Below, piece by piece: positions 1 through 64,000 of a stretch of 64,000 nt of DNA (its first letter is position 1; each line of letters begins with the position of its first letter). Under the pieces are notes generated by a model, which saw only the letters and a list, made by a program, of their open reading frames with translations, made no database searches and was not told the DNA's origin. Origin of the DNA: Candidatus Parcubacteria bacterium (GTDB lineage: Bacteria; Patescibacteriota; Patescibacteriia; UBA1558; GWA2-36-10); the NCBI GenBank assembly GCA_018669975.1, contig JABHSK010000005.1, positions 57,123-121,122 of the forward strand, given 5' to 3'. A program made the position numbers and the translations under genes.

Positions 1-2520
1 GGAAGTCCAACCAGATTTATTCATGCCCTACTAAGCCATTTTTCTCGTTGTAAGGATGAAGTGGTCTATCCTGAGGAATATCTCAAGTATGCGGAAAATA
101 TTCATCTAGATACTGATCAGGCAGCTGATCGTGAAGAAATAGAACAGGAGTCATTACGTATTCGAGAGGTTGCCAGTGCCTATCATGTTTACCAACAGCT
201 GCTCCTAGATAACGACGCTTTAGATTTTGGTGATTTAATAAATTACACTCTTCGCTTATTTCAAAAACGTCCGCAGGTTCTTAAAAAATTTCGTGAGCAA
301 TTCAAATATATTTTAGTTGATGAATTTCAGGATACCAACTGGGCTCAATATGAATTGATTAAGGTGTTGGCCGAGCCAGTTAATAATTTGATGGTAGTTG
401 GTGATGATGATCAAGCTATTTATAAGTTTCGTGGTGCGGCTGTTTCTAATATTTTGAACTTTAAAAAAGATTATAAAAAATTGACAGAGATTTTTCTCAA
501 TGACAATTATCGATCTGGTCAAAAGATATTAGATACTGCCTATAAATTTATTCAACAAAATGATCCAGATAGGTTGGAGTATCAATACAAAAAACTTAAG
601 ACACCACTCAATAAAAAACTTAAGAGTCATATAGAAGATAAGGGGCAAGTTAAAGTATTTTCCTTTACTGATAAGAATGCAGAGATAGACGGAGTACTTA
701 ATCAGATAGTGGAGCTCAAGAAAAAAGATAAAGAACTCAGATGGTCTGATTTTGCTATTTTAGTACGGGCCAATGACCAGGCACAGGGTTTTGTCTCTAT
801 GATGAGGAAAACGGGTATACCGCATCAATTTTTAGCTTCTCGTGGCCTCTATGTACAAGATGTTGTCCAAGACATTATTGCCTATTTAAAATTATTAGAC
901 AATTATCATGAGTCACCGGCTTTATTTAGAATTTTATCTTTGCCAATTACTGGGGTAGACATCAAGACCATAATTAATTTGACTCATCTAGCCAATAAAA
1001 AACGTTGGAGTTTATTTTATACTCTCAAGGGTTATAAATCACATCTTGATTTGTCTTTAGCTGATCAGCGTATTATAGATAAGTTAATTGAAGGCATTGA
1101 ACAGCACACTGAACTAGCTAAACAAAAACCTGTTTCCCAGGTTGTTTATAGTTGGTTAGAGGGTAGTGGTTACCTCAAAATGTTGACCATAGAAGAAAAT
1201 CAATACAATCGAGATCAACTACATTTTCTTAATCAATTTTATAAAAAATTACGCACCTGGGAGGAAGAAGCAGTTGAGGGTGGCTCAGTACATGACTTTT
1301 TAGAAACCATTGAAATGGAATTGAGTTCTGGAGAAATGGGGGCTTTACAATTTGATGCCGAGGCTGGTCCAGATGTAGTTAAGGTTATGACGGTACATGG
1401 CTCTAAAGGTCTGGAATTTAAGTATATTTTTATTACCAATCTAGTACACCTTAGATTTCCTAGTACTCAAAGAAAAGATCCAATTGAGATGCCGGAGGAG
1501 TTTATTAAAGAAGACATGCCCACTGGTGACGCACACCTGCAGGAAGAAAGAAGATTGTTTTATGTGGCCTTGACCAGGGCTAAGCAGGCAGTATTTTTGA
1601 CCTGGGCTAAAGATTATGGTGGAGCCAGGGAGAAGAAACCATCTCGTTTTATAGAAGAAATCAACATAGCCTCTAAAGAAATTAAGTCCAAAGATGTCAA
1701 AGAGCCCGAGGATGTTAATAAGCAAATTAAGGGTGTTAAGTATGCAACGCCAAAACATTTTTCATTTTCTCAACTCAAAGCCTATGAAAGTTGTCCGCGA
1801 CAATACTTTTATACTTTTGTAGCCAAGATTCAAACCAAAGGTAATGCAATGTTTAGTTTTGGTAAAACCATTCATGATGCCTTGCATAAATTTTATCAAT
1901 TGATTATTGAACGCAATGAATCTGCTCAGGGTGATTTATTTAGTAAAGATAAGAAAGTAAAGCAGCCGACAGAAAAAGAGCTATTAGGTCTGTATGAAGA
2001 GGCCTGGATAGATGATTGGTATGAGTCAGCCGAGCAAAAAGAAAAATATCGAGCAGATGGTGTTAAAATTTTAAAAGAGTATTTTAAAAAGTTTAAAGGC
2101 AAATGGCCTATACCTTTATTTTTAGAAAAGGGCTTTACTATCAAGGTTGAAGGTCATAGTGTTCGTGGTAGATTTGATAGGGTTGATGCCGACGGTAAAG
2201 GTTGGGAGATTATTGATTACAAAACTGGTAGACCCAAAGAGAAGCTTAGTTTTGAAGATAAGAAACAATTATATATCTATCAATTGGCAGGAGAGGAAGT
2301 TTTTAAAACCACAGTTAAAGGTCTAAGTTTTTATTATATGACCAACAACACACCAATTTCTTTTATTGGCACAGAGAAAGAATTGAAAAAAACTAAAGAT
2401 TGGATAAGTGATACGGCTGATAAGGTTTTGTCTAATGACTTTACAGCCACACCAGGCTTCGTATGTAATACTTGTGATTTTAACAAGATTTGTCCTTTTG
2501 CTAAATTAAATAACAAATAA
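1..2520 (+). CDS. UvrD/PcrA-family helicase (C-terminal part; 5' end runs off the window) fused to a C-terminal PD-(D/E)XK Cas4/AddB-like nuclease domain with a Cys cluster
   Basis: Frame is open from nt 1. Helicase motifs LVDEFQDTN, VMTVHGSKGLEFKYIFI, RLFYVALTRAK; C-terminal SFSQLKAYESCPRQYF ... CNTCDFNKICPF (Cys4, RecB-like nuclease). Confidence 0.8.
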   Translation, partial: GSPTRFIHALLSHFSRCKDEVVYPEEYLKYAENIHLDTDQAADREEIEQESLRIREVASAYHVYQQLLLDNDALDFGDLINYTLRLFQKRPQVLKKFREQFKYILVDEFQDTNWAQYELIKVLAEPVNNLMVVGDDDQAIYKFRGAAVSNILNFKKDYKKLTEIFLNDNYRSGQKILDTAYKFIQQNDPDRLEYQYKKLKTPLNKKLKSHIEDKGQVKVFSFTDKNAEIDGVLNQIVELKKKDKELRWSDFAILVRANDQAQGFVSMMRKTGIPHQFLASRGLYVQDVVQDIIAYLKLLDNYHESPALFRILSLPITGVDIKTIINLTHLANKKRWSLFYTLKGYKSHLDLSLADQRIIDKLIEGIEQHTELAKQKPVSQVVYSWLEGSGYLKMLTIEENQYNRDQLHFLNQFYKKLRTWEEEAVEGGSVHDFLETIEMELSSGEMGALQFDAEAGPDVVKVMTVHGSKGLEFKYIFITNLVHLRFPSTQRKDPIEMPEEFIKEDMPTGDAHLQEERRLFYVALTRAKQAVFLTWAKDYGGAREKKPSRFIEEINIASKEIKSKDVKEPEDVNKQIKGVKYATPKHFSFSQLKAYESCPRQYFYTFVAKIQTKGNAMFSFGKTIHDALHKFYQLIIERNESAQGDLFSKDKKVKQPTEKELLGLYEEAWIDDWYESAEQKEKYRADGVKILKEYFKKFKGKWPIPLFLEKGFTIKVEGHSVRGRFDRVDADGKGWEIIDYKTGRPKEKLSFEDKKQLYIYQLAGEEVFKTTVKGLSFYYMTNNTPISFIGTEKELKKTKDWISDTADKVLSNDFTATPGFVCNTCDFNKICPFAKLNNK

Positions 2521-2523
2521 TTT

Positions 2524-2793
2524 ATGTCTGATTTTGATCAAATAAAAAAAGATGTCGAGGACATTAAGCAGAGGAATAAAAACGTAGAAACAGACAAGGC
2601 TTGGGAGCGTAGTTATGTGCGGCGAGTGGTATTGATGGTTTTTACTTATTTGATTTTAAGTTTGTATATGTTAGCTATAGAGATACCTAGGCCGTGGTTG
2701 AATTCTATAATACCGACAGTAGGATTTTTGTTATCTACTTTGTCACTGCCTTGGTTTAGGCGAATGTGGGAAAAATATTTTTATAATAAATAA
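2524..2793 (+). CDS. small hypothetical membrane protein
   Basis: ORF with a hydrophobic core segment; tightly spaced after the upstream gene. Confidence 0.35.
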   Translation: MSDFDQIKKDVEDIKQRNKNVETDKAWERSYVRRVVLMVFTYLILSLYMLAIEIPRPWLNSIIPTVGFLLSTLSLPWFRRMWEKYFYNK

Positions 2794-2796
2794 TTT

Positions 2797-3093
2797 ATGG
2801 CCTGGGCTAGCTTTAAAGATGCAGCACATAGATCACTGGACGAAAAAGGGATATCTACCCAGGTCCAGGAGTCTTTGGTGCTTAAAGAAGCTAACTATAT
2901 TATTAATAATTTTTTTGATCAGGCTGATCAGGAGAAAGCCAGAGCCATTTATTGGAAGGATAGTATTTTAACCATTGCGGTGCTTTGTGATAATCTATTT
3001 GAGGAGATTGATAGTCAAAAAGAGCAGTTTATTAATATTCTTAATAATCGTTTTGAGGATAATATAGTAGAAGAGCTAAGATTTCTAAATTAA
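2797..3093 (+). CDS. hypothetical protein
   Basis: ORF in an operon-like arrangement; no recognisable motif. Confidence 0.3.
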   Translation: MAWASFKDAAHRSLDEKGISTQVQESLVLKEANYIINNFFDQADQEKARAIYWKDSILTIAVLCDNLFEEIDSQKEQFINILNNRFEDNIVEELRFLN

Positions 3094-3136
3094 TCCTAGG
3101 CATTGATTTTTCCCTTTATTTTTAGTATTATTTATA

Positions 3137-3541
3137 TTGATGAATATCAAAACATACAATATATTCATGATTGTGGCCACAGCTCTAGCGTGGCTGGGTT
3201 TTTTTATAATAATCAACAGTTTTGACCCCTATGAAGCCAATGCGGTAGTTTTTATGCTTTTTTATGGAGTATTGTTTTTAGCATCCTTGGGCACCCTATC
3301 ATTATTGGGGTTTTGGTTGAGAACTTTATGGAATCGTCGTCGTGGTAGACCAAGATTGATGGTTACAGAATCTTTTAGACAATCAATTATTTTTGCTGGA
3401 GTGTTGATAATAGCCTTGTGGTTGCAAGCCAGCAGGATATTGACTTGGTGGAACATAATTATATTAGTTATTTTAGGGGCAGTTGTAGAATTCTTTATTT
3501 TAGTATTCTATCAAAGCCCAGAGAAAAAATTAGAAAAATAA
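3137..3541 (+). CDS. hypothetical polytopic membrane protein
   Basis: Three to four hydrophobic helices. Confidence 0.4.
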   Translation: MMNIKTYNIFMIVATALAWLGFFIIINSFDPYEANAVVFMLFYGVLFLASLGTLSLLGFWLRTLWNRRRGRPRLMVTESFRQSIIFAGVLIIALWLQASRILTWWNIIILVILGAVVEFFILVFYQSPEKKLEK

Positions 3542-3542
3542 T

Positions 3543-4550
3543 ATGGAAAAGAAATTACAGGATCTCAAAAAGACTTTTATGTCCGAAATGGACAATGTCA
3601 AAGACAGTCAGTTTTTGGCTGATTTAAAAAAGAAATATTTGGGACGAAAAGGAGAATTAACGGGCATATTAAAAGAAGTCAAAGATATGGCTTCTGAAGA
3701 AAAGCCGAGAGTTGGAAAATTAGCCAATGAGATTAAAGAGGAGTTGACAGAGGTTTTTAATAAGACCGAAAAGATAATCAAAAATAAAGGAGACCAGGCT
3801 ATTGATTTTGATCCAACTATGCCGGGCACAAAAAGACAAACTGGTCATCTTCATCCTTCTACTATAGTTCAGCAGGAAGTAGAGGATGCTTTTGTCAGTA
3901 TGGGTTTTTCAGTTTATGATGGACCACAATTAGAATCAGATTATTATAATTTTACAGCTCTTAATATTCCTGAAGAACATCCGGCTCGTGATAGTCATGA
4001 TACTTTTTGGTTAGAACAGAACTGGCTGTTAAGAACGCATACTTCAAATTTGCAAGTTAGGATGTTAGAAAAACATGGCGCTCCTTTCAGGGGTATATTT
4101 CCGGGCAGATGTTTTCGCTATGAATCTACTGACGCTTCACACGATCATACTTTTTTTCAATTAGAAGGATTAATGATAGATAAGGGTATAAATATTGGCA
4201 ACTTGATTGCTACTATGAAATCTTTGTTGTCAGCAGTATTTAATACTGACGTAGACGTTCGTTTGCGACCAGGGTTTTTTCCTTTTGTAGAGCCTGGGTT
4301 TGAGATGGACATCAAGTGTTTGGTTTGTGAGGGCAAGGGTTGCTCTGTTTGTAAGCAATCAGGCTGGGTAGAGCTGATGCCCTGTGGCATGGTACATCCA
4401 GAAGTACTTAAAGCCGGCGGTGTTGATCCTAATGAGTATTCAGGCTTTGCCTTTGGTCTAGGTCTAACTCGTCTAGTGATGATGAAGTATCGTATTGACG
4501 ACATAAGGCTGTTAGAGTCTGGCGATCTAAGATTTTTAAAACAATTTTAA
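3543..4550 (+). CDS. pheS: phenylalanine--tRNA ligase alpha subunit
   Basis: Class II aaRS motifs FRYESTDASHDHTFFQLEG, FPFVEPGFEMDIKC, GFAFGLGLTRLVMM. Confidence 0.9.
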   Translation: MEKKLQDLKKTFMSEMDNVKDSQFLADLKKKYLGRKGELTGILKEVKDMASEEKPRVGKLANEIKEELTEVFNKTEKIIKNKGDQAIDFDPTMPGTKRQTGHLHPSTIVQQEVEDAFVSMGFSVYDGPQLESDYYNFTALNIPEEHPARDSHDTFWLEQNWLLRTHTSNLQVRMLEKHGAPFRGIFPGRCFRYESTDASHDHTFFQLEGLMIDKGINIGNLIATMKSLLSAVFNTDVDVRLRPGFFPFVEPGFEMDIKCLVCEGKGCSVCKQSGWVELMPCGMVHPEVLKAGGVDPNEYSGFAFGLGLTRLVMMKYRIDDIRLLESGDLRFLKQF

Positions 4551-4551
4551 T

Positions 4552-6981
4552 ATGTATCTATCATTAAACTGGGTAAAAAACTGGCTTAAACTCCCCAAAG
4601 ATATTAGTGCTAAACAATTGGCGCTTGATTTAACTATGTCCACAGTAGAAGTCGAAGAAGTGATTGATCAGGCAGCTATGCTGGATAAAATAGTGGTTGG
4701 TAAAATTAAAGAAATCACCAAACATCCCAATGCAGATAGGCTGCAGGTTTGTCAGGTTGATATTGGTGAGACTACCAGCAAGATAGTTTGCGGTGGCAGC
4801 AATTTAACCAAGGGCATGTTGGTCGCTGTAGCGCAGATAGGTTCTCAAGTTCGTTGGCATGGTGAAGGGGAGTTAGTTACCTTGGCCAAAGCTAAAATTA
4901 GAGGTGTAGAAAGCAACGGTATGATAGCAGCCTCTACTGAAATTGGTTTAGGAGATTTATTTCCAGTTAAAGATGAAAATGAAATATTAGATTTATCTGC
5001 TCATAAAGTTAAATCAGGCCAGCCTCTAAGTGAGGCTTTGGGATTGAATGACATTATTATTGATATAGATAATAAATCTATTAATCATAGGCCTGATTTG
5101 TGGGGTCAGTACGGCCTAGCTAGAGAATTAGCAGCTATTTATAAGATAAAGCTCAAAGAGTACGCAGTAGCTGATTTGACGCCACAGAGTAAGGGTAAAT
5201 TAAAAGTGACTGTTACTGACAAGAAAAACTGTTTTAGATATTTAGGCCTAGCTATCAGTGGTGTGAAGGTAATCGAATCACCTCTATGGCTCAAGAGCCA
5301 ACTGCAGGCAGTTGGTATCCGTCCGATTAATAACATTGTTGATGTAACCAATTATATTTTGTATGAGTTGGGGCAACCTCTGCATGCTTTTGATAATCGT
5401 CAAATAGCCAATAATAATATTGAGATTAAGCAAGCCCAAAAAGGTGAGTCATTCGTTACTTTAGACGGAGAAAAAAGAAAACTACCTGAAGGAGCGCTGA
5501 TGATAGCTGATAGTGAAAAATATGTGGCTCTAGCCGGTATTATGGGCGGTCAGAATAGTGAAATTAGTCAGGATACTACAGATATTATTATTGAGGCTGC
5601 TAATTTTAGAGATATAAGCATTAGACATACTTCTGTGGTCTTAGGTCTTAGGAGTGAGAGTTCTGCTCGTTTTGAAAAGTCGCTTGATCCAGTTATAGCT
5701 GAGACAGCCATTAAAAAAGCTGCCCAAATGATTTTGGAGTTATGCCCGGATGCAGTTGTTGCTAGTCAACTAGTCGATGTTAATAATAATCCATTTAAGG
5801 AAGTAAGTTTGCAGGTACCTGAAGCACTTATTAATAATCGTTTTGGTGTAGTTATACCGACAGCTGATATAAAAGATATACTTAAGCGATTACAATTTGA
5901 AGTAAGTTATAAAGCAAAGACATTTAATATTAAGGTGCCATCTTTCAGGGCTACTAAAGATATTTCTATCCCAGAGGATATAGTGGAGGAGGTGGCTAGA
6001 ATTTATGGTTATGACAATATCCAAGCACAGTTGCCAATAGTAACTCTGCAAGAACCACGTGCTAATATAGCGTACCAAGCTGGTCGTGATATTAAACGAT
6101 GGTTAGCTCTGTCTCAGTTATATAATGAAGTCTACACCTACCCTTTTACAGATCAGGGCTGGGTTAAAAAAATGAACTTGGATATAATTCAACATATTAA
6201 ATTAAAAAATGCTGTTAGCCCAGAACAAGGTTATCTTAATCTATCATTGCTGCCGAATCTTTTGAAAAGAGCAGAAGAAAATATGCGTTGGTATGAGGAA
6301 TTTAGAATTTTCGAATTAGAAAGAGTATTTGATAAAAGTAGTAAGGGTGTTTATCATACCGAAAAGAGTAAAAACAAATTTTTACCCAAACAAGACAAGG
6401 TGTTAGCTGGCGTAGAAGTCAGCAAACAGACTCAGGAGCAATTGTTTTTATCTATTAAGGGCCTAATTAGCTCCATGATGAGCTATTGGGGCATAGATTG
6501 GAATACAGAGAGGATTAATTTATCTTATGCCAAGGCTGCCTACCAGATTAAATATCAAGAAAATGTTTTAGGATATTTTGGTATTTTAGATTCTGGATTA
6601 TTTGATAGTGGTGGAGCTAAAGTAAATGTTGGTTTTTGGCAGGAAGATTTTACTTTGTTAATTAAATACATTGGTCAGGCACCAAAGTTTAGACAATTGC
6701 CTAAGTATCCTAGTATCAATAGAGATTTAGCTGTTATTGTAGACAAGGATCTGAATTGGCAGGAAATAGAGAACGAGGTACTAAAAGTATCACCTTTGAT
6801 GCAACACATTGAACCGTTTGATATCTTTGTAGGACAGAGCATAGGCGATGACAAAAAGTCCATTGCTTTTCACCTAGAGTTCAGGAGCGATGATAGGACA
6901 TTATTAGCAGAAGATATAGATAAAGTAATGGAGAATATTGTGGAAATACTACAGAAAAAATTTCAGGCTGTTCGTCGATAG
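4552..6981 (+). CDS. pheT: phenylalanine--tRNA ligase beta subunit
   Basis: Directly follows pheS; N-terminal tRNA-binding fold, B3/B4 and C-terminal FDIF...GQSIG...KKSIAFHLEF signature. Confidence 0.9.
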   Translation: MYLSLNWVKNWLKLPKDISAKQLALDLTMSTVEVEEVIDQAAMLDKIVVGKIKEITKHPNADRLQVCQVDIGETTSKIVCGGSNLTKGMLVAVAQIGSQVRWHGEGELVTLAKAKIRGVESNGMIAASTEIGLGDLFPVKDENEILDLSAHKVKSGQPLSEALGLNDIIIDIDNKSINHRPDLWGQYGLARELAAIYKIKLKEYAVADLTPQSKGKLKVTVTDKKNCFRYLGLAISGVKVIESPLWLKSQLQAVGIRPINNIVDVTNYILYELGQPLHAFDNRQIANNNIEIKQAQKGESFVTLDGEKRKLPEGALMIADSEKYVALAGIMGGQNSEISQDTTDIIIEAANFRDISIRHTSVVLGLRSESSARFEKSLDPVIAETAIKKAAQMILELCPDAVVASQLVDVNNNPFKEVSLQVPEALINNRFGVVIPTADIKDILKRLQFEVSYKAKTFNIKVPSFRATKDISIPEDIVEEVARIYGYDNIQAQLPIVTLQEPRANIAYQAGRDIKRWLALSQLYNEVYTYPFTDQGWVKKMNLDIIQHIKLKNAVSPEQGYLNLSLLPNLLKRAEENMRWYEEFRIFELERVFDKSSKGVYHTEKSKNKFLPKQDKVLAGVEVSKQTQEQLFLSIKGLISSMMSYWGIDWNTERINLSYAKAAYQIKYQENVLGYFGILDSGLFDSGGAKVNVGFWQEDFTLLIKYIGQAPKFRQLPKYPSINRDLAVIVDKDLNWQEIENEVLKVSPLMQHIEPFDIFVGQSIGDDKKSIAFHLEFRSDDRTLLAEDIDKVMENIVEILQKKFQAVRR

Positions 6982-7028
6982 CCTTAAAAAAGATATTTGG
7001 GCTAATATTAGTTAAAAAATATACATAA

Positions 7029-7056
7029 AAAACAACCAATCTTGGTTGTTTTTTTG
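7029..7056 (+). terminator. intrinsic terminator after pheT
   Basis: aacaacc-aatc-ttggttgtt hairpin followed by a T-run. Confidence 0.6.
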
Positions 7057-7104
7057 CTGATTTTATGCTAAAATAAAGACATAATTTCGCATAAAAAATA
7101 CTAA

Positions 7105-9156
<2,052 letters not shown>

Positions 9157-9160
9157 GATT

Positions 9161-10891
9161 ATGATTTCAGATATCAGTCAACCAACTTTAAATATTCTAG
9201 CCTGGTCAAAGGTTATATTCTTTCTGTATACATTTTTGACAATATTTTTTATGTATAAAAAAAGACAACCATGGATTTTTATGTTACTGACCACGGTTGT
9301 TTTTGTTTCTTTCTATTTAGTTTTTTCTTGGCCACTACAGACACTATGGTGGGGCAATGTTGGTGATGAAATGTTTGTGCTTGGGTTCCTAGGAAAAGTT
9401 TTATTAGGAGACCCTTGGCATGATTTTTATTATGGGTGGTTGCCACAGTTTTATCCACCTCTTTATTTTTGGGTAACTGGATTATTGTCTAAGCCATTTG
9501 CTAGTAATGCTATTGTAGCGGCTAAAGCAGGTATCACAGGAGTATTAATTCTTTGGTTCCTAGGTTCTTATTTATGGCAAAAGTATTTTTGGAACAAAGT
9601 GAATCAGAACAAGCAGGACAAAGCACTCGAGTCATCAGCCTGGTTTTGGTGGTTGATGCCAGTTCTTTATTTTGTAATGCTAGATTTTGATACTATCATG
9701 CTCAAGCCCTATGAGTGTTTACCAGCCTTATTTGGTGTAATTTTGATAGGATTGATAGCCAAAAGTTTCAATGATCAAAAGTGGTTCTTAAAACATTATC
9801 TATTTATTGGCATTAGCGGTGGTTTATTGTTTTTGATTTATTATTTCTGGTGGATAATGTTGGTGCCAACTATATTTATCATGGCTTTACTTAGTCGAGA
9901 CAAATGGCTTAATATAAAAAGAACAATCTGGTTTGGATTAATTATTTTTTTGGTAGCATCAGTATTTATAGTACCTTTATTTATATCTTATTTTAAATAC
10001 GGTTTAGAGAATGGTCAGGCAGTGCATTTTATTCCAGAAGATTTTTTTACTTTTGTGCCTTGGCGACATTTATCGCTGCAATCTATTATGTATCTATTGG
10101 GGTTGAGTGGATTAATATTTTTTGTTAAAAAAAGTTTTGTGCAATCAAGTTTAGTCGTCCTGTTAGTAGCCTTTGCTTACCAATTATTCAACTACGTCTA
10201 TCTTTTGTTGGGCAACAGACCAATGCAATCATCAAAGGCTTTTTGGTTTTTAGGTACAGCCGCAGCGGCGATTGGATTAACTTATTTATTGATCTATCTT
10301 TATCAAAAATATATTTCTCAGTGGCAACCCAAGTTTAGATTGGGTGTTATTGTGTTAGGGTTTGTATTACTTGTTTCTAGAATGCCTTTTGTTTATTTTG
10401 TGGATGATCCAGTAGTTCTAATGCAAATAGAAAAAGATTTGCAGGTTCCACAGGGTACGGTACAGATAGCAGAAGCCATTAAGACTAATGTGCCTGATTA
10501 TGCAGATAGAACCTGGTTATCAAGTGGTTCTATGGAGTTAGGCGCATACTTACCCTTGTCTTATTATATTGCACATAGTATTCATTTTAGCCACCATGCA
10601 TCAAATTATTCTCAAAGGATGTTGGAAGTGGAGAGTTTGAGTGCTGCTAGTAGTCCAGAAGAATTTATGGCTATTATTGAGCAGGGACAGCCTAGGCAAA
10701 TAGATGCTATGTTGTTGTATCATAATTCTGAGCTTGATCAAGCTGGTGATTATCCGCTGTGGTTTTGGCATGATAATTTTCCTAATGGCGGTAAAGATGC
10801 AGAGATTCGTATATCGCAGGACTTGATTTCGGAGCAAGATTGGCAAGTAGTTTATGATATGAACAATTGGACTGTATTTGTTAGAAAATAA
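9161..10891 (+). CDS. polytopic membrane protein (more than 10 TM helices) with a C-terminal extracytoplasmic domain; possibly a GT-C-type glycosyltransferase
   Basis: Many hydrophobic helices, Trp/Tyr-rich loops; no definitive motif. Confidence 0.45.
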   Translation: MISDISQPTLNILAWSKVIFFLYTFLTIFFMYKKRQPWIFMLLTTVVFVSFYLVFSWPLQTLWWGNVGDEMFVLGFLGKVLLGDPWHDFYYGWLPQFYPPLYFWVTGLLSKPFASNAIVAAKAGITGVLILWFLGSYLWQKYFWNKVNQNKQDKALESSAWFWWLMPVLYFVMLDFDTIMLKPYECLPALFGVILIGLIAKSFNDQKWFLKHYLFIGISGGLLFLIYYFWWIMLVPTIFIMALLSRDKWLNIKRTIWFGLIIFLVASVFIVPLFISYFKYGLENGQAVHFIPEDFFTFVPWRHLSLQSIMYLLGLSGLIFFVKKSFVQSSLVVLLVAFAYQLFNYVYLLLGNRPMQSSKAFWFLGTAAAAIGLTYLLIYLYQKYISQWQPKFRLGVIVLGFVLLVSRMPFVYFVDDPVVLMQIEKDLQVPQGTVQIAEAIKTNVPDYADRTWLSSGSMELGAYLPLSYYIAHSIHFSHHASNYSQRMLEVESLSAASSPEEFMAIIEQGQPRQIDAMLLYHNSELDQAGDYPLWFWHDNFPNGGKDAEIRISQDLISEQDWQVVYDMNNWTVFVRK

Positions 10892-10902
10892 GCAGTTTTG
10901 TA

Positions 10903-10931
10903 TAAAAATCCCTAATTTTTAGGGCTTTTTT
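10903..10931 (+). terminator. intrinsic terminator
   Basis: ccctaa-ttttt-agggc hairpin plus T-run. Confidence 0.55.
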
Positions 10932-11015
10932 GATAGACTTGCCAAAACTATTTTTTTATGATATAGTAATGTCGTTACAAACAGCGCTACGGGGCTGTTT
11001 TAAAGAACTTATATT

Positions 11016-11204
11016 TTGACTATGAACAAATTAATTGCATATCTAAAAGGTTCCAGAGAAGAGCTGGGCAAGGTAGATTGGCCAAATAGAGAAACTACTA
11101 TCAACCATACTGTTATGGTAATTGGTGTATCTGTGTTAGTAGCTGTTTTTCTAGGCGGTATTGATTTTTTGCTTAGTAAAGCTTTGAAAATTGTAGTTGG
11201 ATAA
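11016..11204 (+). CDS. secE: preprotein translocase subunit SecE
   Basis: About 60 aa with a single C-terminal TM helix and conserved N-terminal region; located upstream of nusG. Confidence 0.75.
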   Translation: MTMNKLIAYLKGSREELGKVDWPNRETTINHTVMVIGVSVLVAVFLGGIDFLLSKALKIVVG

Positions 11205-11224
11205 ATTATTTAATTTAAAAATAT

Positions 11225-11770
11225 ATGCCAAAACAAAATCCACAAAAAGGTAGGAGATGGTATGTTCTACATACCTATTCTGGTTACGAAGAAAATGTAT
11301 CTAGAAACTTGAAACAGAGGATTGAATCTATGGATATGGAAGATAAAATCTTTGATGTTTTGATTCCTACAGAAACCAAGATTAAGATTAAGAATGGAAA
11401 ACGTAGAACAGTTCAGGAAAAAATATTTCCTGGTTATGTTTTGGTAAATATGATAGTAACTGACGCTTCATGGTATGTAGTAAGAAACACTCCTAACGTT
11501 ACAGGTTTTGTTGGTTCAGGCACCACTCCAACTCCAGTTTCAGAGGAAGAGATTAAGTCACTGATGGCTAAGATGGGTCAGGAAGAGCCAGAGTTCAAAG
11601 TGGATATTGCTATTGGTGAGGTGGTTAAGATTACCGACGGACCATTTAAGGATTATGAAGGTAAAGTTTCAGAAATTGACGAGGCTCGTGGTAAAGCTAA
11701 GGTGCTAGTGTCCATGTTTGGTCGTGAAACACCAGTCGAATTAGATTTTCTACAAATTAAAAAAATATAA
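11225..11770 (+). CDS. nusG: transcription termination/antitermination factor NusG
   Basis: NGN domain WYVLHTYSGYEENV; KOW motif GEVVKITDGPFKDYEGKV. Confidence 0.9.
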   Translation: MPKQNPQKGRRWYVLHTYSGYEENVSRNLKQRIESMDMEDKIFDVLIPTETKIKIKNGKRRTVQEKIFPGYVLVNMIVTDASWYVVRNTPNVTGFVGSGTTPTPVSEEEIKSLMAKMGQEEPEFKVDIAIGEVVKITDGPFKDYEGKVSEIDEARGKAKVLVSMFGRETPVELDFLQIKKI

Positions 11771-11833
11771 TTAAGATAATCAGAGGGAGCCAGTTTGTCG
11801 AATTGGCGTTTGTACCTCACAAATAATATAAAT

Positions 11834-12262
11834 ATGGCTAAACAATTAAAGCAATTAGTAAAATTGCAAATCCAGGCTGGTAAAGCCACACCGGCTCCTC
11901 CAGTAGGTACTGCTTTAGGGCCACACGGTCTAAACATTCAGGAGTTTTGTACCAAATTTAATGACGCTACCAAGGACAGAATGGGTGAAGTTGTGCCTGT
12001 AGATTTAAGTATCTATGAGGACAGAACTTTTGATTTTGTACTTAAGACTGCGCCAGCATCTGATATGATCAAGAAAAAAATCAATCTCAAGAAAGGTTCA
12101 GGCAGACCTTTGCAGGAAAAAGTAGGCAAATTAACTCAAGCTCAGTTGACTGAGATTGCAGAAGCTAAAATGCCAGACTTGAATGCTAATGATATTGAAG
12201 CAGCTAAAAAGATTATCGCTGGTACTGCTAAGCAAATGGGTGTGCAAATTGAAGAAAATTAA
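11834..12262 (+). CDS. rplK: 50S ribosomal protein L11
   Basis: [39 protein letters not shown]; start chosen at the conserved MAK (ORF track begins 39 nt upstream). Confidence 0.9.
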
Positions 12263-12322
12263 TTTTTATTGAGGGAGCTCGGACTGTCATTTGAGCGTTT
12301 GCACCTCACAAATAATATAAAT

Positions 12323-13009
12323 ATGGCTAAAACAAGCAAAAGATTAAAAGAGGCACAAGCTAAAATTGATAATGAGAAAAAATATACTGCTGATGAAGGA
12401 ATTAAATTAGTTAAGGAAACTTCTCAGGTCAAATTTGACGCCTCAGTAGAAGTTCATGTCCGATTAGGCATTGATCCCAAGAAGGGTGATCAAATCGTTA
12501 GAAACTCAGTTATTTTACCTCACGGCACCGGTAAAACTATTAAGGTAGCAGCCTTTGTGCCAGAAGATAGAGCTAAAGAAGCTAAGGATGCTGGAGCAGA
12601 TGTAGTTGGCTCTGAAGAATTAATTGAATCAATCAAGAAGACTGGCAAAACTGATTTTGATATAGCAGTTACCATTCCTGAAATGATGAAGAATCTGGCT
12701 GTTATTGCTAAGATTTTAGGTCAAAAAGGTTTAATGCCAAATCCTAAAACTGGTACTATTGGTCCTGACCTGACCAAAATGATTGAAGAGCTTAAGAAAG
12801 GTAAGGTGTCCTATAAGAATGATGCTACTGCTAATCTACATATAACTATTGGTAAAGTATCATTTGAAGATAAGCAATTGATTGAAAATTTAGAAAAGTT
12901 TACAGATTCTCTGAAGAAATCAAAACCACAATCTTTAAAGGGAACATTTATTAAATCTCTTTATTTGACATCTTCTATGGGACCTAGTATTAAAATAGTT
13001 GTTAACTAA
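12323..13009 (+). CDS. rplA: 50S ribosomal protein L1
   Basis: MAKTSKRLKEAQAKIDNEKKYT...VRLGIDPKKGDQIVR; start chosen at the conserved MAK. Confidence 0.9.
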   Translation: MAKTSKRLKEAQAKIDNEKKYTADEGIKLVKETSQVKFDASVEVHVRLGIDPKKGDQIVRNSVILPHGTGKTIKVAAFVPEDRAKEAKDAGADVVGSEELIESIKKTGKTDFDIAVTIPEMMKNLAVIAKILGQKGLMPNPKTGTIGPDLTKMIEELKKGKVSYKNDATANLHITIGKVSFEDKQLIENLEKFTDSLKKSKPQSLKGTFIKSLYLTSSMGPSIKIVVN

Positions 13010-13023
13010 AATATTCACATTAA

Positions 13024-13055
13024 ACACGCCGCCCGAATGGGCGGCGTGTTTTTTA
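13024..13055 (+). terminator. intrinsic terminator ending the L11-L1 operon
   Basis: acacgccgccc-gaat-gggcggcgtgt hairpin (11 bp GC-rich) plus TTTTTT. Confidence 0.8.
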
Positions 13056-13369
13056 ATAAAGAGATTTTCTTGACAAGTTTTTTTATTGTGTATACACTGA
13101 AAGTACATAATAAAAATTATGTTAAACATTAGCTTAAAAAACAACAAGTCAAAGAGCTGTAGCTGTAGTTCATTCCGCAGCGGATTTGTTGTTGTTAGCT
13201 AATTACATATTTTTTATTATTTCATAGCCTTTTTGTGGGCAAATAATTGAATATAAATAATTTTATAGTAATCAGCTATCAACTTTACGTAGATAGCTTT
13301 TTTTGTATTCAAATTATTGTTCTTTTCACTTAGGGCGGAGTTGTTCATCTTTCTCAGGAGGCGTACAAA

Positions 13370-13693
13370 ATGTACAGAGACCGTCACAAATGTCGTGGGC
13401 CCATCAGCCACGTACTTCAGGATGCCTGGAAGCAGCGCATGCAGAGTAATCCCAGTAATGACGAATTGGTTGAAATTATCAAGCAAATCGTTGTTTGGCG
13501 GGAAGAGGCTGCTGCTGAGCTTCTCAAACGTGAGTTGAGTCTTACTATTCCTCAGTTGCGGGCAGTTGTCCAAAATGTTCCGGAATGGCAGGGTAAAGCT
13601 AGTCGTTTACTTGACCGTCTGATCGGTTGGGAGGGAGACAGGCAGTTACTGGAAGATCAAGAGGATAAGCCTAAGAAGCAGGCGATTGGCTAA
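13370..13693 (+). CDS. hypothetical protein (GC-rich cassette gene)
   Basis: AGGAGG SD 9 nt upstream of the ATG; local GC clearly above background; no recognisable family. Confidence 0.45.
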   Translation: MYRDRHKCRGPISHVLQDAWKQRMQSNPSNDELVEIIKQIVVWREEAAAELLKRELSLTIPQLRAVVQNVPEWQGKASRLLDRLIGWEGDRQLLEDQEDKPKKQAIG

Positions 13694-13705
13694 GGAGGTG
13701 ATATC

Positions 13706-13906
13706 ATGGCCAAAAAAATGCCTGATCAGAACAAGGGCTTTGATCGCGATGATCTTGTAGATAGTGCTACTGGTGATGAGTTAACGAATACTCAGAGAGG
13801 ATCTGGGGAGCATGAAGCCATCTATGGTCAAGAAGATGTCAGTAATTCTGATGTTTCCTGGACAGGTAATGATGATGATAGTGTTTCGCCATTTTTCGAT
13901 GGGTAA
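13706..13906 (+). CDS. hypothetical small highly acidic protein (net charge about -11 over 66 aa)
   Basis: AAGGAGGTG SD; 12 Asp plus 4 Glu versus 5 basic residues. Confidence 0.45.
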   Translation: MAKKMPDQNKGFDRDDLVDSATGDELTNTQRGSGEHEAIYGQEDVSNSDVSWTGNDDDSVSPFFDG

Positions 13907-14011
13907 CAGTCATGGGCGGTTTGATTTTCAAATCGCCCAGTATTAGAAATAAAGCATTGATATATATTTTAACGTGTGTTAAATTGATTTTAACAATTAA
14001 TCAACAATAGT

Positions 14012-15508
14012 ATGGATTTATTAATAAAAACTAAATCAGAAGACATAATGGAGGCCGAGGTATTATTTGTGCCTGTTTTAGAAGACGAACAAGCAATAAA
14101 GAATACAATTAAAAGCTTGCAATATGATGATCAAGCATGGGTATTGGATAAAATGTCCAAAGAAAAGTTTACAGGTAAAAAAGATCAGATATTAATTATG
14201 CCCGACGATGAGCAGGTGGTGATTTTTATTGGCACCGGACAAGCTGCTAAATTGTCTGTAGAAGATTGGCGTCAGATAGCTGGACAGGTGGTTGCATATT
14301 TAAAAAGATACTCAGCTCAGAGTATAGCTATGGTAGCCTCTCATTGGCTTAAAGGTAATCAAAATGTTAGAGCTTTGACTCAGGCTATGGCAGAAGGTAT
14401 TCTATTGGCTGGTTATGATTTTGATAAATATAAAAAAGAGGATTCTAGTAAAATTAAACTAAACCTTGAAAAAGTTTTTGTCTTAGCTAAAGCCAACCAA
14501 AGAGTAAAATTAAAACAGGGTTGGCAGGTAGGTCTATGGTTAGCAGAGGGCACTATTAAAGCCAGGGACTTAGTTAATGAGCCAGCTAGTGTGATGACTC
14601 CTACTTATTTAGCTAGACAAGCTGAACAAATAGCCAAAGTTAATAAAAGTATATCAGCAAAGATTTTGGAAAAAGCCCAGGTTAAAAAAATGGGCATGAA
14701 TGCTTTTTTAGCAGTTGATCAAGGTTCTAGTCAGGTGCCAAAGTTTATTCATTTGATATACAAGCCTACTGGCCGCACTAAAGACAAAATAGCCATTGTT
14801 GGTAAAGGAGTAACTTTTGATAGCGGTGGATTAAATATAAAGACCGGAGATTCCATGGAGCAGATGAAGATAGATATGGGAGGCGCAGCCACAGTGGTGG
14901 GATTATTTTCTGTGCTAGCTCAATTAAAGCCAAAGGTGGAGGTTCATGGAGTTATTGCTGCCTGTGAGAATATGCCTTCTGGAGCTGCTATTAAGCCAGG
15001 AGATATTGTTAAGAATATGCAGGGCAAGAGCATAGAAATAGGCAACACTGATGCTGAAGGTCGAGTGACCATGGCTGATTCATTGGCCTACGCTCAAAAG
15101 CAAGGTATCAGCAAGGTGGTGGATTTAGCTACTTTAACTGGTGCTGTGATGGCAGCTTTGGGTACGGATTATGCCGGTTTATTTGCTAATGATGAAAAGC
15201 TGGCTAAAGGTCTATTGAAGGCTGGGGATGTTTCTGGTGAAAATCTTTGGTTATTACCACTACCGTTGGAATATAAGAAACTTAATCAAAGTAAAGTAGC
15301 GGATATTAAAAACATACCTAGTACTAGGTATGGAGGAGCTATTACAGCAGCTTTATTTTTGCAGGAATTTATTGAAGAGGATGTAAAGTGGGCTCATCTA
15401 GATATAGCTGCACCAGTTTATGCTGAAAAACCAATGAATAGTTATACACCTGTAGGAGGAGTTGGTTTTGGAGTGCGTACACTATTTGAGTGGCTTAATA
15501 TTTTATAG
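14012..15508 (+). CDS. pepA: leucyl aminopeptidase (M17 family)
   Basis: NTDAEGR signature (GNTDAEGRVTMAD), GKGVTFDSGG, MKIDMGGAA. Confidence 0.85.
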   Translation: MDLLIKTKSEDIMEAEVLFVPVLEDEQAIKNTIKSLQYDDQAWVLDKMSKEKFTGKKDQILIMPDDEQVVIFIGTGQAAKLSVEDWRQIAGQVVAYLKRYSAQSIAMVASHWLKGNQNVRALTQAMAEGILLAGYDFDKYKKEDSSKIKLNLEKVFVLAKANQRVKLKQGWQVGLWLAEGTIKARDLVNEPASVMTPTYLARQAEQIAKVNKSISAKILEKAQVKKMGMNAFLAVDQGSSQVPKFIHLIYKPTGRTKDKIAIVGKGVTFDSGGLNIKTGDSMEQMKIDMGGAATVVGLFSVLAQLKPKVEVHGVIAACENMPSGAAIKPGDIVKNMQGKSIEIGNTDAEGRVTMADSLAYAQKQGISKVVDLATLTGAVMAALGTDYAGLFANDEKLAKGLLKAGDVSGENLWLLPLPLEYKKLNQSKVADIKNIPSTRYGGAITAALFLQEFIEEDVKWAHLDIAAPVYAEKPMNSYTPVGGVGFGVRTLFEWLNIL

Positions 15509-15518
15509 GATATATTTT

Positions 15519-15548
15519 ACCCAGCCCCGAGAGGGGCTGGGTTTTTTT
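15519..15548 (+). terminator. intrinsic terminator after pepA
   Basis: cccagcccc-gaga-ggggctggg plus T7. Confidence 0.8.
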
Positions 15549-16101
15549 AATTGTATTTATTAGAAGCTTGTTCGAATCCTTTATCTAATAATGTTTCTAT
15601 AATCAAGTGGCTAGTATCTATGATTTCTGAAAGTTTCTTTTTTTCTTCAGAGTTAAATTTTTTTAATACAAACTCTTCGGACTTGCCTTTTTGCGGACCA
15701 ATACCCATTCTGACTCGTTTAAAATCTTTTGATTTGAGATATTTAATAACATCTTCTATACCTCTGTGTCCACCAGCACCGCGCTTCTTAGATAGTCTTA
15801 TTTTGCCAAATGGTAAATCAATGTCATCATGGATTATTATAATTTTATTAGTTGGTAATTTGTAAAAGCTTTTTAATCCCCGGACAGCTTTACCAGATTC
15901 ATTCATGTAAAGGTCAGTCTTGGCTAAAATAATTTTCTCTCTGCCACTTTGAAAATCACTAGTAAAACTATTGGCTTTTTTATTTTTCTTCCAGCTAAGA
16001 TTTTTTTTCTCCACCAAAGAATCTAGACTTAAATGTCCAAAATTATGACGGGTGTATTGGTATTCTTTGTCTGGATTTCCCAAACTAACGATTAGTTTCA
16101 T
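15547..16101 (-). CDS. pth: peptidyl-tRNA hydrolase
   Basis: MKLIVSLGNPDKEYQYTRHNFGH..., catalytic His region, IIIHDDIDLPFGKIRL. Confidence 0.9.
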   Translation of the reverse strand: MKLIVSLGNPDKEYQYTRHNFGHLSLDSLVEKKNLSWKKNKKANSFTSDFQSGREKIILAKTDLYMNESGKAVRGLKSFYKLPTNKIIIIHDDIDLPFGKIRLSKKRGAGGHRGIEDVIKYLKSKDFKRVRMGIGPQKGKSEEFVLKKFNSEEKKKLSEIIDTSHLIIETLLDKGFEQASNKYN

Positions 16102-16110
16102 AACTTAATC

Positions 16111-17472
16111 TTAATTTTTATCCTGTACATTCTGGCTTTTTTTGACATATATTTTTATAGGAACACCCAGAAAACCAAATTTATATCTTAAATTTTTCTC
16201 AATAAACCTTAGGTAAGAATCATGTAGGTCTGCCTTAAAATTTATTTTAATAGCAAATGTAGGGGGATTGGTGTGGAGTTGTCTAAGGGTATAGATATAA
16301 GGATGTTTTTCGCCTTTTCCGCGAGATGGTTTATGCCTTTTGACGATTTTTTTAAGCAATTTATCCAAGGCGTTTTCACTAATAGTACGGTTTTTCTCTT
16401 CAAATACATTTACCATGCTAGTTAACAACCTTTTAATGCGGATTTTTTCTGTAGCAGAGGTAAACAATAGAGGTGCCCAGGTAATAAAAGGGAAAAATCT
16501 TTTATAATAGTTTTCAAATTCTTGTACAGTGTCAGTTTTTTTGTCAGGAATCAAATCCCACTTGTTGGCTAAAATTATGATACCAGTGCCAACTTCATTG
16601 GCTTCCTCTATTAGATGTTTGTCTTGCCAACTCAATCTTTTACTGACATCGGTCACGAGGACAATTAGATCAGATTTTTTGATACTAAGCAGGCTTTGTT
16701 CAACGCTTTGTTTTTCAAAGGCATCTTTAGATCGCCTGCTTTGGCGACGCATACCAGCTGTATCTATTAATATTATCTTCTGTCCTTCAAAATTAAACTC
16801 AATATCTTGGGAATCTCTAGTGGTGTGTGGCGTTGAAGACACTATTACTCTTTCTTCGCCTAATATTGCATTGATAAGAGAGGATTTGCCTACGTTTGGT
16901 TTGCCAACAATAGCTACTCGAATTACTGGTATATCTTCATCGACTGATGTTTTGACTTTTTTCTTTGGTATTTTTTTTAATCTTTTAACTATTTCGTCTA
17001 ACAAGTCCCCAGTACCAACGCCACTAGCAGCAGAAACAGGCCAAGGCTTACCTAGATTTAGTTTGTAGAACTCAGCAATAGATTGACGTAGTTTATTATT
17101 ATCAGCTTTATTGGCTATCAAGAGTAGTGGTTTCTTGGCTTTTTTAAATTGTTTAGCTAACTCTATATCAGCTGGCATTAGTCCAGTCTTTGTATCTATA
17201 ACCATTAAAACAAGGTCAGCTTCATCGATTGCCAGTTTAGCTTGGTGACTAATCTGTTGGTCTATATCGTCACCAGTAGTTTTTTCCAAACCCCCAGTAT
17301 CTATCAAATCAAAATCTAAGTCCTTCCAAGAACAAAGGGTGTAGTTCCTATCTCTAGTTGTACCGGCAACCGTTGAGGTAATGGCTTTTTTACTGTTAGC
17401 CAACTTATTGAATAAAGTTGATTTACCTACATTGATTCTGCCAACAATGGCTACCTTATATAAATTAGACAT
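16111..17472 (-). CDS. der: ribosome-biogenesis GTPase Der/EngA (tandem GTPase domains plus KH-like C-terminus)
   Basis: Two P-loops, VAIVGRINVGKSTLFN and VAIVGKPNVGKSSLIN, with DTGG/DTAG motifs. Confidence 0.9.
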   Translation of the reverse strand: MSNLYKVAIVGRINVGKSTLFNKLANSKKAITSTVAGTTRDRNYTLCSWKDLDFDLIDTGGLEKTTGDDIDQQISHQAKLAIDEADLVLMVIDTKTGLMPADIELAKQFKKAKKPLLLIANKADNNKLRQSIAEFYKLNLGKPWPVSAASGVGTGDLLDEIVKRLKKIPKKKVKTSVDEDIPVIRVAIVGKPNVGKSSLINAILGEERVIVSSTPHTTRDSQDIEFNFEGQKIILIDTAGMRRQSRRSKDAFEKQSVEQSLLSIKKSDLIVLVTDVSKRLSWQDKHLIEEANEVGTGIIILANKWDLIPDKKTDTVQEFENYYKRFFPFITWAPLLFTSATEKIRIKRLLTSMVNVFEEKNRTISENALDKLLKKIVKRHKPSRGKGEKHPYIYTLRQLHTNPPTFAIKINFKADLHDSYLRFIEKNLRYKFGFLGVPIKIYVKKSQNVQDKN

Positions 17473-17474
17473 AT

Positions 17475-19073
17475 TTATTCTTCTATTATTATAGCATCAG
17501 TAGAGGAAGTTGTAGAGGCATTAAGTAAGGATGGGTCAATAGTAGCTATTATTTCTGCATCTTCTATTGGCTTATGATCCATACCTAGTACTACTAAAAA
17601 GTCCAATTTTTTTAGTTCTCCATCATCATTTTTAATGCCCCATGAGGAAGCAATAACTGAATCAGAGTATTCTAGGGGCGGTTGATTATTTACTTTGGTT
17701 TGAAATATAGATTCTAATGTTTTAGCTGTTTGTGGTTTATCTTCATTATATTGGTAAATTACGGTGGTTATCTTATCTTGAGAGACAGCATTGCCGTATC
17801 TAATAATATCAACCCCCATTTGTTCTAGATGATTGACGGCTTCTAGGGCTAGGCCAGGCACATCAGTACCATTTTGTATAACGATATTAGAATTTTCAGA
17901 GTATGATTTACCTAGATCAAAGATATTGTGAACCAGCATTTGTATTTGCTCAAAATTACCTGTTACAGGCTGTAAAATATAAGCGCCGTCAGCTTGTGCG
18001 ATGCCAGCTTTAAGGTGTCCACCTGGATTGTCATTAATTGATTGGCTAATTATCTGTTGTGTGTTAATGCCCTTAGCCATGTGTACTAGCTTAACTGCTT
18101 CCCAGGGTTCTAGGTCAGTAGTGGTATATTGATTAAATAATGAAAACAGACTGGTAATTTTTTGAGGATTTATCAGAGTATTAAAAGATGTTAATTTATC
18201 TTTAGCAGCCATGAGTATGTTTTGTTGTCTCTTGATACGGGCAAAGTCTGAGCCTTCTCCATTGTTACCGTGTCTTGAACGAGCATAGCGTAGAGCAGTT
18301 AGTCCAGGCATTATTTGTGCGCCAGCATCAAAGGAAACGGTCTGCCATTTTTCATCATAGGTTGGGAATTGTGCGTCTACAAAACTTGTAGTCACGTCGA
18401 TTTCTATACCATCAACGGCATCTATCATTTTTATGAAGCCATTAAAATCTACAGCTGCAAAATAATGTATAGGCATATCTAAAGTTTCAGACAATACTTC
18501 CTTTACTAGGGAGCCACCGCTACCAAGCTCTTGTTGTTCGCCTATAGTGTAGATGGAGTTTACTTTACGGTAATTATTTTTTTCTAGGGGCACTATCATG
18601 TCTCGTGGTACAGAAAAAACAGCAGATTGTTTGGTAGAAGGTTTAAAGCTAGCAATAATGATTGTATCAGTTAAGTATGGTCCATTGTGACCAGGTCCAC
18701 CCATACCCAATAAAACAAAGTTGATCCGATCTTCTTTTTCACCAGCTAGGTGTTTTTCTTTGCTAGAAATTATATTAGTTATTTGACGAATTAAATATCC
18801 ATTTTTTATGCCGGATAAAAAATTATTATTGTCAGAAGATAGTGTCAAACTAGATAGGCTAAACAAAATAATAAGCACTATAAAAAAGCAGGAAAATTTT
18901 TTTCTACCAGATGTTTTTCTGGTTTTCTTTCCTGATATTTTCTTCTTGGGTTTTTTTATCAAGTGGGACGCCTTGGAAGGACTATTGTCTTCTATGTGGA
19001 CATTTTGTACTGGGCGTTCAACTGATTCATTCTCCAAGAGATTTATCTTACGTTTTTTGAAATCCCTACCCAT
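17475..19073 (-). CDS. LytR-CpsA-Psr (LCP) family cell-envelope phosphotransferase, membrane-anchored, with a C-terminal LytR_C-like domain
   Basis: N-terminal TM helix; LCP core NFVLLGMGGPGHNGPYLTDTIIIASF...SVPRDMIVP. Confidence 0.8.
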   Translation of the reverse strand: MGRDFKKRKINLLENESVERPVQNVHIEDNSPSKASHLIKKPKKKISGKKTRKTSGRKKFSCFFIVLIILFSLSSLTLSSDNNNFLSGIKNGYLIRQITNIISSKEKHLAGEKEDRINFVLLGMGGPGHNGPYLTDTIIIASFKPSTKQSAVFSVPRDMIVPLEKNNYRKVNSIYTIGEQQELGSGGSLVKEVLSETLDMPIHYFAAVDFNGFIKMIDAVDGIEIDVTTSFVDAQFPTYDEKWQTVSFDAGAQIMPGLTALRYARSRHGNNGEGSDFARIKRQQNILMAAKDKLTSFNTLINPQKITSLFSLFNQYTTTDLEPWEAVKLVHMAKGINTQQIISQSINDNPGGHLKAGIAQADGAYILQPVTGNFEQIQMLVHNIFDLGKSYSENSNIVIQNGTDVPGLALEAVNHLEQMGVDIIRYGNAVSQDKITTVIYQYNEDKPQTAKTLESIFQTKVNNQPPLEYSDSVIASSWGIKNDDGELKKLDFLVVLGMDHKPIEDAEIIATIDPSLLNASTTSSTDAIIIEE

Positions 19074-19268
19074 TCAATTGTGATTTTATTCACTTATTTC
19101 TTTAAATAAAGCAAATGAATTATACTAGGAAAAGGTGTCAAAGTCAATCATTGTCTAACTGGTGGTTTTGGGTTAAAATTGCTAGATAAAATAGGCTTTT
19201 TTGCATTTGATTTTAATTATATCTTTGTGTATAATAACCCTACTGTATTATAATTTTAAACTAATTTT

Positions 19269-19937
19269 ATGGAGCAAGGTCAGGATTTAAAAAAAGAAAA
19301 CTCAGAGAAGAATTCAGCAGATGCCACACCAGATAAAGACGATTTTGATATGAGTCATTTTTCGGATGAGGATGATGAGGGTATAGTTAGTAACTGGGCT
19401 AAGAAATTCGGTCTATTAATATTTGAGGTTGTTAAAGTTGTATTAATTTCTCTAGCTATTATTTTACCAATCAGATTATTTTTGGTGCAGCCTTTTTATG
19501 TGGACGGTGCTTCAATGGAGCCAAATTTTTATAATAAAGAATATTTGATTATTGATGAGATATCTTATCGATTTAATGAACCACAACGAGGTGAAGTGGT
19601 AGTTCTGAAGAATCCAAAAGACACCAGAGTTTATTTTATAAAAAGAATTGTAGGTTTACCAGGAGAGACTGTAGAGATTAAAGATGGCAAGGTGTCTATA
19701 GATGGTAAGATTTTAAATGAGGCCTATATTGAACATTTATCTTCGCAGAGTCATGAAGCTTTGACTTTAGCAGAAAATGATTATTTTGTTATGGGTGACA
19801 ATAGGGCAAATAGTTATGATTCTAGAACAATTGGCCCGGTCAATAGAGATTATGTTATTGGTAGAGTCTGGTTCAGGGGTTGGCCTCTAGACAGGTTTAA
19901 TACTTTTAATCTGCCAATTTATGAATTTATGAATTAA
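19269..19937 (+). CDS. lepB: signal peptidase I
   Basis: TM anchor; catalytic Ser box GASMEPNF; Lys box; VMGDNRANSYDSR. Confidence 0.85.
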   Translation: MEQGQDLKKENSEKNSADATPDKDDFDMSHFSDEDDEGIVSNWAKKFGLLIFEVVKVVLISLAIILPIRLFLVQPFYVDGASMEPNFYNKEYLIIDEISYRFNEPQRGEVVVLKNPKDTRVYFIKRIVGLPGETVEIKDGKVSIDGKILNEAYIEHLSSQSHEALTLAENDYFVMGDNRANSYDSRTIGPVNRDYVIGRVWFRGWPLDRFNTFNLPIYEFMN

Positions 19938-19949
19938 TATTTAAATACT

Positions 19950-21272
19950 ATGCCAAAAATAAAGAAAGCAAAAAAATCTCGTGTCCAATTAGTTAAAGGC
20001 ATGAAAGATATCTTGGCCGATGAACAGGTTTATTGGTCTGTGATTAGGGATAAAGTAACTGAGATGGCTAAAAATTATGGTTTTTCTCGTATTGATACAC
20101 CCGTGGTTGAGTTTACCAGCCTTTTTAAAAGAACTATTGGTGAAGAAACTGATGTTGTTAGCAAAGAAATGTATTCCTTCGTTACTCAGGGTGGTGACAA
20201 ACTTTCTTTGCGTCCTGAGAATACAGCCGGAGTAGTTAGGAGTTATATAGAACACGGCATGCTTAATTTACCACAACCAGTCAAACTATTTTATATCGGA
20301 CCACAATTTCGTCATGACAAGCCTCAGGCTGGGCGATATCGTCAATTTTGGCAATTTGGTTTTGAGGCCATTGGTGATGAAGATCCAGTTGTAGATGCTC
20401 AAATGATAGTCATGTCTTACAGTATTTTGAAAGATTTAGGCTTAGATGTGGAGGTACAGATAAATAGTGTAGGGGACAGTGAGTGTAGACCACAATACTT
20501 AAAGGTGCTTAAACAGTATTACCAAGGTTATAAGAAGGAACTATGTGCGGACTGTACCAAGCGTTTTACTAAAAACACGCTTAGATTATTGGATTGTAAG
20601 AGTAAAAGATGTAAAGAATTAGCAGACGAAGCTCCTCAATTGGTAGATCATCTGTCAAGTGATTGTAAGAATCATTTTATGGCTGTTTTAGAGTATTTAG
20701 ATGAAATGGACATTAAATATAATCTAAACCCTAAGATAGTTAGAGGTTTGGATTATTATACTAGGACTGCTTGGGAAATAGTTGAGTCTGGTGAGAAAGG
20801 CAAGCTTAACGCTTTAGGTGGTGGTGGTCGTTATGATGAGCTGGTAGCTTTATTGGGTGGTCGTGAAACACCAGGGGTTGGCTTTGCCATGGGCATTGAA
20901 AGAGTTATTTTAAGCATGCAAGAAGCCAAAACAGAAATAGATAAGACTAAAAGCTGTGATGTTTATGTCGCACAGCTAGGTACTGAGGCTCGCAAGAAGA
21001 CGTTAAAACTTTTTGAGGAATTAATAAGTAAAGGTTTTAGTGTGGCTGAGAATATGTCTAAGAAGGGACTTAAGGATCAATTAGATGCAGCTAATAAAAG
21101 AGGGGCGAAATATACTTTGATATTAGGACAAAAAGAAATTGCAGATGATACAATATTGCTTAGAGATATGGAGAGTGGGGTACAGGAAGTAATTAATTTT
21201 AAAAAGATAGACAGAGAATTAACTAAGCGTTTAGAAGCTCTGCAGGTTAAGTTAGCTAAGGTTAAAAAATAG
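19950..21272 (+). CDS. hisS: histidine--tRNA ligase
   Basis: Class II motifs: RPENTAGVVRSY, FYIGPQFRHDKPQAGRYRQFWQ, GGGGRYDELV; C-terminal anticodon-binding domain. Confidence 0.9.
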   Translation: MPKIKKAKKSRVQLVKGMKDILADEQVYWSVIRDKVTEMAKNYGFSRIDTPVVEFTSLFKRTIGEETDVVSKEMYSFVTQGGDKLSLRPENTAGVVRSYIEHGMLNLPQPVKLFYIGPQFRHDKPQAGRYRQFWQFGFEAIGDEDPVVDAQMIVMSYSILKDLGLDVEVQINSVGDSECRPQYLKVLKQYYQGYKKELCADCTKRFTKNTLRLLDCKSKRCKELADEAPQLVDHLSSDCKNHFMAVLEYLDEMDIKYNLNPKIVRGLDYYTRTAWEIVESGEKGKLNALGGGGRYDELVALLGGRETPGVGFAMGIERVILSMQEAKTEIDKTKSCDVYVAQLGTEARKKTLKLFEELISKGFSVAENMSKKGLKDQLDAANKRGAKYTLILGQKEIADDTILLRDMESGVQEVINFKKIDRELTKRLEALQVKLAKVKK

Positions 21273-21430
21273 CCTTTTGGGCCTCTTAAAAAGATGTTCA
21301 ATAATACACAAGTTTAGTTATTGACTTTTGCTCTAAAATTTGTCATTATAATAGTAAGAATAATCGCCTTCGGGCATTATTCTTTGTACTGATATAATTA
21401 TTAAAAAACTATAGAAAGGGAGGTGATAGC

Positions 21431-21679
21431 GTGTTGGAGGTTAAAAGAAAGGATACAGAGTCTTTTGAAAGTTTGATTCGTAGGTTTACTAAGAAAACTA
21501 TCCAAAGCGGTAAAATTTTACAAGCCAAAAAAATTAGATTTTTTAACAAGAACAAAAGCAAAAGAGAATTGAAAGATAGTGCTTTGCGAAAACAAAAAAT
21601 CGGCGACCGTTTTGAATATATGAAAAAAATCGGCAAACTTGACGAAAGTAAGTTTAAACGTGGTAAAAAAAGAAGATAG
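21431..21679 (+). CDS. rpsU: 30S ribosomal protein S21 (GTG start)
   Basis: MLEVKRKDTESFESLIRRFTKK...RGKKRR; GGGAGGTG SD upstream of the GTG. Confidence 0.8.
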   Translation: MLEVKRKDTESFESLIRRFTKKTIQSGKILQAKKIRFFNKNKSKRELKDSALRKQKIGDRFEYMKKIGKLDESKFKRGKKRR

Positions 21680-21755
21680 TATAATCGTTAGTTTTTGTTT
21701 ACCAATATAATAAATTGGTAAACAGGCTACTAATGAGTATTAATTTCATAAATTC

Positions 21756-22199
21756 ATGTCTCTACAACAGACAATTGATGAGAATTTTAAGAAAGCCTTG
21801 AAGAATAAGGAGGAAATAAAGGTTTCTGTAATGAGGATGCTCAAGGCAGCCATCAAAAATAAATGCATTGAAGACAAGAGGGATAGTCTAGATGATAAAG
21901 ATGTTATGGCCGTTATACAAAAAGAACTCAAAAAACGAAAAGATTCAATAGAGGCTTTTGAAAAAGCAGATCGGCAAGATTTGGCAGATAAAGAGAAAAA
22001 AGAATTAGAGATTTTGGCAGAATATACGCCAGAAATGATGCCTAAAGAAGAAGTGGCAGCTATTGTGGATGAGGTGATAGCGCAAGATAAAGAAGCTAAT
22101 TTTGGACAAATTATGAAACAAGTAATGACCAAGGTGCAAGGCAAGGCCGAAGGGCAGTTGGTACAGAGTTTGGTCAAAGAAAAGTTGAACCACAATTAA
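21756..22199 (+). CDS. GatB/YqeY-domain protein
   Basis: Conserved YqeY N-terminal pattern (ENFKKALKNKEEIKVSVMRMLKAAIKN) and length. Confidence 0.7.
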   Translation: MSLQQTIDENFKKALKNKEEIKVSVMRMLKAAIKNKCIEDKRDSLDDKDVMAVIQKELKKRKDSIEAFEKADRQDLADKEKKELEILAEYTPEMMPKEEVAAIVDEVIAQDKEANFGQIMKQVMTKVQGKAEGQLVQSLVKEKLNHN

Positions 22200-22230
22200 A
22201 AAAAATATTTAAATAGTTAAAAATATCCCC

Positions 22231-23895
22231 ATGCGAATTAATAAAAAAATAACTGTTGTGTTTATTTTATTCTTAGCAGTTATTTTTTTGTTGCCAGACG
22301 TAGCGGCTGCACAGAGTGATATCTACGGTGTTAATCAATTGACTAATGCTAATTTAGGTACCAGAAGTCTCCAGGAGATGGTTGTGTCAGTAGTAAATAT
22401 AGTTCTAGGCTTCCTAGGTATATTAGCCACCTTAGTAATTCTCTATGGTGGTTTTATTTGGATGACCTCTGGCGGCAATTCAGATAAAATTGATAAAGCT
22501 AAACGGACTATTATTAACGGCGTGATTGGCTTGGCAATTATCTTATCATCTTTTGCTATTGCTAGATTCGTTCTCAAAGAGGGTTATGAGGGTATATTCG
22601 GCGGCGGCAGTGGAGGTGGTTCTGGCTATGTTGGTGGTGTTGGTTTGGGAGCTAGTGTTTTAGAGAGTCATTATCCGGCTCGTGGTGCTGTAGATATAGC
22701 AAGAAATACCAATATTTTTGTGACTTTCAAAGAGCCCATGAATGATTCTTTCATTACTAATGTAGGTTGTAATTATGTAGATGTGCCAGCTGGCTACACC
22801 TATTGCGTTGATGATAGCCTCTTTGAATATATAAAAATTTTTATCGATGAGATAAATCCAGTACTAATAGATGGTGATAGGATTATGGTTAAATATAATC
22901 CAGCTAACCCAAGGACATTTGAGTTTAATCCATATGGTACAGATGCTAATAATCATCTAGGGAATCCTAATGGTCACGTGCTTTATAAAGTGGTTTTAGA
23001 TAGCCTAGAAACACAGTCTGGAAACCCAGCCTTTAGTTTTGGATTTTATGATTGGAATTTTACAGTTAGCAATGAATTAGATTTGGTTCCACCAGAGGTG
23101 GTTTCAGTCATACCCGATGGTTCAAATAATCCTTATCCTAGGAATAGTGCAGTACAGATAAATTTTTCTGAGGCAGTCAATCCTATTTATGCTACTGGTG
23201 AACATCCAGGCTTAGGACCGCCATTTGTCAATATTACTATGTCTACCACCACCATTATAAATGGTGAATACACTATTGCTAATCAGTATCGGACAGTAGA
23301 ATTTATAACAGATGAACTTTGTGGGCAGAATTCATGTGGTGGCGATGTTTATTGTTTGCCAGGTAATAATACTATTAATGGCCAGGTAACGGACGTTATT
23401 CAAGATATGGCTGGTAATCAATTAGACGGAGCCTTTGGTAATGGTAATGGTATCGGTGGTGAGGGAGTTGGCGATTATGCTATTTGGAATTTTGACACTA
23501 ATAATACTATTGATTTGACGCCACCTAGGATTACTTATATGGATTCAGACAATTCCAATGCAGGTGGCATGTCATTGTCAGCGCCGATTGAAGTCGGATT
23601 TGATAAGACTTTATTGTTTAACTCAGTTAATGGTAATAGTTTAGGTTTATATAAAAATATATTTGGGGATATCAATTTCTGGTTTACAGCCACAACCACA
23701 AACTTGGTTAATGATACTATTTTGATAAACCATGATTTCTTTGAACCTTTAACCAGTTATGCAGTTACTTCAACCTCAGGTATAAAAGATGGTCTACAGA
23801 ATTGTTGGTATCCATGTAATTGTACTGACAATTTAGGTTCTTGTGATTGTGATACAGGTGGAGCTTGCGCAGGTAATTCTTGCCAAACAAACTAA
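22231..23895 (+). CDS. surface protein: signal peptide + two-helix (TrbC/VirB2-like topology) membrane module + Gly-rich linker + beta-rich extracellular domain; paralog of the N-terminus of the giant protein
   Basis: N-terminal about 115 aa aligns closely with the N-terminus of ORF 23921 (AQSDI.GVN..T...LGTR......V.S..NIVLG.LGI.A...I.YGGF.WMTS.GN.D......K..I...VIGL.IILS..AI.RFVL). Confidence 0.6.
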   Translation: MRINKKITVVFILFLAVIFLLPDVAAAQSDIYGVNQLTNANLGTRSLQEMVVSVVNIVLGFLGILATLVILYGGFIWMTSGGNSDKIDKAKRTIINGVIGLAIILSSFAIARFVLKEGYEGIFGGGSGGGSGYVGGVGLGASVLESHYPARGAVDIARNTNIFVTFKEPMNDSFITNVGCNYVDVPAGYTYCVDDSLFEYIKIFIDEINPVLIDGDRIMVKYNPANPRTFEFNPYGTDANNHLGNPNGHVLYKVVLDSLETQSGNPAFSFGFYDWNFTVSNELDLVPPEVVSVIPDGSNNPYPRNSAVQINFSEAVNPIYATGEHPGLGPPFVNITMSTTTIINGEYTIANQYRTVEFITDELCGQNSCGGDVYCLPGNNTINGQVTDVIQDMAGNQLDGAFGNGNGIGGEGVGDYAIWNFDTNNTIDLTPPRITYMDSDNSNAGGMSLSAPIEVGFDKTLLFNSVNGNSLGLYKNIFGDINFWFTATTTNLVNDTILINHDFFEPLTSYAVTSTSGIKDGLQNCWYPCNCTDNLGSCDCDTGGACAGNSCQTN

Positions 23896-23920
23896 CATAT
23901 AAAAAATAAAATATATAAAA

Positions 23921-26900
23921 ATGAAAAAAGTTTTATCCATACCAATAGTTACTTTGATACTTGGCTATTTGCAAGTAAATAAAGTTTTGGCTCAGTCGGA
24001 CATTTTAGGTGTCAACGGTATGACCGATACAGTTTTGGGTACGAGAGGGATAGAGGATACAGTGGCCTCAATTATAAATATTGTTCTCGGTCTATTGGGA
24101 ATCATTGCTGTAGTTTTGATAATCTATGGCGGGTTTTTATGGATGACTTCTAAAGGAAATACCGATCAAGTTCAACGCGCTAAAATGGTTATTATTAGTG
24201 CGGTTATTGGTTTGGTGATAATCTTGTCTGCCTATGCTATCACTAGGTTTGTTCTTGGTGCTCTGGAGAATGCTGTAGGTCCTGGTGGAGGAACTCCACA
24301 ACAACAAAACCAAAATCCAGGAGGTGCCCTTTGTCCGCCGCCGTTAAATCCAGGTGCAGTAGAGGTTTGCGATCCATTTCCTTCTGCAGCTACTGTGGGT
24401 AGTGCTTTTACAGTGGGTGCTTGGAATATTGGTCCTTGGGATACCTTAGCTACAAGCTTTGTACAATTTAATGACTTGGCAGGTAATACAGCTGTAGCAG
24501 AAATAGCTAGTTGTGGTGCCAATGGATATTATTGGAATTTACTCTATACAGATATTAACACTGGAGATGATTATTATGAGATTAGAGCTCTAGTGCCAGC
24601 TCTACCAGTATCTTTACCAAATTATGATGTTGAGGTACATAATATTAATTTGGCAAATCCTTTTTACACGCCAGCAATGCAATTTGCTATATTAAGTGGG
24701 TCACCTGCACCAAGTATTTTCTGTATTCAACCTTCACATGCTGCGACTAGTACAGCAGTGTCTATCATTGGTCGTGGTCTAGGAGTAGGTGGGCAGGCTT
24801 TGGATGAGATATTTGTAAATGCTTACCCTGGCGGTGTGCACCAACCACAATTTCCAGTTCCCGGCCCGGTTCCTGGTCCAACTATTACAAATTGGGCGGA
24901 TGATCAAATTGATTTTATAATACCAGACCAACAGATCAGTGGTAATGTTACAGTTCAAGTAGATGATGGTGCGGGTAACTCAGATACCAGTAACCCAGTT
25001 TACTTTATAGTTGATTGCACCAATGATGGTGAGTGTGCTTCTGGTTGTTGTCCTGGTTCACCGGGACCAGGTGTTTATGCCTGTTCTGAGGAAGTGGTTT
25101 GTACGGGTATTAGCTCAGCACCACACATTACGGCTATTAATCCAGATAATGGTACTGATGGAAATATAGTTACAGTATTTGGTTATAATTTTTGTGATGA
25201 CGTTGCCTGTGCTCCAGGTACAGTTTGGTTTACAGATGGCGCAAATAACCCTGTGGCCGGTATCTTACCAAGTACTCTCAATGCGCAGTGTGGAGATTTT
25301 TGGACAGACACGGCTATTATAATTGGTGTACCACCAACAGTTGATACTGGACAAGTGACCATGGAAACTGCTGCTGCAGTAGCCAGTGATAACGCTATTA
25401 CTTTTACTGAAAATAACATAGAATATCCTGGTATTTGTGCACTACAAGATGGTGCAGGTAATCCTATTACTACTGGATTTTTTGATGATGGCATACCAGT
25501 ACATGTGCACGGCATTAGATTTAATAATAACGATAGAATTACTTTTGGCGGATTTTTAGGCTATAATCCTTCCTATCTAGGTTTACCAACAGAAGTGCAG
25601 GCTGATGTGCCAAATTCAGTAGGTATAGCTGATGTAGTAGTGACATCTTCCACTGAAGCAACAATTGTAAGTAATCCTTTTCCATTTTCTGCTTTAGCTG
25701 TAACAGGTGGCTTGCCTACCATTTCAGAAATATCACCAACTAGTACTCGTATAGGAAAATATACTACTATCATGGGTGCTAATTTTGGTACCACACCTGG
25801 TGATGTTGAATTTTGGCAATTAGGAGTACATATAGATGATGGGGAGTTTACTTTCCCAGCGCAGTGTGGCAGCCATTATTGGCAGCATGACAGTATAGTA
25901 GTTAAGCCACCAACAGATTTGATACTTAATGGTGGTAACTACGGAGATTTTGATGTGGTAGTTAGAAGAAGTGGCGACAACGCTACTAGCTTACCGCATC
26001 CTGTAGAAATATTAGCAGGACCTCCTGGGCCAGGCATTTGCTTGATGCAACCAGACAATGGTCCAGCTGGTAAGACTATTAATTTTTATGGTGATAATTT
26101 TAATACCGCAGCTGGTGCTGTAGTATTTCATAATAATGAATTTGCTGATTTAACAAATGCAATTTGGGGTAATCAGCAAGTATTGACTGTGCCTGTACCC
26201 AACAATGCAGCCACTGGTCCAGTATTTATCAGAGACTCAGCGGGCATGGATAGTAATGATTTGATGTTTAGTGTTGGTGCCTGTAGTTCTGATACGCAGT
26301 GTCAAAATAATTTGCAGGGTAATATATGTTGTCCAGATACCAATGGAAATTTTTGTGATAATTATTTAGGCTGTAGCTCAATCAATGAATGTACTTATGG
26401 TTGGCGATTTACCACTGAATCATTATTGCAAGTAGTGGGCTGGGGTCCTGTTTGTGATGATTCATGTATCAACGGTACTGTCTGGGTAGATTTTAATACA
26501 GAAATAGTCGCTGCAGATCTTGATTTTAATAATTTTAGTATTTTAGAATGTACTGACTCAACTTGTCAGAATACTAACCCAGGTAATTTTGTAACTGCGG
26601 CTAGTACATTTACTCAGCCAGCACCAGCAGCTGCAGGTGATCCTTGGGTGGTAAGTTTTACACACAACGCTTTTAATCCAAATACCTACTATCTAGTAGA
26701 GGTAAATCCAAATATTCAAAATACAGACGGTGCCATTTTAGGTAATCCGCATTCCTGGAGTTTTGCCACTGGTGCTAATAACTGTGACGTTGATCATATA
26801 AATGTAGCACCGGCTAGTAGGCCTGCTTATATAGGTGATGTTATACCATTTGGTGCACAAGCTTATTCTCCTCCAAGTAGCTGTTATCCGGCTGGTCAGC

Positions 26901-29900
26901 CAATTGCTTGTGACGCAGCTATCAGCTGTAGTTGGAGTGCTTGGACCAACGATGGCGCCTATACTACTCAGATTCCAACAGGAATACCGGAATCAATGGA
27001 TATATCAGCAGATGCTGTTACACTAGTTGGTGGTACCCAGATAGGAGCTGAGGCAGTACAAGGTGCTAATACATTTAATGACTTTGGTGTTTTGGATATT
27101 ACTGTTGGTCCAAATAGTTTATTGGGGCTTAATCGACAGGCATATGGTCCAACCTGTAGTGATTCATGTTTAAATGGTGACGTTTGGATAGAGTTTGATA
27201 GCGAAGTGACCGTCAATGAAGACGCTGCACACTTTAGTATTTTAGAATGTACAGATTCAACTTGTCAGAATACAGTGGGTCCTAATCAAACTAATAGTAC
27301 AACTCAGCCAGTACCAGCAGCCGTAGGTGATCCTTGGCGCGTAGAATTAAATCATAATAATTTTTCACCAAATACTTATTATCTAGTGACCATAGATGGC
27401 AATATTGCCAATAATATTGGTCCTCTTGTAGGTGGTACCTTTACTTGGAGTTTTGGAGCAGGTGATGCTGCCTGTGATGTGGGCAATCTACTGGTGTCTC
27501 CAGCTATTGCTAATGTTAATATTGGGGATACTGTTCATTATTCTGCTCAACCTTATTCTGCGCCAGGTATTTGTTATCCAAGTGGTCAAGCAATTTCTTG
27601 TGACGCAGCCATTGGCTGTAGTTGGAACGCTTGGACAAATGATGGTGCATATACTACTCAGATTCCAATTGCAGTAGACAATATAGATATTTTAGCTAAT
27701 AATCCAACGCCAGCTGTAGGAACTCCAGTAGGTGTAGGAGTGACTCAAGGTGCTACTACTTTCTCTGGTGTAGGTACTTTGAATATAGGTACCGGAGGAG
27801 CGTCAGTGTTCTCCTCCACTGGACATGGTCCAACTTGTAGTGATTCCTGTATTAATGGTTTGGTGCATGCTGACTTTAACGAAGAGCCAGACTTCCTTCC
27901 TTCCACAAGAATTTATCAGTGTGACGATGCTACCTGTACAGCTACTTCTGGACCAAGTTTATTAGTTGGAACAAATACATATCAACTAATGGTTGGTGGT
28001 GACTGGCGAGTTCGACTTTTTCATACTCCTTTTACACCAGGTGTATCTTATCAAGCTTATGTAGATGGTGGCACTTATCATACCTATGCATCAGGTGATG
28101 CTTATCTAGGCAATGCTTTGATGTGGAGTTTTGGCACAGGCGTAAACAGCTGTGATGTTGATCGTGCAGACATTTATCCTCCAGGTCCAGATCCAATTTT
28201 AAGCACTGTAAATTTAGGAGATAATATTAGTTATTCTGTGGAGACCTATTCCGTGCCAGGTATTTGTTATCCAGGTGGTCAACCAATCGTCTGTGATGCA
28301 TCTATTGGTTGTATCTTATTTTGGAATGCAAACAGTCAACCGGGTGGTTTAGTGAATATAACCACTGCGCAAGATACTGATTCAGTTACTTACAATGCAA
28401 CTACCGTCGGTAATAATGATACGGTAAGGATGAGAGCCGTGCAGAATGCAACACAGTTTCTAGATGCCACTGATGTTGATGTTGTTACTGGCGTGCTTCC
28501 AGGTAGTCCAAATATAGTTGACCATGAGCCAGTAGCACTGCCAGTTTGTATTAATGCTGCGCCAACAGTTGTTTTTGATCAGTTGATGGATTCAGCTAGT
28601 ATTAATAGTAATGTTAAAGTATATAGAACTGGAACTCCGGGACCTAATTGTATTAGTCCTGGTAATCCTACTCTTTGTGAGGTTCCAGGTTCATTTACTC
28701 TTGTAGCAGATTCAGCCATACCAGAGACACGGGCCATATTCAATCCCGATACATATTTGGCTACTTCTACAAATCATTATTTATATGTAGGTCCAAACAC
28801 GCAGAGTTTAGATGGTCAGAGTCTTGGTTGGACTACTGACCTTGCGTTTTCTATGCTGGAAGTAACTGGTGATGGAGTTGTGGATGGACTTGCTTGGATG
28901 TTTCCTACTAATCAAACTGTTTGTCAACTTAGTCATGCGATAATCACGCCAACTTATGATTTCTTTCATTGTTCTTTAGATGATTGTGATGAAAATGATG
29001 TTGCACCGGGTGGTAATAATGAGCATAGATATACTGCTGTAGCCTATGGTGTGGATGGTTCACCGCTAAACGTTTCTAATTATTGGTGGACTAACAGTGA
29101 TCCTTCCATATTTACTATAGACTCTCAGACAACTCAACAGATTATGGGTTGGCCAGGATTTGATAATGGGCATGTTACTTTGTCTGTATCAGCCTGGGAC
29201 AATGACCCAGCTATTACAGGTACCGTTGGAGCAGCAGCAGGTATTGAAATTTTCCTTTGTGAAAATCCATGGCCTAGTGCAAACACCGTGCCTTGGGAGC
29301 CAGGCCCACCACCAAATCCTTATCATTATTCAACCCTATATTGTTTAGATGATGGTGATGGTGGATTCCTACCTTACTTAGATGCAGCTGTATCAGCTAC
29401 TAATCCAAATCCAAATGGTGTTTTAAATGCCGGTGAAAGAATATTTATTATCAACCCATCTAGTTCCATGGGAAGTTTGAATTTAGCTCAATATCAGTTT
29501 GGTAGTTTAGCTTATGGAAGAGAGTTGGATATTGATAATAATTTAAGTGAAAATAAATCGTGGTTTGAGAAAATTAGAACTGCTCTTTGGGGAGATGTTA
29601 AAAAAGCAGAGGGACAGGCCAATGCCTTACCAATGTGTGCGCCAGGTAACCCGACAAATCTACAGGTCAGTAGTGTAGATGACACTCAGGTTACCTTGAC
29701 TTGGGGTAACGCTTCAAGTGGTGTTGGACCCAATGGTGCAGTCACAAACTATAATATGTACCGTAGAGAAATTCCAAATGGTAATTATCCAGGCCCTTTA
29801 CAGGGCACTATAAATGTGCCAGGGCAGAGAATATTTACAGATAATACTGTAGTGACAGATACTATTTATGAATATACCGTGACTGCTGAGGCATCAGCTT

Positions 29901-32900
29901 GTCCTGCAGAAACTTTTCCTGTAGTCAGTACGACTGTTACAGCATCTATTTCACAGCCGCATGTAGATATCATAGGTCTTAGGGTGATGGGCAACGATGA
30001 GCACTTGTCTATTACTGATTGGTATAAACAACATGCACCAAATCCAGAAGTACTTGGTGAGATAAAAGAAATAGATGGCTATGAGGCCATGCAAGTTGGT
30101 AATACCACTTATATAGGTGCTTTGAACATGTCAGGACTTATTTATACAAATGTTTATATAATATCCCACAATATAGGTGCTAGTGGAGACACTCGTGATA
30201 TCTATAAGCAATTTATAGAAAACATGAAGTTCAACACTAACATGCCTAGATTGGAAAATGTCTGTAATGCAGATACATCAATTATTTGTTCTAGTGATTT
30301 TGATTGTCCGGTGGGAGATTATTGTACATCTAGAGATTTAAAAATAAAACGTGATTTACAACGCCTAGGTGACTTGATGAATGTTAAAAACATGGTAGAG
30401 GAATATGGTCAATCACATAAGGCTTGTAGTCATAATAGTGCTATTGCTTGTGTAGATGACTCACCTTGTATTTTAGGAGGAGGCACCTGTGTCTCATATT
30501 ATCCATTGCTTAATGCAGGAACCTTTGTGAATGGTATGAGTAATAGTAATTGGCCATCATGGAATACTACTTTACGTACTATTTTGGGAGAGGAATTACC
30601 AGAAGATCCAATTGGTTTATTTAACGGGTGTCCACCAGGTGCTGACCCTGACACATGTTGGGATGAATTAGTTTCACCACCAGAGTTTACTTGTCCAGCT
30701 GAATCATTGATATATTTTTATAATAATGATGTTAATGTTTCGCAAGGTATAGACTATTTCTTGGGAGCCAATTTTGAGTATGATTCTAGTCCAGCTTTAC
30801 ATTTTGATCCTTCGGGGTTTAATCCGTTGACTTTTGGTTGTGATTTATATAATGGACCAGCTAGTATAACTGGTATTTGGCCAGACCCGGCTTGTCCGGT
30901 ACCACAGGATGGTATGCCACATATTTATTCTAGTTTAGATAGCCTGTGTAGTGTGGCTAGTGTTTATTCTCCAGGTGCAGTCACTATCCCTTCTTGTGGA
31001 AATGGCACCTGGGAACCAGATGGTGTTGATGGTGTGCCAAATACACCTGACGATGAAATATGTGAACCTGGTATGCAGAGAAATTTGTGTATAGAAACAG
31101 TAGTTCCGCTAGGAACGGATTGGTGGGATGCAGGAAACCACATAGGTGGTTGTAATCCTGTCGGCACAGAAGATGCCGGTGGTAATCTAATTGAGTGTAC
31201 TTGGTATGAGCCAGATCCTGCTCTAACGGCAGTAGATTGTGGAGGCTATTGTGGTAATAATACTATAGATCCAGTTGAGTCCTGTGATGGTGCAGCTGGT
31301 TTTGATGGACTTTATACTTGCTACGATCCAGATACCATGACTACTAGTACCCCTGTTTGTAATATTAATGTTTGCCAAGCTTTTTGCCCAACCGGAAACT
31401 TAGCATCCCTCTGTGGAGATGGTGCTTGGGATGCTAGCTATGAACAATGTGATGCCAGTGCTGATCCAAGCGGATTGGTAGGCTGGGATTGTGGTGTGGT
31501 GGCTACTTCAACGGTAGCTTGTAATAATTGTGCTATAGAATGTACTATCGGCGGAACTTTATATAATGGTGTATGTGGTAATGATATTATTGAGTGGCCA
31601 GAAGAATGTGAGCCAGGAATACATATTCCTCCAACAGCAGCGACTTCATCGCCGACTTATCAATATTTATGTGATCCTACTTATTGTGTTTATGATGGTG
31701 GTTATTGCGCAGATGGCATTAATCCTGGACCGTATGATTCAGGCGGCAATACTAATGAAGTGGCCATATTGATAGATGGTAGTGCTTTCTACCAACCAGA
31801 AGAATGTGATGATTTAGAATGGGATATACCACAGAGGCATAATTCAGATCAAGATTATGAATATTTATGTAATTCTTGCGTAATTGAAGGTGGCTATTGT
31901 GGTGACGGCAATCGAGATTCTGCAGCTGGTATTTCTCCTAGTCCACCAGAAGAATGTGATGATGGTAATAATTCTGAGGCAGATGTCTGTACTAATGCCT
32001 GTGAGTGGGGCTGTGAAGATGTGGCAATTGGGCCTTTTCCAAGAGCGCCAATTTTGGCTGGCTACATTTCCTCAAAGAATACCGACGATGGTTTATTGTT
32101 TAACACTACTGATGCCACAGTAGAGCTACACGCTGGAGACTCGGCTACGCTACCTCTAGGTAGTTGTCGTATCAGTGGCGATGTAGTAGTTGATGTGACT
32201 GTGCATGGTAATGATTCATATGCAGGTATAGTATTTGTTGTGGACAGGTCAAGTAGTATGAGTGGTGATATAGCTGCTGCTAAAAATGCGATCGGTTCTG
32301 CTATTGTGACAATATTTGACCGTAATCCAACTGCTCAAATTGCTATCGTTGAGTACGGAGATGACGCTTGGACAAGAATTAATTTTACAGGTTTTGAGCA
32401 GGAGAATTTATTAATTGGTAGTTTTAGGAAAACTGGTGCTATAGGAGGAGCAGTTAACCAAATTAATGCCGATAGGCCTAGTACAGACCACTCTATTGGT
32501 TTAGATAGGGCTTATGGTTTATTTAATGCTACTAGCTTTGAGAATAACATAGTTATTTTTATGACAGATGGGAGTCCAACTGGTGGTGTAACTGGGAACT
32601 GTGTTAATGGTGCTAATGTTGGTGATGCCTACGGTCGGACCTTATGTATAGCTGAAAATGATCTTAAATTTTGTAACAATCCCGCAGTAGACACGTGCGT
32701 AGATATGTTTACAGTAGCCTTTACTTCTAATGTCGGTTTGCAAGGTTTTTTAAACGCCGTTTCTTCTTCAGATTGTGTTTATTCTAATTATGGAAGATCA
32801 ACTACAGGGGGTACTTGCGGTAGTAATGGTATTGAATGTCTAAATACTTTAAATCAACGGGAAGAATGTGATGGTGGTCCAGACTGTATATCATCTGCCT

Positions 32901-33265
32901 TGCCCAACGCTTGTCAATGGTCAGGAGATAGGGTTAATGACAATAGGGCGTATTCTGGTAGTAGTCAAGCGGAGTTGGCTCAGATGTATCAGGATATATC
33001 AGGATCCATCCCTATTAATAATGTTTTACTTGCCTTGGATAATTCGGGTGCTACTACCACATTAAATGATATTGGAGTTACTTTTGATAATTCTTACCGT
33101 ATTCATACCAATGGAATTGCAACTTGCAGTGACGGCTCCACTGTTGATAATGAGCTAAATATTAGTGCTAATTTTACAGGTAATATAAATGCTTATCTAG
33201 AATTGAGCAATCCAGTTTATGAATTCTGCCATTGGTATAACTGTCCCTGGTGTTTTAATAACTAA
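23921..33265 (+). CDS. giant (3114 aa) multidomain cell-surface protein: TrbC/VirB2-like N-terminal membrane module; IPT/TIG-like domains; 3 tandem repeats of about 230 aa; FN3; Cys-rich CGDG...ECDDGN repeats (Myxococcus-type, DUF4215-like); vWA domain with MIDAS DRSSS
   Basis: Single uninterrupted 9345-nt ORF; motifs PHITAINPDNGTDGNIVTVFGYNF (IPT), PTNLQVSSVDDTQVTLTW (FN3), CGDGNRDSAAG...EECDDGNNSEADVCTNAC, FVVDRSSSMSGDIAAAKNAIG (vWA). Confidence 0.75.
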   Translation: MKKVLSIPIVTLILGYLQVNKVLAQSDILGVNGMTDTVLGTRGIEDTVASIINIVLGLLGIIAVVLIIYGGFLWMTSKGNTDQVQRAKMVIISAVIGLVIILSAYAITRFVLGALENAVGPGGGTPQQQNQNPGGALCPPPLNPGAVEVCDPFPSAATVGSAFTVGAWNIGPWDTLATSFVQFNDLAGNTAVAEIASCGANGYYWNLLYTDINTGDDYYEIRALVPALPVSLPNYDVEVHNINLANPFYTPAMQFAILSGSPAPSIFCIQPSHAATSTAVSIIGRGLGVGGQALDEIFVNAYPGGVHQPQFPVPGPVPGPTITNWADDQIDFIIPDQQISGNVTVQVDDGAGNSDTSNPVYFIVDCTNDGECASGCCPGSPGPGVYACSEEVVCTGISSAPHITAINPDNGTDGNIVTVFGYNFCDDVACAPGTVWFTDGANNPVAGILPSTLNAQCGDFWTDTAIIIGVPPTVDTGQVTMETAAAVASDNAITFTENNIEYPGICALQDGAGNPITTGFFDDGIPVHVHGIRFNNNDRITFGGFLGYNPSYLGLPTEVQADVPNSVGIADVVVTSSTEATIVSNPFPFSALAVTGGLPTISEISPTSTRIGKYTTIMGANFGTTPGDVEFWQLGVHIDDGEFTFPAQCGSHYWQHDSIVVKPPTDLILNGGNYGDFDVVVRRSGDNATSLPHPVEILAGPPGPGICLMQPDNGPAGKTINFYGDNFNTAAGAVVFHNNEFADLTNAIWGNQQVLTVPVPNNAATGPVFIRDSAGMDSNDLMFSVGACSSDTQCQNNLQGNICCPDTNGNFCDNYLGCSSINECTYGWRFTTESLLQVVGWGPVCDDSCINGTVWVDFNTEIVAADLDFNNFSILECTDSTCQNTNPGNFVTAASTFTQPAPAAAGDPWVVSFTHNAFNPNTYYLVEVNPNIQNTDGAILGNPHSWSFATGANNCDVDHINVAPASRPAYIGDVIPFGAQAYSPPSSCYPAGQPIACDAAISCSWSAWTNDGAYTTQIPTGIPESMDISADAVTLVGGTQIGAEAVQGANTFNDFGVLDITVGPNSLLGLNRQAYGPTCSDSCLNGDVWIEFDSEVTVNEDAAHFSILECTDSTCQNTVGPNQTNSTTQPVPAAVGDPWRVELNHNNFSPNTYYLVTIDGNIANNIGPLVGGTFTWSFGAGDAACDVGNLLVSPAIANVNIGDTVHYSAQPYSAPGICYPSGQAISCDAAIGCSWNAWTNDGAYTTQIPIAVDNIDILANNPTPAVGTPVGVGVTQGATTFSGVGTLNIGTGGASVFSSTGHGPTCSDSCINGLVHADFNEEPDFLPSTRIYQCDDATCTATSGPSLLVGTNTYQLMVGGDWRVRLFHTPFTPGVSYQAYVDGGTYHTYASGDAYLGNALMWSFGTGVNSCDVDRADIYPPGPDPILSTVNLGDNISYSVETYSVPGICYPGGQPIVCDASIGCILFWNANSQPGGLVNITTAQDTDSVTYNATTVGNNDTVRMRAVQNATQFLDATDVDVVTGVLPGSPNIVDHEPVALPVCINAAPTVVFDQLMDSASINSNVKVYRTGTPGPNCISPGNPTLCEVPGSFTLVADSAIPETRAIFNPDTYLATSTNHYLYVGPNTQSLDGQSLGWTTDLAFSMLEVTGDGVVDGLAWMFPTNQTVCQLSHAIITPTYDFFHCSLDDCDENDVAPGGNNEHRYTAVAYGVDGSPLNVSNYWWTNSDPSIFTIDSQTTQQIMGWPGFDNGHVTLSVSAWDNDPAITGTVGAAAGIEIFLCENPWPSANTVPWEPGPPPNPYHYSTLYCLDDGDGGFLPYLDAAVSATNPNPNGVLNAGERIFIINPSSSMGSLNLAQYQFGSLAYGRELDIDNNLSENKSWFEKIRTALWGDVKKAEGQANALPMCAPGNPTNLQVSSVDDTQVTLTWGNASSGVGPNGAVTNYNMYRREIPNGNYPGPLQGTINVPGQRIFTDNTVVTDTIYEYTVTAEASACPAETFPVVSTTVTASISQPHVDIIGLRVMGNDEHLSITDWYKQHAPNPEVLGEIKEIDGYEAMQVGNTTYIGALNMSGLIYTNVYIISHNIGASGDTRDIYKQFIENMKFNTNMPRLENVCNADTSIICSSDFDCPVGDYCTSRDLKIKRDLQRLGDLMNVKNMVEEYGQSHKACSHNSAIACVDDSPCILGGGTCVSYYPLLNAGTFVNGMSNSNWPSWNTTLRTILGEELPEDPIGLFNGCPPGADPDTCWDELVSPPEFTCPAESLIYFYNNDVNVSQGIDYFLGANFEYDSSPALHFDPSGFNPLTFGCDLYNGPASITGIWPDPACPVPQDGMPHIYSSLDSLCSVASVYSPGAVTIPSCGNGTWEPDGVDGVPNTPDDEICEPGMQRNLCIETVVPLGTDWWDAGNHIGGCNPVGTEDAGGNLIECTWYEPDPALTAVDCGGYCGNNTIDPVESCDGAAGFDGLYTCYDPDTMTTSTPVCNINVCQAFCPTGNLASLCGDGAWDASYEQCDASADPSGLVGWDCGVVATSTVACNNCAIECTIGGTLYNGVCGNDIIEWPEECEPGIHIPPTAATSSPTYQYLCDPTYCVYDGGYCADGINPGPYDSGGNTNEVAILIDGSAFYQPEECDDLEWDIPQRHNSDQDYEYLCNSCVIEGGYCGDGNRDSAAGISPSPPEECDDGNNSEADVCTNACEWGCEDVAIGPFPRAPILAGYISSKNTDDGLLFNTTDATVELHAGDSATLPLGSCRISGDVVVDVTVHGNDSYAGIVFVVDRSSSMSGDIAAAKNAIGSAIVTIFDRNPTAQIAIVEYGDDAWTRINFTGFEQENLLIGSFRKTGAIGGAVNQINADRPSTDHSIGLDRAYGLFNATSFENNIVIFMTDGSPTGGVTGNCVNGANVGDAYGRTLCIAENDLKFCNNPAVDTCVDMFTVAFTSNVGLQGFLNAVSSSDCVYSNYGRSTTGGTCGSNGIECLNTLNQREECDGGPDCISSALPNACQWSGDRVNDNRAYSGSSQAELAQMYQDISGSIPINNVLLALDNSGATTTLNDIGVTFDNSYRIHTNGIATCSDGSTVDNELNISANFTGNINAYLELSNPVYEFCHWYNCPWCFNN
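26440..28520 (+). repeat. three tandem in-frame repeats of about 690-700 bp (about 230 aa) inside the giant gene
   Basis: Recurring GPTCSDSC(I/L)NG..W.(D/E)F...ILECTDSTCQNT...GDPW...YYLV...CDV...YS.P..CYP.GQ.I.CDAAI.CSW.AWTNDGAYTTQIP, with stretches of near-identical DNA. Confidence 0.7.
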
Positions 33266-33288
33266 AACTTATAAATATATAATTTAGT

Positions 33289-34083
33289 ATGGAAAATAAT
33301 AAAAAACTTATCTTGATAATTGTTGTAGTTGTACTTGTATTGGCGGTAGTTGGTTTTATTTTGATGCGTAGTATGTCAAAGTCAGATGACAATGTAAATA
33401 ATCAAAATACCAATAGCATTTTATCCACCAACGACAATATACAGCCAGGAGACAATGGAAATGGAGGTGGTTTAAGTACTAGTTATAAATATCGGGACGC
33501 TGAATTTATACATTTGTTAGATGGTTTAGAAGAGGAGGACCTATTGGCCCTTAGGGACACAAAAGGTTATTTGATGTCTAACAAAATGTATCAAATATGT
33601 TTGCGATCTGCTGATGCTGATGAGCAAGAGGAGTGTCTAGAAAGATTAAGGGTTTATCAAATAAATCAAATAGGCAAACCAGAAATGTGTGACCAATTAG
33701 ACACCAGTAGAGATAGTTGCCTGATGAACATTGCTGTAGGTGATAATGATACAAATATATGTAAAGACATTAGCGATCAGGATTTACAGAAGGAATGTAT
33801 AAATTTAATTATTCATTCTTACGCTTTACAACAAGATGATGCTTCTATATGTTATGAGGCATTTGATGAAGAGAATAAGTTAAATTGCATGAAGGCAGTG
33901 GCTCACGAGCACCAGGATTTAGATTATTGTGATACAGATATCATGGTTAATAATGATTTGGGTGACACCTGCCGAAGTATAGTTTTGATAAATCATGTAT
34001 CAGCTAATAACGACAATAGTATTTGTGAGCAGATTCCTTTGCAGGATTATAAGGATATGTGCTTTACTGAGTTTGCATTATAA
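33289..34083 (+). CDS. membrane-anchored Cys-rich repeat protein
   Basis: N-terminal TM helix (LILIIVVVVLVLAVVGFILM); 12 Cys in a repeating C-x-D/N spacing pattern. Confidence 0.45.
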   Translation: MENNKKLILIIVVVVLVLAVVGFILMRSMSKSDDNVNNQNTNSILSTNDNIQPGDNGNGGGLSTSYKYRDAEFIHLLDGLEEEDLLALRDTKGYLMSNKMYQICLRSADADEQEECLERLRVYQINQIGKPEMCDQLDTSRDSCLMNIAVGDNDTNICKDISDQDLQKECINLIIHSYALQQDDASICYEAFDEENKLNCMKAVAHEHQDLDYCDTDIMVNNDLGDTCRSIVLINHVSANNDNSICEQIPLQDYKDMCFTEFAL

Positions 34084-34099
34084 ATTAAATTAGATATTT

Positions 34100-34984
34100 A
34101 TGTTTGATGATTTGAAACAAGATGACCAACAAACAGGGACTCAGGCTCCTCAACCAGCTCCGGCAACTCCACAACCTCAACAACCGGTTCAGCCAGCTGC
34201 TCCGACGCAACCTGCTCCAGTGGCACCAGTTCCTCAACCAGCTCCGGCAACTCCACAACCTCAACAACCGGTTCAGCCAGTTACTCCGACAGGATCAGCA
34301 GCTGATATGTTTGCAGATATAGATCCAGTAGCTGACAAGCCTAGTGCTATTCAATCTGGTAAAATGAAACCAGTTTCTAGTACGGCTGTGCCACCGCCAG
34401 CTGTTCCGACTGCGGCCGACATGATGGTTCGTGATAACGGAGGAGGGGGACTAAAAAAAGTCTTGATTATTGCAGTGGCTTTGATTTTAGTTTTTATAGT
34501 AGTAGCTGGAGTATTTTATTTTATTGGCAATAAAGTAGAGACTGATACAGATGGTGATCAAGCAGCTGTTACAAATACCAATGATAATATTGTTAGCAAC
34601 ACGAATGATGATGTGCCACCCACACAACCTGTCGAGGACATAAATAATGACTTGGGTGATGATGATTTTGATGGTTTAAATAATGGGGAAGAAAGGAAGT
34701 TGGGCACTGATCCGTTAGATCCAGACACTGACAATGATGGTTTATATGACAGCGAGGAAGTCAGGACATATCAGACCAATCCTTTACTTGATGACACTGA
34801 TAATGATGGTCTGTCAGATCATGCTGAGGTTATAATATATACTACCAATCCAAATAATCCAGATACTGACGATGATGGCTTCAATGATGGTACAGAAGTG
34901 GAAAATGGTTATAATCCAAATGGTTCTGGAAAATTGGAAGATTTAATACCACCAGTAGGAAATTTAAATACTAATCAAAATTAA
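34100..34984 (+). CDS. single-pass membrane protein: Pro/Gln-rich N-terminal low-complexity region, TM helix, extracellular thrombospondin-type-3-like Ca-binding repeats (DxDxDG)
   Basis: DPDTDNDGLYDSEE, DDTDNDGLSDHAEV, NPDTDDDGFNDGTEVENG; TM helix KKVLIIAVALILVFIVVAGVFYFIG. Confidence 0.55.
   Translation: MFDDLKQDDQQTGTQAPQPAPATPQPQQPVQPAAPTQPAPVAPVPQPAPATPQPQQPVQPVTPTGSAADMFADIDPVADKPSAIQSGKMKPVSSTAVPPPAVPTAADMMVRDNGGGGLKKVLIIAVALILVFIVVAGVFYFIGNKVETDTDGDQAAVTNTNDNIVSNTNDDVPPTQPVEDINNDLGDDDFDGLNNGEERKLGTDPLDPDTDNDGLYDSEEVRTYQTNPLLDDTDNDGLSDHAEVIIYTTNPNNPDTDDDGFNDGTEVENGYNPNGSGKLEDLIPPVGNLNTNQN
34148..34290 (+). repeat. 84-bp (28-aa) direct tandem repeat x about 1.7 inside ORF 34100
   Basis: cctcaaccagctccggcaactccacaacctcaacaaccggttcagccag occurs twice, 84 nt apart. 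Confidence 0.8.
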
Positions 34985-34989
34985 TTGTT

Positions 34990-36114
34990 ATGTTTGACGA
35001 CAATAAAGTAGGAAATAAAATAGATGACCCTGCTGCTGATATTTCTGAAGAGCAACAAGAAGTTGCTCAGGTTTTAGGTGAAAATAAATCAGAGGTTGCT
35101 AATGGTAAACCAAATCAACAGACAGTGGTGATTAAGGATGAGGATATTCACTCAATGCCAGTAAAATTTTTACCTAATAAGCCACAACAAGCAGCAAATA
35201 AAGCGAGTGTTAGTAGCGGCAAAGGCGGCGGCGGTAAAAAAATAGTATGGGTGTTTGTTGGCTTGATTGTATTTTTGGGAGTTATTATCGGTGGCGGTTT
35301 ATGGTTTATTAATAGTTATAACAAGCCACCAGTAGATCAGGGTAATAACGTGAATCAAGGTGATGTTGTCAGTGACAATACAAATACAGAAGATAATACT
35401 AATACTAACACCAATACTAATGATAATGTAAATACTAATACTAACACCAATACTAATGATAATGTAAATACTAATACTAACACCAATACTAATGATAATG
35501 TGTCACCTCCACCTCCACCACCAACTTCAGCGCTTGACGCAGATAATGATGGACTAACACAATTAGAAGAAGGTATTTATTTTACAAATTCAAATCGTGA
35601 TGATACCGATAGAGATAACTATAAAGATGGTGTAGAGGTGAGTAATCTTTATAATCCACTGGTGCCAGGAGAGGGAGAGTTCTTGGTAGATTCTGGTTTA
35701 GTGACCAAGTATGCAGATGCTTCAGGTTATAATTTATTAAGGCCAAAGAATTGGGTCGCAGAGGCATCTGAGGAACATACAGTAATTTTCATACCAGATG
35801 CGGGGACAGGGGAGCTTATTAGTCTATTGGCCATGCCTAATGAAAATAATATTTCATTGGATACTATTTTTTCTGAAATACCAGATTTGTTGCAGCCACG
35901 CGCAGACTATGTAAATTTTTCTTTAGCTGATCAACCAGCCTTGAAGACCATTGATGGTTTTGGGGTGCTTATGGTGACGGAGGCTTATATTTATATTATT
36001 GATTATGACTTGGGTGGAGTTAGTCAGCCAAACTTTAGTACTACTTTTGGCATGATGCTTAGAAGTTTCACCTTAGGTGAAAAAGATGATGATATGTTAA
36101 ATGATGAACAATAA
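34990..36114 (+). CDS. single-pass membrane protein with an Asn/Thr tandem-repeat region, a polyproline stretch, TSP3-like Ca-binding motifs and a C-terminal globular domain
   Basis: TM helix KKIVWVFVGLIVFLGVIIGGGLWFI; (NTNTNTNDNVNT)x3; SPPPPPPTSALDADNDGLTQLEEG; DDTDRDNYKDGVEV. Confidence 0.5.
   Translation: MFDDNKVGNKIDDPAADISEEQQEVAQVLGENKSEVANGKPNQQTVVIKDEDIHSMPVKFLPNKPQQAANKASVSSGKGGGGKKIVWVFVGLIVFLGVIIGGGLWFINSYNKPPVDQGNNVNQGDVVSDNTNTEDNTNTNTNTNDNVNTNTNTNTNDNVNTNTNTNTNDNVSPPPPPPTSALDADNDGLTQLEEGIYFTNSNRDDTDRDNYKDGVEVSNLYNPLVPGEGEFLVDSGLVTKYADASGYNLLRPKNWVAEASEEHTVIFIPDAGTGELISLLAMPNENNISLDTIFSEIPDLLQPRADYVNFSLADQPALKTIDGFGVLMVTEAYIYIIDYDLGGVSQPNFSTTFGMMLRSFTLGEKDDDMLNDEQ
35395..35505 (+). 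repeat. 36-bp tandem repeat x3 (Asn/Thr tract) inside ORF 34990
   Basis: aatactaatgataatgtaaatactaatactaacacc repeated. Confidence 0.8.
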
Positions 36115-36529
36115 AATAATAAATATAAATAAAAGAGGTTTTAGTGCAGATTTTTCTTGGTTGCCAGATATAGAAAAGATATTTAGTAGTAGTTTTAAAA
36201 AGGATTTTAAAAAAAGTAGATCTATCTCTATAGCTTTAGTTGGCGCAGAAGAGATAAAGCAATTGAATCAAGTTTATCGTCGCAAAAATAAGATTACAGA
36301 TGTACTGTCATTCAATATGGATAGTGATCAGATACTAGGTGAGGTGATTATATGTTTAGAGCAGGCCAAAGCACAGGCTAAGGTCAAACAAAAAACACTT
36401 AAATCAGAATTGCAATTACTGACGATCCACGGAATATTACATTTACTTGGTTATGATCATGAACGTGGTGAAAAATATGCCGCCCAACAAGAGCTTGCCC
36501 AAGAGAAGATTTTAAATTTACTGAATTAA
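36101..36529 (+). CDS. ybeY: rRNA maturation endoribonuclease YbeY
   Basis: Zinc-binding motif HGILHLLGYDHE. Confidence 0.85.
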   Translation: MMNNKIININKRGFSADFSWLPDIEKIFSSSFKKDFKKSRSISIALVGAEEIKQLNQVYRRKNKITDVLSFNMDSDQILGEVIICLEQAKAQAKVKQKTLKSELQLLTIHGILHLLGYDHERGEKYAAQQELAQEKILNLLN

Positions 36530-36532
36530 CTT

Positions 36533-36874
36533 ATGAGTAGTAGACTTTTTCGTAGTTTCCGACATGCCTTTCGGGGTTTAAGGACTGCACTGAAGACAGA
36601 GAAGAACTTCAGAATACACGTAGCCATTACTATATTAGTAATTATATTGGCTTGGTATAAGGATATTGGCCGAATTTCATGGGTAGTCTTACTCTTGGTG
36701 ATGGCCTTGGTGATGGCCTTGGAAATATTTAATTCAGCCATAGAACGCTTAGTAGACATGTTGGCACCAAAGACACATAGTTTTGCCAAAGAGATTAAGG
36801 ACTTACTAGCAGCCATGGTTTTGATAGTATCTTTATTCGCTGTAGCTATAGGTTTGATAATCTTTCTGCGGTAA
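36533..36874 (+). CDS. dgkA: diacylglycerol kinase / undecaprenol kinase family (DgkA)
   Basis: About 113 aa with 3 TM helices; conserved RSFRHAFRGL...E(I)FNSAIERLVD pattern. Confidence 0.75.
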   Translation: MSSRLFRSFRHAFRGLRTALKTEKNFRIHVAITILVIILAWYKDIGRISWVVLLLVMALVMALEIFNSAIERLVDMLAPKTHSFAKEIKDLLAAMVLIVSLFAVAIGLIIFLR

Positions 36875-36949
36875 TTTTAAAAATATTTGGCAAGAATCAA
36901 TAATTTAGTTATAATTAATAATCATAATACCCTAAAATAGTTTTAAAGA

Positions 36950-38200
36950 ATGGCTAAAAATAGAGACATAATTACAGGTTTGGATGTAGGCAGCAGTGCT
37001 GTCCGTATTGTGATGGCTGAGAAGCTGTCCGATGGTCGTCTTAAGGTAATTGGAGCCGCAGAGACTTCATCCGAAGGCGTTAGTAGAGGTAGCATTACTT
37101 CAATAGAGGCTGCTGTTTCTTCTATCTCAGAAACCATAGAGAAATGTGAACGAATGACAGGTTTGAGAGTGGATAGGATGGTGGTGGGTATGTCAGGCAT
37201 ACACATTAAAATGGTCAATAGTAAGGGTGTGGTAGCTGTAGCTAAGGCTAATGAGCAAGTAGAGTATTCTGATATAGATCGAGCCCTAGAAGTGGCCGAA
37301 AGTACAACTACAGTGCCAAACTATGAAATTATCAATGTTTTGCCTATTAGCTATAATTTAGATGACCAAAAAAACATCAAAGAGCCACAAGGTATGTCAG
37401 GTGTTCGTCTAGAGGTAGAGACGCAGATTATTATGTCACTATCATCACAGGTTAAAAATTTAACAAAGTGTATTTATAGGACGGGTGTTGATATTGATGA
37501 TATTGTTTTTTCTATCTTAGCCACCTCTGAAGCAGTGTTGACTCCTAAACAAAAAGAACTAGGTGTGGCTGTGGTAGATATTGGTTCAGCCACCACTTCT
37601 TTGGCTATCTTTGAAGAAGGTAATATTTTACATACAGCTATTTTACCAATTGGCGCTGGGCACATTACCAATGATTTAGCTATTGGCCTAAAGACATCGG
37701 TTGATGTAGCTGAGGCAGTTAAAAAAGATCATGCGCAGGCGTTAGCCGAAGGAATTTCTAAAAGAGATGAGATTGATTTGCACAAATATTCAGAAGAAGA
37801 AAAGAAAGGTTCCTATGTTTTTAAAAAGGACATTTCTGAGATATCAGAAGCTAGAATGGAAGAGGTTTTTTCCATGGTTAACGATGAATTGAAAAAAATT
37901 GACAGAGATGGTAAATTACCTTCTGGAATCGTTTTAACAGGTGGAGGAGCTAAATTACCCCTAGTTATTGATTTGGCTAAGCAAGTATTCAACTTGCCAG
38001 TATTTATGGGATTGCCAGTTGAAAGCAATTTTCCTATAGATAAGTTAAATGATCCTGAGTATACCACTGCTTTAGGCTTGGTAATTTGGGGTGATAAAAA
38101 CATTGATGAAGGTGGAAGTTTTTTTAACAATATAACAGCAGTTAAACAGAGCACAGATAAGATGAGGTCTTGGTTTAGATCTTTATGGCCCTCATCATAG
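36950..38200 (+). CDS. ftsA: cell division protein FtsA
   Basis: Actin-like ATPase motifs ITGLDVGSSAVRIV, VVDIGSATTSLAIFE, GIVLTGGGAKL; upstream of ftsZ. Confidence 0.9.
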   Translation: MAKNRDIITGLDVGSSAVRIVMAEKLSDGRLKVIGAAETSSEGVSRGSITSIEAAVSSISETIEKCERMTGLRVDRMVVGMSGIHIKMVNSKGVVAVAKANEQVEYSDIDRALEVAESTTTVPNYEIINVLPISYNLDDQKNIKEPQGMSGVRLEVETQIIMSLSSQVKNLTKCIYRTGVDIDDIVFSILATSEAVLTPKQKELGVAVVDIGSATTSLAIFEEGNILHTAILPIGAGHITNDLAIGLKTSVDVAEAVKKDHAQALAEGISKRDEIDLHKYSEEEKKGSYVFKKDISEISEARMEEVFSMVNDELKKIDRDGKLPSGIVLTGGGAKLPLVIDLAKQVFNLPVFMGLPVESNFPIDKLNDPEYTTALGLVIWGDKNIDEGGSFFNNITAVKQSTDKMRSWFRSLWPSS

Positions 38201-38221
38201 TTTTAAATAATAAACAAAACG

Positions 38222-39400
38222 ATGGTAAAAAAGAAAAACATAAAAGAAGTCGTGCCTCCTATTGAGACTTTTGCCAGCATTAAGGTTGTTGGTGTTGGTG
38301 GTTCAGGTGGTTCAGCTGTCAATAGAATGGTTTCTGCAAAAATTCGAGGAGTAGATTTTATAGCGGTTAATACTGACGCACAAGCCCTTCATCATTCTAT
38401 AGCGCCAAGTAAGGTGCACATTGGACGTGATACTACCAAGGGGTTAGGTGCTGGTATGGATCCTGATTTAGGCCTTAAAAGTGCTGAGGAAAATGAGCAG
38501 GAAATCATGAACATGTTGGATGGTTCTGATATGGTTTTTATAACCTGCGGTTTAGGTGGCGGTACTGGAACTGGTGCAGCCCCAATCATTGCTGATATAG
38601 CTAGAGAGGTCGGAGCTTTGACAGTGGCCGTAGTGACTAAGCCTTTTACTTTTGAGGGCGTACAACGCAAAGATATTGCCGAAAGAGGTTTGGAGCGCTT
38701 ATTAGATAAAGTAGATACTATTATTACCATACCAAACGATCGATTATTACAAATTATAGATAAAAAAACATCATTATTAGAAGCCTTTGCCATTGTTGAT
38801 GAAGTGTTAAAGCAGGGCGTACAGGGTATCTCTGAAGTTATTACTGTGCCAGGATTGGTTAATGTTGATTTCGCTGACGTAAAAACTATCATGAATAGTT
38901 CTGGTTCTGCCTTGATGGGTATTGGTAAATCTAGTGGAGAGAATAGAGCTAGAGAAGCAGCTAAAGCCGCTATTGATAGTCCTTTATTAGAGTTGTCCAT
39001 TGATGGTGCTACTGGAGTTTTATTTACTATCACCGGTAGTTCAGACTTATCAATGTTTGAGGTCAATGAGGCAGCTGAAGTAGTTACTTCTAGCTGTTCT
39101 TCAGACGCTAAAATCATTTTTGGTGCAGTTATTGATGAGGAATTAGGTGATGAGGTCAAGGTAACCGTTATAGCTACTGGTTTTAAATCTGATGTAGAGG
39201 CTACTAGAGAGTCATCTGCAGTTCAGCCAAGTATTTCTTATCCAGAAACTTTTTCTAAAAAAGAAGAAGAGAGGACAGTTAAGAAAGCTTTTAGAAAAGA
39301 AAAAGAAGAAGAGGAAAATGTAGAAGATGTGCCAAAGAGCAGGGAAGAGGAAGAATTGGATATTCCAGCATTTTTGAGGAAGAAATTGAAAAATAGATAA
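38222..39400 (+). CDS. ftsZ: cell division protein FtsZ
   Basis: Tubulin signature GGGTGTGAAPIIA, NTDAQAL, C-terminal DIPAFLRK tail. Confidence 0.95.
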   Translation: MVKKKNIKEVVPPIETFASIKVVGVGGSGGSAVNRMVSAKIRGVDFIAVNTDAQALHHSIAPSKVHIGRDTTKGLGAGMDPDLGLKSAEENEQEIMNMLDGSDMVFITCGLGGGTGTGAAPIIADIAREVGALTVAVVTKPFTFEGVQRKDIAERGLERLLDKVDTIITIPNDRLLQIIDKKTSLLEAFAIVDEVLKQGVQGISEVITVPGLVNVDFADVKTIMNSSGSALMGIGKSSGENRAREAAKAAIDSPLLELSIDGATGVLFTITGSSDLSMFEVNEAAEVVTSSCSSDAKIIFGAVIDEELGDEVKVTVIATGFKSDVEATRESSAVQPSISYPETFSKKEEERTVKKAFRKEKEEEENVEDVPKSREEEELDIPAFLRKKLKNR

Positions 39401-39865
39401 ATGAATTGTCCTAGTTGTAATTCAAATGAAACTAAAGTTATAGACTCTCGTCTTAGTGGCGAGGGTTTTAGTATTAGGCGAAGAAGATCATGTCAGAGTT
39501 GTAGTTTTAGATTTTCTACCATTGAAGAAATAGAAATATTAGATCTAGTGGTTATTAAGAGGGATGGACATAGAGAAAATTATACTCGTGATAAATTAAT
39601 TAGAGGTTTACGTACCTCATTGGAAAAACGAGCTTATCTAGAAGAAGATTTTAGGCGAATGATTAGTGAGATCGAAAGAGATATACAAAAAAAGGCCACT
39701 ACTGAGATTACTTCTCAGCAAATGGGCGAGATAATCATGAAACGTCTTAAAGCTTTTGATCAGGTAGCTTATATCCGTTATGCCTCAGTTTATCGATCTT
39801 TTAAGGACGCTAAAACTTTTCAAAAAGAGCTTAATCGTTTGTTAAAAAAGAAAAATAAAAAATAG
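39401..39865 (+). CDS. nrdR: transcriptional repressor NrdR
   Basis: Zinc ribbon MNCPSCNS...CQSC followed by an ATP-cone. Confidence 0.9.
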   Translation: MNCPSCNSNETKVIDSRLSGEGFSIRRRRSCQSCSFRFSTIEEIEILDLVVIKRDGHRENYTRDKLIRGLRTSLEKRAYLEEDFRRMISEIERDIQKKATTEITSQQMGEIIMKRLKAFDQVAYIRYASVYRSFKDAKTFQKELNRLLKKKNKK

Positions 39866-39934
39866 TTATTAACAGTTGCTTAATTGTATATTGCGTGTTA
39901 AGATAATTTTACTTTGACAATTATATCAGGGAAG

Positions 39935-40130
39935 CGAGGTTAGATTCCTCCACAGTCCTAGCTACGGTATATCCCCAAAGGGGTAAAGTCCGACACCTGA
40001 GTTTTATTCTTTTTTCTAAGGAGAGAAAGGGCAAATTTATTATAAAGATAATAACTTTATCCGTCCTCTCCTTAATGGGGAGTTTTTTAATAGTTAAAAT
40101 TGTTCTTTATCAATAAATCAAGGAGGTAGA
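39935..40130 (+). promoter_or_regulatory. structured 5' leader (candidate cis-regulatory RNA) upstream of the TTG-start lipoprotein gene
   Basis: GC-rich about 75-nt segment with a cccc-aaa-gggg hairpin and a CUAGCUAC octamer, followed by an aaggagag...ctctcctt long stem and U-run; then SD AAGGAGG and TTG. Confidence 0.3.
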
Positions 40131-40133
40131 GCG

Positions 40134-40622
40134 TTGAACATCACTCGTCGTAAAGTTGTTAAACGGGGGTTGGGTATTCTAGTGTTTGCTCCGTTTGTGA
40201 GCTTGAGTAGTCTTCTATCGGGATGCATGAATATCACTGATCCCGAGGTAGAGTTACCGAAGCAACCCGAACAGCCATTGGCTGACAAGTCCGAACCAGA
40301 GGATCTAGTGCAATCAGGTACTGTAGCTGATTTTTTACAGAGGCGGGTAATATCTATTGAGTATTACGAGCAGTCTGATTGGAATTGTGGCTCTGGTCTA
40401 TTATTGATGAAGCACCTGGTGACTTCTCGTGGAGACCATGGTCTAGATGGGTATGAATATTTTATCAACGGAGAGTGTGTCCAGGAGGCTATTAATTTAG
40501 TTGATTTCAATCCCAGTCAGAGATTGTCTATTAAACGAAATGGACAGCGTGTCTGGAGCTATAAGCCTAGGACCAGACCTAATGTTCATATGCATGAACA
40601 AGCTCTACCAGAACCAACTTGA
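40134..40622 (+). CDS. putative Tat-signal lipoprotein, GC-rich cassette gene (TTG start)
   Basis: RRKVVKRG twin-Arg-like n-region, hydrophobic core, lipobox LLSGC; AAGGAGG SD 7 nt upstream of the TTG; local GC about 50%. Confidence 0.5.
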   Translation: MNITRRKVVKRGLGILVFAPFVSLSSLLSGCMNITDPEVELPKQPEQPLADKSEPEDLVQSGTVADFLQRRVISIEYYEQSDWNCGSGLLLMKHLVTSRGDHGLDGYEYFINGECVQEAINLVDFNPSQRLSIKRNGQRVWSYKPRTRPNVHMHEQALPEPT

Positions 40623-40630
40623 TAATTTAT

Positions 40631-40663
40631 GGTGTGGTGTAATATCACCACACCAAGTTTTTA
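40631..40663 (+). terminator. intrinsic terminator
   Basis: ggtgtggtg-taatat-caccacacc hairpin plus T-run. Confidence 0.7.
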
Positions 40664-40684
40664 TAAAAAATTAATCAGATAATT

Positions 40685-42451
40685 ATGAAAAAAGTTTTAT
40701 TTTTAATTTTTGCTATTAGTCTAGTGTTTAGTCCTGGCCTGATTAAAGCTGACTATAGTAATACTATTGATTATCTACAATCTCAAACACAAAATGCTTG
40801 GACCACGCAGGCTTTGGCAGCGGCCAATGTCAATAATTCAGATGTTTCTTATATTGATGCAAGTACTAGTGATTTGATGACTGCTATTAAAAGTGTGCTA
40901 GCTTTAGCGGCTAACAATAGTCAAGATCAAGATGTAGTTATTAGCTTGAGTGATACTATCAACAGCAACATGTCTGCTGGACAACTTGGATCAGCTGATT
41001 TGCTCAACGATGATTTCTGGGGGTTAATGGCTTTGAAGTCAATTGGTCAAACAGATAATATTGATACTATTAAAGATTTTATTTTAAGTGCACAAAACAC
41101 AGATGGTGGCTGGGGTTGGTCTACTACAGCTGGTTCAGATAGTAATGATACAGCGGCAGCAGTTATGGCTCTTTTAGACGCTGGATTCACAAGCTCAGAT
41201 GCACAGCTGGCTGCAGCCTTAGCTTATATTCAAACTACTCAAAATGATGACGGTGGTTTTGGTTATGATGTTGATAGTGATTCAGATGGTGCTTCCACAG
41301 CTTGGGTGATTGCTACTTTAAACAAGTCTAATGTTAGTCCTAGTACTTGGGAAAAAAATAATAACAACCCAGTGTTATTTTTAGAGAGCCTACAACAGGC
41401 AGATGGTTCATTTTTATGGTTGCCTTCAGATCAACAGGGATCAGCCATGGTAACGGCTTATGCTTTATTAGCTTTATCAGATGGTACTTATCCAGTTAAT
41501 TATATTCAACTAAATGATGACCAGTCAGAAGTAGGGGTAGATTTAAGAATTGAGGGGCCTACAGAAACTATTTGTCTAGCAGCTGATTTGCAGGCTAGTA
41601 CAGTTTTAGAGTTATTAGAAACAGCGGCTGATGCTTGTGATTTTGAATACATAGCTGAGGATACCGCCTATGGCACCTATGTTTCTAGTATAGGTGGTGT
41701 AGACGCGCAAGGTATGGAGGGTTGGCAGTATTGGGTTGATTGGCAGTCGGCCACTGTGGGTGCAGCTGACTACCAGCTGTCTGATGGTGAGGATGTATTA
41801 TGGGCCTATGGTCAATTTGATATTAAACCAAGTAGAGTAGAAATTAATAGTACTGTGCTGGATACTTCAGAAAGTTTGATAGTTACAGTTCAACATTTTG
41901 ATGGCAGTGATTGGCTTGCCTGGCCGTCAGCTGAACTACATATTGGTTCAGAAACATATCATAGTGGAGATAATGGTCAATTGACTATTACCCTAAACAA
42001 TGATGGTGTCTATGAAGTTTGGGCAGAGCAGAGCAGTGCTTACATTCGCAGTAATAAGCTCTATGTAACAGTAGGAGATGGAGTGTCCAATACAGTAGAT
42101 CTGTTGGTTGATATAGAATCAGATGGTTCAGGTTCTGGTCAGGATGCTATTGCATTCTCAGTTAGTCAATCTAACATTAATTTTGGTAGTCTTAAGCCAG
42201 GCCAGTCAGCCGACACTATTCTTAGTTTAAATAATACTGGTAATGTTAGTGTTTATATTGAAGCTAGTATTTTAGGAGATGACATTTTTAAAGATAATGT
42301 AAGTTTAGGGCAGTCCATGTGGGAGGACTTTAATATATATTTGCCAACAACTGATTCTAATTCAGTCAACGTTGGTTTGGAAATACCCAACTCATTTTCT
42401 GGTAGCGGACAAAAGAGTGGTCAGTTAATATTTTGGGCTACCAATAATTAG
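40685..42451 (+). CDS. secreted protein with prenyltransferase/squalene-cyclase-like (alpha-alpha toroid) repeats and a C-terminal beta-rich domain
   Basis: Signal peptide; repeated D(D/G)G(G/S)(W/F)G motifs: TDGGWGWSTTAGSDSNDTAAAVMALLDAG, DDGGFGYDVDSDSDGASTAWVIATL, ADGSFLWLPSDQQGSAMVTAYALLAL. Confidence 0.5.
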   Translation: MKKVLFLIFAISLVFSPGLIKADYSNTIDYLQSQTQNAWTTQALAAANVNNSDVSYIDASTSDLMTAIKSVLALAANNSQDQDVVISLSDTINSNMSAGQLGSADLLNDDFWGLMALKSIGQTDNIDTIKDFILSAQNTDGGWGWSTTAGSDSNDTAAAVMALLDAGFTSSDAQLAAALAYIQTTQNDDGGFGYDVDSDSDGASTAWVIATLNKSNVSPSTWEKNNNNPVLFLESLQQADGSFLWLPSDQQGSAMVTAYALLALSDGTYPVNYIQLNDDQSEVGVDLRIEGPTETICLAADLQASTVLELLETAADACDFEYIAEDTAYGTYVSSIGGVDAQGMEGWQYWVDWQSATVGAADYQLSDGEDVLWAYGQFDIKPSRVEINSTVLDTSESLIVTVQHFDGSDWLAWPSAELHIGSETYHSGDNGQLTITLNNDGVYEVWAEQSSAYIRSNKLYVTVGDGVSNTVDLLVDIESDGSGSGQDAIAFSVSQSNINFGSLKPGQSADTILSLNNTGNVSVYIEASILGDDIFKDNVSLGQSMWEDFNIYLPTTDSNSVNVGLEIPNSFSGSGQKSGQLIFWATNN

Positions 42452-42456
42452 ATTAT

Positions 42457-43017
42457 ATGAAGTGGTTTAAATTTTTTCTAATCAGCAGTTTATTTTTACC
42501 TATTACCTGTCAGGCAATAGGTGTTTCAGTGGAGCCAGCAGAGCTAGATATTTTATATCCTAGCCAGGAAAAATATAGTTTTACAGTAACTAACATATCA
42601 GCTGAGCCTATAGTAGTATCAACATATGTAGATGCTTTTCAGGACAATGTTTCTTTGCAACCAAATGAGATTAAATTATTACCTAAGGAAGTGACAGAGG
42701 TGGTAGTCAAGGCAGATTTTATTGGCACGCCAGCGGGTGTAAAAAATACTTACATTTCTATTATCAGTAAAGCCATAGATAAGCGTAGCTTTAATGCTGC
42801 TTCTGGTATTAAATTGCCATTGTCAGTTAATATAACTGAATCTACTTGGCGTTGGTCAGGTGAAGCAGTTTTTGTGGTAGTTTTTCTGAGTTTAATGGTT
42901 TTAATAATATTAGTTCAGTTGATATTTTTATCTTTTCAAGCTAAAAAGAAAAAACGTCATTGGCGAGGAACGAATTTCCTTTTACATAAGAAAAAATTTC
43001 GATTATTCAAACGATGA
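42457..43017 (+). CDS. secreted beta-sandwich-like protein with a C-terminal TM anchor and polybasic tail (partner of ORF 40685)
   Basis: Signal peptide MKWFKFFLISSLFLPITCQA; C-terminal TM VVVFLSLMVLIILVQLIFLSF then KKKKRHWRG. Confidence 0.45.
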   Translation: MKWFKFFLISSLFLPITCQAIGVSVEPAELDILYPSQEKYSFTVTNISAEPIVVSTYVDAFQDNVSLQPNEIKLLPKEVTEVVVKADFIGTPAGVKNTYISIISKAIDKRSFNAASGIKLPLSVNITESTWRWSGEAVFVVVFLSLMVLIILVQLIFLSFQAKKKKRHWRGTNFLLHKKKFRLFKR

Positions 43018-43096
43018 AGTCAAATTAAGTAGCAGTTAACGAATTGCTGCTTTTTTGGTATAATTCAAGTATTAATAATATAATTCTATACTTATT

Positions 43097-43450
43097 ATGG
43101 ATGAAGAATCAAAAAAACTATTACAAGAAAATAAGGAGGTTTTATTAGATTTAGAAAAAAGAGTCCAAAAAATTCAAAATAAGATGATGTGGAACACTAT
43201 TGGCAGTGTTTTAAAAATCGTTTTAATTATTGGGCCAATAATTTGGGGTGCAATTTATCTTTCCCCAATACTTAAAGAATACACAACAGCTTTTAAGCCG
43301 TTGATGGATGTTTTACATATTTCTAAAGATAGTGATTCAACAGGGACAGATTCCGCACCAGTGTTAAACTTAGAAGTTAGTCCAGAAAATCAGCAGATAT
43401 TTTGTAACCCTAGAACCAGGGAACTAATGGTTCAGCAAATTTGTAATTAG
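43097..43450 (+). CDS. hypothetical protein with one TM helix
   Basis: ORF with a hydrophobic helix; no recognisable family. Confidence 0.35.
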   Translation: MDEESKKLLQENKEVLLDLEKRVQKIQNKMMWNTIGSVLKIVLIIGPIIWGAIYLSPILKEYTTAFKPLMDVLHISKDSDSTGTDSAPVLNLEVSPENQQIFCNPRTRELMVQQICN

Positions 43451-43456
43451 ATATTT

Positions 43457-44539
43457 GTGGAAGAACTAGATAGTAAAATTAACGACTTAGCCTCTAAAAT
43501 TAACAAGGCCATCAAAAAGATGGACTTAGATAGCAAGGGGGTTAAGTTAGAACAGCTAAAAGAGCAGATGTCAGCTGCTGATTTTTGGAACAACCAAGAT
43601 AATGCTAGGGCTGTCAGTACGCAAGCCAGTAGACTGGAAGAGGATATCAAAGCTTGGCGTAGTTTGTCAGAACGCATAGCTGATTTACAAATTTTAATAA
43701 ATGATAAGCAGGCCCAGGATTTATTTGCAGAATTGGAAACGAACTTTGATGTTTTGTTTGAGGATTACAATCATTTATCTAAAGATCTTTTATTGCAAGG
43801 TAAGCATGATCAAAGTCCAGCTATCATTACTATCAATGCTGGCGCTGGAGGTGTTGACGCCCAAGATTGGGCGCAAATGTTGGAAAGAATGTTTTTGAGG
43901 TTTGCTGAACAACAAAATTGGTCAGTCAAAAATTTAGCTAGGTCAACTGGTTCGGAAGCAGGTATTAAGAGTTCAACTTTTCGTATTCAAGGAGAATATT
44001 CTTATGGTTATCTAAAGAATGAGGCTGGCGTGCATCGTTTGGTTAGATTGTCTCCCTTTGATGCTGATCATGCTCGTCATACTTCGTTTGCTATGATTGA
44101 GGTATTACCGGAGCTTAGTCAGATAGACACAAAGATTAAAGAAGAAGATTTAAAAGTAGACACTTTTCGTGCTTCAGGACACGGAGGTCAATCAGTTAAT
44201 ACTACTGACTCAGCTGTACGCATTACACATATCCCCACGGGTTTATCAGCTATTTGTCAAAATGAAAGATCCCAGCTGCAGAATAAACGTCAGGCTATGG
44301 TGTATTTACAGAGTAGACTTCAGAAATACCAAGAAGCAGAGCAGGAGGAAGAAAAAAAGGCACTCAAGGGAGAATATACTGAAGCGGCCTGGGGAAATCA
44401 GATTAGATCATACGTCATACATCCTTACAAAATGGTCAAAGATCATCGTACTAATTATGAATCTTCAGAGCCCGATAAAATTTTAGATGGGCAGTTGATG
44501 GATTTTATAGAGGCAAACTTAGAAGATAATATAAAGTAA
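43457..44539 (+). CDS. prfB: peptide chain release factor 2 (GTG start, no programmed frameshift)
   Basis: SPF tripeptide (VRLSPFDA) and GGQ motif (ASGHGGQSVNTTDSAVRITHIPTG); complete in one frame. Confidence 0.85.
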   Translation: MEELDSKINDLASKINKAIKKMDLDSKGVKLEQLKEQMSAADFWNNQDNARAVSTQASRLEEDIKAWRSLSERIADLQILINDKQAQDLFAELETNFDVLFEDYNHLSKDLLLQGKHDQSPAIITINAGAGGVDAQDWAQMLERMFLRFAEQQNWSVKNLARSTGSEAGIKSSTFRIQGEYSYGYLKNEAGVHRLVRLSPFDADHARHTSFAMIEVLPELSQIDTKIKEEDLKVDTFRASGHGGQSVNTTDSAVRITHIPTGLSAICQNERSQLQNKRQAMVYLQSRLQKYQEAEQEEEKKALKGEYTEAAWGNQIRSYVIHPYKMVKDHRTNYESSEPDKILDGQLMDFIEANLEDNIK

Positions 44540-44544
44540 GATAT

Positions 44545-45027
44545 ATGAAAATAAAAAAAATGTTGGTATTAATAGTATTGTTTGTTTTTTTAAACCTTAG
44601 TCTTTTAGCGGTGCTTTCCTTTGTTCTTTCCAAATATATAAATATCAACAAGATATTTCCTGGTGAAACAATAGCTAGAGACTTAGGTTTTAATCCTAAA
44701 GTACCACCACTTGATCAGGTGAGTAGGTTTTTGGATGATGATTTGGAAAAAACATTGGTTAGTCAGGTGTGTGAGCAGGGAGGTTATAATATTGATGAAT
44801 TTGTTGATAGTAAATTATTTATAAATTCTTTTGGTATCAAAGAGGTTTATCAGGAAGGCAATGAGAATTCACCTAGACATCCTTTGAAATTTATTTGGTT
44901 AGAACCAGTTGATGGTGCAGTTATTCAGCCTTTTATGTGTGCTTATATTGGTATTGATTTTGATAGAGATGACGATCCATTGATCCCAGGTATTTTTTCT
45001 GTTAAAGATAAGCAGATAGTTAAATAA
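44545..45027 (+). CDS. hypothetical membrane-anchored protein
   Basis: N-terminal TM helix; no recognisable family. Confidence 0.35.
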   Translation: MKIKKMLVLIVLFVFLNLSLLAVLSFVLSKYININKIFPGETIARDLGFNPKVPPLDQVSRFLDDDLEKTLVSQVCEQGGYNIDEFVDSKLFINSFGIKEVYQEGNENSPRHPLKFIWLEPVDGAVIQPFMCAYIGIDFDRDDDPLIPGIFSVKDKQIVK

Positions 45028-45063
45028 TTTTTATTAAGCATCTATTTATGGTATAATAATCCT

Positions 45064-46542
45064 ATGTTTGAACATTTGGGGTATATACCAGAGACAACTT
45101 TAAGAAAAAAAAGTAAATCCAAAGTTTACGTCAGTTTTTTAATGGCAGCTTTGGCAGTTTTTACTTTTTCTTTTAGTATTAATCGTGGACCATCTTTAGT
45201 GGCTCAAGAATATGTTAATCCAGCAGCTCAAATTGTAGCTGATGATGTTCAACGTAATTTAGCCGTTGATAATCCTAGGTTTCCAGTTTTTAGTTTTATC
45301 ATTAAGACTAATTTACCAGGTATAGAATTGAGCAATCTCAAAGTTAAGGTCAATGGTGTCTATGATGTCAACTTACTAAAAGATTTAAAGCTATACCATC
45401 AGGGCGTTCAGCTAGGTACTATTTCAGAAGTAGGAACAGGTGGTAGTTTGTATTTTGATATCGATGGATATCAGCTGCCAGCTGGTGATAATTTGTTTAG
45501 TTTTATACTATCTACTGGTCAGGCAACTAAAGTTGGTAATATTCTGGAATTTAATTTTCAAGATCAATCTAGTGTAATTTTATCTTATCAAGGTCACCCT
45601 TTCACACCCAACGGACAGTGGCCAATTGTTGGTAGTCTAACTTCAGTGGTAGAGCACGGTAGTATCGCAGCATATAACAATATCTACAATACAGAACTTT
45701 TAATAGTTGATAGCGTGCCTCGTTTGGTTGGGAATTTTAGCTTAGCTAATAAGGGTGAGATAGCAGACCTTTATTCTTTGACCGTTGGCTACCGGGAGCT
45801 CAGTGATAATAAACTTGATAATGAAAAATTTGTTTTACTTTATAATGAACAAACAGTTGCTAAAGGTAGCTTAGATGTTAAGGAAAACAAGATTGTCTTT
45901 AAGTTTGAGAAGTCATTTGTTATTAGCAATGCAAGTGACAGCAAATTTGAGTTGCATGCCTTGTCCCTACCAACAGGAGTTTTTGAATTTTATTTACAAG
46001 ATATTAGTGCGCTTGGTTTTGTTTCGGGAAAAAATTTATCCTTGGAAGACCAATTGCAACTTAGTTATGTAGATGTAGTAGATTATTATCCAGAGTTTAG
46101 TTTGGGAGAACTAGAGACCAAGCTTTCTGATGGTTGGAATGAGCTATATGATTTAAATATTCAAGCCAGAGGTAGTGATGATATTAAGTTGCACAAGCTT
46201 AGTTGGTCACTGGGTAGTATTGGTACTAGCATAGAAGAAGTAGAACTATGGATTAACAACCAACAGTACATGGCGGATTTGACTATATCAGGGGAAGACT
46301 TGATAGTGAAGACAGATTGGGAGGATCCTTTAGACGTGAGTAGATTGGGTACCAATTTGAAATTACTAGTTAAAGTATCTGAATCACAACCAGGGTCTAA
46401 GTTGAGCGTCTATTTGTTGACAGACGAAATAAAATTATCAGAGGTGCTAGACAGTAATATTTTATGGTCTTTAGGTGAACAATTTTATAGTGGTTATAAA
46501 TTGCCACAATTGCCGTTAGGGCCCAGTGTATTGAGTTATTAA
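45064..46542 (+). CDS. hypothetical membrane-anchored extracytoplasmic protein
   Basis: N-terminal TM helix followed by a beta-rich domain; no recognisable family. Confidence 0.4.
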   Translation: MFEHLGYIPETTLRKKSKSKVYVSFLMAALAVFTFSFSINRGPSLVAQEYVNPAAQIVADDVQRNLAVDNPRFPVFSFIIKTNLPGIELSNLKVKVNGVYDVNLLKDLKLYHQGVQLGTISEVGTGGSLYFDIDGYQLPAGDNLFSFILSTGQATKVGNILEFNFQDQSSVILSYQGHPFTPNGQWPIVGSLTSVVEHGSIAAYNNIYNTELLIVDSVPRLVGNFSLANKGEIADLYSLTVGYRELSDNKLDNEKFVLLYNEQTVAKGSLDVKENKIVFKFEKSFVISNASDSKFELHALSLPTGVFEFYLQDISALGFVSGKNLSLEDQLQLSYVDVVDYYPEFSLGELETKLSDGWNELYDLNIQARGSDDIKLHKLSWSLGSIGTSIEEVELWINNQQYMADLTISGEDLIVKTDWEDPLDVSRLGTNLKLLVKVSESQPGSKLSVYLLTDEIKLSEVLDSNILWSLGEQFYSGYKLPQLPLGPSVLSY

Positions 46543-46556
46543 ATAATATTATTTTA

Positions 46557-46590
46557 GCGCGCCGTCTGTATAGACGGCGCGTTTTTGTTT
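46557..46590 (+). terminator. intrinsic terminator
   Basis: gcgcgccgtc-tgtata-gacggcgcg plus T-run. Confidence 0.8.
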
Positions 46591-46606
46591 TGACAAAAAT
46601 ACTTAT

Positions 46607-47956
46607 TTGATATTAAATATATACAAATTATATAAAGCGATTTCGATGAGCAAAAGCAAAATCTTTTTGTTGGTTAGCCTTATTTTTTTGGCAGGAAATT
46701 TTATTTGGTTGCTGTATTGGGAGGATGCCGGTAACCATGATTTTTCCTATGGGCAATATTATTCTTTTACTGCTCAGATTAAAAATACCGACAAAAAGTT
46801 ACATGGTTGGAATATAGTAGTTGAGCCGCAGCAATTGGAAAAATACAAAGGTCGTATTTTAGTTTATGCTAATCTATATCCTGAATATTATTACGGAGAC
46901 ATTTTGGAGTTGTCTTGTAAAATATATCAACCCGAGCCCATTATTGATGAAGGAGGTAAGGATTTTGCCTATGATAAGTATTTGGCCAAAGATAATATTT
47001 TTGGTACTTGTTTTAGACCTAGAATAAAAGTTGTTGGTAAACATAAGGATATATTTTTTTACTTATCTCAAAGCAAAGCGTATTTCCTCAACAATTTAAA
47101 TAATCACCTGGTTGAGCCAGCCTCATCTTTGTCCAAGGCTATTATTTTGGCCTCTAGACGTGAGATACCCGATGATCTAAGGCAAAGCTTTGCTAGGGTG
47201 GGATTGAGCCATGTGGTGGCTATTTCAGGCTTACACATAGCCATTATTGTGTGGATACTCCAAGCTGTACTGGGTGGCTTTGGTTTATCTAGAAAAAAAG
47301 CTTTTTGGTTGCTGCTGATGGTTTTGATTTTATATTTATATTTACTTGGGTTTCCTAGTTCAGCTGTTAGAGCTAGCATGATGGTTGTTATGGTTTTATT
47401 GGGGCCCTTCCTAGGTCGTAGTACTACCTCTATTTATAGTCTATTGTTGGCAGCAGATATTTTTGTGATATTCAATCCTTATTTATTAATTTATGATATT
47501 GGTTTCCAACTGTCTTTTTTAGCTGTATTAGGTTTATTATTTTATATAAAATTTTTTAATAGGGTTTTAATTTTTATTCCTAAAAAATTTAAAATACGGG
47601 AGGTGATGTCAGTTACCCTGGCAGCTCAAGTTTTTACTTGGCCACTGATTATTTATCATTTTGGAATATTTTCTCTAATTGCCCCATTAGCTAATTTTAT
47701 TGTTTTACCATTGTTACCTTTTATTTTAGTTTTTAGTTTACTGTTAGCTATTGTTGGTTTTTGGCAGTGGTTGGCTAGTATAGTTGCCTGGCCACTTTTT
47801 ATATTATTAAAGATTATAGTTTTGGTGGCAGAGCACATGTCTAAAATACCCTGGGCTTATGTGATGATTGAAGATTTCCCACTTATTTTTTTACTAGGTA
47901 GTTTATTTTTTATGATGTTAATAACCTGGATATTAAAACCACAACAATATGAATAA
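46607..47956 (+). CDS. comEC: ComEC/Rec2-like DNA internalisation channel, membrane part (DUF4131 + competence domain)
   Basis: More than 8 TM helices; GLSHVVAISGLHIAIIVW motif; true start is probably the internal MSKSKIF. Confidence 0.75.
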   Translation: MILNIYKLYKAISMSKSKIFLLVSLIFLAGNFIWLLYWEDAGNHDFSYGQYYSFTAQIKNTDKKLHGWNIVVEPQQLEKYKGRILVYANLYPEYYYGDILELSCKIYQPEPIIDEGGKDFAYDKYLAKDNIFGTCFRPRIKVVGKHKDIFFYLSQSKAYFLNNLNNHLVEPASSLSKAIILASRREIPDDLRQSFARVGLSHVVAISGLHIAIIVWILQAVLGGFGLSRKKAFWLLLMVLILYLYLLGFPSSAVRASMMVVMVLLGPFLGRSTTSIYSLLLAADIFVIFNPYLLIYDIGFQLSFLAVLGLLFYIKFFNRVLIFIPKKFKIREVMSVTLAAQVFTWPLIIYHFGIFSLIAPLANFIVLPLLPFILVFSLLLAIVGFWQWLASIVAWPLFILLKIIVLVAEHMSKIPWAYVMIEDFPLIFLLGSLFFMMLITWILKPQQYE

Positions 47957-48764
47957 ATTTATAATCTTGATTATTTTAGCCGTGCTAGTATTTCTAATGT
48001 TTTCTCTGAGTTCAAAAGAGGAGCAGCTGGAAGTGCATTTTTTAGATGTTGGGCAGGGTGATGCTATTTTGATTCGCACTCCACAGGGACAAAATATTTT
48101 GATAGATGCTGGTCCTGACAATCTTGTTTTATCGGAGTTAGCCAAAGTGTTGCCCTGGTGGGATAGAAAGATAGACTATGTCATCATCAGTCATTATCAT
48201 GCGGATCACTACATTGGTTTGGTGGATATACTAAATAAATATCAAGTTGGTCATATTTTAACTACTGCTCATCAGCCAGATGATTGGTTTTACGATTTTT
48301 ATCAGGGTGAATTATTTAGGCATCAACTTACAGAAACCATAGTCGAGGCAGGGGAGAAATTTATATTGGCGGATGATTTATATTGGCAGGTGTTGTTAGC
48401 AGATAGTCATCACGAAGATTTTAATGATAATTCACTGGTTACGCGATTTACCTATGGGCAAGTTGATTTTTTATTTATGGGGGATTTGCCAGCTTCCGGA
48501 GAAGAACATATTTTACAACAGAATCTTATTTTAGAGTCTGAGTTTTTGAAAATAGGTCATCACGGTAGTAAATATTCATCTAGTCAGGGATTTTTGCAGA
48601 CTGTAAATCCTAAAGTATGCATTATTCAGTCTGGTTTAGATAATAAATTTGGTCATCCACATGCTGAAGCCATTCAAAGGATGGGGCAAGTTGGTTGTCA
48701 GATTAGAGATACACAAAATCAAGGAACAATTAGTCTATTTAGTGATGGAAAAATTATATATTGA
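47949..48764 (+). CDS. metallo-beta-lactamase-fold domain protein corresponding to the ComEC C-terminal domain (split gene, 8-nt overlap)
   Basis: HFLDVGQGDAILIRTPQGQNILIDAG, HYHADH, GHHGS. Confidence 0.8.
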   Translation: MNKFIILIILAVLVFLMFSLSSKEEQLEVHFLDVGQGDAILIRTPQGQNILIDAGPDNLVLSELAKVLPWWDRKIDYVIISHYHADHYIGLVDILNKYQVGHILTTAHQPDDWFYDFYQGELFRHQLTETIVEAGEKFILADDLYWQVLLADSHHEDFNDNSLVTRFTYGQVDFLFMGDLPASGEEHILQQNLILESEFLKIGHHGSKYSSSQGFLQTVNPKVCIIQSGLDNKFGHPHAEAIQRMGQVGCQIRDTQNQGTISLFSDGKIIY

Positions 48765-48789
48765 CCACTAAAAATAAGGATGATATAAT
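48761..48789 (+). promoter_or_regulatory. near-consensus sigma70 promoter TTGACC-17-TATAAT
   Basis: TTGACC at 48761-48766, 17-nt spacer, TATAAT at 48784-48789; overlaps the comEC-C stop codon. Confidence 0.55.
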
Positions 48790-48796
48790 TAAAAAT

Positions 48797-49660
48797 GTAG
48801 TGTATTTGTACATTTCTTAAGTATATTTCATGCCCTCGGGCATGATCTGAAGGGCGACTCACAAATCTCAACGAAAGGAGTATTTTCCGTTCTCCGTCAT
48901 TTGTGTCAACCATTCTCACGTGGATTTGGGTCTTATGACCCTGGAGGCAACTCTATGATTGTCATCACCACCACCTCGACCACCACCGGCCAGAACAGGA
49001 ATTCCGGCATCTGAAGTCAAGTGTGACACATTGGGGTACTAAACCCAACCGATATCGTGGTTGGGATAGTCCTACCAATCTTTTTCAGAGGAGAACGTCT
49101 ATGGATGCGCTAGCTTAGCTTCCTAGATCCTGGAAGCATCGCCGTCATCGTACGTACTTCACTTGTCACTTCGACACCTCCAACATGCATCAACTGTGAT
49201 TTTCTCAGAGCAGATAGACAAGCAAGTCGATCTCTGATCGACAAGGAGGACAAATTTTATGCTTGTCCAAAGCATGATCACGATCAACGCTATCAGCGAC
49301 TCCCAAAACGCGAACAACAATCACGCGCCGGAGCATTTGCTGCGCACCCAGGAAGACCAGAGCCCGTAGGTCAAGAAGAATACCTACTCAGCGCTCGCGA
49401 TTCGCAAGATCGTTCCAAAGAGAAAGGATTCCCGACTGTGTTCTGCAGATGTAAAATGCATGAGCACGCTTTTGACTAGCTCAACTTTGATTTGACGCAA
49501 TACTCTAGTCTACCCTTCATCCGTTTAAACGGATTACACCGGACTTTCCAATTAGGAGACAGTGTTTCCCAGCTCGCCGTGGGAACTTCTCAAATTAACT
49601 CATTAAGAGTGTCCGGACCGTCGTGTTAGCTTGCCTAGCGCGACGGTTTTTCTTTCCTTG
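48797..49660 (+). ncRNA. candidate large structured ncRNA(s): about 860-nt ORF-free island of about 50% GC between a consensus promoter and an intrinsic terminator; identity unresolved
   Basis: No ORF over 70 aa on either strand; GC far above neighbours; a GGAAAGUCCGG P4-like motif with a preceding hairpin lies on the minus strand (+49538-49548); palindrome CCGTTTAAACGG. Confidence 0.4.
49617..49656 (+). terminator. intrinsic terminator closing GC-rich island 1
   Basis: accgtcg...cgacggt stem followed by TTTTTCTTT. Confidence 0.6.
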
Positions 49661-49716
49661 ATTTTTGCTTTATTTTGACTTATAATAAAGGCATTAAATT
49701 ATTAAGTTGAAAGAAT

Positions 49717-50106
49717 ATGTCAGATAATAAAACTAAGATTTTATTGATTGAAGATGAAGAGATGTTGGCCAATATGTATGAGGTCAAATTTAAAAATGAA
49801 GGTTTTGATTTAGTTAAGGCTCTTGATGGAGAGCAGGGCCTAGAAATGGCTAAGACTGTCAGTCCAGACTTTATCCTGTTAGATATTATTATGCCAAAGA
49901 TGGATGGTTTTTCAGTTCTTAAAGCACTTAAAGAAGACGCTACTACTAAAGATGTGCCAGTCATGCTACTAACTAATCTAGGGCAGGATGAGGATATTGA
50001 AAGAGGTAAGTCACTGGGTTCAGTCGGGTATCTAGTAAAAGCTAATATCACCCCTTCTGAGGTAGTGGATGCTGTTAAAAAAGAAATTGCCAAATTAAAC
50101 AAATAA
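49717..50106 (+). CDS. stand-alone response-regulator receiver (REC) domain protein
   Basis: KILLIEDEE...DFILLDIIMPKMDGF...LLTNL pattern with the phospho-acceptor Asp; no output domain and no kinase nearby. Confidence 0.8.
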   Translation: MSDNKTKILLIEDEEMLANMYEVKFKNEGFDLVKALDGEQGLEMAKTVSPDFILLDIIMPKMDGFSVLKALKEDATTKDVPVMLLTNLGQDEDIERGKSLGSVGYLVKANITPSEVVDAVKKEIAKLNK

Positions 50107-50181
50107 TATTTATAACATTATAAGATTCACCCCTGTTATAGTGGGGTGAATTTGACTAAAAATTAATTTTTAACTTGTAAT

Positions 50182-50760
50182 ATGGATTTCAAAAAAGAAA
50201 AGACTTATGTCATGATCAAGCCGGATGGCGTCAAGAAAGGATTGATTGGAGAAATCATTAGACGTTTTGAACAACGTGATCTTAAAGTGGTAGCTATAGA
50301 AATGTTTATGCCAACTACAAAAGATATAGACGATCATTATCCAAAGGATGAGGCCTGGATTGGGCGTTTAGGTGAAAAAACCTTAGGAACTTATGCAAAG
50401 TATGGTGTTGATGCTAATAAAGAATTGGGCACTGACAGCGCTCTAGAAATTGGCAAGATGGTTAGAGGTTGGTTGATAGATTATATGACTTCAGCTCCAT
50501 TGGTTCGCATGGTGGTAGAAGGTATTCACGCTGTAGATATGGTTAGGAAGATTTGTGGTGTTACGCTACCAAATTTAGCAGATATGGGAACTATCCGTGG
50601 TGATTATTCAGCTGACTCTCCAGCAGTAGCTAATTCTGAGAAGAGAGCAGTAATGAATTTAGTGCATGCTTCAGAAACTCCAGAGGAGGCCGAACATGAG
50701 ATTAAACACTGGTTTGGTGACCGAGATGTAATATTTGACTATAAAAGATTTGTTGATTAA
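50182..50760 (+). CDS. ndk: nucleoside diphosphate kinase (long form with insertions)
   Basis: TYVMIKPDGV, catalytic His region NLVHASET, YMTSAPLVRMVVEG. Confidence 0.8.
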   Translation: MDFKKEKTYVMIKPDGVKKGLIGEIIRRFEQRDLKVVAIEMFMPTTKDIDDHYPKDEAWIGRLGEKTLGTYAKYGVDANKELGTDSALEIGKMVRGWLIDYMTSAPLVRMVVEGIHAVDMVRKICGVTLPNLADMGTIRGDYSADSPAVANSEKRAVMNLVHASETPEEAEHEIKHWFGDRDVIFDYKRFVD

Positions 50761-50764
50761 ATTA

Positions 50765-50792
50765 AAGGGGCTAGTATTAGCCCCTTTTTTTA
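50765..50792 (+). terminator. intrinsic terminator after ndk
   Basis: aggggctagtattagcccct plus T8. Confidence 0.8.
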
Positions 50793-51155
50793 ATGAATTT
50801 GGAAATATTTTTACAGAGTGCTATACTAATAGTGTAGCTCTTTTCTTTTGAATAATATAAAACTCTACAACAATATAGTAAAGGGAACTTTATATTGACT
50901 GGGGCTGTGGCCTTATGTTTGCGAGTACCCACCTGTTCTATCAGGGGTTTACTATCTTCAAAAGCAGAGCTACGAGTCGTCAATTAGTAAAAGATAAACT
51001 ATGTACGAAGATGACTTGCAAAAAGGCGTTTTATCTGTATAATAACGATAGAAACGTCTTTTTGTTTTTCCCGTGAAACATGGGAATTGTATTTTTAGAT
51101 AAAATTCGTACCTTAAAACTAAGGATAAAAATTTCCAAAATCAAGGAGGCTTACT

Positions 51156-51827
51156 TTGAGAGCAAATGGAAAGATACCGCTGATAGCTAATCATGATGGA
51201 TTTATTTTTGATCTAGATATGACCCTAGTGGAGACTCACTTTATCAACTGTATTTATGTATCTATCTTGGCTACTATTCGAGAATTGGGTGGAATTATAC
51301 CTGATGTTGATTTAGCTAGAAAATTTTGGTACGGTTCTGTTCATAGGGATCAATGCATATTCAGGCAATTTGGTTTGGATCCTAAGTTGTTCTGGGCTAC
51401 TTTCCGGAAGTATGATACGCCAGAATTTCGTTTGGCTCATACTACGGTAGTTCCTGGAGCTCGAGAGGCATTATTGCTTCTTAAAACCAAAAGGAAAAAA
51501 GTGGCTATCATTACTGCCTCAGTGGCTCATATGGCTGAACCAGAGATTGAAATGCTTGAGTTTGATTTCGATGCACACTTTTCGGTGTCAGAATCACCAG
51601 ACTTCGAGCCCAAGCCCGACCCGCAGAGCCTTGAGCTTATGATGCAAACCTTGTCAGTGCAACCTGATCGTACGGTATATACTGGCGATAGTCATGAAGA
51701 TAATCGCTTTGCCAACAATGCCGGGGTCAAATTTGTTTACTATGATCGTAATAGGGGTATTGCTATGCCACACGAGCCTGACGCTACCTTTAATGACTGG
51801 AAACAATATCCAACTTTAGAAGTATAA
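51156..51827 (+). CDS. HAD-superfamily hydrolase (TTG start), GC-rich cassette gene
   Basis: Motif I FIFDLDMTLV (DxDxT); AAGGAGG SD 7 nt upstream of the TTG; consensus-like promoter TTGCAA-16-TATAAT at about 51013-51041. Confidence 0.6.
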   Translation: MRANGKIPLIANHDGFIFDLDMTLVETHFINCIYVSILATIRELGGIIPDVDLARKFWYGSVHRDQCIFRQFGLDPKLFWATFRKYDTPEFRLAHTTVVPGAREALLLLKTKRKKVAIITASVAHMAEPEIEMLEFDFDAHFSVSESPDFEPKPDPQSLELMMQTLSVQPDRTVYTGDSHEDNRFANNAGVKFVYYDRNRGIAMPHEPDATFNDWKQYPTLEV

Positions 51828-51833
51828 TTATTA

Positions 51834-51867
51834 CCACCCTACACCATAGTGCAGGGTGGATTTTTTT
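51834..51867 (+). terminator. intrinsic terminator
   Basis: ccaccctacaccatagtgcagggtgg plus T7. Confidence 0.8.
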
Positions 51868-51903
51868 GTTATACTGATTAAGGTGATTATTAATATAAAT
51901 TTT

Positions 51904-53415
51904 ATGGACAAAAAAGCTTTTAATAAATTATTATCAGGAAAAAAGTGTGTAGCCGTTGTTTGTAATCAGTGGGGTGACACCGGCAAGGGAAAATTTGTAG
52001 ACCTACTATCTTCTTGGGCAGATATCATTATTCGAGGAACTGGCGGAGCCAACGCTGGACACACAATAGTGGTTAATGGTCAGGAATTTATATTTCATTT
52101 AATACCCTCAGGTATTTTGCATGATACTGATGGTAAGGTGAATGTCTTAGGTAGGAGCGTAGCTTTTGATCCTAGGGTAGTAATAGAGGAGTTGGATGTT
52201 TTGGCAGATAATAATGTCAAAGTTAATAATCTTAAAATAAGTCATCAAGCGCCACTGATGTTACCTTGGCATATAATGATTGATAGGATTGGCGACAAAA
52301 AACAAAAGATAGGCACCACTGGACGTGGTATTGGTCCTTTGTATTCAGACTTTACAGCCCGTCATTCATTGTTCGTTAATGATATTTTTAATCGGGATGT
52401 ATTTAGAGAAAAGTTAGTTAAGTTTTTTGAAGACAAAAAAAGAATACTCTCAACCATAGATAAAGGTGTAGCTAAAGAGGTTTTAAATCATCCTCATTTA
52501 TGCAACGGGGCTTTCTTTGATGAGAAGGATATTTTAAATATTGACGCTATTGTAGATAAATATACTGGAGAGTTCGCCGATAGATTAAAATCTTATATTA
52601 TAGACTTGAGAGAGTATGTAGACCAAGCCTTGCAAGACAATAAGAATATTTTACTTGAGGGTGCTCAAGGCACATTGTTGAGTATAGATTATGGCACTAC
52701 CAAATATCAAACTTCATCTGATTGTACTATTGCAGGCTTAGCTAAGGGTAGTGGTCTCAAAGAACAACAAGTTGATTATGTGTTTGGTATTACCAAGGCT
52801 TTTTATATGACTAGAGTGGGCAACGGTCCTTTTCCAGCTGAATTTGGTGGCAGTCAAAGTGAGGAGTACTGCGCTAAGGGGATTACCAAAGATGAGGAAA
52901 AGGATAAGTATGCTAGTCAAATAGATAAACTAATGGAATCGGATGATGATTTTGAGATAGGGGTAGCAGTTCGTTTATTGGGCGGAGAGTATGGAGCAAC
53001 CACCGGACGTACTAGAAGGAATGGTTGGTTAGATTTAGTTGCTTTAAAGCACGCCGTAAAGATTAATGGTCATAATTTATCTTTAACCAAAGTTGATGTC
53101 CTAGATAAATTTAAACAAATAAAACTTTGTACTCATTATAAATATACTGGTCCAGATATTTTTTATGCTGGTAAAAATCTGAAGACAGGGGATACGATAG
53201 ATTTTTTTCCGCGTTTTTCCGAAATTTTATATCATTGTCAGCCAATCTATAAAGAGTTTCCAGGTTGGCAACAAGACATTACTAAAATAGAGAATTATAA
53301 AGATTTACCCAAAGCCATAAAAGATGTTGTTGATTTCATGGAGGAGTATGTTGGAGCGCAGGTAGACGTGATCTCTGTGGGTCCAGATCGAGAACAGACT
53401 ATTTTTAAAATATAA
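51904..53415 (+). CDS. purA: adenylosuccinate synthetase
   Basis: QWGDTGKGKFVDLL P-loop, GTTGRGIGPLY, GATTGRTRR; start set at the internal MDKKAF downstream of the terminator hairpin. Confidence 0.9.
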   Translation: MDKKAFNKLLSGKKCVAVVCNQWGDTGKGKFVDLLSSWADIIIRGTGGANAGHTIVVNGQEFIFHLIPSGILHDTDGKVNVLGRSVAFDPRVVIEELDVLADNNVKVNNLKISHQAPLMLPWHIMIDRIGDKKQKIGTTGRGIGPLYSDFTARHSLFVNDIFNRDVFREKLVKFFEDKKRILSTIDKGVAKEVLNHPHLCNGAFFDEKDILNIDAIVDKYTGEFADRLKSYIIDLREYVDQALQDNKNILLEGAQGTLLSIDYGTTKYQTSSDCTIAGLAKGSGLKEQQVDYVFGITKAFYMTRVGNGPFPAEFGGSQSEEYCAKGITKDEEKDKYASQIDKLMESDDDFEIGVAVRLLGGEYGATTGRTRRNGWLDLVALKHAVKINGHNLSLTKVDVLDKFKQIKLCTHYKYTGPDIFYAGKNLKTGDTIDFFPRFSEILYHCQPIYKEFPGWQQDITKIENYKDLPKAIKDVVDFMEEYVGAQVDVISVGPDREQTIFKI

Positions 53416-53424
53416 CTTTTATTA

Positions 53425-53457
53425 AAAAACCGCCCCCACTCAGCGGGGGCGGTTTTG
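53425..53457. terminator. bidirectional intrinsic terminator between purA and rpmB
   Basis: aaaaaaccgcccccactcagcgggggcggtttt. Confidence 0.85.
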
Positions 53458-53468
53458 AGAACTCTATA

Positions 53469-53657
53469 TTAAACAGTAGTTTGTTTTTTTAGTTTATTCA
53501 AAGTCTTAATACAAGAGGTACAGATAGTCACTTTTTTGTTACCAATTTTTTTGGACTGCAAATTAACACCCATTTTTCTCTTAGTGGATATATTTGAGTG
53601 ACTGCGCCTATTACCAGATAGCGCTCTTTTATTACAGATTTCACAGATTTTAGCCAT
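53469..53657 (-). CDS. rpmB: 50S ribosomal protein L28
   Basis: MAKICEICNKRALSGNRRSHSNISTKRK. Confidence 0.85.
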   Translation of the reverse strand: MAKICEICNKRALSGNRRSHSNISTKRKMGVNLQSKKIGNKKVTICTSCIKTLNKLKKQTTV

Positions 53658-53744
53658 GATGTTGATTTTTTGATTAATAAAAGTTATAATTTACCTTACT
53701 AACGTTAGATAAGGCTAACATAAAAAATAATTTTTGTAAAGACT

Positions 53745-54377
53745 ATGTTGATTAATATTTTGACAGAAAGCCCACAAATATTTTTGGTAGTTATACTCGC
53801 TATTATATACGCCCTGACAATTCATGAGTTTTCTCATGCTTGGGCAGCCACTCTTTTGGGGGATAGTACTGCTAAATTTAACGGACGATTGACTTTGAAT
53901 CCATTAGCTCATATGGAGATTTTTGGCACAATCATGTTATTTATAGCTGGTTTTGGTTGGGGTAAGCCAGTACCAGTGAATATTTATAATCTTAAATGGC
54001 GTCGTTGGGGTGGAGCAGTTGTGTCTTTAGCTGGCCCTTTATCTAATTTTATTAGTGTCTTTGTTTTTATACTAATATTTAGTGTTATTGCGCCGAATTT
54101 AGGGCCAAGTAATTTATTAGTTGTTTTCCTATCTTTTTTGATATTTATCAATCTTATTTTGGGCGTTTTTAATTTAATACCAATTCCGCCCCTAGATGGC
54201 TCTAAGATATTATTTGCTGCTTTACCAGGTCAATTTGATGAGTTTAAGCGTAAATTTACTATCAATGGCCCATTTGTATTAATAGCTTTGATAATTTTAG
54301 ACAATTTACTTAATTTGCATATTCTAGATACTATTTTTAGCTTTTTTGTAAGCATAATAGAGAGCTTCTTGTTCTAA
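53745..54377 (+). CDS. site-2-protease-family (M50) intramembrane zinc metalloprotease
   Basis: HEFSHAW (HExxH in a TM helix) and the downstream NLIPIPPLDGSKIL motif. Confidence 0.7.
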   Translation: MLINILTESPQIFLVVILAIIYALTIHEFSHAWAATLLGDSTAKFNGRLTLNPLAHMEIFGTIMLFIAGFGWGKPVPVNIYNLKWRRWGGAVVSLAGPLSNFISVFVFILIFSVIAPNLGPSNLLVVFLSFLIFINLILGVFNLIPIPPLDGSKILFAALPGQFDEFKRKFTINGPFVLIALIILDNLLNLHILDTIFSFFVSIIESFLF

Positions 54378-54425
54378 TATTAGTTAAAAATTAGTATATT
54401 TAACATAAAGGTTTGTCATTAGTCC

Positions 54426-54453
54426 TTGACAAATTTTTTATTTATGCTATAAT
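54426..54453 (+). promoter_or_regulatory. consensus sigma70 promoter TTGACA-16-TATAAT
   Basis: TTGACA at 54426-54431, TATAAT at 54448-54453. Confidence 0.6.
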
Positions 54454-54459
54454 GCGTAA

Positions 54460-55485
54460 TCAGTCTAAAGTTAGACAACCGAACATTTTTCAATCAAACA
54501 GACCCAAGTCGCGATAAACAACGAAGGAGTTGTTAATAGAATGCGGAGCGGAGCCGCTTAACTCCGTGCGTAGTCACCCTGGAACGGCCATCAAACGGCC
54601 ACATCTTTTAAGAATCAGGGAGGGATCAATGATCTATACGCATCCACCGTAGCTATGGCTTATTTTCACTAAAGCCTCACAACGTCCGATGAGGCGGTTT
54701 AAACCTCCGATAATTTTTATCAGCTTAAAAGCTGATAAATAACAACAAGTAATAACATCGGTTTAAACCTAGGACAGCCGTTTAGCCCTTAGAACATCTT
54801 GCGCCCACCGGTACTAAGTACCTGTTGGCCCAATTAGGGCTCGACACAACCACCCGGCCATCCTGCTGCCTAGCATGGAGGAGTCACCCGATGACGAACA
54901 TTCGGCTGATGCACATGCTGCCCTTACCATTCTATTAACCCTTAACTGATTTCTCCTTCGGCGCGGCTGCCAATTTCAACACTCCGGATTCATCGACGAG
55001 CGGAATCGCCGCAACGAGCGCACTCATTTTCTACGTGCTCATACGGCGCTTTCCGGCGACGGCACACATTGCCGCCTTGCCGGACCACCTTCCGCCACCA
55101 TTTCCGGAGACGCGACGTCTTGACACCCGAGAAGAGCTGGTGAAGCTGACCAGCACTTTGCTCGGCGTACCCGTGCCCTCATTACTTACCGCCAATCAGG
55201 CGGCATTTAATAGGGAGGCACTTGCCTCAAGACGTCCGACGGCAGCCGCGCCGTCTTTCTTACCAAAAACAAGACAGACAATCGACGAGGGTCAGTGCGA
55301 CCGACAAACAGTAGACCGGACTGAATTCGCCATACATCCCATTCCGATGGGATACGGAAAGCCTAGTGCTCTACCGGCGAGCGAACTTCCTGCTCCAGCT
55401 ATTGGACATCCGCTTTACTCGTTTCTCGAGTTGTGCGCCCGGGGGGTACCTACCACTTTTGTGGAAAGGGCCCTCTTTTTTTATG
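54460..55485 (+). ncRNA. candidate large structured ncRNA: about 1-kb GC-rich (50-58%) island without a credible ORF, between a consensus promoter and a terminator-like GGGCCC hairpin plus T8; identity unresolved
   Basis: Only ORF is 55035..55490 (GTG start, no SD, Pro/Ala/Arg-rich, looks spurious); self-complementary GGTTTAAACC x2; perfect hairpin tttatcagctt-aa-aagctgataaa. Confidence 0.4.
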
Positions 55486-55587
55486 TATAAACAGTCAAAT
55501 ACTTGACTTTAATATTTCTTTATGCTATTTTATCTACGACTTTAAAGCAGCTTTTTGCTTTAAATTATTTAATTTTATTGTTTAAAT

Positions 55588-56016
55588 ATGCCAACAGTAA
55601 ACCAATTATTGAAAAAACCTAGGAAGTCTCCTAAGAGAAAGAGTACTACCCCTGCCTTGAAGACTGTTTTGAATAGTTTGAAAAGGAGAAAGAAAGATCT
55701 ACAAAAAGGCGCACCATTCAAAAGAGGAGTGTGTTTGAAGGTTACTACAGTGACCCCAAAGAAACCTAATTCAGCTTTACGTAAAATTGCTAGGGTTAGA
55801 CTTTCTAATGGTATGGAAGTAACAGCCTATATTCCAGGTGAAGGACATAACTTGCAAGAGCATAGTATTGTTTTGATTCGTGGTGGTAGGGTAAAAGATC
55901 TTCCAGGTGTCAGATATCATGTAGTGCGTGGTGTCTATGATACTCAGGGAGTAGAAGGTAGAAAACGAGGCCGTTCACTGTATGGTACTAAAAAAGATAA
56001 AAAGGCTAGTAAATAA
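55588..56016 (+). CDS. rpsL: 30S ribosomal protein S12 (with a short basic N-terminal insertion)
   Basis: [12 protein letters not shown]..., [38 protein letters not shown]. Confidence 0.9.
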
Positions 56017-56040
56017 TATTTTGATAAACTCAATATAAAT

Positions 56041-56505
56041 ATGAGAGGAAAAAAAGCACCAAAAAGAAAAATTGAGGCAGATCCAAAGTTTCAGAGAGTC
56101 GATATTGCCAAATTGATAAATAAAATTATGGAGCGTGGTAAAAAGACCATTGCTCAAAAAGTTGTCTATGGCGCTTTTGAATATATTTCAAGCAAGGCAA
56201 AGGAAGATCCTATTGAAACATTTGATGCAGCCATTAGAAATATTTCACCAAATTTGGAAGTTAAAGGTAAAAGAATTGGCGGCGCCAATTATCAAGTACC
56301 GATTGTAGTTATTGGTGATAGAAAGATGACCTTGGCTTATCGTTGGTTGATTGAAGCTGCTAAAGCTCGTAAGGGCGCTGCAATGTCAGTTAGACTTGGT
56401 GAAGAGTTGCTAGCCGCTGCTAAAGGTGAGGGTTCTGCTATGAAAAAACGTGAAGATGTACAAAGAATGGCTGAATCAAATAGAGCCTTTGCACACTTTG
56501 CATAA
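56041..56505 (+). CDS. rpsG: 30S ribosomal protein S7
   Basis: RGKKAPKR..., TLAYRWL, C-terminal RAFAHFA; follows rpsL. Confidence 0.9.
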   Translation: MRGKKAPKRKIEADPKFQRVDIAKLINKIMERGKKTIAQKVVYGAFEYISSKAKEDPIETFDAAIRNISPNLEVKGKRIGGANYQVPIVVIGDRKMTLAYRWLIEAAKARKGAAMSVRLGEELLAAAKGEGSAMKKREDVQRMAESNRAFAHFA

Positions 56506-56514
56506 ACATATTTT

Positions 56515-57201
56515 ATGTCGAAAGCCTTTTCATTTGATAATATAGAAAATCAACCCGGGCAATTAGCCCAGGAAGTTTTAAGAAATAACATAGACTCTGC
56601 TTTAGACGATTACTCTGTGCTTTTAAAAAGACGTGTTGAAGGCCAGGTAGATGAGAAGCTAGAACAACAAATACAAGAACAACGTCAAAACCTAATCCAG
56701 CTTTCACAACAGCTTGATAGCCAGTTGGAGCTGGATGATGTATTTTTTGAGAGGGTAAGCGAGTTATTGGAAGTAGCAGATAAAGGAATAGAAATTGGTA
56801 GAAAAGAACTTCAAGATAGATCAGATGGCAAGAGTAATATTGAAGCAATCATTTCTGATATGAGGGAATACGCTAATCAGCTTGCTAGAATTGACGCACA
56901 ACTATTAAATGTAGATACAGATTCTACCGAATCAGAAGAGATCATTTTGGAACTCAAGACCATGATACGAGCAATGACTAGTATGGCAGGAGAAATACAA
57001 AGAGTGATTTTATCTCTAGAAAGAGAAGATAAGGCAGATTTGATTCGAAGACAAGTAAAGATAATGAATGATTTGGTGAGTGCGATTAAGCACTTTGATG
57101 AATTAGATAAAGATATAAATAAATTAAAGAAAATAAGAGAACATTTTTATAAACATTTTGATGAAGCAATATTCTTTTATGAAGAATTAAAAGATTTATA
57201 A
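56515..57201 (+). CDS. hypothetical acidic coiled-coil protein inserted between rpsG and fusA
   Basis: 228 aa, Glu/Asp/Gln-rich, heptad-like helical sequence; no known family; sits inside the otherwise conserved str operon. Confidence 0.5.
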   Translation: MSKAFSFDNIENQPGQLAQEVLRNNIDSALDDYSVLLKRRVEGQVDEKLEQQIQEQRQNLIQLSQQLDSQLELDDVFFERVSELLEVADKGIEIGRKELQDRSDGKSNIEAIISDMREYANQLARIDAQLLNVDTDSTESEEIILELKTMIRAMTSMAGEIQRVILSLEREDKADLIRRQVKIMNDLVSAIKHFDELDKDINKLKKIREHFYKHFDEAIFFYEELKDL

Positions 57202-57233
57202 AAATAATATAATTAAAATTTTAGAAAAATAAT

Positions 57234-59330
57234 ATGCCCAGACAGTATCCATTAGGAAAAATTAGAAACATTGGCATCATTGCTCATATTGATGCTGGAA
57301 AAACTACCGTCACCGAACGTATCCTTTTTTATACTGGTAAAAAACATAAGATTGGTGAAGTCCACGAAGGTGAAGCTGAGATGGACTGGATGGAGCAGGA
57401 GAAAGAAAGAGGTATTACTATTACCTCAGCTGCTACTACTTGTTTTTGGGATCTACCAGATTGGTTAGGTGGTGACAAGGCTAACATTAATATTATTGAT
57501 ACCCCAGGCCACGTTGATTTTACTGTAGAGGTAGAGAGATCTTTACGTGTTTTAGATGGCGGTGTGATTGTTTTTGATGGTGTAGCTGGTGTAGAGCCAC
57601 AATCTGAAACTGTTTGGAGACAAGCTGATAAATACAATGTACCTAGAATAGCCTTTATCAACAAGATGGATAGAATGGGTGCAGATTTTTATTATGATTT
57701 AGATACTATTCACGAAAGATTAACTAAGATTGCTCATCCAATGCAGCTACCTATTGGTGCTGCTGAAACCTTTGAAGGTATTATTAATCTTTTGGAAAAA
57801 GAAGCTTGGTTTTATTTAGATGAAGATGGTAAGGAATTTGAAAAACGTGATATTCCAGAAGACTTGAAAGATAAAGTAGAAGAATATCGTGGTAAATTGA
57901 TTGAAGCCATTGTTGAAAATGATGAAGCTTTGATGGAAAAATATCTTGGCGGTGAAGAACCAGCTCTTGAAGATTTGAAAAAAGTTTTACGTAAGGCAGT
58001 GATCGATAATAAGATTGTACCTGTTTTTGTGGGCTCCGCACTTAAGAATAAAGGTGTGCAATTCTTGTTGGATGCTATTGTTGCTTATTTACCATCACCA
58101 CTTGATTTACCCGACATTGAAGGTACTGAGCCACGTAACGAAGAAAGTAAAGTTATTGTAAAAGCATCTGATGATGAACCGTTTACTGGTTTAGCTTTTA
58201 AAGTAGCTACCGATCCCTATGTTGGTAGATTAACTTTTGTCAGAGTTTATTCTGGCATTTTACAGTCAGGATCTTATGTTTATAATACTAACTCAGATAA
58301 GAAAGAAAGAATTGGTCGTATTTTAAGAATGCACGCTAATTCTCGTGAAGAAGTAAGTGAAGTGTATGCTGGTGATATTGTAGCCGTGGTTGGTCTTAAA
58401 AACACCACCACTGGTCATACGATAGTTGACCCAAGTCGACATGTTGTTTTGGAGAGTATGGAATTCCCTGATCCAGTTATTTTTGTGGCTGTTGAGCCAA
58501 AGACTAAACAAGATCAAGAAAAGATGGGACTAGCTTTGAGTAAGCTTACTGAAGAAGATCCTACCTTTACTGTCCGTACAGATGAAGAGACCAACCAGAC
58601 AATTATTGGTGGTATGGGAGAACTACACTTGGATATTATCATTGATCGTATGAAACGAGAGTTTTCTGTCGAAGCCAATGTTGGTGCTCCGCAGGTTGCT
58701 TTCAAAGAGACTATTGGAGTTCAGGCTGAAGCAGAAGGTAAATACGTCAAGCAGTCAGGTGGTCGTGGTCAATATGGTCATTGTTGGTTGAGGTTAGAGC
58801 CAATGGAAAGAGGTGCAGGTTTTGAATTTAGTGATGAAATCAAAGGCGGCTCTATTCCTAAAGAATATATTCCAGCTATTGAAAAAGGTATTAAGCAAAC
58901 AATGGCTAACGGAATTTTAGCTGGTTATCAAATTCAAGATGTTAGGGCTGTCGTTTACGATGGTAGTTATCATGAGGTTGATTCTTCTGAAGCAGCGTTT
59001 AAAGTAGCTGGTTCAATGGCTTTTAAAGCAGCCTTTAATAAAGCAAATCCTTCTGTCCTAGAACCGATTATGAAAGTAGAAGCTGTCACACCTGAACAAT
59101 ATATGGGTGACGTTATTGGTGATTTGAATTCTAAGAGAGGACAGGTTTCAGAAATGACAGATAGGGCTGGCGCTAAAGTTATTAATGCTGAAGTGCCACT
59201 TTCAGAGATGTTTGGCTATGCTACATCCCTTCGTTCTATGACGCAGGGTCGTGCTAGTTATTCTATGGAATTTGCCAAATATCAGGAAGTACCGAAGAGT
59301 GTAGAAGAAGAGTTGAAGAAGAAAGCGTAA
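57234..59330 (+). CDS. fusA: elongation factor G
   Basis: [22 protein letters not shown]; full five-domain length. Confidence 0.95.
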
Positions 59331-59400
59331 TTGTGATATAATATATAGAGCTGGTTTAGGCCAGTGTAATATATAAAATTTATTAGTAACACCCAGTAAA

Positions 59401-59595
59401 ATGCCACAAGGAAAAGTAAAGTGGTTCAATGACACCAAGGGTTTCGGTTTTATCGAACAAGATGATGGAGGTGCAGACCTCTTCGTTCACAAGACCGAAG
59501 TTGAAGGTGGTTCTTTGCAAGAAGGACAAGTTGTTGAATACGAAGTCGGCGAAGGTCCAAAAGGTCCTAACGCCACCAATGTAAAAGTTGCCTAA
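59401..59595 (+). CDS. cold-shock protein (CspA family)
   Basis: [15 protein letters not shown] (RNP1) and VFVHK (RNP2). Confidence 0.9.
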
Positions 59596-59618
59596 AAACA
59601 ATTGATATATTGAAAAAT

Positions 59619-59646
59619 TAAACCCCGCTTAGGCGGGGTTTTTTTG
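59619..59646 (+). terminator. intrinsic terminator after csp
   Basis: aaccccgcc-taa-ggcggggtt plus T8 (exact stem offsets approximate). Confidence 0.8.
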
Positions 59647-59656
59647 TTTATAAATA

Positions 59657-59690
59657 AAAACCCCACCGAATTGAATTCGGTGGGGAATAA
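59657..59690 (-). terminator. intrinsic terminator for the minus-strand gene 59694..60836
   Basis: ccccaccgaattgaattcggtgggg hairpin with a U-run on the minus strand. Confidence 0.7.
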
Positions 59691-59693
59691 AGA

Positions 59694-60836
59694 TCAAACA
59701 ATCTGGACAGCAAAGCCCTGGTCTACCATGCCTCGCATCATTGTAACCGCTGGATCATTGTCAGCTGGGACAATGACAGTAGTATCCCTAAATTGACTGG
59801 GATAGTCATGGTTGTTTAGGAAGGTTAGCTTGAGACCAGTGTTAATAATCAGACCGGGATTATAGATGCTGTTTTGTAGCACCGGCGTTAGTAGTTTGCC
59901 AGCTCTTTTTTCGTGATACTCTCGATCACAGAATAGTTTGAAGGCCAACAATTTGCCAGCAGAGAAGAAGGCTACCGCGATATTAGGTAGACTTTCTTGA
60001 ATTTTCTCACCGCTGTGAGCAATGACACCGATATTACTGACAACTTCACGACTATCATCCAGTAGGTAGGCAAAGCGGAGCGGACCTATGGGTGATTTGA
60101 TGCCATTCTCCAAAGGGAAGAAGCGCAAATGAGTGCCACGACGATTATTGTCGTATTTACCTTTCTTGTTGTAGCAGAGCATGAGCAGTTTTTCCGTATC
60201 CTTGAAGCTGACGCGGGTGCTGAGCTTGGATTCATTGGTGATACGACGAATTGATCCGCAAAACACACCGCGTTCATAGGCCACAAAGACTTCACCAGTC
60301 AGTAGATTGAGAACGATAGCAAAACGAATCTGGTTGTCTTTGAGGAAAGTGACGGAAGCATTTGGTGCCTGTACGCGGGCTAGTGGTTTGCCGATACGTT
60401 TGAGTTCGGCGTCAAAAATTTGACCCATAGTCTGGCAAGAGTCACCAAATTCCTCGATCATTCTTTCTAGATGAGATGATCCATCTATTGGATCAGAGAT
60501 AATAATCGGAGTATTGGTTTCGATGCGACGGTCTTTGGGTACACGACCACGTTCTTCGGTGATGACTACACCTGATTGACGGTAGATGCGTTGGAAGAGG
60601 GAATAGTGACCAAAGCATTGTTCACCGCCAAGGCAGATGATATCTTCGGCTACCACATCAAACCAACGTGTGTCCTTTCCATCTTTACGGGAATAGAGTG
60701 TCTGAGTTTCAGCGTCCATTTCGCTGATGTGGCGGATAGCATCTTTGACAGATAGGCGACATAGCGTGTTGTACATTCGTCGCATAATAGTCAGGGAGCC
60801 ATTGAGCATCATGGTGTCTTTGTTGGGGGGAGCCAT
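59694..60836 (-). CDS. inositol-monophosphatase/FBPase-superfamily-like phosphatase with an N-terminal extension (GC-rich islet gene)
   Basis: VVITEERG (metal-binding EE) about 40 aa before IIISDPIDGSSHLE (IMPase-like DPxDG[ST] motif); start set at the internal MAPPNK, which has GGAGGT 5 nt upstream (ORF track start 60902 has no SD). Confidence 0.4.
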   Translation of the reverse strand: MAPPNKDTMMLNGSLTIMRRMYNTLCRLSVKDAIRHISEMDAETQTLYSRKDGKDTRWFDVVAEDIICLGGEQCFGHYSLFQRIYRQSGVVITEERGRVPKDRRIETNTPIIISDPIDGSSHLERMIEEFGDSCQTMGQIFDAELKRIGKPLARVQAPNASVTFLKDNQIRFAIVLNLLTGEVFVAYERGVFCGSIRRITNESKLSTRVSFKDTEKLLMLCYNKKGKYDNNRRGTHLRFFPLENGIKSPIGPLRFAYLLDDSREVVSNIGVIAHSGEKIQESLPNIAVAFFSAGKLLAFKLFCDREYHEKRAGKLLTPVLQNSIYNPGLIINTGLKLTFLNNHDYPSQFRDTTVIVPADNDPAVTMMRGMVDQGFAVQIV

Positions 60837-60968
60837 TTTATTACCTCCGGCTCGGGTGATTGTTTGTGGGTTGTGAAGGTTCGATTGATAAATTTTTAAC
60901 ATAAATACATACTCTGGTCAAACCAGGAAAAATAAAATACCTACACTGCAAGTGTAGGTATCAGGTTG

Positions 60969-61136
60969 TTAGTCTTTTTTTGTTTCATTGGCGATAGTCT
61001 CATGTTCGCCGTCCAGTTTACGAATTTTCGTCTCAATGTCCATGACTAGACAATCCCAGAGTGAGATACCAAATGGGTCTGCCTGCAGAGCAGTGATAGT
61101 TTCGGGTTCAAGCCCGCCACGTACGATTTGGCACAT
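60969..61136 (-). CDS. small hypothetical protein (55 aa), not in the ORF track
   Basis: ATG preceded by AAGGGAGA at about 6-nt spacing; sequence MCQIVRGGLEPETITALQADPFGISLWDCLVMDIETKIRKLDGEHETIANETKKD. Confidence 0.3.
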   Translation of the reverse strand: MCQIVRGGLEPETITALQADPFGISLWDCLVMDIETKIRKLDGEHETIANETKKD

Positions 61137-61349
61137 CGATGTCTCCCTTCTATCCGTGAAGGAATTTAAAAGAACGTAATATTAAAAATAATAAAATTAT
61201 CTTAAACTGTCAAATAAAAAAAAGATCTCGATTCAAGGGAACCGAGTCTTTCTCGAGGGGTAGCGTTTACCCCTTTTAAACTCACTATTACTAGCGAGCT
61301 TAAAAGGGGCCCCGACAAGAAGTCAGGGCAGGGAACAGGTGGCGTGTTA

Positions 61350-61451
61350 TTAGGGCAGTTTGATGCCCATCGCCTGTTGTTCCCCTGAGGGAATTTCGAG
61401 CAATCCCATTGTGATTGCCAGTCCTTCTATGAGAGCTTTGATCAATTTCAT
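61350..61451 (-). CDS. small hydrophobic peptide (33 aa) with a perfect SD and a structured leader
   Basis: AAGGAGGTGATC-ATG; MKLIKALIEGLAITMGLLEIPSGEQQAMGIKLP; followed on the minus strand by hairpins (agggg-taaacgcta-cccct; ctcga...tcgag) and T8. Confidence 0.3.
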   Translation of the reverse strand: MKLIKALIEGLAITMGLLEIPSGEQQAMGIKLP

Positions 61452-61454
61452 GAT

Positions 61455-61560
61455 CACCTCCTTTTGGGGTTGAAGAAATTTTCCCTCCTGAATGCACCAA
61501 CTAGTGATACTCTCAGGAGGGAGCCAGTCTGAGACTGGCTTGAAAAAATTGTATGTAGAG
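61455..61560 (-). promoter_or_regulatory. structured 5' leader of the 33-aa peptide gene containing an anti-SD element
   Basis: On the minus strand: perfect hairpin gccagtc-tca-gactggc, then ctccctcctga...tcaggaggga (10-bp stem) immediately upstream of the true SD AAGGAGG; the CCCUCCU segment could alternatively sequester the SD. Confidence 0.35.
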
Positions 61561-61894
61561 AATTTGGGTGCAGAAGGTGGAGTTGAACCACATCCATTTG
61601 GACCGGTAGGTCATTGATTTGACGGGAACACCCATCCCTTAAACCGGCAACTGCCCAACATAAGTTGCTCTACAAAGAGCGGAACTGGAGGTGAGATTGC
61701 CCAACTTTGGACCTAAGCCCGTTGAAACCAGGTTACTAGGTTGAAATTATTGAGCCGGAGCCCTATAAAATCAGCTAATATAATCTGTTCTCGCCCCTCC
61801 AAATCTACTCTTTGCAAAAACTTTATTTTTCTAAGTTCTTTATTGTAATAGAGCATTATAGCATATATTTCATATCTTGTCAAGGGTATAAAAG

Positions 61895-61937
61895 GGTTAA
61901 AAAAAAGACCGTCGAGCGATGAACTCGACGGTGTAAT
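61895..61937 (-). terminator. intrinsic terminator for the SPFH-like gene
   Basis: On the minus strand: accgtcgag-ttcatcg-ctcgacggt plus T8. Confidence 0.8.
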
Positions 61938-61939
61938 AA

Positions 61940-62731
61940 TCAGGCCACCCTAGCCAGTAGATTAGATTTACCATTCCAGACAAAGTGTACAGACAGGAAT
62001 TCGTTGGTCTCAGTACTCCATTTATTTTCCAAGATATCAAAGATAGACATACCTACTGCTTGAGCAATTATTTGCTGCTTGATGTAGTCAACGTAGTGCT
62101 TTTCCAGGGCATGGGAGTCAACCTGGCGAGGTTGCCGACCATAGTTGAGTATCAATTTGATGGTGCCATTGAGATTGAGGCGCTTGCCTTCCTGACAGAT
62201 AATCTCCAAGTCTTTGAGATGTATCTTTGGTGTGGTGATAACGCGCAAGGCATAACTTCCCCCAGGACGTAGGTGGAATTGTTCACCGCCATAGTATAAT
62301 TGCTGTTTGAATCGGATTACATCACCTTCTGTAACTAGGCAGCACCTCCATACGCGGTACATTAGTAGTATCTGCAAGCCAAAAGTAGCTAGAGCGATAA
62401 TAGGAAGTTTACTGTTGAATTCGGGACTGACAAGGGGAGTTAGAAATAACATAAAGCTGACAAATATATTGCAGACAGCTAGTGGCCAACCTAGACCATG
62501 GGCAATAATGCCCAGGATTTTGCTGGGGTATTGGCAACGTGAAATACTGCGTTGCATGACCAGTAGTAGTGACGACATTAGCATGCAGAAGCCTAGTCCA
62601 CCGAGAGCTAGTCTAAAAATGGTAGAAAATGACCAATCTGTCGGATTTTCTTCGGTTGGCGTAAAGGTGCCATTAAGTAATAGGCCAAGGCCAAGGAAAA
62701 TAACAAATACGAACAACATCATCCATTTCAT
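61940..62731 (-). CDS. membrane protein: N-terminal 4-TM region plus C-terminal SPFH/band-7-like domain (GC-rich islet gene)
   Basis: AGGAGA SD; hydrophobic N-terminal half; C-terminal half YALRVITTPKIHLKDLEIICQEGKRLNLNGTIKLILNY...IFDILENK resembles the SPFH core pattern. Confidence 0.4.
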   Translation of the reverse strand: MKWMMLFVFVIFLGLGLLLNGTFTPTEENPTDWSFSTIFRLALGGLGFCMLMSSLLLVMQRSISRCQYPSKILGIIAHGLGWPLAVCNIFVSFMLFLTPLVSPEFNSKLPIIALATFGLQILLMYRVWRCCLVTEGDVIRFKQQLYYGGEQFHLRPGGSYALRVITTPKIHLKDLEIICQEGKRLNLNGTIKLILNYGRQPRQVDSHALEKHYVDYIKQQIIAQAVGMSIFDILENKWSTETNEFLSVHFVWNGKSNLLARVA

Positions 62732-62888
62732 GATTTTTTCTCCTGTTTTTTGAGTGGTTTTGATTGGGTAGGAACGATATTAAGATAAGCTAATATATCA
62801 ATTTCGTAGTTTTATGTCAATTGTGTATAAAATTGTTTGACAATAGCTGATTTTTACCATAAAATAAGCCTACTTTTAAGATAAATTT

Positions 62889-63263
62889 ATGGCAAATTAT
62901 AAACAAATGGACAAGGTTTTAGAGCTAGCAGCCAAAACTGGTGATAAGGTCATTGTATTATCAGAAAATCACGACCCTTATGTAGTGATGCCAGTCAAGG
63001 AGTATGAGGTTTTATTACAAGGTTCATCCACTGTAGATGGTCTAACTGAGGAGCAATTATTAGATAAAATAAACCGTGATATTGCTGTTTGGAAATCATC
63101 TCAAGATGACTTGGAAGATTACAATTTAGATCAATTTAAGGTGGAGTCACTTAAAAAAGTTGATGTAAGTAAAAAGGCGGTTGATAATAAAGTTCAGGAG
63201 CCAAAAATTGAGAAAGTTGAAGTCGAAGAAGAGGATAGGTATTATATTGAGCCTGTAGACTAG
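62889..63263 (+). CDS. hypothetical protein with a Phd/YefM-antitoxin-like N-terminal domain and an acidic/Lys-rich C-terminal tail
   Basis: MDKVLELAAKTGDKVIVLSENHDPYVVMPVKEYEVLL fits the YefM/Phd N-terminal pattern; no toxin gene adjacent. Confidence 0.35.
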   Translation: MANYKQMDKVLELAAKTGDKVIVLSENHDPYVVMPVKEYEVLLQGSSTVDGLTEEQLLDKINRDIAVWKSSQDDLEDYNLDQFKVESLKKVDVSKKAVDNKVQEPKIEKVEVEEEDRYYIEPVD

Positions 63264-63452
63264 TATTTTAGCTAACATTAGCTCATAAGTACTAAAAACA
63301 CAGATTATGCCCCAGGGGGCTTGCAAAAATTTAAGAACAGTGCTATAATCTGTGTGTTTTAAAAAACAATTATTAAGTAATTAATTTAAAAGATAGTTGG
63401 GTTACAAAGGCCCTTTATTTGTAGGGTCACTATCAAAGGAGAAACATAAAAA

Positions 63453-64000
63453 ATGGCAGAAGTTTTTAAAAGAGAAAAACCCCACATAAATGTAGGTACC
63501 ATTGGTCACGTTGATCACGGTAAAACTACATTAACTGCAGCTATTCTAAAAGTTTTAGCAACTGCTGGTGGTGTTGCTCAACAAAAGGACGTTGATCAAA
63601 TTGACAACGCTCCAGAAGAAAAAGAGCGTGGTATTACTATTGCTACTGCTCACGTAGAGTATGAAAGTGAAGCAAGACACTATGCTCATGTTGACTGTCC
63701 AGGTCATGCTGACTATGTCAAAAATATGATCACTGGTGCAGCTCAAATGGATGGTGCTATCTTGGTTGTTTCAGCCGCTGATGGTCCTATGCCCCAAACT
63801 AGAGAACACATCTTACTTGCTCGTCAAGTTGGAGTTCCTTACATTGTTGTTTTCTTAAACAAGATGGATCAGGTTGATGATCCAGAACTAGTTGATCTAG
63901 TTGAGGAAGAAATTAGGGATTTATTGAAAAAATATGAATTCCCTGGTGACGATGTGCCTATTATCAGAGGAACAGCTTTGAAAGCTCTAGAAGATCCTGC
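63453..64000 (+). CDS. tuf: elongation factor Tu (N-terminal part; 3' end beyond the window)
   Basis: [35 protein letters not shown]; AAAGGAG SD. Confidence 0.95.

Follow-up and report, generated by a model that had tools for sequence, protein, structure and literature searches.

Lineage-restricted hypothetical proteins are abundant in the genomes of the CPR, and the ribosomes of CPR/Patescibacteria are already unusual. The closest described counterparts of the gene that is the subject of this study are small genes that occupy the same spacer, between rpsG and fusA, in related Patescibacteria: those encoding the 23S_rRNA_IVP protein (PF05635), a four-helix bundle, and the GxxExxY/PDDEXK_3 protein (PF13366). 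Both are small, without known function and patchy in their distribution. Two further points of comparison lie outside the locus. Translin/TRAX proteins (PF01997/COG2178) are all-helical with about seven helices, and many DNA-mimic proteins are acidic and helical. Our search of the literature on rpsG, fusA and Parcubacteria found nothing relevant.

Here we analyse an additional gene, referred to as X, that lies between rpsG and fusA in a 64-kb stretch of Candidatus Parcubacteria DNA; by the window we mean this whole stretch. Like 23S_rRNA_IVP and PDDEXK_3, X is small, lacks a known function and is patchily distributed, and its C-terminal half is predicted to be a four-helix bundle, as in 23S_rRNA_IVP. 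However, X is twice as long, acidic and restricted to one small clade, whereas the other two families are widespread. X resembles in kind the small accessory genes of highly transcribed translation loci, as well as the lineage-restricted hypothetical proteins of the CPR. Our preferred reading, which we hold with a probability of roughly 0.6, sees in X a real, co-transcribed accessory gene, restricted to its clade, that encodes an acidic helical binding module.

Organization of the locus

An ORF of 228 codons wedged between rpsG and fusA had been proposed from the DNA sequence alone, without database searches, and it was recovered with exactly the gaps to its neighbours that this sequence-only reading had given (Table 1). 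The genes on both sides are assigned through the Pfam domains of their orthologs. No Shine-Dalgarno sequence is recognisable before rpsL, rpsG, X, fusA or the cold-shock gene, and the 25 nt upstream of each are AT-rich. A leader of about 85 nt (55497-55580) precedes rpsL and includes the promoter-like site at 55503..55531; it recurs, conserved, in more than 15 related loci and is the sole part of the region upstream of rpsL that is conserved throughout the clade.

Table 1. Features of the str locus in the window, and inserts found in the rpsG-fusA spacer of related loci (L numbers)
Feature	Position or locus	Strand	Remarks
Perfect sigma-70 promoter TTGACA-16-TATAAT with TG motif	54426-54453	+	just upstream of the GC-rich unit
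GC-rich unit	~54460-55482	+	~1 kb, within the 1.2 kb that separates rpsL from the M50 peptidase gene
GC hairpin and T-run terminator	~55437-55482	+	3' end of the GC-rich unit
Promoter-like site upstream of rpsL	55503..55531	+	TTGACT-17-TATTTT, 9/12 matches, TG present
rpsL (ribosomal protein S12)	55588..56016	+	142 aa; Pfam Ribosom_S12_S23 on orthologs
rpsG (ribosomal protein S7)	56041..56505	+	154 aa; Pfam Ribosomal_S7 on orthologs
rpsG-X spacer	56506..56514	+	9 nt; 8-14 nt across all carriers
X	56515..57201	+	ATG start, 228 aa, orphan family
X-fusA spacer	57202..57233	+	32 nt, AT-rich, unstructured, without hairpin; MFE 0 kcal/mol
fusA (elongation factor G)	57234..59330	+	698 aa; EF-G Pfam domains on orthologs
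Promoter-like site inside the fusA 3' end	59313-59342	+	consensus scan
Cold-shock domain protein gene	59401..59595	+	64 aa, PF00313; next after fusA, instead of tuf
Terminator-like hairpin, bidirectional	59620..59641	+	9 pairs then T-run; first strong one past the operon
Insert: 23S_rRNA_IVP	L021, L022		L021 member 118.9 bits to PF05635
Insert: PDDEXK_3	L046, L083		
Insert: MNT/HepT pair and acidic secreted-looking ORF	L086		
Insert: secreted or lipoprotein-like proteins	L039, L056		
Insert: 165-aa acidic ORFs, pI 4.5	L035 3966-4475; L037 3229-3734		

We scanned the region from rpsL to the end of fusA by simple consensus matching and found neither a terminator nor a convincing promoter belonging to X. 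Apart from the hairpin past the operon, the terminator-like matches on the plus strand between 55588 and 59600 are weak stems of 3 GC pairs within fusA. The lack of such signals makes co-transcription with rpsL, rpsG and fusA, which had been suggested from the sequence, the natural reading of the locus. A sub-threshold match to the cspA thermoregulator extends over 59187-59646, across the end of fusA and the cold-shock gene.

X homologs are intact and constrained

A search of 5.8 billion proteins returned five clusters: one with the identical protein, deposited as a hypothetical protein of Candidatus Parcubacteria bacterium (MBT6691261.1), and four with related proteins of 237-239 aa (42-56% identity). 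A scan of metagenomes brought in L007 and L009 as further lineages. In all, X homologs are intact in six lineages besides that of the window, with 42-57% identity to the window protein, and they lie invariably between rpsG and fusA; across the seven lineages 8-14 nt separate the rpsG stop codon from X, and 14-32 nt separate X from fusA. The exact gene has been assembled independently in at least eight samples with zero nucleotide differences, so that these identical contigs offer no polymorphism by which selection could be gauged. The name of one contig, SI39no09_200m, points to the water column at 200 m and suggests Saanich Inlet. Judged by these searches, the family of X is an orphan and occurs only in one small clade of marine Parcubacteria.

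The seven X sequences share 66 invariant residues, and conservation extends to the start codon and the N-terminus. The most conserved motifs are QEVLRxxIDxALDDY (residues 19-33), ELKTMI (146-151), GEIQR (159-163) and, at the C-terminus, HFYxHFDExxxFYEELxD (210-227). Six divergent DNA copies, all with an intact frame, gave pairwise dN/dS values of 0.09-0.35 over 15 pairs, figures that are approximate as dS is near saturation. For the same genome pairs dN is 0.31-0.45 in X versus 0.03-0.11 in S12, S7 and EF-G, which places the nonsynonymous evolution of X at 3-10 times the rate of its neighbours. Synonymous codon usage and GC3 of X match those of rpsL, rpsG and fusA. These comparisons indicate that X is a genuine protein-coding gene under purifying selection.

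The window copy is the most divergent member of the family, 44-56% identical to the others, which are 52-82% identical to one another, and its loop preceding helix 5 is shortened by a 7-residue deletion; being the most divergent, it marks the window lineage as the fastest-evolving one. Save for this long branch, the divergence of X roughly tracks that of the host genes, which fits vertical descent rather than mobility. Paralogs of X, internal repeats, a partner gene and boundaries of a mobile element were all looked for in the window, with none found.

Two database variants are recorded here for completeness. One ENA contig (P0006/P0007 cluster) has X with a 37-residue C-terminal extension, which we suspect to be a contig-end or chimeric artefact, and another contig in the window-protein cluster (P0006/P0007) shows I161K, a change in a residue that is otherwise invariant.

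Carriers of X are interleaved with non-carriers

When species representatives were ranked by the similarity of their S7, the top 80 (57-87% identity) all lacked X. The nearest relatives, L010 and L011, have S7 proteins 84-87% and EF-G proteins 91-93% identical to those of the window, and their rpsG-fusA spacers measure 64-68 nt. In a bootstrapped neighbour-joining tree of S12, S7 and EF-G (981 columns) the lineages with X are interleaved with those without it: the window groups with L001 (100% bootstrap), L007, which has X, with L010, which lacks it (80%), and L009, which has X, with L026-L028, which lack it (100%). The simplest reading is a single ancient acquisition of X and then at least two or three losses, the tree being built on the genes that flank X, so that recombination at the locus could distort the losses inferred from it. 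Transfer of X by recombination between the conserved flanks may also have taken place. Not one column in the S12, S7 and EF-G alignments separates carriers from non-carriers.

Because its closest relatives lack it and carriers are interleaved with non-carriers, X is best regarded as a dispensable accessory gene. The comparison with related genomes, which had been put forward as a check on the ORF, thus speaks both ways: X is conserved and intact in some close relatives, in its favour, and absent from others, against it.

The rpsG-fusA spacer is a site of turnover

Relatives without X have rpsG-fusA spacers of 56-130 nt. We folded six of these (L010, L011, L013, L014, L020 and L026): every one contains a stable hairpin, with z scores of -2.1 to -4.9, and a U-run follows it in five. 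The position of the hairpin is conserved, and it can be seen by eye in L012 and L027 as well. Its appearance in the sequence is terminator- or attenuator-like. Carriers of X lack the spacer hairpin. The S7 and EF-G genes had been described from the sequence as almost always translationally coupled; this generalization fails in the present clade, since spacers of this length with a hairpin separate the two genes where X is absent.

Both rpsG and fusA are present in 78 related loci. The spacer is 200 nt or shorter in 66 of them, and in nine it reaches 464 nt or more and contains unrelated ORFs. Several spacers of 190-300 nt are non-coding, some of them GC-rich (L064, L069 and L081). The long spacers hold quite different genes (Table 1). 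In L035 and L037 the S7 and EF-G proteins are 97% identical; the acidic ORFs of the two spacers are essentially impossible to align (42% nucleotide and 24% amino-acid identity), and that of L037 is a singleton among 5.8 billion proteins. This indicates either replacement of the cassette or extreme divergence between conserved flanks.

Across these loci the rpsG-fusA spacer is thus a permissive site in Patescibacteria with a fast turnover of cargo. Between near-identical flanks one finds by turns terminator hairpins, genes of the rRNA-IVS type, toxin-antitoxin genes or hypervariable acidic ORFs, a pattern that bears on how new genes obtain expression. Since unrelated cargo occupies the same spacer, position alone is weak evidence for a role of X at the ribosome or with EF-G.

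X belongs to no described family

Pfam, NCBIfam, PADLOC and PHROGs returned nothing significant for the window protein or any other member of the family, and neither did searches of PDB sequences with the single X sequence or with the family profile. Run exhaustively against 1.84 billion cluster representatives, hmmsearch with the family profile retrieved the family's own cluster only. The claim that X belongs to no known family is thus upheld by all these searches.

The weak matches that did appear deserve a brief account. The best PADLOC match (DruC, E 8e-4) was obtained with two of the seven members and not with the window protein, and the best PHROGs match (E 0.003) is to a family of unknown function. 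DUF2203 (PF09969) gave a register-consistent, sub-threshold match in five of the seven members, aligning X residues ~105-171 with model positions 11-79. We rejected it, with scores of 10.7-13.9 bits where the gathering score is 24 (E 0.09-0.9) and no match for the window protein; as DUF2203 has no known function, even a true link would leave X unexplained. Matches in the PDB to the FtsY N-domain and to BAG domains (E 0.05-0.4) were set aside as helical or compositional noise; that to FtsY weakened when the family profile was used, and for this reason was treated as noise. Homology to the other spacer genes was likewise rejected: X has no Pfam match to 23S_rRNA_IVP (PF05635) and an hhalign probability of 0.1% against the L021 protein, and the probability is below 1% for the acidic ORFs of L035 and L037.

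Predicted structure of the X protein

X was expected from its sequence to be a Glu/Asp/Gln-rich protein, and so it proved: it has 49 Asp and Glu, 18 Gln, and 31 Lys and Arg residues, a pI of 4.63 and a net charge of -18. The 228-aa sequence contains no Cys, no Trp and no hydrophobic segment, and no catalytic signature was recognised in it.

In the AlphaFold2 models the protein is all-alpha, with seven helices of 17-30 residues and loops of 4-11 residues between them. Confidence is low, with a pLDDT of 62.1 for the first model and 66.5 for a second run (5 sequences, P0003); the best part of the P0003 model is the C-terminal four-helix bundle (pLDDT 71-86), and residues 70-110 are strongly conserved yet poorly modelled. 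The expectation of a helical coiled coil stands in its first half only: the models describe helices of limited length with short loops and contain no long uninterrupted heptad-repeat helices, so that X is predicted to be an up-down helical bundle, not an extended coiled coil.

The top structural neighbours of both models are de novo designed helical repeats and bundles, the soluble domain of IncA, and generic bundles. Identity to the designed proteins and IncA is 8-12% over an aligned part of about half of X, and with models of low confidence this likeness is one of architecture only, which implies neither shared ancestry nor shared function.

Possible roles of X

Since X has neither a terminator nor a convincing promoter of its own and carriers lack the spacer hairpin, it is probably transcribed from the rpsL promoter. 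The message would be rpsL-rpsG-X-fusA, X would thus ride on the str operon with high, growth-coupled expression, and its product would probably be made in amounts comparable to those of S7 and EF-G. This product is modelled as a soluble, strongly acidic bundle of seven amphipathic helices, the C-terminal half forming a predicted four-helix bundle that ends in the invariant aromatic/acidic motif HFYxHFDE...FYEEL. Such a protein would most likely be a non-enzymatic protein-binding module, one that binds a basic partner or shields a nucleic-acid-binding surface. Two specific readings can be accommodated within this overall account, and the chances that we assign to them below are to be understood within it.

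The first is that X is hitch-hiking cargo unrelated to translation, either a conflict-related gene (a nucleic-acid mimic, an anti-defence or an immunity protein) or a young gene kept because a spacer in so strongly transcribed an operon offers it free expression. We regard this as possible, though we would not bet on it. The contents of the spacer in relatives, namely 23S_rRNA_IVP, PDDEXK_3, MNT/HepT and rapidly replaced singleton acidic ORFs, are what one would expect of a cargo site; the patchy distribution of X and its dN, far above that of the flanking genes (0.31-0.45 against 0.03-0.11), agree with it, and by analogy its acidic, helical nature invites comparison with DNA-mimic proteins. 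However, neither PADLOC nor PHROGs recognises X, it has no partner gene, repeats or element boundaries, its codon usage is native, and its divergence roughly follows that of the host genes, as in vertical descent.

The second is that X is a dedicated, lineage-specific factor associated with the ribosome or EF-G, as the sequence-only reading had supposed. X would then bind S7, S12, EF-G or the stalk region and tune translocation, and coupling within the operon would fix its ratio to its partners. Its placement is fixed in all seven lineages, and the position and the 8-14 nt distance to rpsG are kept down to 76% S7 identity, which could mean that coupled expression matters for function. The lack of its own terminator and convincing promoter, the loss of the attenuator hairpin in carriers, the strong acidity, the invariant aromatic/acidic C-terminal helix and the purifying selection all fit such a factor. 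On the other hand, the closest relatives do without X and are interleaved with carriers, no column of S12, S7 or EF-G correlates with its presence, unrelated cargo fills the same spacer in relatives, and X has no similarity to any known translation factor. That X is lineage-specific has been borne out; its position, in view of the unrelated cargo, is weak evidence for the role. All told, we think it doubtful that the partner of X belongs to the translation machinery, and doubtful to the same degree that X is a dedicated factor of this kind. If the ribosome or EF-G did prove to be its target, X would stand as a rare accessory protein of translation specific to one lineage of the reduced CPR/Patescibacteria.

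A further proposal, to which we give little credence, is more speculative. The spacer would be a cradle or landing pad in which new genes obtain strong expression for free, with X as its oldest established case: arisen or captured there, X would have replaced the attenuator hairpin and turned into an acidic, clade-specific modulator of the translation machinery (with S7, S12, EF-G or the stalk as examples of a target), and the singleton acidic 165-aa ORFs of L035 and L037 would represent younger stages of the same process.

A place for X among the RNA- or ssDNA-binding proteins of the translin/TRAX (C3PO) type is very improbable, and at the level of sequence this reading is effectively refuted. 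It arises from the JGI name for the exact X sequence, 'predicted translin family RNA/ssDNA-binding protein', and from a weak NCBIfam match to PRK14562 (19.7 bits, E 5e-4, residues 138-205), which we take to be an archaeal translin-like model; the description given by the search tool is 'haloacid dehalogenase superfamily protein'. In gross features X does resemble translin: both are all-helical, and X, with 228 aa and seven helices, is similar to it in length and helix count. However, the PRK14562 match was obtained for one of five family members and falls far short of the model's cutoff of 359 bits, and Pfam Translin (PF01997) matches none of the seven (at E<=10 for five members and E<=1 for two). 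Aligned by hhalign with human translin, whose sequence we confirmed against PDB entries 3pja and 1j1j, the X family profile reached a probability of 0.8%, and that out of register. The PDB profile search listed no translin chain, and three fold searches with the low-confidence models gave no significant match. We accordingly rejected membership of PF01997/COG2178 on the profile, hhalign and PDB searches. With no credible alignment between X and TRAX, positions equivalent to the catalytic Glu/Glu/Asp of TRAX cannot be defined.

Lastly, the reading of X as a chance ORF in a widened intergenic stretch, prompted by the missing database family and by the short, empty spacer of close relatives, has practically no chance of being right and is refuted by the conservation pattern, with the frame intact in six divergent DNA copies at dN/dS well below 1, a conserved start codon and N-terminus, 66 invariant residues, and 228 open codons in DNA of 34% GC that would be very unlikely to arise by chance.

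For now, the main value of X lies in its being a clean case of an orphan gene fixed in one of the most conserved bacterial operons.

A GC-rich structured unit upstream of rpsL

Between rpsL and the gene for the M50 peptidase lies a unit whose GC content is 0.46-0.59, versus 0.375 for the whole window, flanked by a promoter and a terminator of its own (Table 1). It is non-coding: against L001, to which it is 80% identical across its full length (1.2 kb), substitutions are spread over positions modulo 3 as 59/73/65, indels are not multiples of three, and stop codons interrupt all frames. Folding z scores against shuffled sequences are -10.9 on the plus strand and -10.2 on the minus strand, and a three-sequence alignment contains some compensatory changes. 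Rfam searches of the window and eight relatives, at gathering and E-value thresholds, matched no family, for the window unit not even at E<=1, and neither ARAGORN nor nhmmer identified the unit.

GC-rich blocks of 0.5-2 kb lie at the same place in L007, L009, L010, L011, L013, L021 and L099, with little overall sequence similarity to the window unit. Terminator-like 3' ends likewise occur in six relatives (L007, L010, L011, L016, L021 and L029). Its folding and sequence features make the unit a candidate for a new large structured RNA, and it may be of greater interest than X.

Other features of the window

The whole 64 kb yielded no tRNA gene, nor any Rfam family at gathering score. On the minus strand, at 59694-60902, lies a 402-aa ORF with a GC content of 0.46 and a GC3 of 0.46, against a GC3 of ~0.25 in its neighbours; it fits the local codon usage poorly, has no Pfam family and is conserved in a related 188-kb contig. 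This ORF may have been acquired horizontally. A giant ORF of 3114 aa occupies 23921-33265 on the plus strand. Upstream of the ORF at 40134..40622, positions 39915-40038 (plus strand) give a sub-threshold match resembling the AdoCbl (cobalamin) riboswitch, which reaches 35.8 bits where the gathering score is 50 (E 0.007) and covers the full length of the model.

Follow-up and report, generated by a model that had tools for sequence, protein, structure and literature searches.

Hot spots of accessory gene turnover, flanked by core genes, occur in bacterial chromosomes, and genomic islands integrate into tRNA and tmRNA genes. In MALAT1-mascRNA of mammals, in the tRNA-like domain of tmRNA and in YrlA, a bacterial Y-RNA-like RNA, a tRNA-like 3' module is used for processing. 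We analysed a 64,000-nucleotide stretch of DNA from a Candidatus Parcubacteria bacterium ("the window"), in which fusA and tuf are separated by genes that lie mostly on the opposite strand. An earlier note had read this segment as a horizontally acquired cassette. We conclude that the fusA/csp-tuf segment is probably an ancient variable slot of this Parcubacteria clade and not a recently inserted cassette.

Gene content and composition of the fusA-tuf interval

The features of the interval are listed in Table 1. The genes, strands, ribosome-binding sites and terminators in the earlier note were confirmed on the sequence, and each minus-strand unit has its own Shine-Dalgarno sequence and intrinsic-terminator-like hairpin. 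An RNA gene was overlooked in that description. The contig is 844 kb long, and the genomes concerned are very small.

Table 1. Features of the fusA-tuf interval, in window coordinates
Feature	Position	Strand	Remarks
fusA end	59330
csp (cold-shock protein gene)	59401-59595	+	Pfam CSD, E 2e-24
csp terminator	59620-59641
Intrinsic-terminator-like hairpin, phosphatase unit end	59685-59661	-	11-bp stem, 7 GC pairs, then T-run
402-aa ORF	59694-60902	-	longest frame of phosphatase gene
Phosphatase gene, probable extent	59694..60839	-	381 aa from Met22; GC3 0.46
Terminator-like hairpin, 55-aa unit	60962-60936	-
55-aa ORF	60969-61136	-
Promoter-like site, 55-aa gene	61213-61185	-
Terminator-like hairpin, end of RNA + 33-aa transcript	61246-61227	-
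33-aa ORF	61350-61451	-
Two hairpins between RNA and peptide gene	61483..61540	-	CCCTCC...GGAGGG at 61483-61521; AGCCAGTC...GACTGGCT at 61522-61540
RNA domain 2, tRNA-like module	61563..61658	-	from alignments
RNA domain 1	61667..61820	-	154-nt conserved 5' fold
RNA gene promoter	61883-61855	-	TTGACA-17-TATAAT, upstream TG; 12/12 sigma-70 match
Terminator-like hairpin, 263-aa unit	61932-61908	-	kept in L140 and L141
263-aa ORF	61940-62731	-
263-aa gene promoter	62820-62792	-
124-aa gene promoter	62837-62865
124-aa ORF	62889-63263	+
tuf start	63453

The composition of the interval is foreign-looking. The GC anomaly that had been reported is real, at a lower value than the 48-52% then given: GC content is 43.6% at 59650-62800 and 42.0% at 59650-63300, compared with 37.5% for the whole window, and the richest 400-nt window within the interval reaches 47%. 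Positions 59650-62800 are the most GC-rich 3.15-kb stretch in the window; equal-size windows outside it average 37.3% (sd 1.9, maximum 41.6%). The deviation is strong in the GC content of third codon positions (GC3), which ranges from 0.45 to 0.53 in the four minus-strand ORFs, versus 0.289 ± 0.042 (maximum 0.41) for 47 other ORFs. The 124-aa gene lies outside this islet and is host-like (GC 35%, GC3 0.30).

Synteny with related genomes

The interval was compared with about 20 Parcubacteria/Patescibacteria contigs, the 124-aa proteins of which range down to 48% identity. Wherever the locus was examined in these relatives, the 124-aa gene and 0.6-5 kb of mostly opposite-strand genes lie between fusA and tuf. 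The separation is therefore clade-wide, and the proposal that a local insertion had broken the str operon does not hold. In 17 metagenome loci, retrieved via the 124-aa protein and mapped by tblastn and nhmmer, the fusA-tuf spacing is 1-5 kb throughout, and a structured RNA was found, always antisense, in every one with enough sequence. This RNA occupies the fusA-tuf locus in 15 species. More distant Parcubacteria retain the order fusA, variable genes, 124-aa gene, tuf; among these distant loci the RNA is present in L163 and absent from L162 and L164.

Gene order is identical in the window species and its strain variants, and the gene content of the interval changes from one related species to another. 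A species with a 71%-identical phosphatase likewise carries the RNA and phosphatase between fusA and tuf, with different neighbours. Among the sampled relatives the phosphatase gene occurs in only four species, the 263-aa gene in four loci (the window, L140, L141 and L146, of which L141 and L146 are nearly identical) and the 55-aa gene in three loci; csp, found in the window species and L015 only, is an accessory occupant of the interval. Of all elements in the stretch 59650-62800, the RNA alone is found again in nearly every close relative. It has variable genes on both sides, including 263-aa, 96-aa, 67-aa and 147-aa genes upstream. RNA-bearing intervals of the relatives are mostly 3-6 GC points above their own loci, the exceptions being two that are about 1 point above and one short fragment that is below. 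The earlier note had named shared gene content and composition in relatives as evidence against its reading, and part of this is found: the separation of fusA and tuf is common to them, the GC rise to most of those with the RNA, and the genes differ.

The 124-aa gene is a core gene and the fixed right-hand border of the variable interval: in every locus examined, the window included, tuf is the next gene downstream. The protein is 63% identical in L004 and has 897 homologues across Patescibacteria. Its N-terminal segment of about 45 residues is Phd/YefM-like; a conserved segment follows in the centre, and the acidic tail ends in YYIEPVD. The Pfam PF02604 score is 21.1 bits (E 2.7e-4), under the 29.8 cut-off. 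Some homologues are annotated as Phd/YefM; the gene differs from these type II antitoxins in its central segment and tail, its fixed place before tuf and the absence of an adjoining toxin gene. Its description as a Phd/YefM-like orphan is at odds with this conservation and host-like GC.

Accessory genes of the interval

Translation of the 402-aa ORF probably begins at Met22 (60839), because GGAGGT precedes this codon and the homologues (56 clusters) are 377-382 aa long. Conserved metal-binding motifs are E95-E96 in ...TEExG... and D116-P117-x-D119-x-S. Structure prediction upholds the IMPase/FBPase-like assignment of the earlier note: the AF2 model has a pLDDT of 93, and Foldseek matches it to the archaeal IMPase/FBPase AF2372 (E 9.5e-11). 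The target-normalised TM is 0.69 to 6b65_A, and of 147 PDB chains at E<=0.001 the top-listed all belong to the IMPase/FBPase superfamily. Sequence profiles score below threshold, with a remote NCBIfam PRK12676 match to the N-terminal part (E 1e-8; 34.7 bits vs 264) and a Pfam score of 12.4 bits vs 27. On the model, the protein has the IMPase/FBPase fold and would be a Mg-dependent phosphatase. The predicted fold is that of archaeal class IV FBPase/IMPase (Archaeoglobus fulgidus AF2372, Methanocaldococcus jannaschii MJ0109), and fold and metal-binding motifs are shared with the wider IMPase/SuhB/CysQ/FBPase superfamily. Unlike the archaeal enzymes, the window protein is about 120 residues longer and belongs to its own small family, from DPANN archaea and one Parcubacteria clade; its identity to solved members is 7-15%.

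Cross-domain transfer of the phosphatase is likely, because the relatives for which a source gives a taxon name (four) or which adjoin an archaeal marker gene (one more) are DPANN archaea. In a rough neighbour-joining distance tree the Parcubacteria members form one clade nested within the family. The gene would have come from DPANN archaea into the ancestor of the four sampled Parcubacteria species. In archaeal loci it matches host GC, in bacterial ones it does not; since the sampled archaeal genes are not GC-rich, archaeal composition leaves the high bacterial GC3 unexplained. The gene is broken into 72-aa and 254-aa ORFs in L155, as expected if the phosphatase is dispensable. Horizontal acquisition, as the earlier note had it, thus finds support in the phosphatase and in the foreign-looking composition, and not as a single cassette, since the genes vary between species.

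The 263-aa protein has four N-terminal transmembrane helices (AF2 helices 2-23, 35-64, 71-96 and 109-130) and a C-terminal domain of about 130 aa, modelled with low confidence. It is rare: clustering at 90% identity gives only 3 clusters, and a search of 1.84 billion representatives found no more than 7 proteins at E<=1e-3. An SPFH identity was not confirmed: the protein has no Pfam or PDB profile match, and one remote relative gives a sub-threshold Band_7 score (14.7 bits vs the 23.6 cut-off). It resembles SPFH/band-7 proteins in its N-terminal membrane anchor, in the mixed strand/helix domain that follows in the low-confidence model and in a "YPGExF..WP"-type motif opening the soluble domain; those proteins have one transmembrane helix where this has four. 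The 55-aa protein begins MCQIVRGGLEPETITALQADPFGISLWDC..., is kept in L015 (67% identity) and L141 (92% over 39 aa), and gave no hit in the family search.

A conserved structured RNA gene

Between the 55-aa and 263-aa genes lie roughly 800 nt that contain no long ORF; they are a conserved structured RNA gene. Its promoter is kept in every species with the RNA, and the columns TTGACAA...TATGCTATA(A/C)T are invariant or nearly so across 14 species. Domain 1 is closed by a helix of roughly 20 bp, the top of which (UUGGAG/CUCCA) is invariant, and contains a junction box GAGAACAG, a hairpin GAUUUUAUNGGG...CUCAAUNAUUUCA with tandem U.U and a UUCG-capped hairpin. RNAalifold found 25 of 43 pairs compensatory. 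In a 53-pair model 27 pairs are compensatory and 92.8% of cells are paired, as against 33-47% when the partners were slid; none of 500 shuffles equalled the observed values. Folding z-scores are -3.2 and -3.9. The covariance model scores 136.6 bits on the minus strand vs 29 on the plus strand, finds a single copy in the window and matches L163 out of sample (86.5 bits); an invariant G.U pair fixes the strand of the RNA. Searches of Rfam 15 and with ARAGORN returned no recognised family, and the gene matches no catalogued RNA family. To judge from sequence, its product would be a stable, abundant small RNA with the ends and processing predicted here.

Domain 2 consists of an acceptor-like stem, a CCGG/CCGG stem around two hairpins and a T-arm G-TTCAACT-C, which is followed by 7 nt, one more base and CCA, the tRNA register. 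A motif scan found the T-arm in six species; most of the species with domain 1 lack the module or have something else in its place. When four sequences were folded to a consensus, the acceptor stem, one hairpin and the T-arm were retained, with 4 compensatory pairs. ARAGORN found nothing in domain 2, and the Rfam tRNA-Sec match to it is only 13.4 bits. The tRNA-like end probably marks the RNA for processing or stabilisation by RNase P and the CCA-adding enzyme. At the 3' end of a larger structured RNA, MALAT1-mascRNA, the tRNA-like domain of tmRNA and YrlA likewise have the G-TTCRANY-C T-arm, the acceptor-like stem and the N-CCA in tRNA register, which is encoded here in three species. Unlike them, the module has neither anticodon arm nor D-arm, and Rfam models of tRNA, tmRNA and YrlA did not match the RNA. 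It also differs from tmRNA in lacking a tag reading frame and in being contiguous rather than split, and from YrlA in not being enclosed by a closing helix.

The RNA is followed by the gene for a 33-aa peptide (MKLIKALIEGLAITMGLLEIPSGEQQAMGIKLP), preceded by AAGGAGGTGA. This gene is probably co-transcribed with the RNA, because no separate promoter-like site lies between them. Its L015 homologue differs mainly at third codon positions and by conservative changes, and L148 has a related peptide ending ...EQQxMGI(K/N)(L/I)(P), as does L153, where it comes directly behind the RNA. Among the aligned sequences inspected, the CCCTCC...GGAGGG hairpin also follows the RNA in L015, L148 and L161, and partly in L153. 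In roughly half of the species a small ORF comes 15-40 nt past domain 1; its product is a membrane peptide (46-78 aa), a peptide like the 33-aa one or a 147-aa protein.

Alternative explanations

Small ORFs at this distance (in L151, L152, L153, L154, L156, L157 and L160), several of them encoding peptides that are hydrophobic, as type I toxins are, suggest that domain 1 might be a cis-acting 5' leader of small-peptide mRNAs and not an independent small RNA. Such a leader could sense a signal in the manner of a riboswitch or form the structured 5' part of an mRNA resembling those of type I toxins. The predicted sharing of transcript and terminator by the RNA and the 33-aa peptide in the window and L015 fits this reading, which we regard as possible but rather doubtful. 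The downstream ORFs are non-homologous between species, whereas domain 1 is kept almost base for base. In L163 and L161 the RNA stands alone with terminators and no ORF before them; in L004 and L155 hairpins follow it, and the next small ORF of L004 has its own promoter. The long closing helix is stable, in contrast to the short, switchable P1 of riboswitches, no Rfam riboswitch matched, and an antisense partner gene is not evident.

The position of a tRNA-like module, with T-arm and acceptor stem, next to species-dependent downstream cargo (the 33-aa, 55-aa and phosphatase genes) of foreign-looking composition raises the prospect of one or several genomic islands integrated site-specifically at the 3' end of the RNA gene. 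This is improbable: the window interval has no ORF for an integrase or recombinase and none is evident in those of the relatives, neither a repeat of the RNA 3' end nor a convincing direct repeat was found flanking the interval, the RNA has variable genes upstream as well as downstream, and content also varies in species without the module.

The reading of the earlier note, a stress/abortive-infection cassette (SPFH-like membrane protein, small hydrophobic peptides, phosphatase and orphan antitoxin) inserted as one block, accommodates the anomalous GC and GC3, the insulated opposite-strand units and the weak Band_7 and Phd/YefM scores, but is very improbable, since its genes do not travel together, the operon break is clade-wide, the 124-aa gene is core, archaeal phosphatase homologues sit in ordinary, differing surroundings among metabolic and housekeeping genes, a PADLOC scan gave no hits and searches for phage, plasmid and IMG/VR relatives found none. 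Altogether, nothing found for the interval points to defence, a phage, a plasmid, an integrase or att sites.

A probable old variable slot and its closest parallels

On its right the variable slot has a fixed border, the 124-aa core gene, with tuf always next. In the sub-clade of the window it holds a strongly promoted, antisense gene for a predicted structured RNA, with a conserved 5' domain and, in six species, a tRNA-like 3' module. In some species the transcript would also carry a small peptide gene. Around the RNA gene, comparison of the loci indicates that small self-contained transcription units, each with its own promoter, ribosome-binding site and terminator, have been gained and lost between species; those of the window are the RNA with its trailing 33-aa peptide, the 55-aa protein, the rare 263-aa membrane protein and the IMPase/FBPase-fold gene. 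Turnover may proceed by homologous recombination through the very conserved flanks, fusA and tuf. In most species the GC rise could come either from a shared pool of foreign genes or from frequent recombination, to which GC-biased gene conversion may add.

In its conserved flanks (fusA, the 124-aa gene and tuf), mosaic content, deviant composition and absence of mobility genes, the slot resembles core-gene-flanked hot spots of accessory turnover. It differs from the usual hot spots in lying within a gene string that ranks among the most conserved in bacteria, in occurring in very small genomes and in being anchored by a conserved RNA gene.

Gene content and composition of the fusA-tuf interval

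The DNA between fusA and tuf carries csp, four ORFs on the minus strand (402, 55, 33 and 263 aa, all between csp and tuf) and one ORF of 124 aa on the plus strand, also between csp and tuf, in agreement with the map drawn in the earlier note. As was also stated there, a Shine-Dalgarno sequence and a terminator-like hairpin accompany every unit of the minus strand; terminator-like sites in the region number 23, against 7.8 ± 3.0 in shuffled sequences. The minus strand is divided into four separate transcription units. One of these, here called the RNA unit, opens with a perfect promoter (TTGACA-17-TATAAT with TG) that is followed by about 600 nt without a long ORF, and the 33-aa ORF lies at its end, behind AAGGAGGTGA. 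A weak match to the cspA thermoregulator RNA spans csp and its leader (36 bits, where the gathering threshold is 78; E = 1.6 × 10-6).

The cargo of the slot is compositionally deviant. GC content from 59650 to 62800 is 43.6%, compared with 37.5% for the window, so that the elevation described earlier stands but its magnitude does not; the highest value for any 400 nt of the islet is at most 47%, below the figures first given. Even so, no other 3.15 kb of the window is as GC-rich; the excess over equal-size windows elsewhere is about 3.4 standard deviations. In the minus-strand ORFs the signal is much stronger at synonymous sites than in overall GC: their GC3 values are 0.46, 0.45, 0.53 and 0.46, against 0.289 ± 0.042 (maximum 0.41) for 47 other ORFs. 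The 124-aa gene has host composition and lies outside the GC islet.

Positions of features in the window and at related loci (L numbers denote related loci compared with the window)
Feature	Position	Strand	Remarks
3114-aa ORF	23921-33265	+	
Promoter after the M50 peptidase gene	54426-54453	+	12/12 consensus
Insert between the M50 peptidase gene and rpsL	54426-55490	+	
228-aa ORF	56515-57201	+	between rpsG and fusA
fusA	57234-59330		ORF map
cspA thermoregulator match	59187-59646	+	sub-threshold
csp	59401-59595		ORF map
Phosphatase unit	terminator 59685-59661	minus	gene, then terminator
55-aa unit	promoter-like site 61213-61185; terminator 60962-60936	minus	gene between these sites
RNA unit	promoter 61883-61855; terminator 61246-61227	minus	
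CCCTCC-...-GGAGGG hairpin	61483-61521	minus	
RNA domain 2	61563-61658	minus	tRNA-like
RNA domain 1	61667-61820	minus	covariance-model match
Two-domain RNA	61563-61850	minus	candidate
263-aa unit	promoter 62820-62792; terminator 61932-61908	minus	gene between these sites
tuf	starts at 63453		ORF map
Split phosphatase homologue	L155 546-1676	minus	72-aa and 254-aa ORFs
LSxNxSIWG peptides	L160 7455-7595; L152 466-645; L151 1065-1217	minus	46-59 aa
145-155-aa family	L148 7367-7810; L150 6402-6869; L156 2273-2713; L160 6640-7077; L161 6835-7281	minus	by BLAST
145-155-aa family	L153; L157; L164 6431-6871		by eye

Synteny of the interval among relatives

A comparison of gene order with that of related genomes, which the earlier note had proposed as a check, was run here. 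By its identical proteins the window is assigned to contigs of up to 844 kb that are labelled Candidatus Parcubacteria. In a species with a 71%-identical phosphatase (the product of the 402-aa ORF), the gene likewise lies between fusA and tuf on the opposite strand, with different small genes beside it and a gene-free gap of about 880 nt. The 124-aa protein served as a clade-specific handle for fetching 17 metagenome loci, which were mapped by tblastn and nhmmer. Wherever a locus has enough sequence, the order runs M50 peptidase, rpsL, rpsG, fusA, variable DNA, 124-aa gene, tuf and rpsJ, with 0.6-5 kb of variable DNA between fusA and the 124-aa gene. More distant Patescibacteria, with 124-aa proteins at 48-58% identity, keep the frame.

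No protein family is universal in the variable part of the mapped loci. The phosphatase occurs in four species (the window, L015, L004/L159 and L155), the 263-aa gene at four loci (the window, L140 and the nearly identical L141 and L146), the 55-aa gene at three and csp at two, the window species and L015 only. Proteins of about 145-155 aa that start M..L.ELL..., often adjoining the 124-aa gene, are the commonest occupants of the slot; BLAST places them at five loci, and the window species has none. The intervals of RNA-carrying relatives are mostly elevated in GC (for example 46.4 vs 40.6%, 44.1 vs 38.4% and 43.5 vs 37.1%), except that two exceed their loci by only about one point and one short fragment has slightly less GC than its locus.

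Because relatives and distant Patescibacteria share the same frame, the separation of fusA from tuf is old and clade-wide, and the interval, with its turnover of genes, acts as a slot and not as a cassette inserted in one piece. The proposal that a single cassette had broken into the str operon is at odds with this clade-wide separation. Judged by gene order, the interval is a clade-wide variable slot. It combines deviant composition with variable presence among relatives, as an island does, and the islet as such is of a known kind, an accessory-gene hot spot, in an unusual place.

A predicted structured RNA gene in the slot

When the ORF-poor stretch of the window was aligned with the 880-nt gap of the 71% species, the promoter proved identical, and long identical blocks were found separated by compensatory changes, a pattern that a third species confirms. 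The RNAs of the two species fold well below shuffled controls (z = -3.2 and -3.9). By nhmmer every related locus has the element, which is antisense to the str genes throughout. RNAalifold applied to 13 distinct sequences of the 5' domain (domain 1) returned a closed three-way structure with compensatory changes at 25 of its 43 pairs. In an extended structure of 53 pairs, 92.8% of cells are paired, against 33-47% when the partners are slid by 1-3 columns, and the compensatory pairs number 27, against 2-7 in the slid controls. None of 500 shuffles reached any observed measure, a count that is not a probability because the sequences are all related; the slid controls keep this relatedness and are the fairer comparison.

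A covariance model finds a single copy of domain 1 in the window (136.6 bits, against 29 bits on the other strand). Out of sample, it matches L163, a relative labelled Komeilibacteria, at 86.5 bits and with further compensatory changes, and it has no match in two more distant Parcubacteria, the archaeal loci or the viral loci. Invariant parts of the domain are the top of the closing helix (UUGGAG/CUCCA), the junction box GAGAACAG, a 13-bp hairpin, GAUUUUAUNGGG...CUCAAUNAUUUCA, that has two U.U mismatches, and another hairpin capped by UUCG. The RNA gene of the slot, then, has both a consensus promoter and the support of covariation; its taxonomic breadth, like that of the phosphatase, is judged from metagenome contigs and a few source-given names.

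In six species domain 1 is followed by a second domain, made up of an acceptor-like stem, inner hairpins and a T-arm. The 7-nt T-arm loop, TTCRANY, is closed by G-C in all six (the window, L140, L004, L155, L148 and L150). Beyond the T-arm come 7 nt, one base and then, in three species, CCA, which is the layout of a tRNA 3' end; the three that encode CCA are the window, L140 and L004. L004, L155 and L148 have an acceptor stem of 7 bp, and the window and L140 one of 4-5 bp. The alignments of domain 2 contain two inner hairpins with non-conserved loops, and neither an anticodon arm nor a D arm. L163 has as its second domain a different fold of several hairpins, with terminators after it.

The main alternative to a small RNA in its own right, and in our judgement a less likely one, is that the element is the 5' leader of small-peptide mRNAs. 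Small ORFs directly follow domain 1 in other species, and in the six it is the tRNA-like domain that does so. Peptides ending ...EQQxMGI(K/N)(L/I)(P) also occur in species that are more distant, in one case immediately after the RNA, and at the protein level the 55-aa and 33-aa products are conserved in one or two relatives.

Two further features lie downstream of the RNA. Membrane peptides of 46-59 aa with a shared C-terminal motif, LSxNxSIWG, begin 15-40 nt past domain 1 in three species, where the RNA transcript could be dual-function or a leader. A long hairpin, CCCTCC-...-GGAGGG, is found in the window, L015, L148, L161 and, in part, L153; in the window it comes just ahead of the ribosome-binding site of the 33-aa ORF, and it might have a part in processing or in the control of translation.

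As to the identity of the RNA, Rfam 15 gave no match at gathering thresholds in the whole 64-kb window or in four related loci searched whole, and permissive filters on the 400 nt from 61500 to 61900 gave nothing relevant at E ≤ 10. Among the Rfam models the best score for domain 2 is that of tRNA-Sec, 13.4 bits where the threshold is 47 (E = 8.8), and ARAGORN finds no tRNA or tmRNA gene in the window or in 22 loci. The 16-mer GGAGGGGCGAGAACAG has at least 119 chance matches among genome contigs, in unrelated high-GC genomes, with no true homologue among the matches listed. The literature on structured RNAs of Parcubacteria and Patescibacteria and on tRNA-like non-coding RNAs yielded nothing on this locus.

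Several identities of the RNA were rejected. A role as partner of the phosphatase was discarded on two counts: the archaeal homologues have upstream gaps of 80-210 nt that lack the RNA, and the phosphatase is missing from most RNA-bearing species. A tmRNA would have split acceptor strands and a tag reading frame, neither of which was found in the domain 2 alignments, where no frame is conserved. RNase P RNA, SRP RNA, 5S rRNA and 6S RNA were rejected because their conserved motifs or architecture are missing and Rfam gives no match; the T-box and other riboswitches, YrlA and the large RNAs GOLLD, ROOL, OLE and raiA likewise have no Rfam match. With 15 sequences from one clade, the RNA is best described as a well-supported candidate for a new class, and not yet as an established class.

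Fold and affinities of the phosphatase

Homologues of the phosphatase are 377-382 aa long and align from Met22 of the 402-aa ORF, which is preceded by GGAGGT, so that the real product is probably 381 aa. Sequence search assembles a family of 56 clusters, without Pfam domains, whose source-named members are one Parcubacteria bacterium and archaea of the Nanoarchaeota, Nanoarchaeia, Woesearchaeota and Aenigmarchaeota. The AF2 model is confident (pLDDT 93, pTM 0.93) and, with Foldseek, supports the two-domain alpha/beta sandwich of inositol monophosphatase, bearing out the earlier description of the protein as IMPase/FBPase-like. The top-listed Foldseek matches in the PDB are all IMPase, SuhB, FBPase, histidinol-phosphate phosphatase or bisphosphate nucleotidase, the best being the archaeal dual FBPase/IMPase AF2372 (E = 9.5 × 10-11).

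In the metal-binding motifs (EE of ...GEE.G... and DP(I/V)D(G/x)(T/S)), E95, E96, D116, P117 and D119 are invariant and S115 nearly so among 31 sequences of the family; the C-terminal D352 would be the equivalent of the third motif. The curated thresholds are missed (Pfam PF00459, 12.4 bits against 27; NCBIfam PRK12676, 34.7 against 264), although the sub-threshold NCBIfam match is to the enzyme class of AF2372. The protein is a superfamily-level relative and not a member of a named family, and it adds a small new branch to the IMPase superfamily.

The neighbourhoods of three archaeal homologues (59-62% identity) are ordinary and differ from one another: one with glycerol-3-phosphate dehydrogenase and NUDIX genes, one with a DNA glycosylase, and one with His-tRNA synthetase, M24 peptidase, kinase and phosphoglucomutase genes and a thermosome gene close by. 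In a neighbour-joining tree the four Parcubacteria sequences form one clade inside the family. The GC content of the gene is host-like in the archaeal loci and about 9 points above the host in the bacteria. The protein thus has a predicted IMPase fold and groups with archaeal sequences. At L155 the homologue is split into two ORFs, which could be a pseudogene or an assembly error and would fit a dispensable accessory gene.

Other genes of the slot, defence and mobility

The 263-aa protein has four predicted transmembrane helices and a C-terminal domain; its AF2 model averages a pLDDT of 51, with residues 131-263 below 50, too poor for fold comparison. It is very rare: clustering at 90% identity gives three clusters, and 1.84 billion representatives include seven proteins at E ≤ 1 × 10-3. 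Band_7 (PF01145) has no match to it at E ≤ 1 and a sub-threshold match (14.7 bits, cut-off 23.6) to one of six remote relatives. No SPFH protein came up when PDB sequences were searched with a profile; the SPFH assignment is putative.

The 124-aa protein has 897 homologues across Patescibacteria, and its gene is always directly before tuf. For it, too, a profile search of PDB sequences gave nothing relevant. It had been called a Phd/YefM-like orphan; as part of a type II toxin-antitoxin module it fails on two points: the match is sub-threshold (21.1 bits against 29.8) and covers residues 8-44 only, and no co-transcribed toxin gene adjoins it. Its place upstream of tuf is fixed in all loci. On its own upstream side the neighbouring unit is divergent: in the window the 263-aa membrane-protein gene, in relatives either the RNA gene or a different variable gene of the minus strand.

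The reading of the slot as a stress or abortive-infection module found no support, PADLOC-DB giving no family at E ≤ 1 for the five proteins. PHROGs gave nothing below E 0.1. The phosphatase, the membrane protein, the RNA motif and the DNA have no relatives in the phage and plasmid collections, which gave no match, or in IMG/VR; IMG/VR was searched with profiles of the two proteins, and its viral contigs with a 23-base gapped RNA motif, which had no match, and with the 16-mer, which had chance matches only. No ORF or domain of an integrase or other mobility gene is present in 59300-63500, and none is evident in the relatives' intervals. Searches for att-like direct repeats around the interval yielded only short imperfect matches (13-30 nt, 65-100% identity), none at the borders of the RNA gene.

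Other features of the window

Directly after the M50 peptidase gene, a second consensus promoter precedes about 1 kb of 52-61% GC, without a credible ORF or Rfam match, that ends at GGGCCC...T-run just before the rpsL promoter. This insert folds at -364 kcal/mol, against -282 ± 8 kcal/mol in shuffles (z = -10), and is a candidate for a large structured RNA or a non-coding mobile element. The same site holds different GC-rich inserts of 0.9-2.2 kb in other species and only 125-200 nt in three. Inside the str operon, an acidic 228-aa ORF without a family match lies between rpsG and fusA; since the spacing there is only about 15-90 nt in all other related species, it is a second species-specific insertion, in the same orientation as the operon. 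The single 3114-aa ORF, with a GC content of 41% and a GC3 of only 0.235, deviates most in tetranucleotide usage within the window, more so than the islet.

Discussion

Even the rpsL-rpsG-fusA-tuf string can house a long-lived slot for accessory genes, and annotators should consider such slots before calling islets recent insertions or defence islands. Turnover in the slot may proceed by homologous recombination through the conserved flanks, and the high GC3 could stem either from frequent recombination with GC-biased conversion or from a shared foreign gene pool. For the phosphatase, the findings are read as a single transfer from archaea to bacteria of a putative metabolic enzyme that the recipients can do without. 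It would add a well-supported case of gene sharing between candidate-phyla-radiation bacteria and DPANN archaea, which resemble each other in lifestyle.

The genomes of Parcubacteria and the rest of the candidate phyla radiation are tiny, most of these bacteria are uncultured, and to our knowledge very few non-coding RNAs have been described from them. The consensus promoters, the fixed position between fusA and tuf and the clear covariation make the RNA a strong candidate for a new functional class. We tentatively suggest that the two-domain RNA belongs to an undescribed class of abundant small RNA in this Parcubacteria clade, with a 3' tRNA mimic that hands the transcript to RNase P and the CCA-adding enzyme. 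The reasons for considering this reading are that the gene is fixed between two elongation-factor genes, that the 5' domain has an invariant helix resembling a Shine-Dalgarno/anti-Shine-Dalgarno pair and an invariant U.U hairpin, and that the 3' end would look like a tRNA to the tRNA-processing machinery. The product would be a stable small RNA, with the tRNA-like end acting as a processing signal, and that end gives a concrete biochemical handle, RNase P cleavage. If this is true, the RNA might act in translation or ribosome quality control in minimal-genome organisms, and, as an RNA with a tRNA-mimic 3' end, it would be a bacterial counterpart of MALAT1-mascRNA.

Follow-up and report, generated by a model that had tools for sequence, protein, structure and literature searches.

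A putative dual-function transcript in one Parcubacteria clade: a conserved structured RNA with a predicted tRNA-like 3' domain and a 33-residue protein gene

The minus strand of a 64,000-nt stretch of DNA (the window) from a Candidatus Parcubacteria (CPR) bacterium encodes a strongly conserved, previously undescribed structured RNA of ~250 nt, which lies in a variable island between fusA and tuf. A sequence-only reading of the same DNA had singled out a 33-residue peptide gene and the leader in front of it; that leader is the tail of the structured RNA, which is the main feature of the locus. Our preferred explanation, which we hold to be reasonably probable, is a sigma-70-type unit of ~630 nt in which the new ~250-nt RNA, made up of a 5' three-way junction and a mimic of the tRNA top half, is followed by two constitutive hairpins (hp1 and hp2), a 33-aa gene confined to one clade, two further hairpins and a terminator (Table 1). 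Slightly less firmly, and only a little on the favourable side of even, we propose that the RNA represents a new bacterial structured-RNA family of one Parcubacteria clade, in which a 5' three-way-junction domain with an invariant helix of SD/anti-SD-like sequence is fused to a non-decoding, CCA-ending tRNA mimic. An ORF gained in one sub-clade would have made this a dual-function transcript, and tRNA enzymes (RNase P, the CCA-adding enzyme, possibly a synthetase or EF-Tu) could be put to use by it.

Table 1. Predicted elements of the unit and the neighbouring gene, with positions counted in the window
Feature	Position	Strand	Description
Unit promoter	61855-61883	minus	TTGACA-17-TATAAT with extended -10 TG; 12/12 consensus match
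RNA 5' domain	61671-61816	minus	Junction closed by P1, with P2 and two hairpins, P3 (apical tetraloop) and P4
Linker between the two RNA domains	61656-61670	minus	Small hairpin in window-type sequences; shortened in L017
tRNA-like 3' domain	61565-61655	minus	Acceptor-like stem, P6 with P7 and P8, T-arm, discriminator, CCA
hp1	61523-61539	minus	Conserved hairpin, GCCAGUC-UCA-GACUGGC
hp2 (the 'anti-SD stem' of the sequence-only reading)	61482-61522	minus	11 outer pairs UCCCUCCUGAG/UUCAGGAGGGA plus 6 inner pairs
Shine-Dalgarno (SD) sequence	61457-61463	minus	AAGGAGG, 5-nt spacer to ATG; AAGGAG kept in L013 and L021
33-aa gene	61350-61451	minus	MKLIKALIEGLAITMGLLEIPSGEQQAMGIKLP plus stop; ATG 61451-61449; conserved coding frame
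hp3 and hp4	61271-61329	minus	hp3 GCCCUGAC/GUCGGGGC (61329-61309), hp4 (61308-61271); compensatory changes in L013, L021, L008 and L017
Intrinsic terminator of the unit	61218-61254	minus	Core stem 61246-61227, then T-run
Neighbouring 55-aa gene	60969-61136	minus	Separate unit with its own promoter-like site (61213-61185)

Contigs with an identical 263-aa neighbour were the same strain, 0-1 nt apart, and divergent relatives were located by way of two protein anchors, the 263-aa and 380-aa neighbours of the unit. The 263-aa neighbour is 59% identical in L007/L013 and 57% identical in L008; the 380-aa neighbour is 85% identical in L021 and 71% identical in L016/L017. L013 was reached with a query that was itself a spurious ORF, drawn by the gene caller across the RNA. 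The structured RNA is rare. A 21-mer scan of metagenomes (JGI) gave a single match, which was the same strain, and a two-block pattern built from the invariant blocks of the RNA had 0 matches among 185,579 species-representative genomes. None of the loci encoding a 380-aa homologue outside the clade (GTDB, JGI, ENA and NCBI; mostly DPANN archaea) carries the RNA. It is also not phage-associated: one 18-mer match in a viral contig (L033) sits inside a coding region and was rejected as chance, and a second viral pattern had 0 matches. No published account of this RNA was found in the literature on tRNA-like RNAs in Parcubacteria or CPR. Within the clade, a deletion of ~0.9 kb in the L008 lineage removed the RNA and the ORF and left the 3' hairpins in place; loss of both indicates that the unit is dispensable, and argues for an accessory rather than an essential element.

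The promoter of the unit lies directly after the terminator of the upstream 263-aa gene (61932-61908, minus strand) and would place the start of transcription near 61848 on the minus strand. Equivalent promoters, likewise matching at 12 of 12 positions, are located 5' of the RNA in L013 (1571-1599) and L017 (1802-1830), and the terminator has its counterpart in L013 at 2247-2278. Promoter and next terminator thus bracket, and so define, a unit of ~630 nt on the minus strand, from ~61848 to ~61218, within which the 33-aa peptide is the sole SD-led ORF. A promoter scan of the window unit and of L013 returned no internal promoter that could serve the ORF alone, and the whole ~630-nt unit folds far better than shuffled versions of itself (z ~ -10, 20 shuffles). 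This arrangement suggests that the ORF and the structured RNA are co-transcribed as a single unit. Beyond the terminator, the previously unlisted 55-aa ORF that the sequence-only reading had pointed out is indeed present; it is kept in L013, L021 and L008, with a dN/dS of 0.24. Pfam scans of the flanking small proteins returned nothing above cutoff.

From ~61838 to ~61562, the window and L007/L013 are ~91% identical at the nucleotide level, against a baseline in which the adjacent 263-aa proteins are 59% identical and the 380-aa gene has a dS of ~1.4, with synonymous sites saturated. Identity this high despite saturated synonymous sites, together with a perfect promoter and a CCA end, implies that the RNA is under strong selection. 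The RNA was modelled as two covariance models, one for the 5' domain and one for the tRNA-like domain, and the L016/L017 copy, which is 66% identical, is still detected by both (99.7 and 37.4 bits). The RNA has no conserved reading frame: all six frames contain stops in the window, including the one that L007 keeps open. When L006, L013 and L017 were folded independently, the structures agreed helix for helix.

Within the 5' domain, P1 is a long helix that includes the invariant UUGGAGG/CCUCCAG. The P3 apical stem remains paired although it is closed by C-G with a UCCG loop in one version and by U-A with a GCAA loop in another, and the P4 stem sequences are wholly different yet complementary (CAAC/GUUG versus AUGGU/ACCAU). 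The window scored 170 bits against R1, the covariance model of this domain, and L017 scored 99.7 bits. In the covariance-model alignment, which was fitted to the model, 95.7% of cells were paired. Compensatory pairs numbered 9 of 54, compared to 3.6 ± 1.4 in shuffles and 0-2 in slid registers, and these covariation statistics are thin, coming from three to four lineages that all belong to one small clade. At the level of sequence comparison, these results showed that the RNA is constrained far more strongly than the neighbouring coding sequence and that its helices covary.

The 3' domain carries the predicted elements of a tRNA top half. In window-type sequences, the acceptor-like stem GGCAGUU/UUCUGCC has five Watson-Crick pairs and two mismatches (U.U or C.C) at the stem base, and in the window strain the first acceptor pair is a G.A mismatch, the base at 61569 being A there and C in L006, L013 and L017. 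The L017 acceptor stem is a perfect 7 bp (GGCGGUU/AACCGCC) followed by ACCA, and its T-arm, GUUGG-UUCAACU-CCAAC, has a 5-bp T-stem. P6, a CCGG/CCGG helix, carries the hairpins P7 and P8, which were matched between lineages by position and not by sequence alignment. In the window, the T-arm occupies 61592-61576 with the loop UUCAACU, and it is followed by the discriminator C at 61568 and CCA at 61567-61565 (minus strand). The T-loop (UUCRACU) and an N-CCA-A-N-UU tail are conserved across lineages. Compensatory changes affect 8 of 25 pairs in the tRNA-like domain, with covariation in both the acceptor stem and the T-stem, and the core folds with z = -2.95. All of the parts of a tRNA top half were found, namely a T-stem of 5 bp on which a 7-bp acceptor stem stacks, together with the T-loop, the discriminator and CCA, and the modelled fold suggests that the 3' domain is a non-decoding mimic of that structure. 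Alternatively, the 5' UUGG may pair with the 3' CCAA, which would consume the 'CCA'. Our first model, in which a 5' GGGGCGAGA paired with the 3' end, was dropped because L017 showed an internal GGCGGUU partner with covariation.

Downstream of the RNA, the SD- and ATG-led 33-aa ORF that the sequence-only reading had placed on the minus strand is present. That reading had named loss of the frame in homologous regions as the outcome that would count against it; the frame is conserved in three lineages, as are the SD, the ATG and the stop in all ORF-bearing lineages. An ORF tool starts the gene at an upstream GTG, giving 35 aa. The orthologues are MKMIKQLLEILAICAGLIELSPEEQREMGVKLP (L013:2041-2142) and MKLIKTLLEVLAISIGLIELSCEEQREMGIHLPD (L021:70-174), and the three lineages differ from one another at 23-31 of 99 sites. 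Codon position 2 differs least (4-7 sites), and position 3 has the highest or tied highest count (12-15). The peptide was too short for a word-indexed protein search, and an exhaustive phmmer search of 1.84 billion representatives was used instead, which found no homologues beyond its own cluster; Pfam gave no match. Judged by its pattern of substitution, the ORF is a genuine small-protein gene that evolves as coding sequence, and by the same sequence searches its product is a new orphan family restricted to its clade. L017 has the hairpin series of the unit but not the ORF; relative to L017, the segment with the SD and ORF is an insert of ~150 nt between hp2 and hp3.

The absence of the ORF from the L017 unit, the lack of peptide homologues outside the clade and the presence of a second open frame, shared by two of the three lineages, would also be expected if the ORF were untranslated and the whole unit were a non-coding RNA, with the ORF-like segment as a further structured insert. 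We consider this improbable. Of the six frames, only that of the peptide is free of stops in the window, L013 and L021 alike, and its substitutions follow a codon pattern, with dN/dS values of 0.23-0.39 compared to 0.5-3.2 in the two other forward frames (0.47-0.97 in one and 1.3-3.2 in the other). The conserved SD, ATG and stop argue against it as well, as do the preserved amphipathic pattern of the peptide and the complete absence of indels across the 102 nt of the ORF, whereas the flanks have several.

Equally doubtful, in our assessment, is the idea that the upstream RNA is a cis-regulatory leader of the 33-aa gene, such as a riboswitch or an element that senses a tRNA or a protein. One promoter serves the RNA and the ORF, and a long, structured and conserved RNA directly upstream of an ORF is what such a leader would look like. 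However, L017 keeps the RNA, the promoter and the hairpin tail yet has no ORF, and the RNA is far more conserved than the ORF that it would control (91% versus 70% nucleotide identity). No conserved pair of mutually exclusive terminator/antiterminator structures and no sequestrator structure was found, and the RNA matched no riboswitch or T-box in Rfam.

Two hairpins lie between the RNA and the ORF. The perfect hairpin described by the sequence-only reading upstream of its leader stem, hp1, is present and conserved; in L013 it has a compensatory double change from A-U to G-C and an 18-nt loop insertion, and its homologue in L017 is AGCCUCAAC/GUUGAGGCU. The leader stem itself, hp2, is likewise present, with heavy covariation, and abuts hp1. 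It is conserved in L013 and L021, including its loop. The L017 hp2 is a 19-bp helix with the arms UCUCUCAAA.../...UUUGAGAGA, in which most positions differ from the window and are still paired; its arms are not SD-like, and no ORF follows. There the RNA is succeeded by hp1, hp2, hp3, hp4 and a terminator-like hairpin without an ORF. The segment 61440-61570 folds at -46.6 kcal/mol compared to -28.3 ± 3.9 kcal/mol for 200 shuffles, none of which equalled it (z = -4.65), so that the leader does fold better than shuffled controls, the comparison on which its proposed structure had been staked. These results showed that hp1 and hp2 belong to a conserved hairpin tail of the RNA that exists also in the lineage without the ORF. 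The possibility that hp2 is an intrinsic terminator was rejected: no U-run follows it in L013 or L021, the sequences after it being AAAAUUUCUUC in the window, AUAAGCAAAAAACC in L013 and AAUAAAAACCC in L021, and the terminator scan does not call it.

The function that the sequence-only reading had assigned to hp2 did not survive. In that proposal, a type-I-toxin-like hydrophobic peptide is under the control of a leader that can be switched to sequester or free the SD (a thermometer, riboswitch or sRNA target). The CCCUCCU arm is complementary to the SD, hp2 with its SD-like and anti-SD-like arms is kept in the three ORF-bearing lineages, and the predicted unpaired fraction of the SD core is low, ~23% in the window and 4.5% in L013. 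However, the duplex of this arm with the true SD is worth only -10.7 kcal/mol in the window and -7.9 kcal/mol in L013, compared to -17.5 and -15.5 kcal/mol with its own partner, and hp2 alone folds at -25.9 kcal/mol in the window and -18.4 kcal/mol in L013. Blocking the 3' arm of hp2 raised the minimum free energy in the window from -51.4 to -35.5 kcal/mol, and even then the arm that had lost its partner did not pair with the SD; hp2 is thus ~16 kcal/mol more stable than any alternative in which the SD is paired. The predicted SD-masking partner also differs between lineages, being a local CCCC in the window and a UCUCCU after the CCA in L013. The mutually exclusive structures that the sequence-only reading suggested looking for are not conserved, and homologous hp1 and hp2 occur in L017 with no ORF downstream and no SD-like arms in hp2. 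From the modelled folds we infer that hp2 is a stable structural element, with a role in processing, protection or protein binding, and not a switch. Since only the ORF-bearing clade has SD-like and anti-SD-like arms in hp2, some link to translation may exist.

The toxin part of that proposal fared no better. The peptide is small and partly hydrophobic, and it is amphipathic, as described, with the pattern in its N-terminal 20 residues; a transmembrane helix, by contrast, is not predicted. The best 19-residue Kyte-Doolittle window scores a borderline 1.50-1.75, and charges are spread along the whole peptide, with at most 9 consecutive uncharged residues. No toxin family was matched, and the peptide has no relatives beyond its own cluster. 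A promoter scan, working from the sequence alone, gave no convincing antisense promoter facing the ORF, and the only nearby promoter-like site on the plus strand (61165-61192, 9/12) lies beyond the terminator hairpin of the unit. Taken as a whole, we regard the switch-and-toxin model as unlikely, somewhat more so than the cis-leader idea.

The RNA was also compared with known RNA classes. Rfam 15 returned nothing at gathering score anywhere in the window, and at E <= 10 only noise appeared in the window unit and the L017 unit, with no match to the models for tRNA, the tmRNA clan or Intron_gpI. ARAGORN called no tRNA or tmRNA in the window or in the relatives' copies. The acceptor stem closes a contiguous 88-nt module, and its 5' strand is internal, ~190 nt from the transcript start and 63 nt before the T-stem in every lineage. 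Acceptor pair 3 is C-G and not G3.U70, and the two ends of the RNA were not found to pair with each other. The loops of P7 and P8 vary, at 3-7 nt, and no version of them makes a 7-nt anticodon loop with U33. A tRNA was rejected, given the lack of an anticodon loop and the negative ARAGORN result in all lineages. A tmRNA, suggested by the GGGGCGA start and GGUUCAACUCCACC end, was rejected given the internal acceptor partner, the lack of a tag frame and the negative ARAGORN and Rfam results.

Patescibacteria tRNA genes with group I introns often escape annotation tools, and some are invisible to both RF00028 and ARAGORN (PMC13011429); because of this report, an intron-split tRNA was tested explicitly. 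A search for exons and an anticodon stem found no upstream acceptor strand and no consistent anticodon stem, and the intron-split tRNA was rejected. A group I core gave no RF00028 match at E <= 10, with a model that is known to miss divergent Patescibacteria introns (PMC13011429). That the RNA is a highly divergent housekeeping RNA missed in CPR, whether a tmRNA or a tRNA gene interrupted by a group I intron, is very improbable: such genes have been missed by tools in Patescibacteria (PMC13011429), the T-arm, acceptor stem and CCA are present and the total of ~285 nt would suit a tRNA with a small intron, but the 63-nt spacing of the internal acceptor strand leaves no room for an intron in any lineage, no consistent anticodon stem with U33, 7-nt anticodon loop, conserved tag frame, G3.U70 or 5'/3' terminal pairing was found, ARAGORN and Rfam were negative in the window and the relatives' copies, and deletion of the RNA in the L008 lineage would be unlikely for an essential RNA.

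Several known systems resemble parts of the locus. The intron-containing tRNA genes of Patescibacteria (PMC13011429) come from the same phylum and are likewise RNA genes with tRNA features that standard tools do not call, whereas the locus has no 5' exon, no anticodon loop and no detected group I core. Type I toxin-antitoxin systems and SD thermometers share with it a small ORF with a strong SD and a preceding stem with an anti-SD-like sequence; unlike them, the locus encodes a peptide with no predicted transmembrane helix, has no evident antisense RNA, and has a stem that appears too stable to switch and that exists without the ORF.

RNAIII of Staphylococcus is a long, multi-hairpin, dual-function RNA that encodes delta-haemolysin (hld), a short amphipathic peptide. 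The locus is similar in that a single promoter would yield a multi-hairpin RNA with an ORF for an amphipathic peptide of ~30 residues, and in its C-rich, anti-SD-like motifs, of which the CCCUCCU in the L017 hp4 loop is an example. There is no homology of sequence or structure between the two, however, and the ORF occurs in only one clade of the RNA family. A tRNA-like fold or a tRNA lies within a longer transcript in the eukaryotic lncRNA MALAT1, with its mascRNA, and in the thrU-tyrU-glyT-thrT-tufB operon of E. coli. By analogy, RNase P and 3'-end enzymes could split the transcript of the locus likewise; those cases involve a eukaryotic lncRNA or genuine decoding tRNAs, whereas the module described here would be a non-decoding mimic in a CPR bacterium, with processing that is predicted.

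The closest comparison is with tmRNA, a structured RNA of a few hundred nt with an acceptor stem, T-arm, discriminator and encoded CCA, whose tRNA-like part has no anticodon arm. The RNA of the locus also has a CCA-ended tRNA-like part without an anticodon arm. In tmRNA the tRNA-like domain is formed from the 5' and 3' termini, whereas the module of the locus is a contiguous 3' domain; moreover, the RNA lacks G3.U70, a tag frame and the series of pseudoknots, is negative in ARAGORN and Rfam, and has been lost in one lineage. By these analogies, which draw on general knowledge of the systems compared, the RNA would be placed among bacterial structured RNAs with a tRNA-mimicking module, yet it matches no Rfam family and falls outside each of the systems with which it was compared.

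These features suggest how the preferred unit could operate. The consensus sigma-70 promoter would drive the structured RNA and the downstream parts as a single transcript, in which the tRNA-like module would act as a handle recognised by tRNA-end enzymes. RNase P would cut at 61656/61655, on the 5' side of the module, and trimming or repair to the CCA at 61565 would complete the release of both the 5' domain and the tRNA-like piece. This would detach the peptide mRNA from the RNA and leave it with a 5' end at which hp1 and hp2 would serve as stabilising or protective stem-loops, and the strong SD would support largely constitutive translation of the 33-aa peptide, without a dedicated switch.

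CPR/Patescibacteria have tiny genomes and few recognised regulatory RNAs. The locus adds to their inventory one orphan 33-aa protein family and one 55-aa family, and it offers a tractable case of an RNA gene that appears to have gained a small-protein ORF. For annotation, the lesson is that what looks like the 'leader' of a small ORF in a CPR genome can be an RNA gene that has gone unrecognised. Two bacterial classes of tRNA-mimicking RNA are tmRNA and YrlA; if the interpretation given here is true, the RNA would be a third, and if tRNA-processing or tRNA-charging enzymes act on it, the locus would provide a new example of bacterial tRNA mimicry.

The conserved structured RNA encoded on the minus strand carries motifs that resemble Shine-Dalgarno (SD) and anti-SD sequences. 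In its invariant P1c helix, an SD-like strand, UUGGAGG, is paired with CCUCCAG, and the latter lies within CUCACCUCCAG, a sequence that resembles the 3' end of 16S rRNA. Furthermore, CACCUCC is exactly complementary to GGAGGUG, the SD region of the 33-aa peptide gene. These matches may be coincidental, or they may point to contact with either the ribosome or the SD. An anti-SD-like motif also occurs in the hairpin tail of L017, a lineage that has the RNA and lacks the 33-aa ORF. There, the loop of the fourth hairpin, hp4 (2239-2266), exposes CCCUCCU, the type of motif by which some regulatory sRNAs bind ribosome-binding sites; the hp4 loop of the window is GUAA.

Across the whole 64-kb window, ARAGORN identified no tRNA or tmRNA genes, and no Rfam family reached its gathering score. 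In the window, a strain-specific A at 61569 turns the first pair of the RNA's acceptor-like stem into a G.A mismatch. C occupies the equivalent position, forming a G-C pair, in L006, which is a near-identical strain, and in both divergent lineages. The A could reflect either a polymorphism or a mistake in the assembly.

The fusA-tuf interval (window 59330-63400; L008:2380-2800; L013:700-2400) is a variable island. In the divergent relatives L007/L013, the stretch that separates the 263-aa gene from the RNA holds genes of 96 and 67 aa, both missing from the window. A deletion of ~0.9 kb in the L008 lineage has cut the 67-aa gene to 32 aa and eliminated the RNA together with the 33-aa ORF.

Features of the region surrounding the RNA (window coordinates unless indicated otherwise)
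Feature	Position	Strand	Remarks
P1c helix of the RNA	61802-61796 + 61691-61685	-	invariant
380-aa gene	59694-60836	-	also L016-L037
55-aa ORF	60969-61136	-	promoter-like site 61213-61185
64-aa cold-shock gene	59401-59595	+	overlapped by sub-threshold cspA thermoregulator match, 59187-59646
124-aa protein gene	62889-63263	+	adjoins tuf; counterpart 144 aa, L017:1291-1725 (-)

The 55-aa ORF, flagged in the sequence-only reading, proved to be a genuine small gene that is conserved in L013 (dN/dS 0.24) and likewise occurs in L021 and L008. It has its own promoter-like site, and its product had no match in a Pfam search. The Rfam cspA thermoregulator match (plus strand; E = 9e-7; 36 bits, where the gathering score is 78) extends over both the 5' UTR and the protein-coding part of the cold-shock gene, and the conserved coding sequence may be the source of much of its score. 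The N-terminus of the 124-aa protein weakly resembles Phd/YefM antitoxins (E about 2e-4, under the Pfam cutoff), and no partner toxin gene was evident.

The neighboring 380-aa gene is strongly conserved (dN/dS 0.03). Although a Pfam search of its product returned nothing above cutoff, the protein has the fold of the IMPase/FBPase/SuhB superfamily (Foldseek probability 1.0) and contains a DPIDGS motif. In some archaeal contigs the family gene adjoins HisRS. The family is common to Parcubacteria and DPANN archaea (Nanoarchaeota, Woesearchaeota and Aenigmarchaeota), which suggests that it has been transferred between domains.
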